Assembly (NCBI GenBank): GCA_963786955.1
Contig: CAWBAT010000005.1
Span: 1,184,001 to 1,248,000 of the forward strand
Source: an uncultured Acidimicrobiia bacterium
GTDB taxonomy: Bacteria; Acidobacteriota; Terriglobia; Versatilivoradales; Versatilivoraceae
DNA: 64,000 nt
Reading direction: 5' to 3'
Part shown: positions 1-64,000 of the stretch, one piece after another
Layout: each line of letters opens with the position of its first letter
How positions within the stretch are numbered: the first letter of the stretch is position 1
The notes under the pieces: generated by a model
The model's database searches: none
What the model was told of the DNA's origin: nothing
Seen by the model: the letters and a program-made list of their open reading frames with translations, nothing else
Made by a program: the position numbers and the translations under genes

Positions 1-1
1 T

Positions 2-1456
2 TTGGAATTGCTGACCCCACAGGGGGATTTTGTGCAGGCGGAGACGTACAACAAGCTGTTCACGATGCACGGGGTCATTATGATTTTTTTCTTTCTCATT
101 CCTTCCATCCCAGCCTCTCTGGGAAATTTTCTAGTGCCGATGATGGTCGGCGCAAAAGATTTGGCGTTCCCGAGAATCAACCTCTTGAGTTGGTACATTT
201 ACGTGATTGGAGGATTGTTTACTTTGGGTGCCGTGTTGGCTGGGGGAGTCGATACGGGGTGGACGTTCTACACTCCATACAGCACGACGTATTCAAACGG
301 TTACGTGATTGCGACAGGAGTCGGCGCTTTCATTACCGGATTTTCCTCCATTCTGACCGGGCTGAATTTCATTGTCACGATTCACAAAATGAGAGCACCC
401 GGGCTTACTTGGTTCCGTCTCCCCCTGTTTATCTGGGCTCATTATGCGGCGAGCTTGATCATGATGCTGGGGACACCGGTCATCGCGATAACGTTAGCCT
501 TATTAGCTCTTGAGAGGGCCTTTCACATAGGTATTTTCGATCCAGCCTTAGGAGGAGATCCCATCCTCTTTCAGCATTTGTTCTGGTTTTACTCGCATCC
601 GGCAGTCTATATCATGATCCTTCCAGCCATGGGCGTGATCAGCGAGTTAGTCTCGTGTTTTTCGCGAAAGTATATTTTCGGATACCAGTTCGTGGCCTAT
701 TCCAGCATTGGCATCGCAGTGCTCGGTTTTCTGGTCTGGGGGCATCACATGTTTGTGAGTGGCCAATCTGTCTATGCGGGATTGATTTTTTCGATGCTGA
801 GTTTTCTGGTGGCAATCCCCTCCGCCATCAAAGTGTTTAATTGGACAGCGACCCTATACAAAGGTTCCATATCCTTTCAGTCTCCCATGCTCTATGCCTT
901 TGGATTCCTCGGGCTGTTTACCATCGGCGGTTTAACAGGCCTTTTTTTGGCGGCTGTGGGCCTGGATGTTCATGTCCACGACACCTATTTTGTAGTGGCC
1001 CATTTCCATTACATCATGGTGGGTGGTACGGTGATGGCTTACATGGGAGGGTTGCATTTTTGGTGGCCGAAAATTTCGGGTCGTCTTTATCCGGAAGGAT
1101 GGGCAAAATTCTCCGCCCTCGTTGTCTTTCTGGGGTTTCATCTGACTTTTTTCCCTCAATTCATTCTGGGTTACATGGGAATGCCAAGACGCTACCATGC
1201 CTATCCGGAAGAGTTTCAGGTGCTCAACGTCATGTCGTCAGCGGGGGCTTCAATCTTGGGAATTGGCTATCTGATTCCCATGATTTACTTGATCTGGTCG
1301 CTTCGTTACGGACCTCCTGCCTCGGCGAATCCTTGGGGGGCAACGGGACTGGAATGGCGAACACCGTCACCGCCCCCGACGGAAAATTTCACGGAAGTCC
1401 CCGTCGTCAATGAAGGGCCTTATGAATATTCAATCAGGGAGATTAAAGTTGTCTGA
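2..1456 (+). CDS. ctaD: Cytochrome c oxidase subunit I, A2-type (5' truncated by window edge)
   Basis: Motifs [20 protein letters not shown] (YS, A2 type), WGHH, VAHFHY and GMPRRY in a 484-aa ORF. Confidence 0.97.
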
Positions 1457-2105
1457 CGCTCAATCTGCGGCGCATCCAGCACTAGCCCATCACTTTGATA
1501 CAGTCGAACAGCAGCGGGAGGCGTCTTCGCTGGGCATGTGGGTTTTCCTCGCCCAGGAAGTCATGTTTTTCGGTGGGCTCTTTCTAACCTACCTGGTTTA
1601 TCGAAGTGCCTATCCGATTGCATTTGCCGAAGCCAGTCACCACTTGAATGTCCCCCTGGGTGGCACTAATACGGTGATTTTGATCACGAGCAGCCTGACG
1701 ATGGCTCTGGCAGTCTTTGCTTCTGAAACGGGGAAGCAAAGAATGCTGATTGCTTTCCTTCTGTTGACCTTAATCCTGGGTTTGGGTTTCTTGGGGATCA
1801 AGACGGTTGAGTACCATGACAAGTACGTTCATCATCTGATCCCCGGATTTGGATTCGCCTACCACGGTCCTCATGGTCTGCAGGCTCAGATTTTCTTTAG
1901 TTTGTATTTTGTAATGACCGGGATGCACGCCTTGCACATGGTCATTGGAATGGGCCTGCTGATTTGGTTAATGGCTCTTGCGCGAAAGGGAAAATTCAGC
2001 CCTGAATATCATTCCCCAGTCGAGCTTTTTGGCCTGTACTGGCATTTTGTGGATATTGTGTGGATTTTCCTCTTCCCCTTACTTTATTTGATTGGGTTGC
2101 ACTAG
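1449..2105 (+). CDS. ctaE: Cytochrome c oxidase subunit III
   Basis: [21 protein letters not shown] and [10 protein letters not shown] motifs; likely TTG start overlapping the ctaD stop. Confidence 0.93.
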
Positions 2106-2157
2106 CAGGGATGACGATCCTTACCTTACAAAACCCAGAGGGAATCTTATTGATCTC

Positions 2158-2457
2158 ATGTCAGAGCATATAGTACCTATTCGTATTTATTTGATTGTCT
2201 TTGCCGCCTTGATGGGGCTGACGGCGGTCACGATATTTATTTCCTACCATGATTTGGGACCCCTCAACAATGTGGTGGCACTGACGATTGCCGTTACAAA
2301 GGCCACTCTCGTCATCCTTTATTTCATGCACGTTCGCTATAGTCCGAGCCTTACGAAACTGGTTGCTGCGGGTTCCTTTCTCTGGCTGGTCATCCTGTTG
2401 TCATTGACGATGGCCGACTACATTTCACGAGACTGGCTTTCGTTCGTTGTCAAATAA
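2158..2457 (+). CDS. ctaF: Cytochrome c oxidase subunit IV (caa3-type small subunit)
   Basis: Three hydrophobic helices, KATLVILYFMHVRY motif, position after subunit III. Confidence 0.88.
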   Translation: MSEHIVPIRIYLIVFAALMGLTAVTIFISYHDLGPLNNVVALTIAVTKATLVILYFMHVRYSPSLTKLVAAGSFLWLVILLSLTMADYISRDWLSFVVK

Positions 2458-2573
2458 TTGGCGGGAAAGACATTGTTTCCCCATTCTAATTTTTCGCAGC
2501 TTGAAGACGAATTGCCGCTGGGCACACGGTTAGCCTGCTATCGAGCAAAATTCCTTAATCTGAAGGGGGAAGG

Positions 2574-3353
2574 ATGAAACACAAGGAGTTCAAGAACAAC
2601 CCGTTGATTGAGGCCCAGGTGGAAATCCGCTGGGGGCAGGCCGACCAGAGTGGATCCGGTATCAAAACGGATCCTTATTACAAAATGACATTAGGCCGCT
2701 TCTATGAGCGAGTCATGGAAACTTATCCTGTCCATGAAATCCTTCCTGCTTCGAAATTCCCCGAAACCATGGTGTATCATACGGCTCAACACCTCTTTCG
2801 GGTTGGGAACGGCAAATGGCCTGCCATCCAGATTGGACCCGGGATTCTTTCCGTTCATACGAGAGAAGAATACCTGTGGGAAGATTTGGCGACGAAGGCA
2901 CAAGACGCCTTATCCCAATTATTGGATGCGTATCCGAAAATGGTCGAAATGCGGATCGAGATGATTCGATTACATTATATTGATGCAGTCAATCTTGATT
3001 TCAACCGGGAGAACGTCCTGCAGTTTTTGCAGGAAAAATTTAAGACTAACATCGAACTTCCCCCTTCTCTCTTCTTAGATGGGCACGTTAGCTCCCGCCC
3101 CAAGAGCTTTTCCTGGGAAGCGACCTTTGAAGAAGATCAGCCCGAGGGGAGCATCACGATTCGTTTTTCAACCGGGGAGCGGGATGCACGTCCTGCCCTT
3201 CTCTGGGAAACTATTGTAGAGTCTTCCGGTCGCCAGTTGCCCCCCCTTCCGAGTGGGATGGGTCATTGGCTCAACCAGGCTCACGTCCTGGCTGAAGACT
3301 GGTTTTCTAAGTTTATCGAAGGGGATTTAGAAAAAGATTTTGCCGGTGCCTAG
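2574..3353 (+). CDS. TIGR04255-like uncharacterised protein
   Basis: N-terminal FKNNPLIEAQVEIRW and internal IRLHYIDA (RxGLRYIN-like) pattern, recalled for this family; purine-rich RBS. Confidence 0.7.
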   Translation: MKHKEFKNNPLIEAQVEIRWGQADQSGSGIKTDPYYKMTLGRFYERVMETYPVHEILPASKFPETMVYHTAQHLFRVGNGKWPAIQIGPGILSVHTREEYLWEDLATKAQDALSQLLDAYPKMVEMRIEMIRLHYIDAVNLDFNRENVLQFLQEKFKTNIELPPSLFLDGHVSSRPKSFSWEATFEEDQPEGSITIRFSTGERDARPALLWETIVESSGRQLPPLPSGMGHWLNQAHVLAEDWFSKFIEGDLEKDFAGA

Positions 3354-3398
3354 GAGCATAATAGTAAGGGCGAATCTGTTGATGAACAAAAGCAATGA

Positions 3399-4163
3399 TT
3401 AAGTCAGCCCCCATTTCTTTCTCTTCTGGAAAAGTCTGAGGTACCCTCCGATCGTACGGAGGACTTTCATTTTGCTTTCCCCTTCCCGCCGCGAACCATC
3501 GAGTCCCATGGCGACTTCGGAGATGGTTGCTTCGACTTTGATTAATTTTGCGAGTAGTTCCACCATGCACTCAAATCCCGGGCTTTCAATAAGGCTCGGA
3601 CCATAGCGTTTCTCCAGCCGCATCAGGACTTCGGCACTATAGAGCCGGAAAAACGAGCTCATCGTCAATATACCCCGAATTCCCAACAACTCTTTCACAA
3701 GAGTGTTGGCCACATGGCTGAGAAAGATCCGCATCAACGAGGTCTGTGTAATTCCCCCTCCATAGGCATAAGGGCTTGCGAGAACGACCTCAAATCCTTC
3801 CAGGCGGCGAAGAAGCATCTGGCGCAGTGTTTGTAATCGCGAGGTGTTGTCACCTTCAAGGGTCACGACCCAATCCAGCAAAGTCAATTGAGGGACAATA
3901 TGTCGAAAGCCAGTGGCAAATGCGGCGCCAGGTCCTTGGTTTGTCTTGTGCTGCAGCACTTCGACAGGCAATTGGTCGCGATGCCCTAAGATTTTGGTAG
4001 CTGTATGGTCGGTGCTTCCGTCATCAATGAAGTAGACCTTGCAGGCGAACTCGCTCTGCAATTCGTGCGTCAGGCCTGCTAGATTTTCAAGTAGTCTGGG
4101 AACGTTGGCAGATTCATTGAACACAGGAATGATAAAATAAAGGTGAGAGAGTTTACTCAACAT
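3399..4163 (-). CDS. Glycosyltransferase family 2 (DPM/ArnC-like polyprenyl-phosphate glycosyltransferase)
   Basis: IIPVFNE, IDDGSTD, NQGPGAAF and GESKM motifs. Confidence 0.9.
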   Translation of the reverse strand: MLSKLSHLYFIIPVFNESANVPRLLENLAGLTHELQSEFACKVYFIDDGSTDHTATKILGHRDQLPVEVLQHKTNQGPGAAFATGFRHIVPQLTLLDWVVTLEGDNTSRLQTLRQMLLRRLEGFEVVLASPYAYGGGITQTSLMRIFLSHVANTLVKELLGIRGILTMSSFFRLYSAEVLMRLEKRYGPSLIESPGFECMVELLAKLIKVEATISEVAMGLDGSRREGESKMKVLRTIGGYLRLFQKRKKWGLT

Positions 4164-4174
4164 CGGAGACGAGG

Positions 4175-5182
4175 CTAAGTGTCTAAAGAGAAAGTTGGGT
4201 TAAATTCTCGAATTGTACCCAGGTGAGTCTGCATCCATTCCACCTGTAAACGCATTCCCTCTTCCAGGCTGATCTTAGGTGCATGTCCCAATAGATAACG
4301 GGCCTTTGATCCTTCGACCAGGCGGTGCTGCGGGTCCTCGTAAAGACGCGAAAAGTCAGAATAGGGGATAAAACGAAGGAGCGGCTTTCGGGTCATTCCT
4401 GTGACACGCCAGATCAAATACGCTAGATTTACTACGCTGATGGTCGGTCCACCCCCGATGTTGAGGACTTCGCCGTCAGCGTAGGGTGTCTCAAGGACCT
4501 TGAGGGTTGCGTCCATCGCGTCTGAAATATGAGTGAACGGTCTGGATTGGGTCCCGTCTCCGTGTATGGGGATCGGCTGGCCAGTCAGCGCGGCGTAGAT
4601 AAAGACATCCTGGACGCCGCTCAGACGGGACAATTGAAAGGTTGGACCATAAATTCCCGAATAGCGAAGGATTGAAATCGGAACATTGTATTTCTCCGCG
4701 TAGGCAAAGCAGAGCTGTTCTCCGTAAATTTTGGAAATGGCCAGACTCCAGCGTTCGACTCGGGACTCACCGAGAACCAAAGTGCTGCCTTCAGAGAAGC
4801 TCGCCTCAGGATTCTTTCCGTAGACTTCATCGGTTGAGGCGAAAATCACTCGTGAATTGTGCTTGCGAGCGCACTCCAAGACATGTTCTGTCCCACGAGC
4901 ATTCACCTCTAGAGTTTTCAGATAGCCATCGTAGCGGGGGATCTTCAAAGCCGCCAAATGAAAAATCACTTCGACATCACGCGAGACAGCGTCAAGCCTT
5001 TCAACATTGAGGATAGTTTCTTCTACAAAAGTAAAGTTAGGATGCGGAAGGAAGGGCGCAACGTTCAAAGAATGCCCCAGAGAAAAATCGTCCAAACCGA
5101 TGACCTGATGTCCCCGGTCGAGTAACTCTTTGAGCAAATTCGAGCCAAGAAGGCCCGCTACGCCGGTAATCAATATCTTCAT
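4175..5182 (-). CDS. NAD-dependent epimerase/dehydratase (UXS/ArnA-like SDR), catalytic Tyr replaced by Leu
   Basis: ITGVAGLLGS Rossmann motif, ASTDEVYG, GDGTQSR; RWSLAISK at the YxxxK position. Confidence 0.88.
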   Translation of the reverse strand: MKILITGVAGLLGSNLLKELLDRGHQVIGLDDFSLGHSLNVAPFLPHPNFTFVEETILNVERLDAVSRDVEVIFHLAALKIPRYDGYLKTLEVNARGTEHVLECARKHNSRVIFASTDEVYGKNPEASFSEGSTLVLGESRVERWSLAISKIYGEQLCFAYAEKYNVPISILRYSGIYGPTFQLSRLSGVQDVFIYAALTGQPIPIHGDGTQSRPFTHISDAMDATLKVLETPYADGEVLNIGGGPTISVVNLAYLIWRVTGMTRKPLLRFIPYSDFSRLYEDPQHRLVEGSKARYLLGHAPKISLEEGMRLQVEWMQTHLGTIREFNPTFSLDT

Positions 5183-5184
5183 AT

Positions 5185-6168
5185 TTATGGAACAGCCTCG
5201 TCGGTTACTTGCTTTTGCCAAGCAATCGTTCTCAACAAACCTTCTTCCAGATCGGTCTTCGGTTCAAAGCCCAGCAACGTTCTAGCTTTTGTGATATCGG
5301 GGACCCGGTTCCGCACATCCTCGTATTTTCCAAATGTTTGATACGAGATGAATTTTGATTTAGGTTCACCACGCCCGGCTAGTTTCCAAACCAGTCGCGC
5401 CAGATCCAAGATTGTCACTTCCTTGGTGTTTCCCAGATTGAAGACTTCTCCGGCGGCCTTTTCTGCAAACAGCGTGCGGATGATGCCATCGATGGTGTCA
5501 TCAATGTAGGTAAAGCTCCTTGTCTGCAAGCCGTCTCCATGGATTTCCATGGGTTGGTCTGTGAGAGCGGCATGGATAAATACCGACTGGGGGCCTCCCC
5601 ACCAAGTTGTATTTTGTCGCGGGCCATAGCCTCCAAAAAAACGGAGGATCGTTACGGGGATGCCATATTCTTGCTGGTAGGCCAAGCAGTAGTGTTCATC
5701 GAGAATCTTTGAGACCGCGTAGGCCCATCGCTTGACATTGCTTTCTCCCATGTAGAGATCGTGTGTCTCTGCGAATGGCAGGTGTGGGTTCTTCCCATAC
5801 ACATCGGAGGTGGAAGCCAAAACCACTTTTGCTTTGTGCTTTACCGCTGCCTTCAAGACAGATTCTGTCCCGTGCACATTGATCGTGAGTGTATCGTAGG
5901 CGTCTCCATACCGGGGTATCTTAAAAGCAGCCAAGTGAACCAAGATCGTTGCATCCCTGGCCAATGATTCAATAGCCGGCCCATTCCGGACATCCTCTTG
6001 AAAAAACTCAAAATGAGGATGTCCGCGGAACTCTTTGACGTTGTGAAGAGTACCCTGAGACAGGTTATCCACGGCACAAACCGTGTGTCCCAAGGAAAGA
6101 AGCCGCTCGCATAAATTGGATCCAATAAAACCCGCGGCTCCCGTTACCAAAATCTTTTCTGGTTTCAT
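5185..6168 (-). CDS. NAD-dependent epimerase/dehydratase (UXS/ArnA-like SDR)
   Basis: VTGAAGFIGS, ASTSDVYG, RWAYAVSK (YxxxK intact), GDGLQTRSFTYIDD. Confidence 0.92.
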   Translation of the reverse strand: MKPEKILVTGAAGFIGSNLCERLLSLGHTVCAVDNLSQGTLHNVKEFRGHPHFEFFQEDVRNGPAIESLARDATILVHLAAFKIPRYGDAYDTLTINVHGTESVLKAAVKHKAKVVLASTSDVYGKNPHLPFAETHDLYMGESNVKRWAYAVSKILDEHYCLAYQQEYGIPVTILRFFGGYGPRQNTTWWGGPQSVFIHAALTDQPMEIHGDGLQTRSFTYIDDTIDGIIRTLFAEKAAGEVFNLGNTKEVTILDLARLVWKLAGRGEPKSKFISYQTFGKYEDVRNRVPDITKARTLLGFEPKTDLEEGLLRTIAWQKQVTDEAVP

Positions 6169-6210
6169 GGCTCTCTCAAAATGCCCAGAGGGCGGAAGCT
6201 AAACACCCCT

Positions 6211-7317
6211 TCAATCTGCTTTCAAGAATTCGTGAAGGGCTGATATCACAGCCTGGATTTCGGCTTCCTCCATTTCCGGGAAGATAGGCAATGAGATGAT
6301 CTCCTTGCAAACGGCTTCTGCGACTGGAAGAGTCACACGCGGATCCGCCAACTGCCGAAAAGCGGGTTGGAGGTGCAGAGGCGTCGGATAATGAATCGCA
6401 TGGCCTATCGCTCGAGCCTTCAAGAATGTAGCCAAAGAGTCCCGCCGCCCAGTTCTGATGGAATACTGGTTATAAACGTGTCGAACGTCAGGACCACAAC
6501 TGGGAGTGATAACGTTGAGCCCTTGCCAGGCCAAATTATATCTTTGTGCAATCCGTATCCTGGCATCAGTCCAAGATTCCAAGTGTCGTAGTTTTGTTCT
6601 CAAGATGGCCGCTTGAAGAGTGTCCAAGCGGCTGTTAACGCCTAGAATCTCATGTTGGTATTTCACTTTGGACCCATGGACAGAAATCATCCGGCAGCGT
6701 TGTGCCAATTGGGCGTCATTGGTGGCTAGTGCCCCGGCATCTCCATAGGCGCCTAAATTCTTGCTGGGGAAAAAACTGAAACAGCCAATGTGACCGATCG
6801 TTCCGGCGGCCTTCCCTTTGTAGCGCGCTCCAATAGCTTGAGCAGCGTCTTCAATGACGGACAATCCATGCGACTCGGCAATGGAAAGAATAGGATCCAT
6901 ATCTGCTGGTTGACCATAGAGGTGCACAGGCATCAGAGCTTTTGTCTTCGGAGTGATGCGGTCTGCAATCTGGTTCACGTCTAGATTAAAAGTTCGGGGG
7001 TCAATATCTACATACACCGGCCTGGCGCCGAGAAGCACAATGGTTTCAACCGTGGCCACAAAGGTGAATGAAGTCGTGATGACTTCGTCCCCTGTCCCGA
7101 TACCCAAGGCCATCAGTGCAATCTGCAGCGCATCCGTTCCGGATGCGCAACCAATGGTATGCTGCACCTTGAGGTAATTTGCCAGCTCGGATTCAAATTC
7201 TCTAACGGGTGCACCCAAAATGAAATCGGTAGAGTCCACAACGGACTGAATCGCCGCGTCCATTTCGTGCTTGATCATTTGGTATTGTCGATTCAGATCC
7301 ACCATCTTGATCTGCAT
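6211..7317 (-). CDS. DegT/DnrJ/EryC1/StrS PLP aminotransferase (WbpE-like)
   Basis: SGTDAL, VHLYGQ, EDAAQA, SFFPSKNLG and NSRLD motifs. Confidence 0.95.
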   Translation of the reverse strand: MQIKMVDLNRQYQMIKHEMDAAIQSVVDSTDFILGAPVREFESELANYLKVQHTIGCASGTDALQIALMALGIGTGDEVITTSFTFVATVETIVLLGARPVYVDIDPRTFNLDVNQIADRITPKTKALMPVHLYGQPADMDPILSIAESHGLSVIEDAAQAIGARYKGKAAGTIGHIGCFSFFPSKNLGAYGDAGALATNDAQLAQRCRMISVHGSKVKYQHEILGVNSRLDTLQAAILRTKLRHLESWTDARIRIAQRYNLAWQGLNVITPSCGPDVRHVYNQYSIRTGRRDSLATFLKARAIGHAIHYPTPLHLQPAFRQLADPRVTLPVAEAVCKEIISLPIFPEMEEAEIQAVISALHEFLKAD

Positions 7318-7337
7318 AAGCGATTCCTTCCCGGATA

Positions 7338-8435
7338 TTAATTTTCCAGCATGACTTGAGTGATTCGTTCAGCCGTCTTCCCGTCCCACAGCGGAACGGG
7401 GCGCCCGCTTTTGTAACGATGATGGATAATGGCCTCAACTTGCACCAGAATCCGCTCTGAGTCAAGGCCAACGAGAGAGTTCGTCCCAATCTCCACCGTT
7501 ACGGGCTGTTCGGTACAATCCCTGAGAGTCAAACAGGGCACTCCGAGATAGCTTGTCTCAGCTTGAATCCCCCCTGAGTCTGAAAGCACAGCCAGCGAGT
7601 TCCGGACGAGGTGCAGGAAATCCAAATATCTTTTGGGCTCCGTCAGGCGCACTCGAGGATTCTTCCGAAGCACATGATACAGGTCGAGATTCTTTAAATT
7701 CTTCCGGGTCCTTGGATGTACGGGAAAAATGACCGGCATCCGCACGGAGATAGCCTGAATCAGGTCGGCCAAATGCTGCAACTTCTCAGGATTATCCACT
7801 GTGCCGGCACGGTGCGTCGTCAACAAAAAATATGCTTTGGGGGACACATTAAGCTCTTGGAGAACAGGAGAGCGACTCGACTTTTCCAAAGACCGAATGA
7901 GTTCGTCGATCATGATGTTCCCTACCAGGTGGATGTTGCCGATTGGAACTCCTTCGCGGGAAAGGTTATCGACGCCGGCCTGCTCGGTCACAAAGAGTAT
8001 GTCTGAAACCTGGTCAGTCAGTATGCGATTGACTTCTTCGGGCATACTCTTATCAAAACTTCGCAGCCCGGATTCAACATGGGCTAACGGAATTTTTTCC
8101 TTGGCGCACACGAGCGCACAGGCCAGCGTAGAATTAACATCTCCGAAAACGACCACTCCATCCACTCTTTCACTCCGGATAACCTTCTCAAAACTCCTCA
8201 TAATCCGGGCTGTCTGGGTAGTATGTGTACCGGAACCGACTCCCAAGTGATAGTGCGGCTGTGGCAATTCCAAATCTTGAAAGAACGATTCAGACATGGA
8301 AAAGTCGTAATGCTGCCCGGTGTGGACCAGGATGCTCTTGATCTGTTGGGGGACTTGGGCGAATTGTCTGTGCAAGGGCGCCATTTTGAGAAAATTGGGC
8401 CTTGCACCGACAACGCTGACAATGGTTTTGATCAT
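7338..8435 (-). CDS. wecB: UDP-N-acetylglucosamine 2-epimerase, non-hydrolysing (WecB/WbpI-like)
   Basis: VGARPNFLK, HTGQHYD, GDVNST, HVESGLRS, PEEVNR and DSGGIQ motifs. Confidence 0.93.
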   Translation of the reverse strand: MIKTIVSVVGARPNFLKMAPLHRQFAQVPQQIKSILVHTGQHYDFSMSESFFQDLELPQPHYHLGVGSGTHTTQTARIMRSFEKVIRSERVDGVVVFGDVNSTLACALVCAKEKIPLAHVESGLRSFDKSMPEEVNRILTDQVSDILFVTEQAGVDNLSREGVPIGNIHLVGNIMIDELIRSLEKSSRSPVLQELNVSPKAYFLLTTHRAGTVDNPEKLQHLADLIQAISVRMPVIFPVHPRTRKNLKNLDLYHVLRKNPRVRLTEPKRYLDFLHLVRNSLAVLSDSGGIQAETSYLGVPCLTLRDCTEQPVTVEIGTNSLVGLDSERILVQVEAIIHHRYKSGRPVPLWDGKTAERITQVMLEN

Positions 8436-8455
8436 TCAAGCGGGCGACAATTTGA

Positions 8456-10036
8456 TTAATGAATTCTCAGGACCAGTTCGTCCTTCTTCCGGTAAGAAGC
8501 TTGGCAGCTGACACATTCAGCCTGATCCGCCGGGGGATGAAATCGAATGCGTTCACCGCATTCACACATCCATCCTACCGGTCTGGCGGGATTGCCAATG
8601 ACTAGAGCATAGTCGGGAACATCTTTAGTCACGACCGCTCCCGCCCCCACAAACGAATAACGCCCGATGGTGTGTCCACATAGAATCGTTGCGTTGGCGC
8701 CAATGGTGGCTCCCTTCGCAACCCTAGTTTTCTGATAGGCGTGGCGCCGGTTCACGTGACTTCTCGGAGTGCCGACGTTTGTGAACACCATTGATGGACC
8801 CAGAAACACGTTATCCTCACAAATGACTCCTGTATAGACAGAAACATTATTCTGAACCTTTACATTTTCCCCCAAGATACAATGCGGTGAAATAACTACA
8901 TTTTGCCCGATCGTACAGTTTCTTCCGATCTCGCAATCCCTCATGATGTGAGAGTAGTGCCAGATTTTTGTACCACTCCCTATCTTGCAAGGCGAATCCA
9001 CCGTTGTCGTCGGATGAACAAAATAGTCTGGTTCTGCCTCCCCTGGTAATCCCATATTTGTTTCGATAGGCGTGCCATTTTGCTCCAGGGAATGCTGACA
9101 GGCCGTGAGAATGCGGAGAACTTTCAGCCCTTCTTCACCATCGGTTAATGGGGAACGGCGGGACTGAAGACACTCCAGGAAATGGAGACATTCCGCTTTC
9201 AAGGGTTCCTCGTTTACGTATTCAACCGGTATCCCGAGAGCCTTTTCAGATACCGGTTGACGCTTCACCCAGTGGATGACGTGTGGATAGATCAGAAGCT
9301 TGTGGTCGGGGGAAAGATCGTCGAATACCGCCATCTGTCGCTCACCGACTACGACCAACTTCTGTTCCTTAAAAGGGTGGAGCCAGCTCACGAAAATGTG
9401 GGCATTCGTGCCGCTCTTGAATTGAAAGTAGCTGACTGTCACGTCCGCGATCGATTTGTGCAAAAAATTCCCGCCAGAGGATGAGACCCGCACGGGCAAT
9501 TCATCCAATAATCCCAAGATTACCGAGATGTCATGAGGTGCAAAACTCCATAAGATGTTTTCTTCCGTTCGGATTTTTCCGAAATTCAGCCGGTTCGAAT
9601 ATACATAACTGATCTTGCCCAGTTCTCCTTGCTGGATGAGCTCCTTAAGCTTTCTTAGGGCGGGGTGATACTGAAGCAAATGTCCGACCATCAGTAAACG
9701 ATTTTGCCGGGCGGCCAGAGCTACCAACTGCTTCCCCTCATCTACATTCAGCGCCAAAGGTTTCTCCACGAACACATCTTTACCTGCCAGGAGGCACTCT
9801 TTGGCGAGCCGAAAATGCGTTTCCGCAGGTGTGGCGATCACAACTCCGCCAATCTCGGGATCCATTGTCAGTTCGTGGAGTAATGAAGTGAAAGAGATCT
9901 TTGGGTATTGTTGTTTGAGGTTTGTGAGGATGTCTTCCTGGACTTCACAGACCTTCCCCAATGCACCCAATTCTGACCAAACCCGCAAGTGGTGTTTGCC
10001 CCACGCTCCCGCTCCGATCAGACCAATTTTCATCAT
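8456..10036 (-). CDS. Gfo/Idh/MocA oxidoreductase fused to a hexapeptide-repeat N-acetyltransferase (WbpB-WbpD-like fusion)
   Basis: N-terminal GAGAWG and VEKP; C-terminal left-handed beta-helix ([29 protein letters not shown]) and CECG...CVSC. Confidence 0.92.
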
Positions 10037-10280
10037 CCCTCACTAATGATTTTTTCTGCGTTCGATACCTGACTGGATAAATCTTTACAATTGCGGATCA
10101 CATTAGCATATTCTTGAGCGGGCCTTCCGGCATAAGAAATTCGGGTCAAATTTATTTTGAAATCCGTTGTTGGTGTCGTCAATTTTTGCTAACGTGGCTT
10201 TCTGAGAATCACTGGACCGAGTGACATGGAAAAAATTCTATTCTGCCAGGGTGAAGGGGTCAACTTTTTACTCCAAATAT

Positions 10281-10835
10281 ATGAAAAATCGAATGTTACT
10301 TAGCCTATGGCTGACTGCATGGATTCTCGGAGTGCTTCTTGCCTCGGGTTCTTTGCCGATCCTTCAGGCTCAAGACCAGCTTGAACCTAAACGTCAGGCC
10401 GAACCGTTCATTCTTCCGACTTGGGATGGAAAAGTTCTCAAGTCGAGCCAGCTCAAAGGCCAAGTCATCATGCTTGAGTTTTTCCAAACCAGCTGCCCCG
10501 GCTGCCAGGAAGACGCCCCAGAGCTCGAACGACTCTACAAACAGTACAAGAAAAGGGGATTCATGGTTGTCGGCGTTTCGCATGATAGAGCAGGAGCTAA
10601 GGTAGTTGGGCCTTTCGTCACTAAATACAATCTCACCTACCCTGTTGTGATTGGAGATTTGTCGATTGCGGTCAGCTACATCGGGATTACGCCTTCCAAT
10701 CCCAGTTTTCGCATCCCCTACATTGTGCTCATCGACCGAAAAGGCTTTATCGTCGGGCAGTTTGAGCAAGGAAAGGATAAGGAAGCTACGGATCCAAAAC
10801 TTCTTGAAGCCCTCATCCAAAAACTCCTTGAATAA
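10281..10835 (+). CDS. TlpA/ResA-like thiol-disulfide oxidoreductase with signal peptide
   Basis: Hydrophobic N-terminus, LKGQVIMLEFFQTSCPGC, IPYIVLIDRKG. Confidence 0.88.
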   Translation: MKNRMLLSLWLTAWILGVLLASGSLPILQAQDQLEPKRQAEPFILPTWDGKVLKSSQLKGQVIMLEFFQTSCPGCQEDAPELERLYKQYKKRGFMVVGVSHDRAGAKVVGPFVTKYNLTYPVVIGDLSIAVSYIGITPSNPSFRIPYIVLIDRKGFIVGQFEQGKDKEATDPKLLEALIQKLLE

Positions 10836-11057
10836 ATCCCGGACTAAGGGTTAAGAGATCTCTCAATCAAGCATTCTTGGCTTATTCACGGGTTGCTTGA
10901 AGAGATGACGATGGACTTGCTTTAAAACAATCTTTATGAATCTTGATATCGAGCCCTTTTTCTGCTTCATTCACCCAATACCGAGACATCTGGACTCTCG
11001 ACGCGCCGTGGGTTACCCTGTCTGATAGATCCAGCCTTGGCATTAGGAGGACTACTC

Positions 11058-11435
11058 ATGCGCGCGCGCTATTCGTTACCTTCATGTTTCTTCACACCGC
11101 TCGCCAAACGCATGTTACTCGCGGTTACTTTGGGTTTGACGGTGATTGCAACATCCTCTTCCACTCCATCTCAGGATCATCAGCCTGTCCAAGACGATAA
11201 GGATCGTACCGTCACCTGTGTCTTCGTGAATCCGGGCTATTCCGGTTCCTGTACCGAGACAGCCCAAGCGCCTTCACGCCAACCCGCGCCAGAGGCTTGT
11301 GAGCCAATTCTTACTTGTCTCAACAACCCTCAATGCATGAAAACATATTGCGGAGCGACCACAGTTCGTTCCGGTTGGACTCTCGAATCCGCTACCGATT
11401 CACAGTCCTCACGTTCATCCACGTTCAAGAGGTAG
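11058..11435 (+). CDS. Small secreted cysteine-rich hypothetical protein
   Basis: AGGAGG RBS, hydrophobic segment, six Cys in the ~60-aa C-terminal domain. Confidence 0.65.
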   Translation: MRARYSLPSCFFTPLAKRMLLAVTLGLTVIATSSSTPSQDHQPVQDDKDRTVTCVFVNPGYSGSCTETAQAPSRQPAPEACEPILTCLNNPQCMKTYCGATTVRSGWTLESATDSQSSRSSTFKR

Positions 11436-11639
11436 ATCCATAGAATGTAGAAAAGAACGCATGTTTCCTTGTCAAAGTGTGTGAAGATGCGAAATTGAAG
11501 GAAAGTCGGATCCTCTAAACCAAGGGGTTTTGTTGTTCACGGAGGGACAATTGGGCCTTCGTCGATGTTTTAGTCTCTCCAGCGAAGGGATTTGCATCCC
11601 TTCATTTCATCTCGCCACTCCGAGGGAGGTCTATTCTGC

Positions 11640-11669
11640 TTGACACTGATTTGACGCGGTTGCTAGACT
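11640..11669 (+). promoter_or_regulatory. Putative sigma70 promoter for the TPR-YHS-gdh genes
   Basis: TTGACA-N18-TAGACT with an extended TG, about 50 nt upstream of the TPR gene. Confidence 0.45.
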
Positions 11670-11718
11670 TTTTCAGCCAATTGAGGCGAAATTCGACCGG
11701 CCAAAAGGCGGTTTTAAT

Positions 11719-12369
11719 TTGAGAAAAGATACAGCGTGGGTAGCCTCGATCTGCCTTATATTGGGTGGCCTGATTGGTTACCTCCTCGGTGTCCAGATCA
11801 CTTCGCAGGAACTCCGCCGTTCACCCTCCACACAGGCTGTGAATCAGGCATCGGAAGCTCCTTCGGCAGCCCCAGCGGGGGGGGTACCGGAAGGACATCC
11901 CCCCATTGTCACGCAGTCTGACCTTGAGACGCTCAAGAAAGCAGTCGAAGCCACCCCTAAGAACGCAATTTTGCTCACAGAGCTTGCCAATAAGCTTTAT
12001 GATGCGGGACGGTATCAAGAGGCTGTCGGGTACTACCAGCAAGCCGTAAAGCTCGATCCGAACAATGTGAATGTGATTACTGATTATGGGACGGCGCTCT
12101 ACTACTCTGGAAAACCCGAAGAGGCGATCGCCCAATACAGCCGTTCACTCGAAATCGACCCTCGCCACATCCAATCACTGCACAACCTGGTCATCGTCAA
12201 TTTGCAGGGCAAGAAAGATATCGCAGCGGCGACGGCCGCATTGAATCGACTCAAGGGCATAGAGCCTAATAATCCTTCAATACCGGAATTGGAACGCATG
12301 ATCAATTCGGGCAATTCCGCTGGACAGTCCCCTCCTGCCGGAAGCAACCCACGACAGCGAATCTTCTAA
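11719..12369 (+). CDS. Membrane-anchored tetratricopeptide repeat protein (CcmH/NrfG-like TPR region)
   Basis: N-terminal TM, PEGHPP linker, TPR repeats (YQEAVGYYQQAVKLDP, AIAQYSRSLEIDP). Confidence 0.85.
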   Translation: MRKDTAWVASICLILGGLIGYLLGVQITSQELRRSPSTQAVNQASEAPSAAPAGGVPEGHPPIVTQSDLETLKKAVEATPKNAILLTELANKLYDAGRYQEAVGYYQQAVKLDPNNVNVITDYGTALYYSGKPEEAIAQYSRSLEIDPRHIQSLHNLVIVNLQGKKDIAAATAALNRLKGIEPNNPSIPELERMINSGNSAGQSPPAGSNPRQRIF

Positions 12370-12372
12370 TCA

Positions 12373-12636
12373 ATGAGATTTCTATTCCCCCTTCTTTTTT
12401 TCTTGCTCATTTTTTATGTGATCCGGTCTATCCTTCAAGGATTCACCGAGGGGACTCGGGCTTCAACCTCGAAAAAAGAATCTGGCAAGCCTGGCGTCAA
12501 GATGGGAAGGATGGAAAAAGACCCTGTGTGTGGGATGTATGTCGATGTGGCTACATCAGTCGCAGCCACCTTTGAGGGGGCGACTAAGTACTTTTGTTCG
12601 ACTGAGTGTCTGAACAAATACAAGAAAGCCGTTTGA
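12373..12636 (+). CDS. YHS/TRASH-domain membrane protein
   Basis: N-terminal TM followed by KDPVCGMYV...YFCSTEC. Confidence 0.88.
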   Translation: MRFLFPLLFFLLIFYVIRSILQGFTEGTRASTSKKESGKPGVKMGRMEKDPVCGMYVDVATSVAATFEGATKYFCSTECLNKYKKAV

Positions 12637-12672
12637 ACTCGATTTTGATTCACAGTCTTTGGAGGATCCTTC

Positions 12673-13922
12673 GTGAAAGAAACTCAAAATCTGTACGAGA
12701 TTGCGAAAATGCGATTTGAAATGGCAGCCGATGCCATGAAACTCCCTTCTGATTTAAGAGAGGTGATGCTCCATTCCAAACGCCAACTCATTGTTTCCCT
12801 GCCGGTGCGGATGGACAATGGAACGATCCGAGTGTTTGAAGGTTACCGGGTCCAACACAATATTGCACGCGGTCCCGCTAAAGGTGGCATTCGCTACCAC
12901 CCCAGCGTGACCCTCGACCAGATCAAAGCTCTCGCTCAACTGATGACGTGGAAATGCGCGACGGTCAATATCCCTTATGGGGGTGGAAAAGGCGGGGTCA
13001 TCTGCGACCCGAAAACCATGTCTCAGGGCGAGTTGGAGCGGCTGACCCGAAGATATGCCTCGGAGATTCTGCTCTTGATTGGCCCTGACAGGGATATCCC
13101 GGCGCCTGATATCAACACCGATTCTCAGACCATGGCGTGGATTATGGATACCTATTCCATGACCGTGGGCCATTCGATGCTGGGAGTCGTCACCGGCAAG
13201 CCGGTCGCTCTGGGCGGTTCTAAGGGTCGCGAAGAAGCTACCGCCAGAGGATGCTGGTATGCCATCCGAGAAGCTTGCAAAGTTAAGAACATTCATCTCA
13301 ATAACGCAATCGTGGCAATCCAGGGGTTTGGCAGTGTGGGAACGACGACGGCGCGACTACTCCATGAAGATGGAGCTAAGATCATTGCCTTGAGCGATTC
13401 CCGAGGAGGTGTGCTCAACTTAAAGGGAATCGACATGAAAGCCGCTCTGGAACATAAGCGGAAAACAGGCCGGCTTGAGAGCCTAAAAGGCACAACTGCA
13501 ATCTCCAACGCGGAATTGTTGGAGTTGAAGTGCGACATCCTTGTTCCAGCCGCAATGGAGAACCAGATCACCTCAGAAAACGCTTCTAAGGTGAAAGCTA
13601 CGATCCTGGCGGAGGCTGCCAATGCGACGACTACTCCTGCGGCGGATGAGGTCTTGATCAGGAACGGCACTTACCTGATTCCTGACATTCTGTGTAATTC
13701 AGGCGGCGTCATCGTGTCCTATTTTGAGTGGGTGCAAGACCTGCAGGGGCTTTTCTGGTCTGAAGGAGAAGTCAACAACCAGTTGGAAAAAATCATGATT
13801 CGGAGCTTCCAGGAAGTCCACGACATTTCCCAGAAAAGAAGAAGGACATGCGGGTGGCGGCTTATGTCCTGGCCGTAGGCCGAGTGGCTGATGCGACAAA
13901 CGCGCGAGGGCTCTTTCCCTAA
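12673..13922 (+). CDS. gdhA: Glu/Leu/Phe/Val dehydrogenase (glutamate dehydrogenase); apparent frameshift near the C-terminus
   Basis: KGGIRYHP, GGGKGG, DIPAPD, QGFGSVG, SYFEWVQ; the typical MRVAAYVLAVGRVA...RGLFP end continues in another frame. Confidence 0.92.
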
Positions 13923-14032
13923 GAATTGACACAATCCGTTCGATCTCTGGGACCCGGCCCCGACTTTATTCCCGCGAAATGGAAATTGGTTTTGCAGAAC
14001 CCGCCAGCAGAGGCGGTCTTAATGATACCGCC

Positions 14033-15322
14033 CTACCTTACTGGCGGAGCCTGATACACGACTTTACCGGCCATGATGGTGGCTGTCACTCTTCCCTTGA
14101 GTTTTGTCCCATGAAAAGGTGAATTCCGGCTTTTTGACCGTGTCTGATTCACATCGTATACCCATTCGTGATCCAGCCCAAAAACCGTCACGTCTGCTTC
14201 GGCCCCTACTTTGAGAGTGCCAAGCGACTTATTGATAATCTTTGCTGGATTGGTGGAGAAGAGTTCTACCAACCGTTTTAAGCTAATTTTTCCTGTGTGA
14301 TAGAGTTGGGTAAGGGCAAGACTGAGTGCTGTCTCCAAGCCAATAATCCCGAACGGCGCGCAATCAAATTCCAGCATTTTTTCGTTCGGATTATGGGGGG
14401 CGTGGTCGGTTGCAAGACAGTCCACGGTTCCATCGGCAATCCCCTCCACAAGTGCTTCGATATCCTTCTCAGTTCGCAAGGGAGGATTCATTTTTGTATT
14501 CGTGTCGTAACCGCAACAGGCGGCATCAGCCAGCGTGAAGTGATGGGGAGTGACCTCGCAGGTGACATCAATTCCTTTTTGTTTGGCGGCACGTACTAGC
14601 TCGAGTGCACCTTGGGTAGAAAGGTGAGCAATGTGGATATGCGCGCCCGTCAATTCTGCAAGCAAAATGTCACGGCTCGCCATCGCATCTTCGGCCGTGC
14701 GACTGATTCCTTTTAGGCCCAAGACGGTCGAGTAGTAGCCCTCATTCATGGAACCCTTTGCGGAAAGGTGCAAATCTTCACAGTGCTCAATGACCGGGAT
14801 TTTAAAGGGTAAAGAATATTCCATCGCACGACGCATCAATTGTCCGTTCATGACCGGCTTTCCGTCGTCGCTGATGCCGACGGCCCCGGCACTCACCATC
14901 TCCCCAATCTCGGCCAGTCGCTCACCGGCACTTCCCATGCTGATGGCGCCGATCGGAAAGACGCGGGTTACGGCCCTTCGTTGTGCTTCTTCACAAATGT
15001 ATTTGGTCACGGTGGGACTATCGTTGATGGGGTTGGTATTTGGCATGCAACAGATGGTCGTAAATCCTCCTGCGGCAGCTGTCCGGGATCCGCTCTCTAT
15101 GGTTTCTTCGTCTTCCCGTCCGGGCTCTCGCAAGTGCACGTGGAGATCAATAAAGCCAGGTGAGACGATGAGTCCCGTCGCGTCAATGATCTGATCGGCG
15201 GAGGCTTTGAGGTTTTGTCCAACCTTGCTGATTCTTCCGTCATCAATGAACAAGTCACTGACAGCGTCTAATCCCGAGGCGGGGTCCACTATTCTTCCAT
15301 TTTTGATCAGTAGCGAATTCAA
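14033..15322 (-). CDS. pyrC: Dihydroorotase
   Basis: DLHVHLREPG, MPNT, HIAHLST, KMNPPLR and ATDHAPH motifs. Confidence 0.97.
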   Translation of the reverse strand: MNSLLIKNGRIVDPASGLDAVSDLFIDDGRISKVGQNLKASADQIIDATGLIVSPGFIDLHVHLREPGREDEETIESGSRTAAAGGFTTICCMPNTNPINDSPTVTKYICEEAQRRAVTRVFPIGAISMGSAGERLAEIGEMVSAGAVGISDDGKPVMNGQLMRRAMEYSLPFKIPVIEHCEDLHLSAKGSMNEGYYSTVLGLKGISRTAEDAMASRDILLAELTGAHIHIAHLSTQGALELVRAAKQKGIDVTCEVTPHHFTLADAACCGYDTNTKMNPPLRTEKDIEALVEGIADGTVDCLATDHAPHNPNEKMLEFDCAPFGIIGLETALSLALTQLYHTGKISLKRLVELFSTNPAKIINKSLGTLKVGAEADVTVFGLDHEWVYDVNQTRSKSRNSPFHGTKLKGRVTATIMAGKVVYQAPPVR

Positions 15323-15325
15323 AGC

Positions 15326-16312
15326 TTAAGAGTCCTCCTTTGTCTCCCCGGTTAAGAGGAACAAAACAGCCATTCTTACGGCGACGCCGCTAGTAACCTG
15401 GTTCATAATGACTGAATATTGCCCGTCGGCTACGTTTGAGTCAATTTCGACCCCCCGATTGATCGGGCCCGGGTGCATGATGATTGCGTCAGGCCTCGCC
15501 GCTTTCATGCGATTCGCACTTAAACCGTAATAACGGAAATACTCCCGAACAGAGGGAAAGAAAGCCTCCTGTTGCCGTTCTAATTGAATGCGCAGCATCA
15601 TGACCACATCGGCATCCCGAAGGGCTTCATCCATATCGAGTGTCACTTTCAGACTCCCGAGGTTTTCAGTTTTCGCTCCAGAGAGGGATTCACGACCGAT
15701 TTCATCCAGCATCCGTTCAAACTTAAGAGGGATCAGAGTCGGAGGCCCGCACACGGTAATGTGCGCACCCATTTTCCCTAACAAGAGGCAATTCGACCGG
15801 GCGACGCGACTATGGGTAATGTCTCCGATGATAGCCACCCGGAGATCTCGTAAGGATTTCTTATGATCGAGAATCGTGAGCGCATCCAGCAATGCCTGGG
15901 TGGGATGTTCATGGGAGCCATCCCCAGCATTCACAATCGAAGCACTGCAGACTTTGGCCAATTGATGGGGTGCCCCTGAAGAAGAGTGTCGGATCACAAT
16001 GACGTCCGGTGCCATAGCCTGCAAGTTCTTGGCAGTATCGATCAGAGTTTCACCCTTCACCACACTGCTCGTCGAAACAGAGATATTGATGACATCAGCA
16101 CTGAGTCGTTTTCCCGCAATTTCAAAGGATGTTCGAGTTCGGGTAGACGCCTCAAAGAAAAGATTGACGATGGTCTTTCCCCGCAAGGTGGGGACTTTCT
16201 TAATAGGCCGAGTCGAGATCTCCCGGAGAGACTGGGCTGTCTTGAGGATGAGCTCGATTTGCTCTGGAGAGACTCCCTGAATTCCAAGCAGATGTTTCAA
16301 GCCTAAAGCCAC
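15326..16312 (-). CDS. pyrB: Aspartate carbamoyltransferase catalytic subunit
   Basis: [21 protein letters not shown] and MHPGP motifs. Confidence 0.97.
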
Positions 16313-16393
16313 ACAGGCACCTCGATCTTGTTGCGACTTAAAGTGATTTGGAATGGCATGATTGAATGGCTCTGCAACGGACTGCGTTTAAGG

Positions 16394-16939
16394 TTAATTC
16401 TTTTCCACCAATAAGACCTGATCCAGTTGATCGATCTCACGAAGCCGAACTTCCACCATTTCGTCCTCTGTTGTCTGAATGCATTTGCCGATGAAATTAG
16501 CTTCAATTGGCAATTCACGCAGGCCACGATCGATAAGGACGCAGAGCTGAATCCCCTTGGGCCGACCAAAATCCAGCAGGGCATCCATGGCGGCGCGAAT
16601 GGTCCGGCCCGTATAGAGTACGTCGTCGACCAGAACGATCACGTTCTCGGAGATCGGAAAGTTGATTTCCGTCTTCTGGATGACCGGCTGATTTGCCACT
16701 GTAGAAAGGTCGTCTCGATAGAGATTGATGTCCAGATAACCGACCGGTACCTGAAATTTCTCACGCTCGGAGATACATTGAGCCAGGCGATCGGCCAATG
16801 GAACACCCCGCCGGCGAATGCCGACCAGAGCGAGATGACTTGTGCCCCGATTGCGCTCGATAAGTTCATATGCCAGCCGATTGACGGCCCGCTCGATGTC
16901 GGTGGCATTCATGACTTGAGCTTTCTCACGGATACTCAT
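16394..16939 (-). CDS. pyrR: PyrR bifunctional regulator/uracil phosphoribosyltransferase
   Basis: LYRDD, VDDVLYTGRT and DRGLRELPI motifs; first gene of the pyr operon. Confidence 0.96.
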   Translation of the reverse strand: MSIREKAQVMNATDIERAVNRLAYELIERNRGTSHLALVGIRRRGVPLADRLAQCISEREKFQVPVGYLDINLYRDDLSTVANQPVIQKTEINFPISENVIVLVDDVLYTGRTIRAAMDALLDFGRPKGIQLCVLIDRGLRELPIEANFIGKCIQTTEDEMVEVRLREIDQLDQVLLVEKN

Positions 16940-17261
16940 GAGCTTTGCAGGGTGAGACGACTGAGTTGGTCCCCATCATTAAGGAGGGAACCAGAGTTGA
17001 GATGAGTAACTGACTGTTCTATCTTGCAGGAGGTGCAAGATAAGTGTCTAAAACCGGTTTCATAGTAGCACAATGCGTCTGCATGTCAAAGAGCCCTCAA
17101 AAATGGAAAAATGAGAAGTAAGGTAGAGAATTGTCGATGGGTTTCATATGAGCGAAGGACTCCTCTCTTGGGATAGTTGTTCCTCAGTTTTTGTGCGCGA
17201 TATGGTATTTTATGATCGCATCGAAGAAAGGATACACATCAATCCCGTGGGTGAACGCAGA

Positions 17262-20200
17262 ATGAAACCAGAGGATCTGCTTTTAGCGGCCGAACTGGAT
17301 TCCGCAAAAGCTTCCCAGATTCTAAAGAAATACGGATTTAAAGATCCGGAATGGGGCAGACCGTAATCTGCAGTTGATGGCTGAGGACCTCTCAACCCGT
17401 CTCATTCTGGCCCGAATCATCGGAATTTATTGGAAGCTGCCAAGAAATGTCCCGACCCTGACTCTGCCATCAATTACTTTGAAAGACTTTTGGCCAATGT
17501 AGCGCATTCGAGCAATTTCTTGGGATTTCTGGGAGATACTCCTGAAGCGCTCGAGGCCCTGATCCTTCTGCTTGGAACCTCCCCGTTCAGCGCCGAGATT
17601 CTGATCCGAAACCCCGAATACTTCTACTGGATCCTGGATGAGTTGGGGACTCCGTGGATCAAGCCGTCATCGGCTTATCTTCAAGAAGCGCTGCAGGCGA
17701 AGGAGCCCTTTGAAGATGGAGAGCAGCAGTTGCGGGCACTCGGCCGATCTCAAACGGCGGGAAATCCTACGAATCGGCGCCAGAGACATTTTGAGAGCTG
17801 CAAACGTACTGGGGACAATTACCGAGCTTTCAAATTTAGCCGATGCTGTTTTGCAATCTATTTACTCCATATGCTTTCAGAACCTGGCTGGGAAACATGG
17901 CATCCCTTGCTTTCTGGATGCGTCAGGTAAATTGAGAAGGGCCCGGTTTACAATTCTAGCAATGGGAAAACTAGGCGGGTGCGAACTCAACTACAGTTCA
18001 GACATTGATCTGATTTTTATCTACGATGGGGAAAACGGGAATACGACATCCGCTGAAAGCCTGCTGGAATCCAATCAACCGGGAGATCCAGAACGGACGC
18101 CCGCTATTTCTACAATCCCCCGGCCTCCAATTCTGGAAGATCTAAAATCCATTTCAAACACCGAATTCTTTACCAAGCTTGCCCAAACCATTACGCACGA
18201 ACTCTCGAGTATGACTGAGGAGGGATATTTCTACCGAGTGGATCTCCGACTCCGCCCCGAGGGGAGTGCCGGTCCGGTGGCGAGTTCATTCACGGCCTGC
18301 AAAAACTATTACTCCAGCTGGGGGGAAACTTTTGAGCGAATGGCGCTGATCAAAGCCCGACCGGCAGCAGGTTCCACGGAGCTTGGAGACGAGTTCTGCA
18401 AAGCCTTCAACTCTTTCGTTTACCGGAAGTTCTTGGATTTTGCCGCTTTAGAAGAGATCCAGGAGATTAAGACTCGGATTGAATCAAAACTGACTGCCAG
18501 GAAAAAAAATGTCCGGCACGTTAAACTCGGAGCGGGCGGGATCCGTGAAATTGAATTCTTCGTCCAGGCGCTCCAGTTAATCTATGGAGGTCGAAATCCG
18601 CAAATACAGGACCGCAGCACGGTCAAGACGCTCAGCCTTCTGCAGGGGAACCAATTTATTTCTACCGACGAGAGTGCAGGACTGCTGGATGCCTACTGTT
18701 TCCTGCGCGACTTGGAGCACAAGCTACAGATGGTTAATGAGCTCCAGGCCCATGAACTTCCCGAAGACGAGGAGGAACTCTACAAATGTGCCCGGCGAAT
18801 GGGCTTTCTGGAAAAGTCTCGTGCCGAGACGATCAAAACATTTTCTGAAAAAATATGAATCACACACAACCTATGTTCGGGATCGCTTTCAAAAGCTTAT
18901 TTCTCTGAAGAGAGACGAGTGGTCCGGCGGCCAGATGCGAGAGGCCTCTCTGATTCTCAGCAAGAACCTCTCAAAACAGGAAGCCTTGGAAATCCTTGAC
19001 AGACCGGGGTTCGAAGACCTCCAGACAGCTTATAATCAAATCTGCTTGCTCCGCGATGCTCCTTCGTTTGCCCACTCGCCCTCAAAGATGCGCAATTTGC
19101 TGGCGAACCTCATGCCATCCCTTCTTGAGACCCTCAGGGTTAGTCCTGATCCGGATACAGGCTTGAACTTCTTCGAGCAGTTTGCCAGTGCATTAGGAGC
19201 CCGCGATTCTCTATACACTCTCCTGAACGAATCCCCCAATGCTCTTCACAGTCTCATTCGAGTTCTCTCCAGCAGCCAGTTTCTCGCGGATTTTCTTTGC
19301 CGAAACCCCGAATTCCTGGATGCCATTATCAAACTAGAATATTTAGAAGAGGCAAAACAACTTGAAGAATACAAATGGCAGATCAGAGAGATCCTTTCGG
19401 AGGAAAACAGCTTTGAGAATCGTGTTCAGGCCCTCAGAAAGCTTACACGAGGAAGAACTATTCCGCATTCAGGTAAGGGATGTCTTGGATCAATGTGATC
19501 GTCCATTGGTCGGTAAACAATTGGCTGCCTTGGCGGAAGCATGTTTAGAAGGGGCATTTTTGCTTGCCTGCCAAAGACTGGAAGAGCATGAAATGAGTTC
19601 CTTTCAGTCATGGGCGCAAGATCACTTTGTCATCCTTGCCCTTGGAAAATTGGGGGGAAATGATCTGAGCTACCAATCGGATTTGGATCTTGTCTATTTC
19701 TATTCGGTTGATTCAGAGACGAATTCGATCGGACGCAACGCCGCCTCACTCGTTTGGTAGAACAAATCGACCAGATACTAAGCGTCTCGACAGGAAAGGG
19801 CGCGATCTACAAGATCGACACCCGCCTCCGTCCTGAAGGAAAGAAAGGTGGATTAGTCACCCCTTACTGAAATACCAGCAATATCTCGAACATCGAGCCC
19901 AGCCTTGGGAACGGTTGGCGATGGTTCGCCACCGCTTATGATGGGGAGCTCAAGAAATCGTGCCATGCATTCTGAAATGGTGAGGGGCTTTGTCTTTCAG
20001 TCGGAATTTCCGTCCATCCGTGGTCAAGGAGATTGCCCATATCCGTCACCGAATGGAAATAGAATTGGCGAAAGAGGCTGAAGAAAATAGTTTTCATATC
20101 AAGGCAGGGGCTGGCGGGTTAGTGGATATTGAGTTTGCCGTACAAATGATGCAGTTGAAACATGGGTGCCGGCATCCTGCTTTACAGATTTCCAATACTC

Positions 20201-20501
20201 TTCATCGCCCTGACGGAAATCAGAGAATTGGGGCTTATTTCGCTTTCTGATTTCCAGGTTCTCTATCTCGGGTACGAGTTCCTCCGTTTCCTGGAAAATC
20301 GATTGAGGATTGCCTCTCCTTTTGGCTCAGGAACCTTTCATCGTCAATTACAAAGTCTAGGGAAAACGTCACGCCTACTTGGGATATTCAAGCACGAATG
20401 ATCCTAGGGCCGCCAAGGATTTCGAAGGTGCGTACCTCGACATCACGAGTTCCGTAAGAAATGTGTACCAGAGAATCATGAATCAGTTGGCCTTATCATG
20501 A
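17262..20501 (+). CDS. glnE: Bifunctional glutamine synthetase adenylyltransferase/adenylyl-removing enzyme (several apparent frameshifts)
   Basis: Two NT domains: MGKLGGCELNYSSDIDL / VDLRLRPEG / KLGAGGIREIEF and LGKLGGNDLSYQSDLDL / IDTRLRPEG / KAGAGGLVDIEF, spread over ORF fragments. Confidence 0.9.
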
Positions 20502-21316
20502 GCTTTCTTCGATCCCGATAACACTCATCATTCTCCCAGTTTTTCCTTTTTCTGCACGGTGGGAAAAAAAGAGTTCGGTCCGGCAAGCTCGTACAAGCCT
20601 CACTACTGAAAATATTGTGTGGCAGGATCCCAGATTCGAGTAATTGGTGTTTGCCAGGCAGCTACAAATCGAGGGACATCGTTGTCGGCGCAGTCAAGTC
20701 TTTATGGTTGAAGCTGCGGAAAAAAGAATCCCTCCAGCGAATTCTTTCGCGAATGCCTGGACCATTTCCTCTCCGACTTCGTAGCAGCAGGGGCCAATTC
20801 CAGGTCCGATTACCGCCAGGCAATCGGCAGGGACAGTCCAGAAATTCTTTTGCATCTGTTCAGTCGGCTTTCATGGTGATTCTTTTGAGAAGGCCTCGCC
20901 AGCCAGCATGAATGGCAGCAATCGACTTTTCGACGAGGATCGACCGCTAAGACGGGCAGGCAGTCGGCGGTTTGGATGGCCAGCAGAATTCCAGTCTGGG
21001 CGGTAATCATGGCGTCTGCTTCTGGAGCCGTTGCCAAATGGTTTCTTGTTCCTAATCGCAAAGATTCTGTCGGAGTGAGTTTGGCGCAAGGTGACCAGAG
21101 GGATTTCCCTGCCGGAGACTGCACCGGGCCAATCTCTTTCGATTTTCCAGCACGATTTCTGCCGGTTGATAATCATTCAATCCAAGGTTAAGGTCTCTTT
21201 TGGGTTCAGGGTCAAAACGCAAGCTAAAACCGTGCAGCATCCACTTGAAGGAAGCTAGCGGTTGGTGATATAAGAAATTTCGCGACCGTTGAGATTAGAA
21301 ACTGGTTATCCGTCAT
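20496..21316 (-). CDS. pgeF: Peptidoglycan editing factor PgeF/YfiH (laccase-like domain); frameshifted
   Basis: Fragments give HGFS, LRQTHS, EADAMIT, IQTADCLPVL, HAGW, IGPCCYEVG and FFSHR. Confidence 0.85.
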
Positions 21317-21333
21317 AAAGAGAGAGAATTGAA

Positions 21334-21711
21334 ATGATTGTGGGCATGGGAGTCGATATTGTCGAAATTGAAAAACTCAGACTCGCCATGATGAGACGAG
21401 GTGAGCGACTGCGCAATCGGGCGTTTACTCCGGGCGAGATTCAATATTGTGAACAACGCGCTCACCAGTATCAGCATTATGCCGCCCGATTTGCAGCTAA
21501 GGAAGCTGTATTCAAGGCGATCGGCTCGGGATGGAGAAATGGAGTGACCTGGCTCGACGTGGAGGTTTTCAACGAGCTCAGCGGGAAGCCCATACTCCGA
21601 CTAAATGGAAAAACCCTTGAATTTGCGAACGCATTAGGGGCCCGGAATTATTGGTTAAGTTTGACTCATACCGACCACTATGCGGTAGCCCAGGTGGTAC
21701 TCGAATCTTAA
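21334..21711 (+). CDS. acpS: Holo-[acyl-carrier-protein] synthase
   Basis: GMGVDIVE, AARFAAKEAVFKA, SGKP and SLTH motifs. Confidence 0.96.
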   Translation: MIVGMGVDIVEIEKLRLAMMRRGERLRNRAFTPGEIQYCEQRAHQYQHYAARFAAKEAVFKAIGSGWRNGVTWLDVEVFNELSGKPILRLNGKTLEFANALGARNYWLSLTHTDHYAVAQVVLES

Positions 21712-21749
21712 GGGGCGACGATTCCACTCGCCCTCTCCATGCAAATTTT

Positions 21750-23135
21750 TCAGAATGTCGACGTTTCGAAGACTAAGAAACGACCCGTGCCAGATAGCCC
21801 TTCCGAGGTGATTCCAGTCACAATGACTTCCCGCAATTGATTCGATTGAATACTCGGGGGCATCGATCGAAATTTTCAAGTAGTTGCTACTCAGTGCGTC
21901 CGCGGATCTCTCCGGCTCATGCCAACGCAAGGTCATGACTCCGATTCTCTTGCCGATGAACTTTTCCCTAAATTCCCGATTCTTACGGGCAGCCAATCTC
22001 CCTCAATTCATTACCTTGCGCTGACCGGTGACTTCACTTCGGCCCAGTCGGTCGCATCAAGGCGGCTGCTGTGCCGGGTCGTTGGGAATAGGGGAATACA
22101 TGGAGATAAGTCATCGGCGCCAGGCTCAAGAGCGATTTTTGTTTCGATGAAGTCTTCTTCCGTCTCGGTAGGGAAACCCACCATGACATCGGCGCCGATG
22201 GCCGCATCTGGAACACGTTGTCGCATTTTCTCGACTAGTCGGCGATAGAACTCCGCGGTATAGGGTCGACGCATGAGGCGCAGTATCCGGTCGGATCCGC
22301 TTTGTAATGGAACATGAAAATGCTTCGCCATCTTGGGCGACTGTGCGATAAGGTCAATGAGATCATCGGTATATTCCAAAGGTTCAATGGAACTTAGCCT
22401 GAGACGTCTCAATCGATCTTCTCGAAGAAGCCTTTAACCAACAGAGCAAGGTTTTCCTTTTCCCCAAGGTCTCTTCCGAATCCGCCCAGGTGGATTCCTG
22501 TTAAGGTGATTTCCTTATACCCCTGGTTTAAAAGTTTCCTGGTTTGGCGAAGGACTTCATCGATGGACAAGCTGCGGGAATTTCCTCGAACTGAAGGAAT
22601 CACGCAAAAAGAACAACGATAACTGCACCCATCCTGAACCTTCAAAACGGGGCGCGTTCTGTCTGCCCCTCCTGGATCTCCGATCGTCCGAAGCTCGCGG
22701 GACTCGAAGATGCTGCTGCAATAGACTGTCGCCCCTGAAGCTCGAAAATGGTTTATTGTCTGGGGATCCCGCAGCATCGCTTAGTTGCCTCTCCCTTTGC
22801 GTCACAATCGAGACCAACTGATCTTTGTGCGAGTTCCCGACTACGCAAGACACCCCACTGATGGCAGCCACCTCGCCCGGCACACGCTGCGCATAACAGC
22901 CTGTGACAACCACACGGGCAGTAGGATTTTCTCGATGAACTCGGCGAATCATGGTGCGGGCTTCAGCGTCAGCGGCGTGGGTTACCGTGCAGGTATTGAT
23001 GACAACAATATCAGAGCGGTTCCACTCCTCGGATTTCTGAAAGCGATTATTCAAGAAAGCCTGTTCCAAAGCGGCGCCATCGGCTTGAGTCGCTCGGCAC
23101 CCGAAATTAATAATTTTGAAAGTCTTTGACTGCAT
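21750..23135 (-). CDS. mtaB: tRNA N6-threonylcarbamoyladenosine(37) methylthiotransferase; frameshifted
   Basis: FGCRATQAD, INTCTVT, VTGCYAQ, radical SAM KVQDGCSYRCSFC, RLSSIEP, LQSGSD, VGFP. Confidence 0.9.
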
Positions 23136-23139
23136 GGCC

Positions 23140-24198
23140 CTATTTTGTCCCTGGTCTGCTGAGAACCCCTACATCGGACAAGACCTTCTGAGCCATGAGA
23201 TTTTTAATGGGGGTCTCGTTTCTAACAACGTCAAGATAGGCATTTTTCAAGAGCGATTCTTTGCGATTGAAAATAATCTGACGAATGTCTGCCTGAACCT
23301 TGGGGTCGCTGAGTTCGCGTTGCCCTCCGGCTTCTTTTTCGATGAGTTTGACAAGATGGTATCCATATTTCGTCATTACGGGATCCGGAACGTTTCCCCT
23401 ACTTTCAGGCTTTGGACCGCTTGACGAAATCTGGGATCGATGGTTTCCAACTGCTGAGCGCTCAAGAGCCGGAGGTCTCCTCCGGACTGGGCTGACGTGC
23501 TGTCTTCCGAATAGTCTCTAGCCAAGATGGCGAAATCCATGCCGCTCTGGAGCTGTTTCAAGAGAGAGATCACTTTCTGCCGGGCGGCCTCGTCCGTCTT
23601 CGCGTCGTCGCCCTTACCGTTACTGATTTGAGGTTCGGCGAAGGGAGTCACTAGGATATGTTGAACATGCCAGCTCTCTGGCAAGTTGTAGTTGCCTTTA
23701 TTTCGAACAAAGTACTCATTAATTTCCGCTTCCGTGACCGAAATCTTCGAGGTGATTTCTTTGTTATAGAGCTTCTCAATCGTTGCACTCTTTCCTAATT
23801 TCTTTCTTGATGCTCGTCAACCGTAACGCCCTGGTCTTTGAGAAATTGTTGAAACTTTTCTTCCGTAAAATCTTTCTTGAAATCATTGAAGCGGACATTA
23901 ACCTCCTCATCACTGGCAGTAAGTTTGTCAATCGCAGCCCGTTGCATCAGCATTTCATCACTGATCAGTTGCGACAAGATGGTCAAACGTAGGGTCAAGA
24001 TTTCCTCTGGTGAGAGGGGCTGAGCTAGACTGTTTGAGCCGATTTTGATAAATCTTTTCAACGTCGTTATCTTTGATCGTTGTCTGATTCACAACGGCGA
24101 CGGTATCGGGTGAAATCTTGGGGCCCGACTGGCAGCCCATACAGATTACGCAAAGCCACCCAAACCATACCGAAAATCCATTGAAGTCTAATGTTCAC
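23140..24198 (-). CDS. SurA/PrsA-like parvulin peptidyl-prolyl isomerase lipoprotein; frameshifted
   Basis: Lipobox-like ...ICMGC, VAVVNQ, HVQHILV, DFAILARDYSED...GGDL, TKYGYHLVKL. Confidence 0.85.
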
Positions 24199-24363
24199 GC
24201 CTGCCTCCTGTGCCTTTATGATGGCCACTTATACTACCACCGCCCCATGTAGGGTACAACAGATTGAATGGGATGGAGTTCCCCAGCGTGGGATCATAAA
24301 AGGATCTTGAAACGGATCTCTTTTTGACTTCTTAAAGCCCTAATTAGTGAAACCGAGAACTAA

Positions 24364-24496
24364 GTACTGCTCTTCATAAAGACGGTGACGGTAACGCCGG
24401 GGCGGTGACCGGGCCTACAACTTTGTAGGTCGCGTGCCCCCCCCCCGACACAGCGCCTATCCTGAGATACGTCACCCTAATTACAAATAGCAATAC
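24364..24496. mobile_element. MITE-like element with IS630-type terminal inverted repeats, containing a GTAG-type REP doublet
   Basis: 24360-24390 and 24470-24500 are inverted repeats (23/31 by manual alignment); TAA direct repeats flank the element at 24361-63 and 24497-99. Confidence 0.6.
24395..24455. repeat. Inverted pair of GTAG-headed REP-like palindromes
   Basis: ...CCGGGCCTAC-aacttt-GTAGGTCGCGTGCCCC...: two related GTAGG-headed GC-rich units, back to back. Confidence 0.55.
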
Positions 24497-25248
24497 TAAG
24501 GGGCAGATGGCTTCCGACCATAGTTGATCGCGATGATTCCTCCTCCAAAAACAGATAGCCCGTATCCTCAAATCCGGCTTTGTCCATGAGTATTTGGACG
24601 CCGTGCTGCGCAGGATAAAGCTTCAGCGATTCCGAGATATAGCGGTAGACGTCAGGATCCCCGTGCATGACCCAACCCAATAGGGAGCCCATAACCGTAA
24701 GATAACCTAAATACGCACGGCAGTAAAAAGGATTGACAGGTTTCGCAAAATCCAAGGAGAGAAATCTTCCGCCCGGTTTGAGCATTCTGAAGACTTCTGA
24801 CAACAAACAAGCGATATCGGGAACATTGCGAACACCATAGCCAACGGTAATCCGGTCAAAGGTGTTGGCGTGAAACTCAAGCCGGGTGATATCACCGACT
24901 TCAAATTCAATGCCATTGATTCCCAATTGTTGTTTTTTTCGGCTAGCAATCTCAATCATACCGGGAGTGATGTCTACACCCAGGACCCGTCCTGTTGAGA
25001 CCATTTTCGCCAGCATGAAAGTGATATCGCCCGTCCCGCAGGCCAAGTCCAGAATAAGTGATGCGGTTGAACATCAGTCCATCGAACCAGCTTCTTTTTT
25101 CCAACGTCGGTCTTGCCCATAGGAAAGCAGAGCGGTCACAAGGTCGTAGCGGGGGGCGATCTTGGAAAACATCTGGTTGACATACAGCTGTTTTTTTTCC
25201 TTTCGAGTTGATGAATTCCTTCATATTCAGTCGGCTTGGATTAGCCAT
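24496..25248 (-). CDS. ubiE: Ubiquinone/menaquinone biosynthesis C-methyltransferase; frameshifted
   Basis: [46 protein letters not shown]; the corrected end reads [17 protein letters not shown]. Confidence 0.88.
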
Positions 25249-25352
25249 TGAGTCACATCTTTCTCGATCGGGTAATGATCGAATTGTGCCTGCACGGCGT
25301 GGTAGTATTGGTGAAACTCCCGAGGGCAGCCGTTTGGTCAGATACCCTGACC

Positions 25353-26728
25353 TCATTTTTTCTCAGCTTTTTCACGGATCCTGTTTCACTTTACTACGCC
25401 ATTCTTTCAAACGCTCGCTCACCGTTGCTTCATAACCCTCTCCAGACGGTGTGAAGTAAGTTCTCCCGGCAAGAGAAGGTGGAAGACAATTCATATCCGT
25501 TACGCGTTCTGCAAAAGTGATGGGCGTATTTGTACCCCTTCCCATAACCCAGATCCTTCATGAGGCTGGTTGGCGCATTTCTTAAATGTAAGGGGACCGG
25601 ATCCGCGAGAGTCATTTTGATGTCCTGGAGGGCAGAGTCATAGGCCTTATATATAGCGTTCGACTTTGGGGCAGTTGCCATATAGACTGCTGCTTCCGCG
25701 AGGGCAAAGTGCCTTCCGGAAGTCCAATGAAATGGAACGCCTGCATGGCACTGACCGCCATGAGACAAAGCTGCAGGATCAGCCAATCCCACATCTTCGG
25801 ACGCAAAGCGGACAATCCGCCGGGCAATGTAAAGCGGATCCTCTCCGGACTCAAGCATCCGACCGAGCCAATATAAGGTAGCGTCAGGGTCGCTATTCCG
25901 CATGGACTTATGGAGAGCAGAAATCAGGTTGAAATGTTCCTCGCCGGACTTGTCGTAAAGCAGCATTTTCCGCTGGAAAGTATCTGCTAATAGTTGCGGG
26001 GTAATGATCTTCTTATTTGTTGTCTGACAAAGGAGTTAGCTGAAATGCCAGCTCTAGCGTGTTATAGGCAGTTCGGGCGTCTCCGTTGGCAAAAACCGCG
26101 ATTTGAGCCAATAAGTCATCCGTGATTTCAATGGGTTCGGCACCGAGGCCTTTCTCTTGTTCAGATAAGGCTTTTTCAGAAGGAATAGGATGTCTTCAAC
26201 CGTCAATGGCTCAAGTACGTATACTTTGGAGCGCGACAACAATGCCGCATTGATTTCAAACGAAGGGTTTTCAGTGGTGGCACCGATCAAGATAATATTT
26301 CCTGTCTCGACATGCGGGAGGAATGCGTCCTGTTGGGATTTGTTGAACCGGTGGATTTCATCAATAAACAGAATTGTTTTCCGGCCGTAAGCACGAACTC
26401 TCTCGGCCTCCGACATCACGGCTTTGATTTCCTTTATTCCTGCAAGAACCGCACTGAAAGGAATGAAATCAGAGTGTGTCAAATTGGCAATAACGTGGGC
26501 AAGGGAAGTTTTCCCGGTGCCCGGTGGGCCCCAAAGGATGATGGATCGAAGCTCATCTCTCTCAATACCGACTCTTAGGGGTTTCCCAGGCGCCAGCAAA
26601 TGCCTTTGCCCGACAAGCTCCTCCAACTTTTGGGGGCGCATTCGATCGGCAAGAGGCGTACTTCGATCAGTCGCCTTCTTTAATCCATTCTGGAGATTGG
26701 AAAACAAATCCATATTCATTCTGGCCAC
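25353..26728 (-). CDS. rarA: Replication-associated recombination protein A; frameshifted
   Basis: [63 protein letters not shown]. Confidence 0.93.
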
Positions 26729-26762
26729 ACCCTCAAAAGGAAAGACCCCGACATCCGGAAAA

Positions 26763-27569
26763 TCATTGTCTTTGGCGTGTTTTTCGTTGCTCAGCGGCTT
26801 GACAAAGTATGATGGAAGAAGCGACCGCTACATTAAGCGACTCTACTGAAGAGGAAATCGGGATGGTTATCTGGCGCTCGACTTGATCGAGAATATTACT
26901 GTCCAGCCCCCTTGCTTCATTCCCTAAAATTAAGACGACCCGCCCGCGATAATCAATGTCACGAAAGCCATCCCTTTGCCTGGGCCAGTGGCGTATACTC
27001 GGTAGTTGTTTTCGCCAAACAGTGCCAAAGTCGCTTGAATGTCCCAACCAGGAAAACAGGGAACCCGGAACACCGAGCCCGCAGACGCCCGAATAGCCTT
27101 TGAATTATAAGGGTTGACAGAATTCTTGCTCAGAATAATGGCGTCTGCCCCAAAAGCTTCCGCGGAACGCAAAAGAGTTCCCAGGTTTCCAGGATCTTGA
27201 ATGCAATGCGTCAAAGACAATGAGAGAATCTTTGGTAAGAATTCTTTTGAAGCTCCATTTTGGGAGGAATACCAAAGCGGATACGCCCTGAGGCGTTTCC
27301 GTACTGGAAATTTCACTGAAAACCTTTTCGGACAATTGGATGACCGTGGCTTGGTAGGTCTTAGAGCTTTTTAGCAGGTCCTCCAAGAGTTTCATTTTCC
27401 GAGTCTGTTCGCTCACATAAAAGGAGTCCACATCCAAGCGGCTTTTAAGCGCTTCCTCAATGAGCGTAATCCCTTCGACAAGAACACGACCCCGTGAATC
27501 CGGCCAACCTTCTCGAATCTGATCCCTGATTTTTTTGACTTGATTGTTGGCTGTTGAGCGGATGATCAA
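26763..27569 (-). CDS. TrmH-family (SPOUT) RNA methyltransferase; frameshifted
   Basis: [33 protein letters not shown] and VESLNVAVA motifs. Confidence 0.9.
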
Positions 27570-27636
27570 GTATTCACTCCCTGGCTATATCCATTCATTG
27601 ACCGTACCCGAAAATTTATGTTAATTTGCTAACCGA

Positions 27637-28275
27637 ATGATTACACAACGAATTAGGATACAAGATAGCACGATTGATGATTCTGTTCTGCAGGTTGCTC
27701 TGGCATCGATTGAGAACGGGAACATCATTTCTGTCCCCACTGAAACATTCTACGTCTTGTGCGCGGACCCGTTCAACCTAAGGGTTATTGAAGAGATCTT
27801 CCTCATTACTAAACGGAAGGAGTGGAAGCCTCTTCTCCTACTTGCAGACTCGATAGACCAGGTTGAAGTCATGACGTCAGGTCTGCAAAGAGCCTTTTTA
27901 TGAAATCGCAGAAAATTTCTGGCCTGGGCCACTGACCCTTATTCTCCCGGCAGCAAATCACGTCCCATTGAAGATTACTGGAGGAACGGGTACCGTAGGA
28001 GTCCGGATTCCTGATTCAAAGGTACTCGAACGTTAATTCGGTCATTTGATAGCCCTGTTACTGGGACGAGTGCCAATCTTTCGACTCACCCGGTATGCTC
28101 GACCGCAGATGATGTCTTGATCCAGTTAGGGGGAAAAATTGACCTGATTCTTGACCAGGGGGATACCCGAGGGAGAGCACCGTCTACAATCCTAGATCTT
28201 ACTCGAGACCCCATTCGCGTCGTACGCGAAGGCGCTATTCCCCTTGAGAGGTTTTCTTCTTACTTGTCTCCATGA
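27637..28275 (+). CDS. tsaC: L-threonylcarbamoyladenylate synthase (YrdC/TsaC); frameshifted
   Basis: PTETFY, KRxxxKPL, FWPGPLT, GVRIP, TGTSANLS and PSTI motifs across frames. Confidence 0.88.
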
Positions 28276-28910
28276 AAGAGCGTGGAAAGAGAGTCCTTTT
28301 CCAGATATTATTCGCCTATCTTCCATCTTTACTCCTGGCCTACATTCTTGTTCTCTATGTCCTGATTCGACGTAGTGCGGCGCTTGATGAATCTCAGCCA
28401 GCCGACATCATTTTCGTCTTAGGGGCTGCCCAATATAACGGGAGGCCTTCCCCGGTATTTAAGTCCCGATTAGATCATGCAGCAGCTCTCTTTAAAGAGA
28501 AATTTGCCGGTAAGATCATGACTACGGGAGGATATGGTTTTGACCCGAGGTACTCTGAGGCGGGGGTGGGCAAGCTGTATCTGATGAAGCAGAGCATCCC
28601 GGAGGATTGCATCTACACTGAGCCCAGCGGTCTGACAACCGGTGAGAGTATTGAAAGGGCCATCGAATTTCTCAAACAGCATAATTTTACCCGGGTTATT
28701 GCTGTCAGTGATGGCTTTCATCTGTTCCGGATTAGAAGAATCTTTCGAGATCATGAAATCACGACCTTTGGTTCGCCGGCTCAACATAGTGTCATTGAAT
28801 CCAATTTTCGCTCCCGCACGCTGGCTTCTTTACGTGAGGTATTCATCTTCACAGCCTACATGGCGCGACACCATCTCCATATATCTTTTCCATTCTCCGA
28901 GATGTCCTGA
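28272..28910 (+). CDS. YdcF/DUF218-family protein
   Basis: N-terminal TM, VLGAA, RLDHA, TGG, SEA and VSDGFHLFR motifs. Confidence 0.9.
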   Translation: MKERGKRVLFQILFAYLPSLLLAYILVLYVLIRRSAALDESQPADIIFVLGAAQYNGRPSPVFKSRLDHAAALFKEKFAGKIMTTGGYGFDPRYSEAGVGKLYLMKQSIPEDCIYTEPSGLTTGESIERAIEFLKQHNFTRVIAVSDGFHLFRIRRIFRDHEITTFGSPAQHSVIESNFRSRTLASLREVFIFTAYMARHHLHISFPFSEMS

Positions 28911-28911
28911 G

Positions 28912-30489
28912 TCACTGATTCCTCTTAATTTTCAAGGTCTGGACAAAGTCAAAATTTCCAGCCGGAGACAACTCGATTTCCGAAAGGCGACGGTTGTACA
29001 CGCAAACGGTGTCCATATACCAGAGGCTGATGTAGGGCAGATCATCAGCAAGAATCTTTTGAATTCTGGAATAAGCCGTACGTCTTTTCTCCAGGTTGGA
29101 CTCTTGGCGGGCCTCATCAATCAGCAGGTCCACTTCAGGATTCTCGTATCGACCACGATTATACCCTTTAGGGGGAACTTCGCGGGAATGGAACGCTCTT
29201 TCAAAGAGGTCGGGGTCATTATTTCCTCCAATCCATCGCAGTGAGTAAATTTGAAAATTGCCTCTCACAATGTCTGCATAAAAAGTGCCGAATTCGTAGG
29301 AACGAAGGTCCACCGCAATGCCAACCTCCTTCAAGGCTTGTTGAATAATTGCAGCCACCTGTCGGGAAGACTCCTCTGTAGAGGTCCTGAACGTCAATCT
29401 AAAACGTGGCAGAGGCCCCTTGCCATCGGGATCTTTCCAGCCAGCCATGTCGAGCAGATTACGGGCCTTTTCCGGATCATAGGAATAGCGCTCCAACTCG
29501 GGCTCATAAGCCCAGTGATTCGGAGGAAGCAAACTCGAGGCTGGGATAACCAGACCGCGCCAATAGTAGCGGATAATGTCCTCCCGTGGAATTGCATAGG
29601 CAATTGCTTTTCGTACTTTCTTATCCCGAAGAACGAGATCTTTGAGATTTAATCCGATGTACTGGTAATTGGTTCCTGGAACAGCTCGCCACTCGAAGAT
29701 GGGGTTCGCGCTAAGAGCCATCACGAAATCAGGGGTCAACACGTTTTGAGCAATATCAATGGATCCCTTTCGTAATTCCAAAGCCCGGGTTGTGGAGTCC
29801 GGAATGACCATAAACCGGATGCGGCCTGCGGCGGGGGAGTCCTCCGAAATAGTCGAGATTTGCTTCGAGAAGAAGTTCTTCTTCGTGCGAGTAAGAGACA
29901 AAACGATAGGGGCCCGAGCCTACCGGGTTGCGTTGAAAGTCTTTGCCCGACCCATAGGGTACGATCCCAATCCCTCCGTTTGTCAAGTTCCAGAGAAATC
30001 CGGCAAAAGGTTCCTTCAACCGGAAAACAATGGTGTGCTCATCCGGTGTTTCTATCGACTGGATAAGCTGGAAGGTGGAAGATTTCGGGGAAACGAGCGA
30101 GCCATTCAGGAGAGATTCAAAGGTATATTTCACATCCCTCGCCGTCAGTGGACCTTCCGTCATGAAACTTCACTCCAGACCGGAGGTAAAAGCAGTAGGT
30201 CAGTGGATCGAGGGATTCCCAGCGGGTCGCAAGGTCTGGTAGGATTTCAAATCTTCTTCCCCTACGGACCAGAGAACTAAAAATCAGTTGTTGAATTCGT
30301 TCCGATTCCGCACTTAATCCAATGCGAGGATCCAGACTGGTAGGTCCGGCTTCCAGCGCGATCGTAATGGCTGGGTCCATGGTGCGGGGATGACCCGCAG
30401 CCCTGATGAACACCAGCGAGTATCAAACCTAATACGAGCCACATAGTTTTCCGGGAGCAAAAAATTTTGACTTGTAAGGATTTGAGCAT
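28912..30489 (-). CDS. Peptide/nickel ABC transporter substrate-binding protein (family 5); frameshifted
   Basis: SLDPR, PDLATRW, FHDGxxLTARDVKYTF, PVGSGPYRF, VRKAIAYAI. Confidence 0.9.
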
Positions 30490-30629
30490 GGTCCGTCAGG
30501 AGGACAAACAATTGAGATCCGTCAATGGGTGACAAAGTATGCATTGGCCTCTTTGAATCTGCCATTAAGAACCCAGGGCCGGGAAGAGCGAACACTTCGA
30601 GGCCATTAATAAACAAAGTCAGCGCTTTG

Positions 30630-31828
30630 CTACGAGGCCGGATACGTTTGAAATTCTTTCCGATAAATGATCTTCCCCAAGACCGTCATATGGCGTGCGC
30701 CCGTGGCTGATGGTACATTCCCGGGATGAAAATGCAGCGTCTCATTAGCGAGGATGGCAAAACCAATAGCCTCTTTAGCTATAGACGGGATTCCCAATTC
30801 ATCCGATGCCAAAACATCCAGCTGGGATAAGACTTTCTTGATCCTCTGCATCAGGTAGGAATTTCTGGAACCTCCGCCCGATACAATCAGCTGGCGAATT
30901 GAGGGTTTTCCGAGCGATAAAAGGATCGATGGCCTTCGCAATAGTCTGTACGGTGAGCTCCGTTGCCGTGCATATCAAGTCCTCTAAACAGAAAGAATTT
31001 CCTAATCGAAGCAGTTCTTCGAGGAAAGCCATTCCAAATTGCTCTCGACCTGCCGTCTTCGGAGGGGGAAGAGAGAAGTAAGGTTGCCGAACTAGTTTCT
31101 TGAGAAGCGCCGGGATGATTTTTCCACTTCGGGCGATTTCTCCGTCTCGATCGAATCCCATTTCATTGTGGGTCATCCGTCGGACCAACCCATCAATCAC
31201 CATGTTACCGGGCCCAGTATCAAAAGCCACGATTTCTGCCAGCGTGAGTGGCTGCTGGAAGAACTGTCACATTGGCGATACCCCCAATATTTAAGAGGAT
31301 ACGACCGTGCCGTGGATGTCGAAAAAGCAAATAGTCCACATAGGGGTATGAGGGGAGCACCTTTGCCACCCGCGGCCATATCCCGCGGTCTAAAATCACA
31401 GATCGTCGTTATCCCGGTTTGTTCCGCGATGATTGAAGCTTCCCCAATCTGTAGAGTCGATGCCAAAGTCCGACCGCAAAAGGCATCCGGCTCCGATTGA
31501 TGGAAGATCGTTTGCCCATGGGAACCGACCAGGTCAATCTGGTTGATCTTAACGCGGGCCTCCTCACATAACTTAAGAATCGCCTCTGCATAGAGTGTTC
31601 CGATCAAAAAGTTCATCTGGCTGATCACCTTGGGACGGAACAGGCGATCCTGAAGCGATCTGGAGAAGTTCTCGGTGGACCTCGAGAATCAAAGGGGATG
31701 GAGATAAAATGCCGCAACACAATTCGCGTCTGCCGACCTGCCCCAAAAATCTCCACCAGAGCAGCATCGACACCGTCTAGAGAGGTTCCCGACATTAATC
31801 CGATAACAAGTTTGGAGTTCTTGGGCAA
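30630..31828 (-). CDS. anmK: Anhydro-N-acetylmuramic acid kinase; frameshifted
   Basis: IGLMSGTSLDGVD, GSHGQTIFH, DFRPRDMAAGGKGAPL, FDTGPGN, PPKTAGRE, KEAIGFA. Confidence 0.93.
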
Positions 31829-34453
31829 TTATTCTTCTACTTTCGATTTAAATTCATTCAATTTTTGCAAAGCCTGTAGAGGAGTAAGCTCGTCAGGATT
31901 TATTTGGCGGAGTTCTTCAAGCACTTCATGATCACTCAGGACAAACAAATTCAGTTGATTCTCCAAGGAGGTTTGCTTTCGTTTGAAACTTCGCGTCAGT
32001 TGATCGCTGATTTCGTGTTCCCCCTCTTCATGCTTTTTCAGAATGTCGCGAGCTCTTTCCAAGACGCTGGAGGGGAGGCCAGCAAGCCTGGCGACTTCAA
32101 TCCCGTAACTCTTATCTGCTGCTCCCGGCTCCACCTTTCGAAGAAAAATAATTTCTTGACCCACTTCCTTGACGGAGACATGGTAGTTCTTCACTCCAGG
32201 CAAAAGATCTGCCAGCTCGGTCAGTTCATGGTAATGAGTCGCGAACAAGACTTTGGAACGCAAGTGACAATGGAGGAATTCGATGACTGCCCAGGCTATC
32301 GCCAATCCATCAAATGTGGCTGTTCCGCGTCCAATTTCATCCAAAATGACAAGGCTTCGGGAAGAAGCGGCATTGAGAATCACTGCCGTTTCGGTCATCT
32401 CAACCATAAAGGTGGAGCGGCCGCGTGCGAGATTATCGGTTGCGCCGATTCGAGTGAAAATACGATCAATCAGCGGCAATCGCGCATAGTCTGCCGGGAC
32501 AAAAGAACCCATTTGCGCCATGATGGAAAAAAGAGCCGTCTGCCGGAGGTACGTCGATTTTCCTCCCATGTTTGGTCCGGTAATGATGAGGATTTGATCG
32601 GTGGAATCATTTAGATAGAGATCATTGGGAATGAACTTTCCAAGCGAAAGTTGATCGGTGAGCTGTTCGATGACCGGGTGGCGACCTCCTTTCACGATAA
32701 ACTCGCCATCGGGTGCAATTTCTGGTCTGACATAAGAATGGGAATGCGCCACTTCAGTGAGAGAAATCAAGCAGTCTAATTGTGCCAGGGCCGATGCGCA
32801 TCGCCTGATCCGTCACTGCTTCCAGCGCAACTTTGGAACGAAGTTCTGTAAAGAGCTCATATTCAATTTCTACCATCCGGTCTTCTGCCCCAAGAACTTT
32901 ACGTTCATATTCCTTTAGTTCAGAAGTTGTAAACCGCTCAGCGCCGACCAGGGTTTGTTTCCTTTCGTAATGTGAAGGAACCAGGCCCAGATGGGACCTG
33001 GACACCTCGAGGTAATATCCAAAAATGTTATTAAACCTTACCTTTAGATTACTAATCCCGGAAAGAGAACGTTCACGGGACTCCAATTCTGCGATAAATT
33101 GCTTCCCTGAGGTACTGATCTGACGAAGCTCATCGAGCTCACTATGGTAGCCCTCTCGAATCAATCCGCCCTCAGTGAGCAGGATAGGAGGGTTATCTTT
33201 TAGAGCTTTTCCGATGAGTTCGGCAACGTCCTCCAATGGATCTGCCAAGTGGTTCAGTTCTTGGAGGCGCCGCGTGGCGAATGATCCCAAGCGGGTTTTG
33301 AGGAAAGGGATTTGTTCCAGGGATTGTCGGAGAGCGACAAGGTCCCGCCCGTTGGCTGTAGACAGCGTTACCTTGGAAAGCAATCGCTCGACATCGTAGA
33401 CCTTCTGAAGAAGTTTCTTAATTTCTTCGCGCTCGATCAATTTCCCTTTTAGTTCAGTAATGACATCTAGCCGCAATTGGATCTCGTTCAAATCAATTTC
33501 AGGGCGCAGCAACCAGCTTCTGAGCAATCGTGCGCCCATGCCCGTCGAAGTTCGATCCAGACAAGAAATCAAAGTCGCATGTCTGGTACCGTCGAAGAGA
33601 GATTCCACTAACTCAAGGTTACGGACCGTCGAGGAATCCAGTACCAGTGCTCCGCTCAGATCGTAGTATTTCAAATGGTCGATATGGCTTAGCCGGGCTT
33701 TCTGGGTGTCCTTCACATAATGTAAAACTGCTCCAGCCGCGGCCACAGCGAGCTTACGATCCTGGCAACCGAATCCTTCAAGGCTCATCACTCCAAAATG
33801 CTCGGTCAGCGTGCGTTCGGCGTAGTCTGTCGAAAAGATCCAATCTTCAATGATTGTTTGTGACGGGATAAACTGGACAATTTGGTGAAGCCTTTCGTGC
33901 GGCGGGAGAGAGGCATGAATCAGTTCTTTTGGTCTAAGGCGTTCTAGCTCGGTCTGAAACTGTTCAAAGCGTTTTCTCCCTTGAACTCCGTGGTCTGAAA
34001 GTCTCCCGTCGAAATATCGAGGGAAGCCAGGCCCACGCCGCTCCGATCTACCCACAGGGCACTCAAGAAATTGTTCTCCTGTGGTTCCAACAGGTTTCCG
34101 TCGGCAACCGTACCCGGAGTCAATACTCGGCTGACTTCCCGTCGAACCAGTTTTTGTGAAGGTTTGGGTCGTTCAACTTGGTCGCAGACGGCAATTTTGT
34201 ATCCTTTCCTGACGAGTTTTGCCATATAACTGTCTGCGGCGTGATACGGGACTCCACACATGGGTACGGACAGCCCTTTTTCCTTGTTTCGGGAAGTGAG
34301 GGTGATCTCCAGTTCACGGGAGGCGACTACAGCGTCCTCAAAGAAGAGTTCATAGAAATCCCCCAGACGAAAGAAGACGAGCGCATGCGGATATTCTTTC
34401 TTCACCCGATGGTACTGCGTCATCATAGGGGTTGAGGGTTCCATGGAATCCAT
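31829..34453 (-). CDS. mutS: DNA mismatch repair protein MutS; frameshifted
   Basis: [59 protein letters not shown]. Confidence 0.96.
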
Positions 34454-34655
34454 TCTCCCTTGGCAGGAGGGGTCATGCGGAGAAACGGTTGGTGCCAAAA
34501 ATCCTGGAAGTATATAATTCCGGTGTTTACGAGTGTCAACGCGACCCGTTCCCGGTTGGCGGGCCTCGTGTACACAATACATTTAAACTCCGCATAGGGA
34601 GAAAAGAAAAAAGATCTTCTCGTGTTTTCGAATTCTCTGATGTGACCTCGGTCAA

Positions 34656-35340
34656 ATGAATATTCTCTGTATTGATACGTCCTCCAGTGCCGGAAGCGTC
34701 GTTCTCGTTTGTGGAGAAAGAGTTCTTGGAGAACTTCATGTGGATTCACTACAGACTCATTCTGCCCGCTTATTATCGGGGATCGACGCAGTTCTCAAGA
34801 GCGCCAATCAGACGATATCCAACGTGGATGGGTTTGCCGTGATCTCTGGGCCGGGGTCATTTACGGGGATTCGCATCGGGCTGACCACAGTGAAGGGATT
34901 GGCGGATTCAATGCGGAAACCCGCCATCCCGATAACGTCATTTGAGGCATGGGTCGAGAAACATCACGATCTTCAAGGCATCCTGGTTCCGCTCATTCCG
35001 GCACGTCGTGGCGAGGTCTACGCATGTGTTTACGAACGTCGGGGATCAGAATTAAAGATGCTTTCGGACGGGATCGGAGGAGAAGTGGCAAGTGTCATTG
35101 CACAGATTTCGGAGGCAGAAGTCAGTTTCATTGGTTTTGGTGCCCACCAATATCGAGAAATCATCGAGGGAAGAGGAAGAGGGCAATGGAAGATTTTTGC
35201 GACGGATCTCTTTCTAGGACAACCTATGGCTCGGATTGCATATCAGCGCGCCACCAAGAAAAGAATTTTGCTCTGCGCAAGACCTGGCTGCTTTCTACTT
35301 GCGACAGTCTGACGCGGAGATTCACTGGAAAGAAAGGTAA
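34656..35340 (+). CDS. tsaB: tRNA threonylcarbamoyladenosine biosynthesis protein TsaB; frameshift near the C-terminus
   Basis: LCIDTSS, HSARL, GPGSFTGIRIG and ARRGEVY motifs. Confidence 0.94.
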
Positions 35341-35852
35341 TGGTTTCCGTTCGACCCATGCAGGAAGAAGATATTCCAGGCATTATCGCCCTTGAAAATA
35401 GCTGGGATTATCTGAGCAAGTGGGGAGAGCAAGGATACCGTGCAGCACTGGCGAACCCAATCATCTATTATTGTTTTGTGGCTGAAGAGGAAGGGGTTGC
35501 GGTTCCAGAAGGGCCAGCGCACGAATTGGCAGGCTTGGCCATCTTCGCACAGTTGTTTGATCATAGTGAAATCTGCAATATTGTAGTGGCCCGTCAGTAC
35601 TTGTCCAAAGGTGTCGGACAAGAATTGATTCAGGCGTGTATTCGGCTCTCCGAAAAAATGGGTCTTTCGCCTATGCTTTTGGAAGTTAGGCAGTCCAATG
35701 AACGGGCCATTCGGTTTTATGAAAAAAATGGTTTCCACAAAATTGCCGAGCGTAAGGATTACTATATGGATCCAAGAGAAAACGCTTGGGTGATGGAGAG
35801 GACAATCCAAGCGGCAGGTACTGACGGACAACGCCAGGCTACTCAATTATGA
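35340..35852 (+). CDS. rimI: Ribosomal protein S18 alanine N-acetyltransferase
   Basis: GNAT fold, LEVRQSNERAIRFYEKNGF...RKDYY; directly follows tsaB. Confidence 0.9.
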   Translation: MVSVRPMQEEDIPGIIALENSWDYLSKWGEQGYRAALANPIIYYCFVAEEEGVAVPEGPAHELAGLAIFAQLFDHSEICNIVVARQYLSKGVGQELIQACIRLSEKMGLSPMLLEVRQSNERAIRFYEKNGFHKIAERKDYYMDPRENAWVMERTIQAAGTDGQRQATQL

Positions 35853-36251
35853 ACGAACGAGGAACCCACACAGCAGGGTGGTGGGCCTCATCCAGAAGAA
35901 CGGGCTTTCTTTCTTTGTCCAAGCTCTACCTCGGTAGGAGAAGAGTAGGAGGTGTGGAAGACTGCGGGCTCCGCCATGGATTCCCCCGTTGATAGAAAGT
36001 GTGCATTATGACTTGTTTTTGCAATCGAGCTGAGGAGGAAGCTACCATGAGCGGGAAGCAGAAGCCATTGTCGATGATGCGGAGAAGAGGTAATGGGCTT
36101 CGGGGAGTGCCTTCTCACTGTCCTGAATGGCGGGAACGCAGTCTCGAATCTCTTGCACCCATGAGCTCGCGCCCGATTCTCAAATTTTCCAAGGGTCGGG
36201 CACAGATCTTGGCGGTATCGGCACGACAGTCGAGCCGTTCTTTGTGAAATG

Positions 36252-36581
36252 TTATCTCTTGACTTGTGCAGGTTCGACCACGGCGGACATCGATCCCCGA
36301 CAATGCGGGATTCTTTGATCAGGCCCGTAGGCATGAACCTGATCGCGGCCAAATTCCGCCTCTTTTAGGCTGCAGGTGACGAGGATCGTTCGCCCGGTTA
36401 AATCCACTTCCATAGCGTGGCTGAAGGCTTCCTGAGTTGAAAAATAGAATAGGAACTGCAACATCTCAATAACATAGTCGTAGCTGTGGTCATCGTCATT
36501 AAGGAGAACCACGTTGTAGAGAGGTTCTGCCGCGGGTTGCTTTTGGGTTCGAGTGTCTTTGTCGGCCTTGGTGGATGGCAT
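36252..36581 (-). CDS. clpS: ATP-dependent Clp protease adaptor ClpS
   Basis: YNVVLLNDDDHSYDYVIEML motif. Confidence 0.9.
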   Translation of the reverse strand: MPSTKADKDTRTQKQPAAEPLYNVVLLNDDDHSYDYVIEMLQFLFYFSTQEAFSHAMEVDLTGRTILVTCSLKEAEFGRDQVHAYGPDQRIPHCRGSMSAVVEPAQVKR

Positions 36582-36839
36582 CGTTCAGGCTGGCAGGAAG
36601 AATCACTACTAAATTCATGCATCGAAACACACTCACATCATAAAACAGCTTATCAGTCAGGTAAAGAACGGTGTCATCAGCAACAGGTTCTTTTTAAATG
36701 AACTCAAACTTGTTGCACGAAACTTTACAATTCAACTACCGTGGCCTGGTAAAATGAAAGTACTTTTAGGTGTGAAATTCATTTCGTGATTCAATCGGTA
36801 CTGTTCCATTTGCCGTTAGTCCCTAAAGGAGGACTTTCA

Positions 36840-38072
36840 ATGCTGGACAAAAAGATTGGCCGTCGAAAATTCGTCAAAAATGTTTCCATGGCCGGGGCTT
36901 CAGCAGTTATAGCCACTTCGCGTACAAGACCCGTTCTCGGCGCCAATGATCGTGTCGTGATGGGAATCATCGGTTCGGGCGGCATGGGCCGGAATCATCT
37001 GAATAAAACCAAGACTCTGGGAGTGGAATGGGTTGCTGTAGCCGACGTCTACGATGTCAATCTTCAAAAGGGGCTCGAGATTGCTGGTCCTGCCGCGAAG
37101 GGTTATACGGATTATCGACAATTACTAGACCGAAAAGATATCGATGCCGTGTTGATCGCTACCCCCGAACACTGGCATCATGATCATCTTCTTGCCGCTC
37201 TCAAGGCTGGTAAGGATGCGTATTCCGAAAAACCAATGTCCTGGTCGATCGAGCAAGGATTGGACATGGTCAATGCAGTTCGCAAGACCGATCGAATCGT
37301 TCAAATCGGGATGCAGCGGCGAAGTTCCCCCCTAGTCCGTGAAGCAAAGGCGATTATTGACGAAGGACTTATCGGGGAAATCAATCTGGTCCGAGCAGAG
37401 TGGTATTGGAATATTCCAATGCTTAGTCGAGATCCCACGCTGCCTGGCAAACTTGATTGGGATGCATTTCTGGGGCCTGCCCCGAAGATCCCTTTCGACG
37501 CCATTCGCTTCAGGAATTGGCGATTCTTTTGGGATTACTCGGGCGGAAACATGACGGATCAGGGTACCCATTTGCTCGATGTCATTCAATGGTTCAACAA
37601 TGTTGAACAACCCATTGCAGCTCAAACATACGGCACCGTTTACAAACTCCAGCCTTCTCAGACCCCAGACACATTTTGCGCGATATTCGAATTTCCCAAA
37701 TTCATGTGTACCTGGACCCTAGCCTACATGAACACATTCATGAAAGGTTGGGGGGTTGTCTTTCAAGGACAGAAAGGAACTCTGGAATTGTCCGAAGATG
37801 GATATCGCGTCTTTGCTGAACCCTGGAGCGAGAAAGGCTACGATCGATTTAAGACGCCGACTCCGATCCGGCAAAATCTCGCGGGTGGAGCGACCGATAC
37901 CCTTCCCCATTGGGCAAACTTCCTGGAATGTGTCAAATCTCGAAAGCAGCCAAATGCGACGGTTGAAATTGGGTTCCGTGCGGTGAGGCCATTGCATCTG
38001 GCGAATATCGCCCAGCATAATTTGAATCGAGCAGAGCTCGGGGCAGATGGTTATTCCGTAAGATTATCATAA
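36840..38072 (+). CDS. Tat-exported Gfo/Idh/MocA oxidoreductase
   Basis: AGGAGG RBS, GRRKFVK twin-arginine signal, IGSGGMG, ATPEHWH, SEKP, DQGTHLLD. Confidence 0.92.
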   Translation: MLDKKIGRRKFVKNVSMAGASAVIATSRTRPVLGANDRVVMGIIGSGGMGRNHLNKTKTLGVEWVAVADVYDVNLQKGLEIAGPAAKGYTDYRQLLDRKDIDAVLIATPEHWHHDHLLAALKAGKDAYSEKPMSWSIEQGLDMVNAVRKTDRIVQIGMQRRSSPLVREAKAIIDEGLIGEINLVRAEWYWNIPMLSRDPTLPGKLDWDAFLGPAPKIPFDAIRFRNWRFFWDYSGGNMTDQGTHLLDVIQWFNNVEQPIAAQTYGTVYKLQPSQTPDTFCAIFEFPKFMCTWTLAYMNTFMKGWGVVFQGQKGTLELSEDGYRVFAEPWSEKGYDRFKTPTPIRQNLAGGATDTLPHWANFLECVKSRKQPNATVEIGFRAVRPLHLANIAQHNLNRAELGADGYSVRLS

Positions 38073-38307
38073 TTGGGGCCTTGTACTACCTGGTCCACTG
38101 CAAATTCATAATTTGAGGGTAAGTCTAGAGGGTGTCGGGTTTCTACTCTTGCCTAGGATTAGTACCGTGGTCGGCAATTGCACGCGACGTTTTTTGTCTC
38201 CTGCGGATTGGGTGTGCTTGCAAATCTGGAAAATCCCGTTAAGATAATCTATCCCATTCAAGGATACGTTTGCCCCTGAAGACGAAACCTAAAGGAGAGT
38301 ACTTAAA

Positions 38308-38740
38308 TTGCGATATCCTGAAGATTTTATTGGCCCAATGCGAAAAGAACTGACTCGCCTTGGGGTTATTGAAACAAAAACCCCTGAGGAAGTGGACAAG
38401 CTAATAGCTCCTGGAAGCGGTATAGTGATGATGATTGTTAATTCGATGTGTGGCTGTGCAGCCGGAGGCGCGCGCCCTGGGATCGCCTTGGCATTGCAAC
38501 ATTCGGTTTTGCCCGATAAGGTCGCGACCGTTTTCGCGGGCGGCGATGTTGAAGCGACGGCCAGAGTTCGTGAACACCTGAAAGAATTACCCCCCCTCCT
38601 CCCCTTCTGTGGCACTGTTTCAAGATGGGAAGCCGCTATTCATGTTGCACCGCCATCAGATTGAGGGTCGCGATCCGGTAGCGATTGCCAATTCTTTGAC
38701 TCAGGCTTTCGATGAACTCTGCGTGAAAGAGCCAAAGTAA
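38308..38740 (+). CDS. BrxA/BrxB-family bacilliredoxin; frameshifted near the C-terminus
   Basis: PMRKELT, VNSMCGCAAGGARP, TVFAGGD; PSVALF...RHQIEGR continues in another frame. Confidence 0.88.
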
Positions 38741-38841
38741 CGAAGTGGGACATTAATTCCTTTGATATTGGTCTGCAATTCCCATAGACTAAATTTGATG
38801 GATTAGGCTCCCCTGTTGGACTTTTGTTGTAGGAGGTTACC

Positions 38842-39015
38842 ATGCTAGGCGGAAAAATCGGTCTTCCTGAATTGATTATCATACTGGCAATTGTCTTTTT
38901 TCTGTTTGGTGCAAAGCGATTACCCGAAATTGGCAAAGGGATAGGGGAAGGGATCAAGAACTTCAAGGGTGCAATGAAAAAAGACGAGAAGGACCTCCAG
39001 GAGAACAAAGATTAG
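38842..39015 (+). CDS. tatA: Sec-independent translocase TatA/TatE (57 aa, below the ORF-track cutoff)
   Basis: AGGAGG RBS; [42 protein letters not shown]... Confidence 0.95.
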
Positions 39016-39093
39016 AATGGATTTTGAGAGTACCAGCCCTGGACCTTCCCTCCCATTGAGAAAACCTCAGTAGAATATCGCATCTGCCAGGTG

Positions 39094-40818
39094 TCAAGTC
39101 GCTTTCAGCGCGACAATCGTTTGATCATCATATTTCCTGTTATCCAGCGAAAACTGCTCAATCTCCGAGAGGATTTTATCTACTAATCTCTTCACTGGAA
39201 GGGACGAGTAGCGCGCCACGGCTTCTTTTAGGCGATCCACTCCGAATTCCTCTGCCCGCAGATCCCTGGCTTCGAGCAAGCCATCAGTATAGAAAATCAC
39301 ACAATCGCCTGGATTTAGCGCGACCTTAATTTCTCGGTATTCCGCTTCATCGAAAAGACCCAAGGGAAACCCTTGAACGGAGAGAACCTCGGCCTTTCCT
39401 CCCCGGCATACAATGAGCGGAGGGGATCCGGCGTTGGAGTACTTGAGGATCCGGGTATTCCCATTATAGATTGCATAAGAGAGGCTCATAAAGCGCCCCT
39501 CGATGGCGCGCTGTCGTAACGAGATGTTCATGAGCCGCAACATTTCTGCTGGCGAATACTTTCGCCCAGCTCGGGTTCGCAAAATGCCGCTGGCAACAGC
39601 ACCATAGAGGGCTGCAGGTGCTCCCTTGCCGGATACGTCGCCAATGGCAATAGCGACTGTATCGTCGTCATAAGAGAAAAAGTCGTAAAGATCCCCCCCT
39701 AGAATCCGGGCAGGGCGGAATTCTGCAAAAAAGGTTGTATTAGGGATTTCGGGATACTTGTCGGGAATGAGGGAATATTGAATTTCGCGGGCAAATTTCA
39801 GCTCACGATCCAGCAAGGCTTCGGCTGCGACCACTCTCTCATATAGTCTGGCGTTTTCAATTGCGACCGCCACATGGCTTGCCAATGCCATGAGGGTCTC
39901 CTCATGAAAGGGTGTGAAGTAGTTCAGGAATGGACTTTGGAGATCGAAAACACCGATGGCTTTGTCTTTGTAGATCAGCGGGATGACAAGCTCTGAACGT
40001 GTTTCTGGAGTAACGCTGATATAGCGAGGATCTTTGGTCACGTCATTGATGAGAAGAGGACGCTTTTTCGTGACCGCGGTCCCGACGAGCCCTTTTCCCA
40101 ATGGGATTCTCGATTTCTCCTTGGCATCACGATTGTACTTCACGGAAAGCCAGGATCGAAGCACCTGCTCTTCTTCGTCCACGAGCAGGATAGAAAAGAT
40201 GTGGTAGTGAAAGACCCGGCGGAGCTGCTCCGCGACTTTCTTCAGAAGTTGTTCGAGATCAAGAATCGAGGAGAGTTCTTTCCCGATCTCGTTGAGAGTT
40301 TCAAGCATCTCACTCTTTGATACAAGACTCTCATAGAGGAGCGCATTGTCAATAGCGACAGCCAGTTGGGATGCTAACAGGGTTAAGACTCTCTGGTGAT
40401 AGGGTTGGAAATAATTGGGCTGGGGACTTTCGATGTCCAGAACTCCGACCAGGCGATTCCTCGAGAGCAAAGGAATCGCGAGCTCAGAGCGGACGCCTTC
40501 AATCAGATCAATGTAACGAGAATCTCGGGTTACGTCAGGGACCAAAATCGGTTCACGGCGTAACGCAGCGGTGCCTACCAAACCTTCTCCAATTTTGATG
40601 TGCGTCCCTTTAACATTGTCAGGGTATCCCAAAGTAAATCGCCAATAGAGGTCCTTCCGGATTTCGTCGACCAGTAGAATAGCGAAAATCTGGTAGTCGA
40701 TGAACCGGCGGGTAGTTTCGGCGATCTTCTCCATAAGTTCGTCGAGGGAAAGAATTGAATTGATTTCTCGACCCACTTCGAAAATCAGCTCAAACAGGTT
40801 CTCTTGGTTCGTGGTCAA
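39094..40818 (-). CDS. GAF-GAF-SpoIIE (RsbU-like PP2C) phosphatase
   Basis: Two GAF domains (GEGLVG...RSELAIPL; GKGLVG...RSELVIPL), then GGDLYD, GDVSGKG, YTDGL, DDQT. Confidence 0.93.
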   Translation of the reverse strand: MTTNQENLFELIFEVGREINSILSLDELMEKIAETTRRFIDYQIFAILLVDEIRKDLYWRFTLGYPDNVKGTHIKIGEGLVGTAALRREPILVPDVTRDSRYIDLIEGVRSELAIPLLSRNRLVGVLDIESPQPNYFQPYHQRVLTLLASQLAVAIDNALLYESLVSKSEMLETLNEIGKELSSILDLEQLLKKVAEQLRRVFHYHIFSILLVDEEEQVLRSWLSVKYNRDAKEKSRIPLGKGLVGTAVTKKRPLLINDVTKDPRYISVTPETRSELVIPLIYKDKAIGVFDLQSPFLNYFTPFHEETLMALASHVAVAIENARLYERVVAAEALLDRELKFAREIQYSLIPDKYPEIPNTTFFAEFRPARILGGDLYDFFSYDDDTVAIAIGDVSGKGAPAALYGAVASGILRTRAGRKYSPAEMLRLMNISLRQRAIEGRFMSLSYAIYNGNTRILKYSNAGSPPLIVCRGGKAEVLSVQGFPLGLFDEAEYREIKVALNPGDCVIFYTDGLLEARDLRAEEFGVDRLKEAVARYSSLPVKRLVDKILSEIEQFSLDNRKYDDQTIVALKAT

Positions 40819-41199
40819 GGAGAGCTATCCTTCTTGCCTCAACGGCATCATGGGTCTATCTGGCCTGGTATTCTTCTCAGACAAGCGTGGTTTTAAACCG
40901 TCCTTAGGAAAATACATCCCGCCAACCCATTTGAAAAGAGGAGAATGGAAACACAGGGACGGGCGTGGACTCCTGAGGGTACTTGGCTACCATTCGCGGG
41001 GATGATCGATTCGGGATGCATAGAAACGGTTTCTCTGCTTGTATTTGCCTTCTTCTAAGTTTCAGGAGTCCGTGCTGCAACTGGTCCCACTGGGGTCATC
41101 GTTCCCAGCTAGAGCCGTCCATCCCAATGGGTACAACTTAGCTAGGCTACCCACGAACGAAATACCGGCTGAGAGCCAAGAAGTAAGGGACGGAACGCT

Positions 41200-41868
41200 C
41201 TAAAGAGCACAACTGCAGTCACCCGGAATGGCGACTAGGCTACTCCTCAATAATTGATTTTCCAACTCTTCGATTCTGGTGACTCGATACTGATAGCGAT
41301 CTCCATCGAATGATGTGTTGAGCCAGGTTGAGAGGATTAATTTCATTTGGTCGATGGAATTGGCTTCAGGGCTTAAAGCCAGGAAATTGGCATCATCATA
41401 TTTGCGGGAATTACTGGCGCTCAACCGGTCATAGCACAATGCGGCTCGAATTCCAGGCATCTTATTGGCCAGGATATAAGACCCGGTGCCGGCGCTCTCA
41501 ATGGCTACCGCCCGATGTGCCTCTCCAATACTCACGGCAGTGGCAACTCTTAGCTCGGCTGAGGGGCAACGGCTGTTGTCCTGAAGGTCGTCACCACAAT
41601 CCAGGACCACATACCCATCTCTTTCGAGAAACTCACCTAATTGCGATTTCAGCGCCCCACACTCCTTATCGCTACTCATGGCGATGCACTTGCTACGAGG
41701 TTTCAGATCCAAAATAGTTGCAAGGTTCTCACACTCAATAATTGTGCTTTGTCGTTGGACTGCTAATTCGCGGGCCAGCGCAGTCACAATAGTCCCTTTT
41801 ATTACATAACAAGGACTTCCAGGTAAGAGGTTACTAATGTCATCCCCAGTGAGAACTTGATTTTTCAT
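41200..41868 (-). CDS. RpiB/LacA/LacB-family protein with N-terminal extension and degenerate active site
   Basis: [39 protein letters not shown]; the DH and CGTG/DGAG motifs are altered. Confidence 0.8.
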
Positions 41869-42413
41869 TCTTCCTCAAAATGGAAATGGTCGTCAAATTT
41901 CGGAACTTCTGGGCATAATCCAGTCCATACCCAACGACAAACTCATCAGGAATCTCAAAGCCCACATAGGTGGCTGCTACATCTTTGGTTCTTCGGGACC
42001 GCTTACTTAAAAGAGTGCAGATGTTCAGGGAATTCGGACCGCGTGTCCAGAGATAACGAGACAAATAAATCAAGTGTCAGGCCGGTGTCCAGAATGTCCT
42101 CCACGATCAAGACTTCTCTCCCTTGAATCGTAGAATCCAGATCTTTGACGATTCTGACCTCGCCGGAGGAGCGCTGACTTTCCTTATAACTAGAAACCGC
42201 CATGAAATCCAAAGTAGTGTTTTTGGGCAAATATCGGATCAAGTCCGCCAGAAAAATACAAGCACCTTTAAGGATGCAGATCAGATGCAGCTGCTTCCCC
42301 GTATAGTCGTCCGTTATCCGGATTCCTAATTCTTTGACTTTGGCCTGGATTTGTTGCGCGTCGATTAGAACATCTAGTTGAGTTGACACCTCAAGGGTAT
42401 CAGGCGTCATCAT
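41840..42413 (-). CDS. hpt: Hypoxanthine phosphoribosyltransferase; frameshifted
   Basis: [25 protein letters not shown] and FVVGYGLDY motifs. Confidence 0.95.
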
Positions 42414-42499
42414 TAAACCCCAGATATATTTGATGCCCGAATTATTCTACTGTATCCTATCCGTAATCGTGGTGCAAGCCGGACGCGCAGGAAGGCAGC

Positions 42500-42529
42500 T
42501 TGACAATGATCAGGCGCTCTTCTTATCAT
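42500..42529 (+). promoter_or_regulatory. Putative sigma70 promoter
   Basis: TTGACA-N18-TATCAT upstream of the small secreted protein at 42582. Confidence 0.4.
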
Positions 42530-42581
42530 GCCATGGCGATTGAGTATTAAGAATAATTCCGCAGCGAAGGAGCAATCGGTA

Positions 42582-42952
42582 ATGATCAAGAAAGTGAGCT
42601 TAATAATCGGTTGTCTGTTCGTGGCGGTTTCCATGGCCGGAACATTGCCCAAGGGAAGAAAGTGACTTTTGCCGGTTACCTGCTGGATCAAATGTGTGGT
42701 GCAGAGGTGAAGGACACGGCCAAGGCTGCAGAACACTCAAAGGAATGCGCCCTCATGGATCACTGCGTTGCAGCGGGCTATGGGATCTTCGCCGAAGGGA
42801 AGTTTATCAAGTTCGATGCCCAGGGTAACAAGAAAGCCAAGGCATTCCTTGAGAGTAGTAAAAAGGAAAAAGGCATTCTGGTTATCTTGGAAGGAAATCT
42901 TAATGGTGACGTCTTGACGGTCTCGGCGATAAAGGAAAGGGGTGTTAAGTAG
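42582..42952 (+). CDS. Small secreted Cys/His-motif hypothetical protein; one apparent frameshift in the signal region
   Basis: AAGGAG RBS with MIKKVSLIIGCLFVAVSMA, then GYLLDQMCG...HSKECALMDHCVAAGYG. Confidence 0.7.
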
Positions 42953-43211
42953 GGGTATCGTGCTGTGGCCTGGCTGAATGTTTATCTGTGGCTCCCTCTT
43001 GCTTTGAGTTTTGAAACATGAATTTGTTCTTGATCAGTAGCGGCCAGACTTAAATCCCGTGTGAAGTTGCCTTGGTTCGAGAATTTTCTTTCTCCTGTGA
43101 GAGCCAAGGGAAGTGTGTTAATCAAGGAAGAGTTGGTTTTTTCTTCGCCAAAACCTGAATGAAAGATTCTGTTAAGTAGCCTGATTTTAAGAAACGGAGG
43201 AGGTCTTTTTT

Positions 43212-44054
43212 ATGCCCTGGTTTAAGAAGAGCCAGACTCCCATCGTCCAGATTGGAGACAAAACCGTACGAACGGAAGGACTTTGGACGAAGTGCGATCA
43301 GTGCAAACAGATCATCTGGAAAAAAGATTTGGAAGCCAACCAAAACGTCTGTCCAGGATGCAACTTTCACTTTAAAATCTCGGCACGAGAAAGGTTACGG
43401 CTGTTGTTAGATGGTGCAATTTACAAACAGTTCGACGAACGCCTTGTGTCCAATGACCCTCTCCATTTTGTGGACAAGAAACCCTATAAAAGGCGCCTGG
43501 AAGAGATGGCCCGGGCAACCGGGCTCAAAGATGCTGTCATTTCAGCAGAAGGTAAATTAGGGGGGAAGCCGATTTTCGTTTGCGCGATGGAAGCCGCCTT
43601 TATCAGCGGATCGATGGGATCTGTCGTCGGGGAAGTCATCACTCGGGCGATCGAGCGATCCATCGAAAAAAAATATCCTCTGATCATTGTGGCTTGCTCT
43701 GGAGGCGCAAGGATGCAGGAAGGCGCATTGAGCCTTATGCAAATGGCGAAAATTAGCTCAGCTTTGGCCCGCTTAGACGATGTCAAAGTGCCTTATATCT
43801 CGGTGCTTACGGATCCGACAACCGGAGGAGTCACGGCCAGTTTTGCTATGTTGGGGGATATCATTATCGCTGAACCTGGAGCGCTCATTGGATTTGCGGG
43901 ACCTCGGGTGATTGAGCAGACCATCCGACAAAAACTACCGGAAGGTTTCCAGCGCAGCGAGTTCCTTCTAAATCACGGGATGATCGATGCTATTGTGAAT
44001 CGAAAAGACCTGAAGGAGTATCTGATAAAATCCCTTAGATTCTTCGGCCATTAA
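43212..44054 (+). CDS. accD: Acetyl-CoA carboxylase carboxyltransferase beta subunit
   Basis: Zn ribbon KCDQC...CPGC, GSMGSVVGE, SGGARMQEG, PTTGGVTASF, GFQRSE. Confidence 0.97.
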   Translation: MPWFKKSQTPIVQIGDKTVRTEGLWTKCDQCKQIIWKKDLEANQNVCPGCNFHFKISARERLRLLLDGAIYKQFDERLVSNDPLHFVDKKPYKRRLEEMARATGLKDAVISAEGKLGGKPIFVCAMEAAFISGSMGSVVGEVITRAIERSIEKKYPLIIVACSGGARMQEGALSLMQMAKISSALARLDDVKVPYISVLTDPTTGGVTASFAMLGDIIIAEPGALIGFAGPRVIEQTIRQKLPEGFQRSEFLLNHGMIDAIVNRKDLKEYLIKSLRFFGH

Positions 44055-44121
44055 TTTTCTTGCTCTTCTTACCCACCCATTCTGCGGATGTATTCAAAGG
44101 AAGGAGTGGGTTTTTTCGTTT

Positions 44122-45477
44122 ATGGACTCAGCGGATGCCATTCGTTACCTGTACTCCCTAGGGAACGAAGTTTTGACTGCCAAGCTCGGTCTTTACAACA
44201 TCTCAACCCTCCTGAGCTCCTTGGGTTCTCCACAAAAAAACTTTCAATCCATTCTCATTGCAGGGACGAACGGTAAAGGATCGGTTGCTGCCTTTATTTC
44301 GACCGTGCTGTGCCAAGCTGGTTACACGACCGGACTATATACCTCGCCCCATCTGCACACGATTGAAGAACGCATTCAAGTCAATGGGAACTCGATTCCG
44401 TCAGCTGAATTCTCAAGGATCACTGGGGTTGTCAAAAATGAGGTCGAGAAACTCTTGAACCCTATAGTTAATCGGTACGAGCAGCCAGGCTTGGACCGGC
44501 ACCCCACCTACTTCGAAATAGTAACGGCTATTGCACTACGGTACTTTGCCGAGCAGAAAATTCAAGTGGCTGTTTTGGAAGTGGGAATGGGAGGCCGCTT
44601 GGATGCGACCAATGTAGTTGATCCTGTCGTCGGCGTGATCACGAATGTTAGCCTGGACCATCAACGCTACTTGGGAAAAACCCTTGAAGAGATCGCTTTT
44701 GAGAAAGCAGGAATTATTAAACCCAGAACCTATACCAAGGACCAACCCCTGCCTGTTGTTTACTGCACATCAGTACCCGAAGTTGTTGATGTGCTGAAAA
44801 AGCAAAGTCTAGCCGCTGGAGCCACCCTCTTTCCCGTTGTGGGATCTTATCAGTTCAAGTCCAAGGCGGATGCTCTGGGTCGGTACAAGCTATCTGTAGA
44901 TTGCGAATTTGGCAAAGGGATTGAGATCAATGTGCTTTTACCTGGGGAACATCAAGTCCTGAATGCATTGACTGCGATCAAAGTGTCTGAGGTTTTGTAC
45001 TCTGCAGGATTTCAAATTACCAAAGAACAATTGCAGCAGGGGATTGGCCGGACTTGTTGGCCTGGGAGGATGGAGATCATCGGAATGGCCCCCATGGTTC
45101 TCTTAGACGGCGCCCACAATCCGGCGGGCGCTTCTTGTGTGAAAGAATACGTCCAGAAATTTCTGATCGGAAAACAAATCGTCCTGGTTTTTGCAGCCAT
45201 GCAAGATAAGGACTTCAAGGAGATGGGGAAAATTCTCTTTCCACTCGGAAAGGACATCGTCTTGTCGAGAATCTCAATGGAACGCGCGGCGGATCCTTTT
45301 GAGATCGCAGAAGAGCTCCCAGAGTTTAAGGATCGCTATCACTACACCGAAAATCCCGAAAGTGCATTACAATTAGCCCGGCGTCTCGCAGGCCCGAAGG
45401 ACGTTATTCTCGTGGTGGGCTCCTTGTTCTTGGTCGGAGAAGTCCGCCTTCTACTGAAGAATGCCTCTGCCGCCTAG
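44122..45477 (+). CDS. folC: Bifunctional folylpolyglutamate synthase/dihydrofolate synthase
   Basis: IAGTNGKGS, YTSPHL, EVGMGGRLDATN, WPGRME, LDGAHN, GSLFLVG. Confidence 0.96.
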   Translation: MDSADAIRYLYSLGNEVLTAKLGLYNISTLLSSLGSPQKNFQSILIAGTNGKGSVAAFISTVLCQAGYTTGLYTSPHLHTIEERIQVNGNSIPSAEFSRITGVVKNEVEKLLNPIVNRYEQPGLDRHPTYFEIVTAIALRYFAEQKIQVAVLEVGMGGRLDATNVVDPVVGVITNVSLDHQRYLGKTLEEIAFEKAGIIKPRTYTKDQPLPVVYCTSVPEVVDVLKKQSLAAGATLFPVVGSYQFKSKADALGRYKLSVDCEFGKGIEINVLLPGEHQVLNALTAIKVSEVLYSAGFQITKEQLQQGIGRTCWPGRMEIIGMAPMVLLDGAHNPAGASCVKEYVQKFLIGKQIVLVFAAMQDKDFKEMGKILFPLGKDIVLSRISMERAADPFEIAEELPEFKDRYHYTENPESALQLARRLAGPKDVILVVGSLFLVGEVRLLLKNASAA

Positions 45478-45636
45478 CGATGTTAGAGCTAGAATTCTAC
45501 TGACTCTGCCTGACATTCATCATTAAAGGCTTGGACTCGATTCGAGCTTCAATTCAATTTCTTTTGTACGAACCCCGATTGGGTGGTTTCCCACAAGCTG
45601 CAACATCGTACCTTTAATTGAAAAAGGAGCCTGAAA

Positions 45637-46380
45637 TTGTCCTACAGACCCTTGATTGGAATCTCTTGCCGGATGGACGTCGGGGGAGATCGTTTTTATT
45701 TGAGGAAACAATACAGCGAAGCGATTGCTCATGCCGGAGGGTCCCCATTGCTCATCCCTCTGATCCCGGACAAGGCTTTTGCTGACGAGTTAACGACACA
45801 TCTTGACGGCATCGTCCTCTCGGGCAGCAATAGTGATGTGGATCCGAATCGCTACAAACAGGAGCCCCACCCAAAGATCGGATCCGTCTTGACACGACGC
45901 GATCAAACCGACTGGTTATTACTCGAAGGTGTTTTTAAGAAAAAGAAACCATTACTGGCGATCTGTTTTGGCATCCAAATTCTCAATGTTTATCTCGGCG
46001 GCACTCTCTGGCAAGACATCCCATCCCAAGTCAAAGACGCTGTGAAACATGATCAGTCGTCTTCGGAAGATTACCACTCGCATTCGCTTCGCATTAAGCC
46101 CGGGTCCCTCCTCGATTCGTTGGCGGGGGTCCAGAAAATCAAAGTCAATAGTTACCACCATCAAGCCATTCGCGAACTATCGCCAAAGCTCATATCCGTT
46201 GCCAGTTCCCCGGATGGGATCGTAGAAGCAGTCGAGCTTCGGACAGGTAGGCAATTTTTGTTGGGCGTGCAATGGCATCCGGAGATTGGCTGGGAAACCG
46301 ATGATCTTTCTCAGAAGATCTTTCGTTGCTTTGTCGCCGCCGCAAAAAATTCTGTTCAAGGAAGGAAGAGAAATGCGTGA
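45637..46380 (+). CDS. Gamma-glutamyl-gamma-aminobutyrate hydrolase family protein (peptidase C26, PuuD-like)
   Basis: AICFGIQ nucleophile elbow, VNSYHHQA, GVQWHPE. Confidence 0.92.
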   Translation: MSYRPLIGISCRMDVGGDRFYLRKQYSEAIAHAGGSPLLIPLIPDKAFADELTTHLDGIVLSGSNSDVDPNRYKQEPHPKIGSVLTRRDQTDWLLLEGVFKKKKPLLAICFGIQILNVYLGGTLWQDIPSQVKDAVKHDQSSSEDYHSHSLRIKPGSLLDSLAGVQKIKVNSYHHQAIRELSPKLISVASSPDGIVEAVELRTGRQFLLGVQWHPEIGWETDDLSQKIFRCFVAAAKNSVQGRKRNA

Positions 46381-47532
46381 TCTGCAGAAGGAAGACAGAC
46401 TTGCGATTTTTTCCCTTTCTGCCGGTCATTTCATCAGTGATGCTTATTCCAATTTTCTCGGCCCGTTGCTCCCACTGCTTGTCCTGAAGCTAAAACTCTC
46501 GATCGCCCAAGCAGGCTGGTTGGCAGCCATGCAGGTGATCTCCTCGTCATTGACACAACCGGCTTATGGATACCTTTCAGACCGCTATCTCAAGCGCCTT
46601 TTTGCAGTCTTCAGTCCACTCGTAACGGTCGTCTTCATGTCGTTCCTGGGGGTGGCCCCGAATTACCTTACCCTGGCTCTGCTGTTGCTTTGTGGAGGAG
46701 TCGGGATTGCCTCGTTTCATCCTCAAAGTGCAGCTCTCGCCTCCTCGGCCAGTAGGCACCGCAAAGGGTTGGGGATGTCTATTTTTGTGACTTCGGGAAC
46801 GATCGGGTATTCACTGGGCCCGGTGATCATTACTTCCGCGGTTGCTACCTTTGGACTCGAGCGGTCTTATTGGGTCATGGTTCCGGGAGTTGCTCGTCTT
46901 CTTCCTGCTCTACTTCTCCGTTCCTACAACGCCGCACTCGACCAAGGTCAGAGAAAATGTGAATCTGAAAAAGGCGATAAAGGCGGTTTGGTATCCGCTT
47001 CTTATCCTCTTCCTTTTAGTGGTTATTCGTTCCGCCCTTCAAGTCTGTTTTGTGAACTTTCTGCCTCTTTACTTTTCTCAGAAAGGGGCAACACCAACAA
47101 TGGCCGGCAAGATCACGACCCTTTTCTTGTTTTTTGGCGCGGTAGGAGGTTTTTGTGGAGGAGCCAGTTGCAGACAGGTTAGGCGGGAAAAACGTCATTT
47201 CTTGGTCCATGTTTCTTTCAACCCCACTGCTCTTGGCCTTTCTGCTGAATAGCGGGAGCCTCTCCTATGTCTTCTTGGCGGCCGCAGGACTGGCTTTACT
47301 CTCTACTTTGCCGGTGAATGTTGTCATGGCTCAAAATCTGATGCCGCAGAGCTCCAGCGTTGTTTCTTCATTGATGATGGGGCTTGCCTGGGGGACAGGG
47401 GGAATGGTCGTCCCGATTATCGGAATCATTGCTGATGTGGCGGGTTTAGCTCGTGCCCTGATGGTAGTCTCCCTCCTCCCGATCTTGGGTTTCGCCTTGG
47501 TGCAGTTTTTGCCTACACGCTATATGGAATAA
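46373..47532 (+). CDS. MFS transporter (Fsr-like); frameshifted
   Basis: GHFISDAY, QPAYGYLSDR, FHPQ, ADRLG; hydrophobic throughout, across frames. Confidence 0.88.
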
Positions 47533-48833
47533 TCCACGTCTTCCGGGGCCGGCAAGGTTTTATTGGGCTCAAGAAGCATTCCAGCACCCACTGTCGCGTT
47601 ACTCCGTTCATCGATCACAATGAACCCGCCCAGTTGACGATTGCGGTAATAATCATCGAATGCGATCGGGGTGGCGGTGCGCAGATTGACCTTGCCAATT
47701 TCATTTAATCCGAGGGTGGAGGCGCTTTCTTCTTCGAGAGTCTCAATGTTCACTCGGAATTGGAGATTAGTGAATGCTACTTTTGTGGAATTGGCAGTGT
47801 GCTTGATCCAATACCGTTTTCCCATTTGCATGGGTGCTTCATGCATCCAACAGAGAAACGCTTCGGCTTCTTTCGCAACGATCGGCAGATCATCGACTGG
47901 AGCGATCAGATCACCTCTTGAGATATCGATATCATCATTCAGCAAAATGGCTACCGACATCGGGGCTCGAGCCACTTTGATTGTTTTTCCCATCAATTCA
48001 ATGGATCTAATTCGAGAACATTTCCCTGAAGGCAGCACCATCACCTTTTCACCGACTCGGAACACCCCGCTGGCGATTTGTCCGGCATAAGCTCGATAAT
48101 CCCGGTACTCTTCCGATTGCGGACGGATAATCCACTGAACCGGGAAGCGTGCGTCCCTCAAATTCCAGTCACTTGCAATATAGACATCTTCCAGAAAACC
48201 GAGCAGCGGCTCGCCCCTGAACCAAGGCATGTTTTCGGAACGCTCGACCACATTGTCTCCCTGGAGAGCGCTCAACGGAATACATGAAATATGTTTGATG
48301 GAAAGTTGGGTTGAAAAAGCGGTGAAGTCAAGCCGGATACTTTCAAAGACTTCTTCTGAATAGTCGACCAGATCCATCTTGTTGACACAGAGTACGAGAT
48401 GCGGGATACCCAGAAGTGAAGCGAGATAGCTGTGACGTCTGGTTTGTTCAACCACTCCTTTGCGTGCGTCCACAAGAATTAAAGCCAGCGTGACATTCGA
48501 TGCCCCCGTGACCATATTTCTCGTATATTGAATATGGCCTGGCGTGTCAGCGACAATAAATCGTCGCTTTGGCGTCGCAAAGTAACGGTAGGCTACATCG
48601 ATCGTAATCCCCTGCTCCCGCTCTGCTTTGAGTCCGTCGGTCAAATTTGCAAGGTTTACATCGGCCTCTCCTCGCATGACACGGGTACGTTCAAGTGCTG
48701 CCAGTTGATCCTCGAAGATGGATTTCGAGTCCTGGAGGAGTCGTCCAATGAGCGTACTCTTCCCATCATCCACGCTTCCGCAGGTGGAAAAACGAAGCAA
48801 TTCAATTTCCTTTTTTAGTTTTCTCTCTGGCAT
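47520..48833 (-). CDS. cysN: Sulfate adenylyltransferase subunit 1 (no fused CysC domain)
   Basis: CGSVDDGKSTLIGRL, EREQGITIDVAYRYF, DTPGH, NKMD, TVGAGM; ends in DVDYSI. Confidence 0.96.
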   Translation of the reverse strand: MPERKLKKEIELLRFSTCGSVDDGKSTLIGRLLQDSKSIFEDQLAALERTRVMRGEADVNLANLTDGLKAEREQGITIDVAYRYFATPKRRFIVADTPGHIQYTRNMVTGASNVTLALILVDARKGVVEQTRRHSYLASLLGIPHLVLCVNKMDLVDYSEEVFESIRLDFTAFSTQLSIKHISCIPLSALQGDNVVERSENMPWFRGEPLLGFLEDVYIASDWNLRDARFPVQWIIRPQSEEYRDYRAYAGQIASGVFRVGEKVMVLPSGKCSRIRSIELMGKTIKVARAPMSVAILLNDDIDISRGDLIAPVDDLPIVAKEAEAFLCWMHEAPMQMGKRYWIKHTANSTKVAFTNLQFRVNIETLEEESASTLGLNEIGKVNLRTATPIAFDDYYRNRQLGGFIVIDERSNATVGAGMLLEPNKTLPAPEDVDYSI

Positions 48834-48835
48834 CC

Positions 48836-49742
48836 CTAGAAGTACCCCTCGCGTTTTCTGTCCTCCATGGCACTCTCCGAACGCCGATCGTCTGCCCTGG
48901 CTCCTCGCTCGGTAACCCGAAACGCGGAGATTTCCTGGATGATCTCTTGCACCGTTCTCGATTGAGACTCGATAGCCGCAGTACAAACGACATCTCCGAC
49001 CGTTCGGAATCGGACGGATTTACGTTCGATTCGTTCGCCCTTTCGAAGCGGTAACAGTTCGGACTGACTCATCCACATCCCTTCACGCAGGAAGACGTCA
49101 CGTTCATGGGCAAAATAGATCTCTGGAATTTCAAGATTCTCTTCCTGGATATACTGCCAGATGTCCATCTCGGTCCAGTTAGAGAGCGGAAACACCCGGA
49201 TATGCTGTCCTGGAGAAATCTTGGCATTATAAAGATTCCACAATTCAGGACGTTGATTCCGCGGGTCCCATTGGCCAAATTCGTCGCGAAACGAAAAAAT
49301 ACGTTCCTTAGCTCTGGCTTTTTCCTCATCGCGCCGAGCTCCTCCAAAGGCTGCGTCAAATTTGAAATCTTCAATGGCGCTGAGTAGGGTTGGAATCTGC
49401 AGCCAGTTTCGGCTCTTATCGGGTCCCACGGGCTCGGCGGCAAGCCCAGCTCTGATGGCATCATCAACAGATCGAACAATAAGACGCTCACCGAGTTGTC
49501 GCGATTTTCCGATCTCTGAATTCAATGACTTCGGGGAAATTATGTCCTGTGTCGATATGCAGCAAGGGAAATGGAAAATGCGCTGGCCTGAAGGCTTTTT
49601 CGGCCAGCCTTAACATGCATATCGAATCTTTCCCTCCAGAAAAGAGCAAGACCGGCCGCTCGAATTCGGCTGCCACTTCGCGCATGATGTGAATGGCCTC
49701 GGCTTCCAGCACATCCAAATGAGATAATAAATAACTATCCAT
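48836..49742 (-). CDS. cysD: Sulfate adenylyltransferase subunit 2; one apparent frameshift
   Basis: [50 protein letters not shown]. Confidence 0.96.
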
Positions 49743-49935
49743 TGCTGAATCTCTATGAAAGTCAAGAATTCGGCTCGAGCTCTTTAAGCCCGGGTCCCCC
49801 TATAGTCAGTGCCGGTTAGGCAAGCTGAGCATGGTTGTCCTTCCGCAACTGACGCAAGGATGGCCTGAATGTTTCTTCACTATTCAACTTGACGTTTTCC
49901 TGCCTATTCAATCGCGTCGAACCGCAACCCATGGG

Positions 49936-50016
49936 ATGTGTTCAGCCTGAAAAGGCTGAACACATTTTAGCCGGGGGGAACGCGCCGGGCTCCGGAGTTA
50001 AGGGGCCTTTCAGGTC
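49936..50016. repeat. Perfect 13-bp hairpin in a CCTGAAAGG-type REP-like element
   Basis: ATGTGTTCAGCCT-GAAA-AGGCTGAACACAT, then AGCCGGGGGGAACGCGCCGGG and a complementary GCCTTTCAGG at 50005-14. Confidence 0.55.
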
Positions 50017-50077
50017 GTTGGTTCGTTGCTGGCACCAACCTCTTTAACCTAGGAATAGCGAAAATTTGCAAACTCGA

Positions 50078-50112
50078 AGGCCGTCATTCGCCAGTTTGCG
50101 GAACGACGGCCT
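50078..50112. terminator. Stem-loop downstream of cysH
   Basis: AGGCCGTC...GACGGCCT inverted repeat 25 nt after the cysH stop; no clear U tract. Confidence 0.35.
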
Positions 50113-50137
50113 CACCCCAGAATTCTGCAATCCAAAA

Positions 50138-50866
50138 CTAAGTCCGGAGCTGTTTGTCATCCTTCCGATGCAGCCCGCATTCCTTATGTTCAGGCTCTTC
50201 CCACCACCAGCGCCCGGCCCGGAGGCCTTCGCCAGGTTTGACCGCTCGAGTGCAGCAAGAACAACCAATACTTAAGAAGCCCTGATCGTGAAGGGGATTG
50301 TAAGGAACATGGTGTTCTTTCACAAACGTTTGAATATCCTGTTCAGTCCAATTCCAGAGAGGGTTGAACTTTACAAGCTCGTTAGCGGCATCCCACTCAA
50401 CAACGTCAACCTGCTGGCGTGTCAGGGCCTGTCCGCGCCGCAGGCCGCAAACCCAGGCATCTAGTTTCCCGAGTGCCCGCTTCAGGGGGTGTAATTTTCT
50501 AACCGAGCAACATAGCTTCCGTTTATCGATGCTCTGATAAAAGAGATTGATCCCATGGTCTCGCACCATCGATTCCACTTCATTTGACTCTGGGGCATAG
50601 ACTTCTATCCGAATCCCGTAACGAGATTCTGTTTTCTCTATGAGATCGTATGTTTCTGAGAAGAGCCGGCCCGTATCCAAGGTAAAAATTCTCATTAATG
50701 GGGCAACATCGGCAATTAAGTGGGTTAGAATCTGGTCTTCAATTCCTAGAGAAGAAGCAAAAGCCACCTTGGGGCCGAATCGGTCCTGAATTCGCGACAA
50801 GACCTCTGGGGCACTTCGGGAAGCTAGTTCCTTAGATAACTCCTGAAGCTGCGAATCATTTGACAT
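50138..50866 (-). CDS. cysH: Adenosine-5'-phosphosulfate reductase ([4Fe-4S]-type CysH)
   Basis: FTLDTGRL, KLCCSVRK, SIGCSCCT, GRWWWE and ECGLH motifs. Confidence 0.94.
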   Translation of the reverse strand: MSNDSQLQELSKELASRSAPEVLSRIQDRFGPKVAFASSLGIEDQILTHLIADVAPLMRIFTLDTGRLFSETYDLIEKTESRYGIRIEVYAPESNEVESMVRDHGINLFYQSIDKRKLCCSVRKLHPLKRALGKLDAWVCGLRRGQALTRQQVDVVEWDAANELVKFNPLWNWTEQDIQTFVKEHHVPYNPLHDQGFLSIGCSCCTRAVKPGEGLRAGRWWWEEPEHKECGLHRKDDKQLRT

Positions 50867-50894
50867 TTCAGGCACCATTCTTTGATTCTTATTA

Positions 50895-50950
50895 AACATG
50901 ACTAAACCAATAAACTTAATCAATATATAATCTTAATTGTCTCTGGTCAA
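50895..50950 (-). promoter_or_regulatory. Sigma70 promoter of cysH-cysD-cysN with downstream operator-like box
   Basis: Minus strand: TTGACC-N17-TATATT, then TTAGTCATGTT 16 nt after the -10. Confidence 0.7.
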
Positions 50951-50986
50951 CCCAAATTAGGTGTCACGTGACTGTCCCAATTTCAG

Positions 50987-51042
50987 TTGACGCAGATCCA
51001 TTGAAAGGATATATTGGCAATCTTGATATCATTAGTCATGTT
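50987..51042 (+). promoter_or_regulatory. Sigma70 promoter of rrf2-cysK with downstream operator-like box
   Basis: TTGACG-N17-TATATT, then TTAGTCATGTT 16 nt after the -10. Confidence 0.7.
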
Positions 51043-51057
51043 ACTCATTTATTTACT

Positions 51058-51495
51058 ATGAGATTATCTACCAAAGGTGAGTACGGTTTGCTGGCCGTTA
51101 TTGATCTGGCGCTGAATTACGGCCATGGACCCATCCAGAGTCTGCAAATTGCAGAACGACAGCAAATTCCAAAACAATATCTAGATCAGCTCATGCTCCT
51201 TCTCAGGAAGGGAGGCTTGGTCGAAAGTTCAAGAGGACGACAAGGAGGCTATCAGTTGGCCCGTCCTCCGAAGGAGATTACTCTTTTTGATATTGTCACG
51301 GCATTAGAGGGTCCCGTTGAGAACATTAACTTTTTAGAAAAGACCCCTCACAAGCGAACTCCAGCAAGGGAAGTTTTCAAAGATATCTGGAGTGATTTGT
51401 ATTCCAACACAATCCAGATTTTGCGTTCGAAAACCATTGAAGAGTTCAGCGAACGTCACCGGAAGCTGGAGAAGGAAATCATGTACTACATATAG
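51058..51495 (+). CDS. cymR: Rrf2-family transcriptional regulator, CymR-like
   Basis: MRLSTKGEYGL, IAERQQIP, YLDQL, RGRQGGYQLA; no IscR-type Cys; C-terminal IMYYI; directly upstream of cysK. Confidence 0.85.
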   Translation: MRLSTKGEYGLLAVIDLALNYGHGPIQSLQIAERQQIPKQYLDQLMLLLRKGGLVESSRGRQGGYQLARPPKEITLFDIVTALEGPVENINFLEKTPHKRTPAREVFKDIWSDLYSNTIQILRSKTIEEFSERHRKLEKEIMYYI

Positions 51496-51504
51496 GAGAA
51501 AATC

Positions 51505-52458
51505 ATGGCGAAAATTGCAAACAGTGTTCTGGATTTGATGGGAAACACTCCATTGGTTCGTTTAAACAAAGTCACCGCCGGTGCCTATGCCACGGTTCTG
51601 GTGAAACTGGAATCGCATAATCCCGCAGGAAGCGTGAAAGACCGGATCGGCATTAGCATGATCCAGGAAGCAGAAAAGAGCGGCCAGATCAGCAAAAACA
51701 CTGTGATCATCGAGCCCACAAGTGGTAATACCGGGATTGCTTTGGCGTTTGTTTGTGCCGTAAAAGGCTACAAGTTGATTTTGACAATGCCGGACACGAT
51801 GAGCCTGGAGAGAAGGACTCTTCTGAGGGCTTTTGGAGCAGAACTCGTGCTCACTCCAGGGTCCGAAGGGATGAAAGGGGCGATCCGAACGGCCGAAGAG
51901 CTTGCCCAGAAGACCCCCAATTCCTGGATTCCGCAGCAATTCAAGAACCCCGCCAACCCGAAGATCCATCGTGAAACGACAGCGGAAGAAATCTGGAATG
52001 ACACGGACGGTCAGGTCGACATCTTCGTCAGCGGAGTCGGGACCGGCGGAACGATTACAGGAGTTGGAGAAATCATCAAAGCGCGCAAGCCGAGCTTCCG
52101 GGTTGTTGCCGTGGAACCGGTCGATTCACCCGTTCTCTCGGGAGGAAAGCCCGGGCCGCATAAGATACAGGGGATTGGCGCCGGATTCATTCCTGATATT
52201 TTGAACACCAAAGTGATCGACGAGGTCATCCAGGTGACTAATGACCAAGCCATTCAAACAGCCCGCCGACTCATCAAAGAAGAAGGTTTACTGGTTGGGA
52301 TTTCTTCAGGAGCAGCGGCCTATGCGGCACTTCAGCTGGCCAACAAAAAAGAAAACGCCGGGAAAACGATCGTAACGATTCTGCCCAGCACCGGAGAGCG
52401 ATATTTGAGTACGGTCCTCTTCGCCGATTTGGCCAATCCTGCTCCGGCTTCACTCTAG
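51505..52458 (+). CDS. cysK: Cysteine synthase A (O-acetylserine sulfhydrylase)
   Basis: [48 protein letters not shown]. Confidence 0.97.
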
Positions 52459-52519
52459 CTTCTTTCGATCCGATGCCAACGAGGGATTCTAATGGGCCCC
52501 TGCTTCGGGACTTTTAAAG

Positions 52520-52545
52520 GGTAGGGCGCGCTTGCCGAGTGCCCC
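52520..52545 (+). repeat. Single GTAG-headed REP-like palindrome
   Basis: GGTAGGGCGCGCTTGCCGAGTGCCCC: GTAG head followed by an imperfect GC hairpin. Confidence 0.4.
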
Positions 52546-53170
52546 GTCAGTCAGCGGTTTCAGCGCCCCCTATCAAGTTACCTATTTGGACAGTTTCTGA
52601 ATATCCTACATCTTTCTCCGTCGGCAAAGAACTCAGCCAATCTTCACTCGGGGAAAAGATTTCATCCCAAAATCAGAGTGCGTCAACCATCCAGCGCAAG
52701 CAAAAAGTGTCCGGTTCAGCAACCAGCCCGGGCAGTGTTATTAGGCGAGAGTAGGATCAAGCACCGCAAGCTCATGCTAGATGATAGCGCGCACATTATT
52801 CCTACCATCTCGGTCCCTCTGTCCTCGCAGCCTGTTTCCCTGTGTCTGGACGGGGCAGGGATCATGTCTGGGATAGGTTTGCCACGGGTGTCACAATGGT
52901 GACGGGAGGAAATTCCCGCAACCACCTTTTGAGAACCGGTCTATTGCTGTTCTTCCGAACCAGAGGCCCGAAACCCAGAAATGCCGCTCCTTTAAGCCGA
53001 TCGCTCAGATACCTCTCCTTCCCTTGCCATCCTTCCGATCGATTTGATTGCGGCTAGAACGTTCGTCTACCCCGCCGAAAACGGTAAGGCTGGTCTAATC
53101 CGCAGCGACACCTGTTTGGACCCGCTGCCTATTGCTACCAACAAGCCTGGTGACTGCTGCGGGAATTCGA

Positions 53171-56100
53171 TTACCTTCTATTAGTCTTTACATTCGCAAT
53201 GTTGGAGTAAGCGGAATTGCCAACTGTGTTGTAGCCACGAACACGATAGTAGTATCTTGTATTCGTTGAGAGGCCCGTGTTTGAGTAGGTGGTCACATTC
53301 ACGCCCACAGTGGCAATCTGGGTGAAATTTGTTCCGTTGACGGACCGTTCAATCATAAACCCATCTTCATTGTTGGCATTGTCCCTCCAGGCCAGGTTAA
53401 TCTGGCTTGTTGAAATGGCCGTCGCCGTCAGATTGGTGGGAGTGGCTGGCGCCGCCTGCGGAGTCGCGCTGGCTTGAGCTGAGTTGGCGCTTTCCCCGCT
53501 GGTGTTGACCGCCGAGACCACGTAGAAATAGGGGGTGGCGTTGGTCAGCCCGGTGTCGGTATAGCTCGTGGTCGTGGGGCTGGCGAGGGTGGTGTAGGGG
53601 CCGCCACTGGTCGTCGAGCGCTTCACATTGTAGCTGGTCGCTCCACTAGAAGCCGTCCAACCGAGCGCCACCTGGGCATTGCCGGCCGTCGCCGTCAGAT
53701 TGGTGGGAGTGGCTGGCGCCGCCTGCGGAGTCGCGCTGGCTTGAGCTGAGTTGGCGCTTTCCCCGCTGGTGTTGACCGCCGAGACCACGTAGAAATAGGG
53801 GGTGGCGTTGGTCAGCCCGGTGTCGGTATAGCTCGTGGTCGTGGGGCTGGCGAGGGTGGTGTAGGGGCCGCCACTGGTCGTCGAGCGCTTCACATTGTAG
53901 CTGGTCGCTCCACTAGAAGCCGTCCAACCGAGCGCCACCTGGGCATTGCCGGCCGTCGCCGTCAGATTGGTGGGAGTGGCTGGCGGACCCACCTCATCAG
54001 CCGCAACACTTGTAAGTCCAAAATCAGCGTTTAAGTTGGAACTTCCTCCTGAAAGAAAGAATCCTATGCCCGGACTACCAGTTGTGTAGGTATTGTCAGT
54101 AGCTGTCACTACCTGGACGTTATTGACATAGCCTGTAATGACATTTCCTACGATAGTCGCTTTTATTGCTATTCCATTTGTAATATAGCTTGATGAACCA
54201 CTACTGGCATTGCCTATAACGGTAAAACTACCGATAGGTCCATTCCACCGAACAATTTGAATCCACACGCTAGAGTTATTGATACATCTAAAATTAACCT
54301 CGTACCCTGTAATGCTATGTGCTGAAATACTTGTACGAAGTCTCAGTTCAACTTCCTCGCTCACTGACGAAGTCTGGTTGACCGTATAGACATTTGCAGT
54401 AATCGTTTGATCTGGTGCCCATGTTCCAGCTAAAATGGCAGTTGAGTCACCGTAGTAATTGCCTGTGCCTGGAACTTGAGTGCCAAATGCTTTCCCTGGA
54501 GTCGTCCTAACATTATTCCAATCAAGACCGACCGTCCCTCCGCTAACCCAAGCTCCACCCTCTGAAATGGGGTTCTCCGTAAGAGGAAAATTGGTGGTGT
54601 AGGAATTTGCAGAAGTACTTTGAGCGAGTAAATTTACGGTAGTGTTATCGGGAGAGCGCTTGATCTTGAAGCCGTCCTGACGGCTATTATTACCGGTCGA
54701 CGTTAGGTCGATCTGGCGGGAGGAGATGGCAGTAGGAGTGGGGCCGGAGGGCGCATCCGGCGGTAGAAGGCGATCTGGCATGCGGAAGGCGAAAACCGGA
54801 TCGGTTGTGCGATTGACGAGAATGAACGCGTCGACTGATGGCACATAGCGCCAACGGCTGTAAGTACCATTCGAATTGGGTGCCGTTGGTATAACCGAGT
54901 TTGTCGCCGAAGCAACAACCTTGGCCCAAACCCATGACTCCGTCTTCCAATCCCCTGAAGGGGGAGTAAGCGTGTAGACGCTCGATCCCGAATAGCACCC
55001 CACGAAACGCTTGCCGACTGGATCCCAATCAAAACCGATCGCTGAAACGTTTTCGAGTGTCTTGTCGCCAACCGTGGAAACAGTAACAGCCACATTTTCG
55101 GGCGCCTTCAGTTCATGTACTCTGACCATGTGAGAGCCGCCCCCATCAACAGTGACCATCAGGTCGCGAGTCGGGTCGATTGCGGATGCAGCATCCATCT
55201 CAAGATACTCCGTCGTATATACCGTCCATGCTCCTATGCCAGCATCTGCGTTTGGATCAAACTTCGCAAACGGGCTGGTGAACGCCGGCCACACCCAAAA
55301 CACATCGCGGATTGAATCGTAGGCGGTTGTTGTGCCTGTCTGACTGTTAATTGCGGGATGGTTTGGGGCGCGGTGCCATTGACGTGTGTCCAGATTAAGC
55401 AGGTGGACGTGGGACGTTCCACAGACGCCGCAATTCTGTAATGAAGCGCTACCCAACAACACGAAAGAGTTTGTGCCTGGGTGATAGTCCACGTAGTCGT
55501 AGGTGTGCCGGGCGCAAGGACTGCCGTCCTGTAGTTGGCCGATGCTCATGTCGCAGTTCGGGTTGACGATGGGTTCTGTAAATCGTGTCCAGAGCCCATT
55601 CCCAATATCAAATAGGTACACCTCATTACCAAGGTAGTCGCTATCGCCACCACCAAAGACCATGTATCCCCCGCGTGTGCCGTACCTTGGAGAGACGGCC
55701 CCGCCGCTCCAGGTATCGATTACTCCCCGCTGGCCGATCAAACCGGAATACGTGCAGTTATTCAGTGGGCATGGATCCAAATCTTTGATTGTATTATGCG
55801 AGATTATCCCCCACTCGCCTGGAGCTATACTTAGCGTTGTAAATGTAAAGTCATCACTAATCGAGGAGTTCCCCCAAGCGTCTTTGGATTTCACTCGGTA
55901 ATGATACTGGGCATGAGCCGTGAGACCTTTGATTGCTAGAGAATGGGAAGTAACCAGTGCAGTATTTAAGGTTGTCTGTGATCCGTATGAAGTCGTCGAG
56001 CCATACTCAACTTGAGAATCCGCGTTTTCGTTTGTCGACCAGGTGATCGTTACGCTTCCCGAATTAATGTTTGTCGATTGAATTCCGGAAATTGTTGGAG

Positions 56101-56437
56101 CTGTGGTGTCCACTGCCTTTGAAACTGTAAAGGTAGGGCTAGAGCTTGTGAATTGATTGTCAGCGGCGTGGCTAGCAACAGCACCGGTCGTGCGCGACCC
56201 ATTTGTTGTACTCTCCGTATCCCAGGAAAGTGAATCAGGCCACGCCAGGTCTTGCACTCTTAAATTGTTCTGGCCGTCAAATAAGACAACCTTATTGACA
56301 GGATTATATTCTGCATCATTTAGTCCTAGTCCACTCGCAATTCCTGGGCATACCATGGAAATAGAAAGTAACAAAGATAAGGGTAAGCGTGTCATTGCAT
56401 TGATTTCTCGTCTTGCCCTTTTCACTGCCCTCTCCAT
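53171..56437 (-). CDS. Large secreted multidomain protein: Fn3-like domain, putative beta-propeller, putative beta-sandwich domain and three C-terminal Fn3 domains
   Basis: Signal-like N-terminus; ITWSTNE...YGSTTSYG...YHYRV; Trp/Gly-rich repeats; PATPTNLTAT...YFYVVSAVN x2; AISTSQINLAWRDN...YYYRVRGYN. Confidence 0.88.
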   Translation of the reverse strand: MERAVKRARREINAMTRLPLSLLLSISMVCPGIASGLGLNDAEYNPVNKVVLFDGQNNLRVQDLAWPDSLSWDTESTTNGSRTTGAVASHAADNQFTSSSPTFTVSKAVDTTAPTISGIQSTNINSGSVTITWSTNENADSQVEYGSTTSYGSQTTLNTALVTSHSLAIKGLTAHAQYHYRVKSKDAWGNSSISDDFTFTTLSIAPGEWGIISHNTIKDLDPCPLNNCTYSGLIGQRGVIDTWSGGAVSPRYGTRGGYMVFGGGDSDYLGNEVYLFDIGNGLWTRFTEPIVNPNCDMSIGQLQDGSPCARHTYDYVDYHPGTNSFVLLGSASLQNCGVCGTSHVHLLNLDTRQWHRAPNHPAINSQTGTTTAYDSIRDVFWVWPAFTSPFAKFDPNADAGIGAWTVYTTEYLEMDAASAIDPTRDLMVTVDGGGSHMVRVHELKAPENVAVTVSTVGDKTLENVSAIGFDWDPVGKRFVGCYSGSSVYTLTPPSGDWKTESWVWAKVVASATNSVIPTAPNSNGTYSRWRYVPSVDAFILVNRTTDPVFAFRMPDRLLPPDAPSGPTPTAISSRQIDLTSTGNNSRQDGFKIKRSPDNTTVNLLAQSTSANSYTTNFPLTENPISEGGAWVSGGTVGLDWNNVRTTPGKAFGTQVPGTGNYYGDSTAILAGTWAPDQTITANVYTVNQTSSVSEEVELRLRTSISAHSITGYEVNFRCINNSSVWIQIVRWNGPIGSFTVIGNASSGSSSYITNGIAIKATIVGNVITGYVNNVQVVTATDNTYTTGSPGIGFFLSGGSSNLNADFGLTSVAADEVGPPATPTNLTATAGNAQVALGWTASSGATSYNVKRSTTSGGPYTTLASPTTTSYTDTGLTNATPYFYVVSAVNTSGESANSAQASATPQAAPATPTNLTATAGNAQVALGWTASSGATSYNVKRSTTSGGPYTTLASPTTTSYTDTGLTNATPYFYVVSAVNTSGESANSAQASATPQAAPATPTNLTATAISTSQINLAWRDNANNEDGFMIERSVNGTNFTQIATVGVNVTTYSNTGLSTNTRYYYRVRGYNTVGNSAYSNIANVKTNRR
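53417..53985. repeat. Exact in-frame tandem duplication, 267-bp unit (89-aa Fn3 domain) x2 plus 35 bp
   Basis: Unit starts at 53417, 53684 and 53951; the two full copies are identical by eye. Confidence 0.93.
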
Positions 56438-56601
56438 AGGATTCCTTTTAAATCAGATTCCCGAACTGTGCTGCAACATCCAGCGGCCAGCGTCACGGCA
56501 ATTAACAAAACCGGACAAAGTGAAATGGCGATCGCATTGAGTCACACAAACGGTTTCGTGAGGGGATGCTCCTGTCGCCTTATGGAATGCAAGTACACCA
56601 T

Positions 56602-56940
56602 GCACTCGATTTCTTAAATACATGAACACATCATTTCCTTGATCTATTTGATCGATCGTAGCATCTTGGCATTACTCGAAGCCCCGTTAGATGCTACCCC
56701 AAAACCCATAACATATCGTTTTGTCTTGAGGAGAGTTCGTTGAGTTGTCGACACGGAAACGAAATCGCATGCTACCGTAATTTCACGTTCCACGAAACGA
56801 TATAATTTTGTTGGTTGCGAGGGCCTGACCAACGATGAAATTACTCAGCAACTGGATAGCCGACCGACAAGCCAGCACGTTTCTTGGATCGTGGATAATG
56901 GCTCATCCCATCAAGGACAGCGATATGTGGCGCGACTGAT
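56602..56940 (+). mobile_element. Decayed, internally deleted IS630-family element
   Basis: From ATG 56691: MLPQNP*HIVLS*GEFVELSTR...LP*FHVPRNDIILLVA/EGLTNDEITQQLD (HTH region), then VSWIVDNGSSHQGQR (DDE region); end-like sequence at 56602-28. Confidence 0.65.
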
Positions 56941-57428
56941 GGCGTTACTCTCGGTACAGCTGAATGGGCCCTATCTGTTGGATGGATTCTGTCACGGGGG
57001 ATATTGCCTTGGAGATGACAATACAACTTGAGCATAAAGGTTACGGACTGGACGCAGTACTATTCCAGAAGCTGAGGAATTTTCCCCTCGATTGTCTCGG
57101 GGTTTCTGCCCATGTCATTGGATTTATCTCAAGGTGCCTATTTGCTCGAACCGGAGGAAAATCCCCGACAGTTGCGCCTGTCGCGCCTGACCGCAGGGCA
57201 CTCTGGCGGGCTGGCAAGATTGTCTATCACGATCCGGTCGAGAATTACGCCCCGGACAAATACTCTGGAAGCCTTATTCTCTTTCGCAGTGCCACAAGTC
57301 TGGAGGCGATTCCCGGGGACCCTGCCTGTCGATAGCGACACGTCACCCCCGACGTTGAAGTTCGAGCGATCCAAGGCCGTCATCCTTCTTGCATTCCCGA
57401 TGATCTGGCAGATTGGCTCGGAAGATGA
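56941..57428 (+). pseudogene. Thioesterase (NRPS/PKS TE-type alpha/beta hydrolase) pseudogene, 5'-truncated
   Basis: VQLNGPYLLDGFCHGG/IALEMTIQL, YAPDKYSGSLILFRS, GDPACR*RHVTPDVEVRAIQGRH; has a frameshift and an in-frame TAG where Trp is usual. Confidence 0.7.
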
Positions 57429-57641
57429 AGTCATACCTTGCTGGGCCTTTCAGAAAATGCTCAAGAAGTAACCAACTCGACCTTCCAGATATCAGGGGTT
57501 ACTCCTCCGGAGCAGGTCTTTCGAACGGAGTGTTGTACGCATCCCTGTGTTTCCAAGGTTTCTTTTCAAATCGGGTTGATTGTAACTGCCAGCATTTCGA
57601 TCTATGCGATAAGTCGAAGAAGATCCGAGGGGTGAGGAGAG

Positions 57642-58811
57642 TCAACCATGCATAGAATAGAGCATGCGCAGATCCCAATTAGATAAGTCGAGTAGGCGGT
57701 GGTCCGAAATCATCCACTTCTCCGGAGGCAACTCGTCTCGGACAGGCCGTATGATCACACAATTTCTGTATTTCGAGCCTTCTTTTGGCTGCATGGGATT
57801 GAAGCCAGCCTCAGCCAGAATTGTCTTCTTTTCGTCTGAAAGTGTTGCAGTCCAACTAAACAGCTCCTCGAACTTCCCCTGTCGAATCGCAGTGCCTAAG
57901 AGTTCTTTCAAGATAGGAGTGTTGGTTGCTTCCCAATCGACGATGTTCACTTTGCCCCTTCTTTGATGGTCGGGAAAATATCCTTGCAGGACTAAATACC
58001 CTCTTAAGAAATCCTCTTTCCAGAAGATAAAGCGATAATCACGCGAAGGATTTTTGAACCGCCAGGAGAAGTATTCTTTATCTCTGACGTGCCGGAGACG
58101 ACCATCGTAGGACAGCCTTTCCACTAGTTCAGCCATTGCAGGCGGATCCGGAGTCTTAGAAATGAAGAGACGACTATTTTCCGGTTGCCCCTGTCGCGTT
58201 TGAGCCTTATCCAGCCAGAAGAAAGTTGGTTTTTTTATGAAATGAAGAGAAGGTATTTTGTCGGAAAATCTCCAAATTAGCGGAAGACTAGACGCAATTT
58301 TTTTCATATCGGGTATGGGTAAGCGAGGTTTACAAGTGAGCGTCACGGGTTCCATTGAGCCGATGCTTCGCCATCCAATTGCCAAGGATGCCAGGAAAGT
58401 TATCGGACCGGAACTCAAATTGAAGGCATATTCATAACCTCGGGTGGCTAGATCGTCAAAGGCTGCCTTCATGATCCTGGGAATCAGCCCGGCATTGCGG
58501 TAGTCAGGAGCGATAACGAGATCATCAGGATACAACCCAATGAACGTCCCGGCTCCGGGCCCGATTTGCCATTGAGTTCCCAAAATGCCTCGCATTCCTA
58601 CCGCCCTGCCCCCTTTGAGTGCCAGGTATATCAGCGGATTTCGAATATAAGGATTACACTCATACTTCCATTCAAAATAGGCCTTATTGAGGGCTCGGTC
58701 AGGACCCCACAAATGGGTCTGGAGGTTTACAATCTCGTCCTTCAATTCAGGCTGATATTTGACAATCTCAATCTGCATTCCGATAAGCGGAGAGTTCATT
58801 TCCGCAAACAA
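57642..58811 (-). CDS. GNAT-family (two-domain, FemAB-like size) N-acyltransferase
   Basis: YFEWKYECNP, DDLVIAPDYRNAGL (motif A), YFSWRFKNP, IVDW; the start may be ATG at 58799 or 58778. Confidence 0.8.
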   Translation of the reverse strand: MFAEMNSPLIGMQIEIVKYQPELKDEIVNLQTHLWGPDRALNKAYFEWKYECNPYIRNPLIYLALKGGRAVGMRGILGTQWQIGPGAGTFIGLYPDDLVIAPDYRNAGLIPRIMKAAFDDLATRGYEYAFNLSSGPITFLASLAIGWRSIGSMEPVTLTCKPRLPIPDMKKIASSLPLIWRFSDKIPSLHFIKKPTFFWLDKAQTRQGQPENSRLFISKTPDPPAMAELVERLSYDGRLRHVRDKEYFSWRFKNPSRDYRFIFWKEDFLRGYLVLQGYFPDHQRRGKVNIVDWEATNTPILKELLGTAIRQGKFEELFSWTATLSDEKKTILAEAGFNPMQPKEGSKYRNCVIIRPVRDELPPEKWMISDHRLLDLSNWDLRMLYSMHG

Positions 58812-58819
58812 TTCTCTGT

Positions 58820-59071
58820 CTAGCTAGTTTTAGAATTCTGTTTCTCGATGAACCCAAGTATGGAAGCCATGGTATCCCATTCTTTAGGAAGGTCAAAAGA
58901 AGCAGGGTCAATGGGGGAGTCGGTATGATTTTCTATCCACAGAGCCAGGTTGAAAAGAGCCGACGAATCCAGCAGTCCCGATTGAATAAGAGACGTATCG
59001 TCTCTTATTTCCAAGTTTGATTCTGAAAGCGCTTCCCTCAGAAAATCCAGCAACTGAAGGCGTGGAGGCAT
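58820..59071 (-). CDS. Stand-alone acyl/aminoacyl carrier protein
   Basis: 83 aa, acidic, DDTSLIQSGLLDSSAL phosphopantetheine site. Confidence 0.88.
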   Translation of the reverse strand: MPPRLQLLDFLREALSESNLEIRDDTSLIQSGLLDSSALFNLALWIENHTDSPIDPASFDLPKEWDTMASILGFIEKQNSKTS

Positions 59072-60607
59072 CTAACCATTCCTTTTGAACAGACGGGGGT
59101 CAACCGCAGCAAGACCTGTACATCTTTGCCCAACATCAGTCCGGTTGATCTTGCCGCGTGAACTGCGCGGAATCTCATCAATAAAATACCAACGCACAGG
59201 CATTTGATGTTTCGCCAAATGATGATTTGTCCAATCATACAAGTCTCGAATTGTATCGTCATTCTTGGATTTCAAGACAACGGCTACCCCAATATTCTCT
59301 CCAAGCAGAGTATCTTCATAGCCGAATGTGCAGACATCAAGAGTCTCCTTAAACCTTTCAACAACCGCATCGACGTCTCCAGGATAAACCTTCATCCCAC
59401 CCTTGTTTATTTCCTCGCGCACTCGGCCGCGAAGGTAGAGGAATCCTCGTTCATCGAGGTAGCCAATATCGCCAGTAAAGAACCACCCCTGGGTAACAAC
59501 CTTGCGAGTCATCTCCTCATTCTCAAGGTAGCCTTTCATCAAGGCCGGGGTGTTTACCCATACAAAACCAGAATTGCCTAGTTCACACTCGTGTGTGGCA
59601 GCACGGAAATCTTCAGTGTCTGAACATTTCAAAACCTTCACGACTCCTCCCCAGGCTTCACCAATCAATCCGTCTTCCGGAGCAGAATTCCTCACTGTGG
59701 TTCCAGCCAACCAACTCCCTGTTTCGGTAATGCCGTAGGCGTTGAAAACCTCCTCAGCGCCGGTCCACTCTTTGATGCTTTCCCATAGAAATCCAGAGAG
59801 TGGGGCAGAACCACAAAAAACTCTCTTCAATTTCCGTGATTGAGGTGGACGGGCTGTCTTTAAGGCCAAGCGCCAAACCGTCGGCACTGAGGACATGAAG
59901 GTAATCTCATGCTTATCCAGGATTTCTCCTAGCTGCATGATGATTTCAGGCTTGAAAGGAGGAAGGATGTAAAGATCCAATCCAGACAACCACGGAAACA
60001 GACAGTTACAGATTAATCCGTGTCCGAAGTGAGTGGGTAGCAAACAAAGAGTCCTCTTATAGGCAGCCAGTCCGAGCGACTGACGTAAACTCATCCAGCG
60101 TGCGAGCAAGGAGCGATGCGTGTGAACGACGCCTTTGGGCGACCCTGTGGTTCCGGAAGTAAAAAGGATCAGGGCTTCCTGATCGAGTGCAAAGTTATTG
60201 CCAATATTTCTTGAAAGCGTAATCGATGATCCCGTTATTGGAGAATCAGAGGATGTAAGAACCTGAACTCCCAACGAGGACAGCGCTTTGAGCATCATGT
60301 CATCGGGTGTTTCATGCCACAAAGAGAATCGAGGATGAGCGGCCCGAGCTAGTGTCTCCACTTCAAAGATCGTCAGCCGCGGATCAACAGGGATGATGCA
60401 ACCTCCAAGGCTCCAAATCGAAATCAAATCTACAAAAAATTCTATGTTATTACCGTATTGGATGAACACTCGGTCGGATATTCTCATCCCTCTTTCTTCA
60501 AAATAAGCAATGCGTTCGTAACATCGGCTCATGAAAGACGGGCGGTCCCAGCGGCGGCCCGTCAGCGGTTCAGTGATGCTGCCAACATGCAGATCGAGGA
60601 ACATCAT
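59072..60607 (-). CDS. Class I adenylate-forming enzyme (AMP-binding acyl-CoA/acyl-ACP ligase)
   Basis: FTSGTTGSPKG, YGITET, FTGDIG, GRxxEEINKGG and GKINR motifs; GGAGG RBS. Confidence 0.93.
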   Translation of the reverse strand: MMFLDLHVGSITEPLTGRRWDRPSFMSRCYERIAYFEERGMRISDRVFIQYGNNIEFFVDLISIWSLGGCIIPVDPRLTIFEVETLARAAHPRFSLWHETPDDMMLKALSSLGVQVLTSSDSPITGSSITLSRNIGNNFALDQEALILFTSGTTGSPKGVVHTHRSLLARWMSLRQSLGLAAYKRTLCLLPTHFGHGLICNCLFPWLSGLDLYILPPFKPEIIMQLGEILDKHEITFMSSVPTVWRLALKTARPPQSRKLKRVFCGSAPLSGFLWESIKEWTGAEEVFNAYGITETGSWLAGTTVRNSAPEDGLIGEAWGGVVKVLKCSDTEDFRAATHECELGNSGFVWVNTPALMKGYLENEEMTRKVVTQGWFFTGDIGYLDERGFLYLRGRVREEINKGGMKVYPGDVDAVVERFKETLDVCTFGYEDTLLGENIGVAVVLKSKNDDTIRDLYDWTNHHLAKHQMPVRWYFIDEIPRSSRGKINRTDVGQRCTGLAAVDPRLFKRNG

Positions 60608-60886
60608 CGACCTCCCAAAGCATTAAGAATGGATGAATAATCGAGGCTACTCTTACACACATCGGCCCTATTTGAGGCAATGTTCATTAGATTCTCAGTC
60701 CATCAATGTTCAAACCGCTTTTGGAGTAACCTGCATCTGAGAATCATTCGTCAGGGGATTCCAAGTTGAATGTGGTAACTTGCCGCATTGTCCCTAAGAG
60801 ATGGTGAGGATGATAGAGTCTTTCATCGTTTAGGCAGGAATTCGTTCAAATGAACATCAATTGTAATGGTGAGAGTATCCTAACTT

Positions 60887-61234
60887 TTAGAGCTGTATGC
60901 CCTGGGCATTTCTCGTCCTGCTTTGGATGAAAAATCCCATTAATTCGTAGATGAGGTTACCGACCATCCAAAGTCCGGCTAAAATCGTGACCCAATAACT
61001 CGCCGGTCGGGGGCTTTGTTTTGAGTTGACCAAATAGACAACCATGATGCCAAGAGTGATTACTGTTAGGAGAAAATAGCCACCATAAGCAACGATGCTA
61101 ATAATTTTCCATATGAACCCAAGCTTTTGCCTGAGCAATTTTCCAATGTTCCCGGCGATGAGCTTCCCTGCCATTATTCCTACCAGAAAACCGGGTACTG
61201 AGATCAAGCAAAAAGTTGAGAAGTCGAGATGCAC
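60887..61234 (-). CDS. Small three-TM membrane protein
   Basis: AAGGAGG RBS before the GTG start; three hydrophobic segments. Confidence 0.7.
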   Translation of the reverse strand: MHLDFSTFCLISVPGFLVGIMAGKLIAGNIGKLLRQKLGFIWKIISIVAYGGYFLLTVITLGIMVVYLVNSKQSPRPASYWVTILAGLWMVGNLIYELMGFFIQSRTRNAQGIQL

Positions 61235-61296
61235 CGGTTCCTCCTTACTTCTTGGGGGATAAGTCTCCTGCCGCCTGTTCGTGGACCCCACGCCAA

Positions 61297-61803
61297 TTAT
61301 TGCTTTACTTCCTCACGCCAAGTGTAAGCATTAATCCTCCAGCGATCATTGACCCTCGACAAGATCCAAATTCCTTGGCCGACCAGACCTTTGAAGCCCT
61401 GCTGTTCATAAATTTCAGACGTTTTGGAAAAATTCCCCTTGATAATCGCCGAGTTACCCGCCAGTTCGATCTCTAGATTCATGAAATTCAAATTGATACT
61501 TTTCCCGGCCTTAAATTCGTCAAGATGGGTTAGCAGAGCCCGGCTCAAACCATAACTCTCACCAGTATTCCCATTGATTTCTACATAGGAGTCCGCGCAA
61601 TCCCGGTATAGTAATAGAGGGTCATGGATTTTGTAAGCTTCGGATTGCCTTTCTAGCACTTCTTTGATTTTTTCCTGCGGGTTGGCAGAGGAGGAGACAG
61701 CCTGATTCAAAGATTTCTCTACTGGGTTAATGGATCGCCCGACGTAGTAGCCGATGCCGCCCCCGACCAGAAGAACCGCAAGAATGTACATATATGGCTT
61801 CAC
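61297..61803 (-). CDS. Membrane-anchored NTF2/SnoaL-like (DUF4440-like) protein
   Basis: N-terminal TM, IKEVLERQSEAY...D, LEIELAGNSAII, WILSRVNDRWRI. Confidence 0.72.
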   Translation of the reverse strand: MKPYMYILAVLLVGGGIGYYVGRSINPVEKSLNQAVSSSANPQEKIKEVLERQSEAYKIHDPLLLYRDCADSYVEINGNTGESYGLSRALLTHLDEFKAGKSINLNFMNLEIELAGNSAIIKGNFSKTSEIYEQQGFKGLVGQGIWILSRVNDRWRINAYTWREEVKQ

Positions 61804-62455
61804 TAAGAATCTCCTCGGTTCAATCCTGCATGACTACTAATTGATTTACCGACAAAATCAGGACACCATCCAAGAATTTAGCGGCCATCTTAGCTTGATT
61901 TGAGGATTGAAATGAAGAAAAGAATGCAAGGGTATCTCGAAGCAATGACCCAATAGCTAGGCGTGAACTGGAGCAGTCTTAGGGATGGATACGACGGCAA
62001 TTGCATTCTTGCCCGAAACGGAAATTTTCAGGTCCAAAGGAGGAGGGGTAACTGCAAGAGAACGATTTGTTTCGCTTGGAAAAGACGGACCAGCCACTTC
62101 GTCTAAAAAGGGATGCCAATAATAGGGCATATGAATCCCACTTCTCAAAACTCACACGGTAGGATGCTTTTTCAAACGAAGCCAGGAAGTGAGGTCTTCT
62201 CGGCTACATCAACCACCCATTCTATGGCTAATCCCCCCCAAACACCGGAATTCCTCACGCCTCAAAACACAGATAATCCCGTTTTACCTGGAATCTTAGC
62301 AGTACACATCTTCCATTCTCTTGTCTACAGTAGGAACTTTTTTTCCATTATTTGCCCCCTTTTTTTCAGAAACAAACAGGTGTGCAGGTTTTCAACTAAT
62401 TGATTGAATTTGAAATCATTCGATTTCAATTTTGGAAAAGGAGATTTGATGGCAA

Positions 62456-62471
62456 TGGAAACAAAAGTGCT
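62456..62471 (+). promoter_or_regulatory. Putative sigma54 (-24/-12) promoter of the PilZ gene
   Basis: TGGAAACAAAAGTGCT with GG-N10-GC spacing, 26 nt before the ATG. Confidence 0.5.
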
Positions 62472-62497
62472 TCTAAGTTAAAGACTTAAATCTGACC

Positions 62498-62896
62498 ATG
62501 GTAATTCGGGCGCTCCCCATAAACGAAATAGATCCAACTGTGACCGAACCTTTAGAGAGTTCAACAACTCCTGCATTTGACCGCCGTTCTCATTATAGAC
62601 TGCCTATTCGGGTTCCCATTTTCATCAAGGGGATTGATAGTCAAGGAGAAGAATTCTTCGAACTGACCCACACGGTTAACGTGAGTGCCAGCGGTGCCTG
62701 TTTTGTAAGCAGAAGGGAATTGCAGGTTGATGCCGATTTGATGGTCTCGATCCCTGCTCCTTTGCCCTCTGACCAACAAGAGTCGGAGGAATATGACTTT
62801 AAGTTTCCTGCCAAAATTGTCCGTGTTAATAACGGAACCACTCACCCCAGCAGGAAAATCTCCGTAAAATTCACCAAGCTACTCTACGACAAATAA
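62498..62896 (+). CDS. PilZ-domain (c-di-GMP-binding) protein
   Basis: DRRSHYR (RxxxR) and NVSASG (D/NxSxxG) motifs. Confidence 0.9.
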   Translation: MVIRALPINEIDPTVTEPLESSTTPAFDRRSHYRLPIRVPIFIKGIDSQGEEFFELTHTVNVSASGACFVSRRELQVDADLMVSIPAPLPSDQQESEEYDFKFPAKIVRVNNGTTHPSRKISVKFTKLLYDK

Positions 62897-63137
62897 TACC
62901 CTTTTCTCTGAATTTTCTCTCTCCCCCGCTCTCCTCGGGTTTCCGATATTACCCCTCGACATTTCGCCGATATGGAATAGGGATTCCATTTTCAAGAAAT
63001 TATATTCCTTACATTTCTAAGTGGAAATTTATTTCATACTTGAAGTAAACGATTTAATGACATATATATTTCATTACAGATAGTTGATTTAAAAGAGGAT
63101 ACAAATGTAATGAGAAATTTTTTGCATTTCCCCAGCA

Positions 63138-63154
63138 TTGGACACTTCGTTGCA
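63138..63154 (+). promoter_or_regulatory. Putative sigma54 (-24/-12) promoter of the activator gene
   Basis: TTGGACACTTCGTTGCA with GG-N10-GC spacing, downstream of an AT-rich tract. Confidence 0.6.
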
Positions 63155-63228
63155 ATATCCTCTTCCGTTGGCAGCAAGGCAATACAATTCTTTTTCAAAG
63201 GGCGACGGGTTGGCCCGGTGAGGCAAAT

Positions 63229-64000
63229 ATGGAAAGTGCGGTTTCAGTGCATCCAATATCAGCAGAAGCCGTTAATATAATTTCGCCATTTCCTCTGAAC
63301 GCCTCAGATAGACCTCCACTTCTCTTCGGTTGTAGCGAGAAGATGAGAGAGGTTCAGAGGATCATCGATCAAGTTGCGGATACCGACATCACCGTCTTGA
63401 TTCGTGGGGAAAGTGGCACTGGTAAGGAGCTAGTAGCTCGGGAACTCTGTATTCGTTCGGCCAGACGGGATAAACCCTTTGTTAAGGTCAATTGTGCAGC
63501 TATCCCTTCCGAATTATTGGAGAGTGAGCTTTTCGGGTTTGAAAAAGGCTCCTTTACGGGGGCGATATCAAGAAAGCCTGGGAAATTTGAGTTTGCCAAT
63601 CACGGGACGATTTTCCTCGACGAGATCAGCGAAATGCATCCCACCTTACAGGCCAAGCTCCTGCATGTTCTTCAAGATCGAGAGTTTAGTCGGCTAGGGG
63701 GGGATGAGGATGTCAGCGTGGATGTACGCGTAATCACTGCCACGAATCGGCAGATCGAAAAAGAGCTGCAGAACGGTACATTCCGGGAAGATCTCTATTA
63801 TCGGATCAATGTGGTCAGCATTCATCTCCCTCCTCTTCGGGAACGCAAGGAAGATATTGCAGAGCTTTCAGATTACTTCCTGAGAAAGTATTCATCAATT
63901 TTCGACAAGAGATATCAGGCTCTCTCAACATCGACCCAAAATGCCTTATTTGCTTATAACTGGCCGGGGAATGTCAGAGAGCTCGAGAATCTGGTCAAGA
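63229..64000 (+). CDS. Sigma54-dependent transcriptional activator (bEBP) without an N-terminal sensory domain; runs off the window
   Basis: Manual translation gives GESGTGKE, VNCAAIP, ESELFGFEKGSFTGA, FLDEI, FREDLYYRI, WPGNVRELEN; only ~30 aa precede the AAA+ domain. Confidence 0.93.
   Translation, partial: MESAVSVHPISAEAVNIISPFPLNASDRPPLLFGCSEKMREVQRIIDQVADTDITVLIRGESGTGKELVARELCIRSARRDKPFVKVNCAAIPSELLESELFGFEKGSFTGAISRKPGKFEFANHGTIFLDEISEMHPTLQAKLLHVLQDREFSRLGGDEDVSVDVRVITATNRQIEKELQNGTFREDLYYRINVVSIHLPPLRERKEDIAELSDYFLRKYSSIFDKRYQALSTSTQNALFAYNWPGNVRELENLVK

Follow-up and report, generated by a model that had tools for sequence, protein, structure and literature searches.

A conserved isoleucine-ended tail on the ATP sulfurylase subunit CysN, a predicted client of the CysK docking site

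The closest described system is the cysteine synthase complex, in which serine acetyltransferase, the enzyme that supplies CysK with its substrate, carries a C-terminal tail ending in Ile, as in M. tuberculosis CysE (DFSI), Arabidopsis SAT (DYVI), and the H. influenzae enzyme (...MNLNI). PDB entry 2ISQ is presumably an OASS holding the Arabidopsis SAT C10 peptide with its DYVI end. According to the literature, MtbCysK1 was crystallised with the native MtbCysE tail DFSI (PDB 2Q3C), in agreement with the preliminary description of our locus, which had cited this tail as a CysK ligand; the plant SAT peptide YLTEWSDYVI is likewise an OASS ligand, EWSI and EFSI peptides are CysK binders, and about 80% of the binding energy comes from the C-terminal Ile. 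Moonlighting clients of CysK have also been described, in E. coli 536 the CdiA-CT toxin, whose tail is GYGI (PDB 5J43), and in C. elegans EGL-9, which has CYSL-1 as its partner. In Bacillus subtilis, CymR and CysK form a repressor complex (Tanous et al., 2008, cited in PMC12895370), and CymR bears a C-terminal Ile motif (PMC12895370).

The locus analyzed here lies in a window (the whole stretch of DNA that was analyzed) of 64,000 nucleotides from a soil-type bacterium, and its features are as follows.

46286..47532, plus strand: convergent MFS transporter gene in three frames, the last of which (47155..47532) shares 13 bp with the cysN stop region
47520..48833, minus strand: cysN, sulfate adenylyltransferase GTPase subunit, 437 aa plus stop (NCBIfam TIGR02034)
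47523..47576, minus strand: CysN C-terminal tail of 18 residues, LLEPNKTLPAPEDVDYSI, a proline-rich linker followed by the D-Y-S-I terminus
48836..49742, minus strand: cysD, sulfate adenylyltransferase small subunit, in two frames (NCBIfam CysD profile)
50138..50923, minus strand: cysH, thioredoxin-dependent APS-reductase type with CC...CxxC cysteines (NCBIfam), start codon uncertain
50924..51057, no strand: AT-rich divergent intergenic region between cysH-D-N and Rrf2-cysK, with one promoter-like site per strand
51058..51495, plus strand: CymR-like Rrf2 regulator, 145 aa, no cysteine, ending IMYYI (tail codons 51478-51492)
51505..52458, plus strand: cysK, O-acetylserine sulfhydrylase A, candidate docking partner of CysN (NCBIfam TIGR01139)

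The CysN protein belongs to NCBIfam TIGR02034, scoring 561.9 bits against a cut-off of 336.1 over model positions 1-406 of 406, with cysD immediately upstream. Its ORF (47520..48986, minus strand) terminates in ...TVGAGMLLEPNKTLPAPEDVDYSI, and the model stops at ORF residue 471 of 488; the likely start is the ATG at 48833, 2 nt past the cysD stop, which gives 437 aa. Assignment as a bifunctional CysNC (NF004035) was rejected at 648.3 bits, below the cut-off of 715, with only profile positions 19-434 of 632 matched. CysN stands alone, having no APS-kinase domain and stopping 18 residues past GAGM. The nearest solved structure is 1zun_B (residues 10-421 matched, E = 1.1e-135), and the protein is the same three-domain EF-Tu-like GTPase as in Pseudomonas syringae CysDN (PDB 1ZUN) and in CysN/CysNC of the E. 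coli type; however, the P. syringae CysN construct stops directly past GAGMII and has no Ile tail. Reading codon by codon (stop codon 47520-47522, tail codons 47523-47576) gives exactly 18 residues beyond GAGM, confirming the extension of about 18 aa ending DYSI-stop that the preliminary description had reported, and this terminus provides a free C-terminal Ile after a small and an aromatic/hydrophobic residue. An AlphaFold2 model built on the 72-sequence alignment shows CysN residues 421-437 without secondary structure, with the pLDDT falling along the tail from about 70 to 48 and lying below 50 for residues 434-437, and the tail is thus predicted to be flexible and disordered, set off from the core by its linker.

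A survey of CysN C-termini for D-[YF]-x-I had been suggested. Among the 120 CysN proteins most similar to this one (59-99% identity), 114 have a [YF]-x-I terminus, and two of the six that do not have it are fragments. The terminal tetrapeptides of the tailed homologues are DYAI (61), DYSI (12), GYVI (10), and DYVI (9), plus others. In an alignment of 72 CysN sequences, the rows of which are 58-76% identical to the query, column entropy is 0.11 at I437, 0.25 at Y435, and 1.22 at D434, compared with a core mean of 1.02, and it reaches 2.7-2.9 at positions of the linker, where P423, P428, P430, and E431 are also conserved. These column values show strong purifying selection on Tyr(-2) and Ile(0). 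The tail might nevertheless be thought an artefact, either of indel read-through in an error-prone assembly or of constraint coming only from the overlapping MFS gene; the window does contain many frame-split genes, and the final 13 bp of cysN are shared with the convergent MFS frame (47155..47532, plus strand), just as had been reported. However, the same tail length and terminus recur among those 114 homologues, on many independent contigs and in several phyla, and a 99%-identical protein of equal length on another contig (P0001, with its cluster members) bears the same tail. The chance that the tail is an artefact is negligible, and its recurrence refutes that reading, including the form raised in the preliminary description, in which the tail would be a non-conserved by-product of the 13-bp overlap.

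In a FastTree phylogeny of 342 CysN proteins, the 114 tailed and 5 untailed sequences fall in one clade with support of 100, and IQ-TREE with the tail columns removed gave a set of 43 rows with 99% SH-aLRT. The source names of the tailed proteins are Acidobacteriota, Terriglobia, and Verrucomicrobiota. The main tailed clade has essentially one origin, and the 114 proteins do not represent 114 independent events, so that the argument rests on the column-specific conservation. The tail motif was found in none of 79 CysN C-termini taken from 80 loci of Actinomycetota, Bacteroidota, and other phyla, which stop 0-8 residues past GAGM or run on into APS kinase. In three other CysN lineages a degenerate APS-kinase-like domain ends in EWVI, EFSI, or SYTI, and forcing the aromatic-x-I CysN into a single clade was rejected (AU p = 6.8e-05, for a group named post hoc). 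Outside the main clade the aromatic-x-I end occurs in 4 of about 224 proteins, in 3 lineages, versus about 1.2 expected, a weak enrichment as judged from these termini. That such ends recur in three further CysN architectures hints that the link to CysK proposed below may have evolved more than once.

These fused relatives also bear on a second explanation, that the tail is what remains of the linker to a CysC (APS-kinase) domain since lost, or else acts as a signal for stability or degradation, and plays no part in metabolic regulation. Many CysN relatives are fused past GAGM to CysC or to degenerate CysC-like domains, the organism, whose CysH is of the APS-reductase type, needs no kinase, and C-terminal hydrophobic residues can serve as protease tags. 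However, under decay Tyr(-2) and Ile(0) would not surpass the catalytic core in conservation among rows that are only about 58-76% identical, the fused CysNC linkers that were inspected do not have the E-P-x-K-x-x-P-x-P-E pattern, and the recurrence of aromatic-x-Ile on the three degenerate-kinase lineages points to selection on the terminus itself. We regard a remnant or degradation signal as improbable.

The preferred reading is that the CysN tail docks on CysK. The tail motif matches that of known CysK ligands by direct comparison of termini (plant SAT DYVI and MtbCysE DFSI), and the tail consensus in the family is ...P-x-P-E-[YF]-x-[DG]-Y-x-I-COOH; the CysN studied here, ending ...PEDVDYSI, has Asp at position -5, where an aromatic residue stands in the consensus as well as in the plant SAT peptide, and this counts against docking. 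The candidate partner is well suited. It scores 489.3 bits with TIGR01139 (cut-off 350.95) while CysM falls below its cut-off (NCBIfam), and it aligns without gaps to MtbCysK1 (2q3b/2q3c/2q3d; E = 4.6e-134), its T72, S73, and Q145 corresponding to Mtb T71, S72, and Q144. Across 33 homologues, residues T72, S73, G74, N75, T76, Q144, and Q145 do not vary, and the cognate enzyme is therefore an OASS-A, not a CysM, that keeps the residues binding the Ile carboxylate. The likeness to the cysteine synthase complex lies in the flexible tail of acidic/Gly-aromatic-small-Ile-COOH type, in the CysK-type OASS with intact TSGNT loop and Gln, and in the shared pathway, and by analogy the docking of the CysN tail would be expected to be sensitive to O-acetylserine (OAS). 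The carrier differs, since in place of the acetyltransferase that supplies CysK with substrate, the predicted client here is the GTPase subunit of ATP sulfurylase, which catalyses the first step of the pathway. As with CdiA-CT and EGL-9, an unrelated protein would have gained a C-terminal Ile motif of the CysE kind and with it CysK as a partner, and the GYGI of CdiA-CT is near the GYVI of 10 tailed CysN. Those clients, however, come from outside sulfur metabolism and have CysK as an activator or sensor, whereas CysN is a pathway enzyme with a motif inherited vertically in a large clade.

We consider it probable, from the comparison of termini and binding-site residues, that CysN represents a new class of client for the known CysK docking mechanism, and we found no published description of such a CysN tail. 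In the mechanism that we put forward, the tail would act as a flexible docking peptide that imitates the serine acetyltransferase C-terminus. Its terminal Ile would enter the active-site cleft of CysK, whose gene lies three genes away, and the TSGNT loop and Gln145 would hold the carboxylate. When OAS is low and the CysK site is empty, CysD-CysN would be tethered to CysK; when OAS accumulates and fills the site, CysD-CysN and CysK would be released. Docking may thereby wire sulfate activation directly to cysteine synthesis. A tail lying in the active site would also inhibit CysK, so that the physiological benefit is not obvious, a point that counts against docking.

The tail could instead bind or regulate another partner in sulfate assimilation (CysD of the CysDN heterodimer, CysH, which as APS reductase uses up the CysDN product, or sulfite reductase) or fold back on CysN to regulate it, the likeness to CysE being coincidental, and this we hold to be unlikely. 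A conserved, flexible tail would suit any partner, cysD and cysH directly adjoin cysN, and the conserved linker residues P423, P428, P430, and E431 suggest contacts beyond a four-residue plug. Nevertheless, we know of no interaction of CysD, CysH, or CysN that uses a C-terminal Ile. The CysDN complex in 1zun was solved with CysN ending past GAGMII, so the tail is not needed for CysD binding, and both the likeness over seven residues to known CysK ligands and the Ile-tailed CymR-like neighbor would have to be accepted as a double coincidence.

The Rrf2 ORF (50968..51495, plus strand) has a KEIMYYI end and a likely start at the ATG at 51058, and cysK begins 10 bp past its stop codon; the ORF coordinates bear out the earlier statement that a protein ending IMYYI and cysK share the locus. 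It is a member of the Rrf2 superfamily (TIGR00738, 118.2 bits, cut-off 73.3, NCBIfam), and its sequence offers no Cys to ligate an Fe-S cluster. Ile is the last residue in 117 of 120 Rrf2 homologues (YYI in 105, YHI in 9, and YEI in 3), and the solved Rrf2 protein 4cic_A likewise ends GYMYYI; the regulator thus combines the conserved C-terminal Ile tail and the cysK neighbor of a CymR-type CysK client. B. subtilis CymR itself, according to the preliminary description, ends MFYI, and the solved construct (2Y75) is truncated. The locus resembles the CymR-CysK system in having a cluster-less Rrf2 protein with a conserved C-terminal Ile directly upstream of cysK, but it differs in that the regulator scores 112.7 bits, below the cut-off of 195, with the CymR equivalog NF047409 (although it aligns end to end, 1-139 of 139), in its host, an acidobacterium-like lineage, and in its second Ile-tailed protein, CysN, which is undescribed for Bacillus. 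The window has 428 stop-to-stop frames of 60 aa or longer; 5 of them end in [YFW]-x-I, and the only two family-supported genes among these are both in the cysN-cysK locus; with a chance rate from composition of about 0.55% per protein, the Ile-tail pattern in this locus is above chance.

Co-occurrence with cysK or a tailed Rrf2, which the preliminary description had proposed to survey, extends beyond this locus. Among 119 CysN hits, 18 have a longest contig equal in bp to that of a listed tailed Rrf2 or CysK hit, linkage being inferred solely from contigs of identical size. Eleven of these matches are on contigs of 25 kb or less and one, of 1958 bp, is doubtful; the count for tailed CysN is at least 17, and further matches exist. 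For Rrf2 and CysK, 18 pairs involving 17 Rrf2 hits are on contigs of identical bp size. By comparison, cysK was found within the 10 kb flanks of none of the 80 loci of tail-less CysN from other phyla. It should be noted that linkage of cysN and cysK would be equally expected of a pathway operon without physical contact.

As had been stated earlier, no serine acetyltransferase gene (cysE) was found in the window, by Pfam on 59 of 96 ORFs of at least 110 aa and by NCBIfam on 11 ORFs of the locus; the ORFs outside the Pfam scan are overlapping shadow frames, and small or split genes might escape. The sole hexapeptide-repeat protein (8456-10036) was rejected as cysE, being fused to a GFO/IDH/MocA oxidoreductase and located in a sugar cluster.

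In the same mechanism, the CymR-like repressor would bring its own conserved Ile tail (MYYI) to CysK and compete with the CysN tail, CysK forming a single OAS-sensitive hub for a transcription factor and the first pathway enzyme. We put forward tentatively that in the large clade of Acidobacteriota, Verrucomicrobiota, and their relatives CysK is a shared OAS sensor with one pocket that holds the CymR-like repressor and CysDN. If so, one metabolite would switch transcription and sulfate activation together, the hub would replace the role played elsewhere by the CysE-CysK complex, and the CysDN held by CysK through its DYxI tail would be the first and energetically most expensive enzyme of the pathway. 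CysN-CysK binding, its OAS sensitivity, the competition with CymR, and any effects on ATP sulfurylase or CysK activity are what we infer from the protein sequences.

The promoter-like sites of the divergent region run from 50950 to 50922 (minus strand) and from 50987 to 51015 (plus strand), with 10/12 matches each, and in total the scanned region contains no more of these sites than expected from shuffling. The two cysD pieces (48836-49525 and 49488-49742, with the frame change at about 49505-49510) cover positions 3-82 and 81-301 of the 301 of the CysD profile (NCBIfam), and because cysD is frameshifted, CysDN in this particular sequence may be non-functional unless the frameshift is an assembly error. 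Many genes in the window are split between frames, cysD and the MFS gene among them, and of the latter only the first piece gives MFS family matches, which are weak (NCBIfam). CysH scores 283 bits with NF002537 (cut-off 154) and 257.8 bits with TIGR02055 (cut-off 235.3; both NCBIfam).

The sulfur-assimilation locus in the window is divergent, with cysH-cysD-cysN on the minus strand and the gene for an Rrf2-type regulator followed by cysK on the plus strand, and it consists of the following genes:

50138-50923, minus strand, cysH (NCBIfam NF002537, 283 bits against a cut-off of 154; APS-reductase model TIGR02055, 257.8 against 235.3)
48836-49525 and 49488-49742, minus strand, cysD in two frames, the pieces covering CysD profile positions 3-82 and 81-301
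47520-48833, minus strand, cysN (NCBIfam TIGR02034, 561.9 bits against a cut-off of 336.1)
51058-51495, plus strand, Rrf2 regulator (Rrf2 superfamily, 118.2 bits against 73.3; start ATG identified in the sequence)
51505-52458, plus strand, cysK (NCBIfam TIGR01139, 489.3 bits against a cut-off of 350.95)

The start ATG of cysN, at 48833, lies 2 nt beyond the cysD stop, and at the other end of the gene 13 bp of the stop region are shared with a convergent MFS frame. The CysN protein ends in ...TVGAGM-LLEPNKTLPAPEDVDYSI, which extends it by 18 residues past the end of both the family model and the P. syringae construct 1zun_B, and the Rrf2 protein, which contains no cysteine, ends in KEIMYYI. What the preliminary description had observed is right in every detail, namely the 18-residue CysN extension ending in DYSI, the Rrf2 protein ending in IMYYI with cysK in the same locus, and the absence of cysE from the window, no serine acetyltransferase being found in the 59 ORFs scanned with Pfam (from 96 window ORFs of at least 110 aa, the remainder being overlapping shadow frames) or in the 11 locus ORFs scanned with NCBIfam. 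The sole hexapeptide-repeat acyltransferase of the window (8456-10036, minus strand) is fused to a GFO/IDH/MocA oxidoreductase and surrounded by a sugar-modification cluster with an aminotransferase, epimerases and a glycosyltransferase; it is no serine acetyltransferase.

The conservation of the tail excludes that it is an artefact of assembly, of a frameshift or of the MFS overlap, the last of which the preliminary description had itself allowed for. When CysN was searched against a 5.8-billion-protein collection and the best 120 homologues were taken (59-99% identity to the query), 114 of them were found to terminate in [YF]-x-I, mainly as DYAI (61), DYSI (12), GYVI (10) and DYVI (9), with smaller classes making up the rest. 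The six exceptions include two fragments, the database matches P0002 ('partial' according to its source, stopping at GAGM) and P0066 (335 aa); P0088 ends in EYVV, and P0089, P0091 and P0117 have different ends. The CysN ORF of the window is uninterrupted and has a counterpart elsewhere that is 99% identical. Column entropies were taken from an alignment of 72 CysN sequences with 58-76% identity to the query, where the core has a mean of 1.02, Ile437 has 0.11, Tyr435 has 0.25 and position 434 (Asp, Gly or Glu) has 1.22, while position 436 is variable (2.28, mostly Ala, Val or Ser) and the linker columns reach 2.7-2.9. Pro423, Pro428, Pro430 and Glu431 are likewise conserved, and the tail consensus reads GAGM-[LI]-x-E-P-x-K-x-x-P-x-P-E-[YF]-x-[DG]-Y-x-I. 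Tighter constraint on the terminus than on the catalytic core, combined with a spacer that drifts, is what characterises a docking peptide carried on a flexible linker. In an AlphaFold2 model built from the same alignment (mean pLDDT 77.8, pTM 0.73), residues 421-437 have no predicted secondary structure and the confidence falls below 50 at residues 434-437. We consider it quite improbable that the tail is left over from a lost CysC linker or serves as a degradation tag, as neither sits easily with a terminus that exceeds the core in conservation, and the E-P-x-K-x-x-P-x-P-E pattern is missing from the CysNC linkers examined.

CysK is the textbook example of an active site that also serves as a docking socket for proteins, and its known clients are CysE, CymR, a contact-dependent toxin as well as a nematode oxygen sensor. 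According to three sources, the terminal Ile of the client is essential for binding to CysK and provides ~80% of the binding energy, and O-acetylserine (OAS) dissociates the complex (PMC5562914; PMC12895370; PMC9547175). One of them (PMC12895370, 2026) names as clients CysE, the CdiA-CT toxin (GYGI), EGL-9 and B. subtilis CymR, and CysN is not listed there. The known ligands include the native MtbCysE tail DFSI (crystal 2Q3C) and the tetrapeptides EWSI and EFSI (PMC9547175), as well as the plant SAT peptide YLTEWSDYVI, a ligand of OASS, that is, of CysK (bioRxiv 10.1101/2024.02.03.578754). A change of Phe to Tyr is all that separates the DYSI of the window CysN from DFSI of MtbCysE. The consensus of the tailed CysN clade, E-[YF]-x-D-Y-x-I, runs parallel to the final seven residues of the plant SAT peptide, although the window tail itself has Asp at position -5 where both the consensus and the peptide have an aromatic residue. 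The window CysK scores with NCBIfam as CysK and not CysM, aligns without gaps over 308 residues with MtbCysK1 (2q3b/2q3c/2q3d; E = 4.6e-134), and retains T72, S73 and Q145, whose Mtb counterparts T71, S72 and Q144 are the residues binding the Ile carboxylate. We propose, with somewhat better than even confidence, that the CysN tail docks in CysK's active site as does the tail of CysE. Docking on another partner (CysD, CysH, sulfite reductase or CysN itself) would account equally for the conservation and flexibility of the tail, but we regard it as unlikely, since both the seven-residue match to CysK ligands and the second Ile-tailed client in the locus would be left unexplained, and the CysDN complex was solved without the tail (the P. 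syringae 1zun construct). Among the CysK matches, P0391 is a homologue of 475 aa with an internal duplication of ~160 residues from the TSGNTG loop, which probably arose as an artefact when its source contig was assembled.

A FastTree phylogeny of 342 CysN sequences (the homologues, representatives at 50% identity, and CysN read from 80 genome loci) places 114 tailed and five untailed CysN in a single clade with a support of 100. The clade is recovered by IQ-TREE with the tail columns removed, as 43 rows with an SH-aLRT of 99, one of these being the divergent match P0133, which ends in TWEI. By their source names the members are Acidobacteriota, Terriglobia and Verrucomicrobiota, one cluster carries the label Acidimicrobiia, and the nearest named relatives of both the window CysN and the window CysK among the matches listed are Terriglobia MAGs. 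The sister group and the wider CysN family lack the tail among the 80 loci listed from a genome comparison set of at least 80 cysN loci (Actinomycetota, Bacteroidota, Chlorobiota and others; 55-62% identity). Specifically, 78 of these CysN stop 0-8 residues past GAGM, one continues as a CysNC fusion and one was unparsed; no aromatic-x-Ile end occurs in the CysN parsed from the 80 loci, and cysK is absent from the fetched flanks of all 80 of these tail-less cysN loci. A tblastn search of plasmids with CysN gave, among the best 25 of 372 records, only one match that reached the tail region, in a Streptomyces plasmid; it extends to query residue 434, but the gene as annotated stops 15 bases short of the end of the match.

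Five of the 150 CysN representatives at 50% identity end in aromatic-x-Ile, and besides P0133 these are the sisters P0182 and P0227 (both EWVI), P0153 (EFSI) and P0188 (SYTI). In the latter four, CysN is followed by an APS-kinase-like domain that is degenerate and in part truncated and whose P-loop is eroded, and their ends are of the terminus type of the known CysK-binding tetrapeptides. Constraining all aromatic-x-Ile CysN to a single clade was rejected (AU p = 6.8e-05), for a group that was defined after the tree had been inspected and that includes some long branches. Outside the clade such ends occur in four of ~224 proteins, in three lineages, a mild excess over the ~0.55% expected per protein. 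A repeated origin of aromatic-x-Ile ends on CysN is suggested by these data, not decisively.

As an indirect proxy for synteny, two protein matches were paired when their longest contigs were identical in bp. By this measure 18 of the 119 CysN matches pair with a listed Rrf2 (10) or CysK (9) match, with 11 of the 18 on contigs of at most 25 kb and one pairing, at 1958 bp, possibly a coincidence. The same proxy yields 18 Rrf2-CysK pairs (17 Rrf2 matches), and members of the window's CysN cluster give further pairings at 49178, 72690, 168198 and 185750 bp. These identical lengths indicate, indirectly, that wherever the tail occurs the cysN/Rrf2/cysK neighbourhood is conserved as well. The Ile terminus of the regulator is itself retained in 117 of 120 Rrf2 homologues (YYI 105, YHI 9, YEI 3), the other three being truncated by their appearance. 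The window Rrf2 finds its best structural match in PDB 4cic_A (153 residues), an Rrf2-family regulator that terminates in GYMYYI, which is the same type of tail, and hence this regulator of known structure may be a CysK client so far unrecognised; PDB 2y75 (B. subtilis CymR) is a truncated construct of 129 residues.

In the hypothetical mechanism that we propose, every step beyond the likeness of the tail to CysK ligands is one that we infer. At low OAS the empty CysK pocket would take the Ile tails of both the CymR-like repressor and CysN. Once OAS is high, with sulfide limiting, the CysK site would be closed by the substrate and both tails would be freed, and by analogy with Bacillus the CymR-like repressor complex would then fall apart so that the cysHDN and Rrf2-cysK units are derepressed. 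Promoter-like sites run from 50950 to 50922 and from 50987 to 51015, such sites being no more numerous than expected by chance. The simplest model for CysN would be mutual sequestration or inhibition that blocks ATP- and GTP-consuming sulfate activation when there is no acceptor. As the tails of CysN and the repressor would need the same pocket, rising CysN levels would titrate CysK off the repressor. The docking mechanism is already well known, so CysN would represent a new class of client and not a new principle. If the proposal is true, a client at the entry of sulfate assimilation would constitute a new regulatory logic, in which ATP- and GTP-consuming sulfate activation is coupled post-translationally to the availability of the carbon acceptor, in abundant and poorly studied soil phyla. 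The sequence rule of a C-terminal [DEG]-[YFW]-x-I would help to find further CysK clients in genomes. The preliminary description knew of no account of such a CysN tail, and a full-text literature search of ~8.4 million papers and preprints, mostly outside subscription journals and supplements, likewise found neither the tail nor a contact of CysN or ATP sulfurylase with CysK.

It should be noted that cysD is one of several genes split between two or three overlapping frames, together with glnE, a MiaB-like radical-SAM gene, mgsA, a SpoU methylase gene, an SBP_bac_5 binding protein gene, anmK, mutS and the MFS gene (stretches 17430-19760, 22011-23135, 25430-26728, 26930-27569, 28912-30163, 30799-31628, 31829-34582, 46286-47532 and 48836-49742). 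This points to an indel-rich assembly of the window or to widespread pseudogenisation, and it leaves uncertain whether CysDN as encoded here is functional; the frame shift in cysD is near 49505-49510, away from any long homopolymer. Between cysH and cysD lies a gap of 395 bp (49743-50137) without a convincing ORF, and within it a perfect 13-nt inverted repeat with a 4-nt loop (49936-49965) could be an internal terminator, attenuator or operator. Rfam returned no families on the whole window, and thus no riboswitch that would explain the gap. Adjoining cysK is a gene (53171-56437, minus strand) for a secreted-looking protein of 1088 aa, for which NCBIfam gives a single match, weak and limited to the C-terminal portion of an exoglucanase model, and in which a unit of ~90 residues (...PATPTNLTATAGNAQVALGWTASSGATSYNVKRS...) is present in two identical tandem copies.
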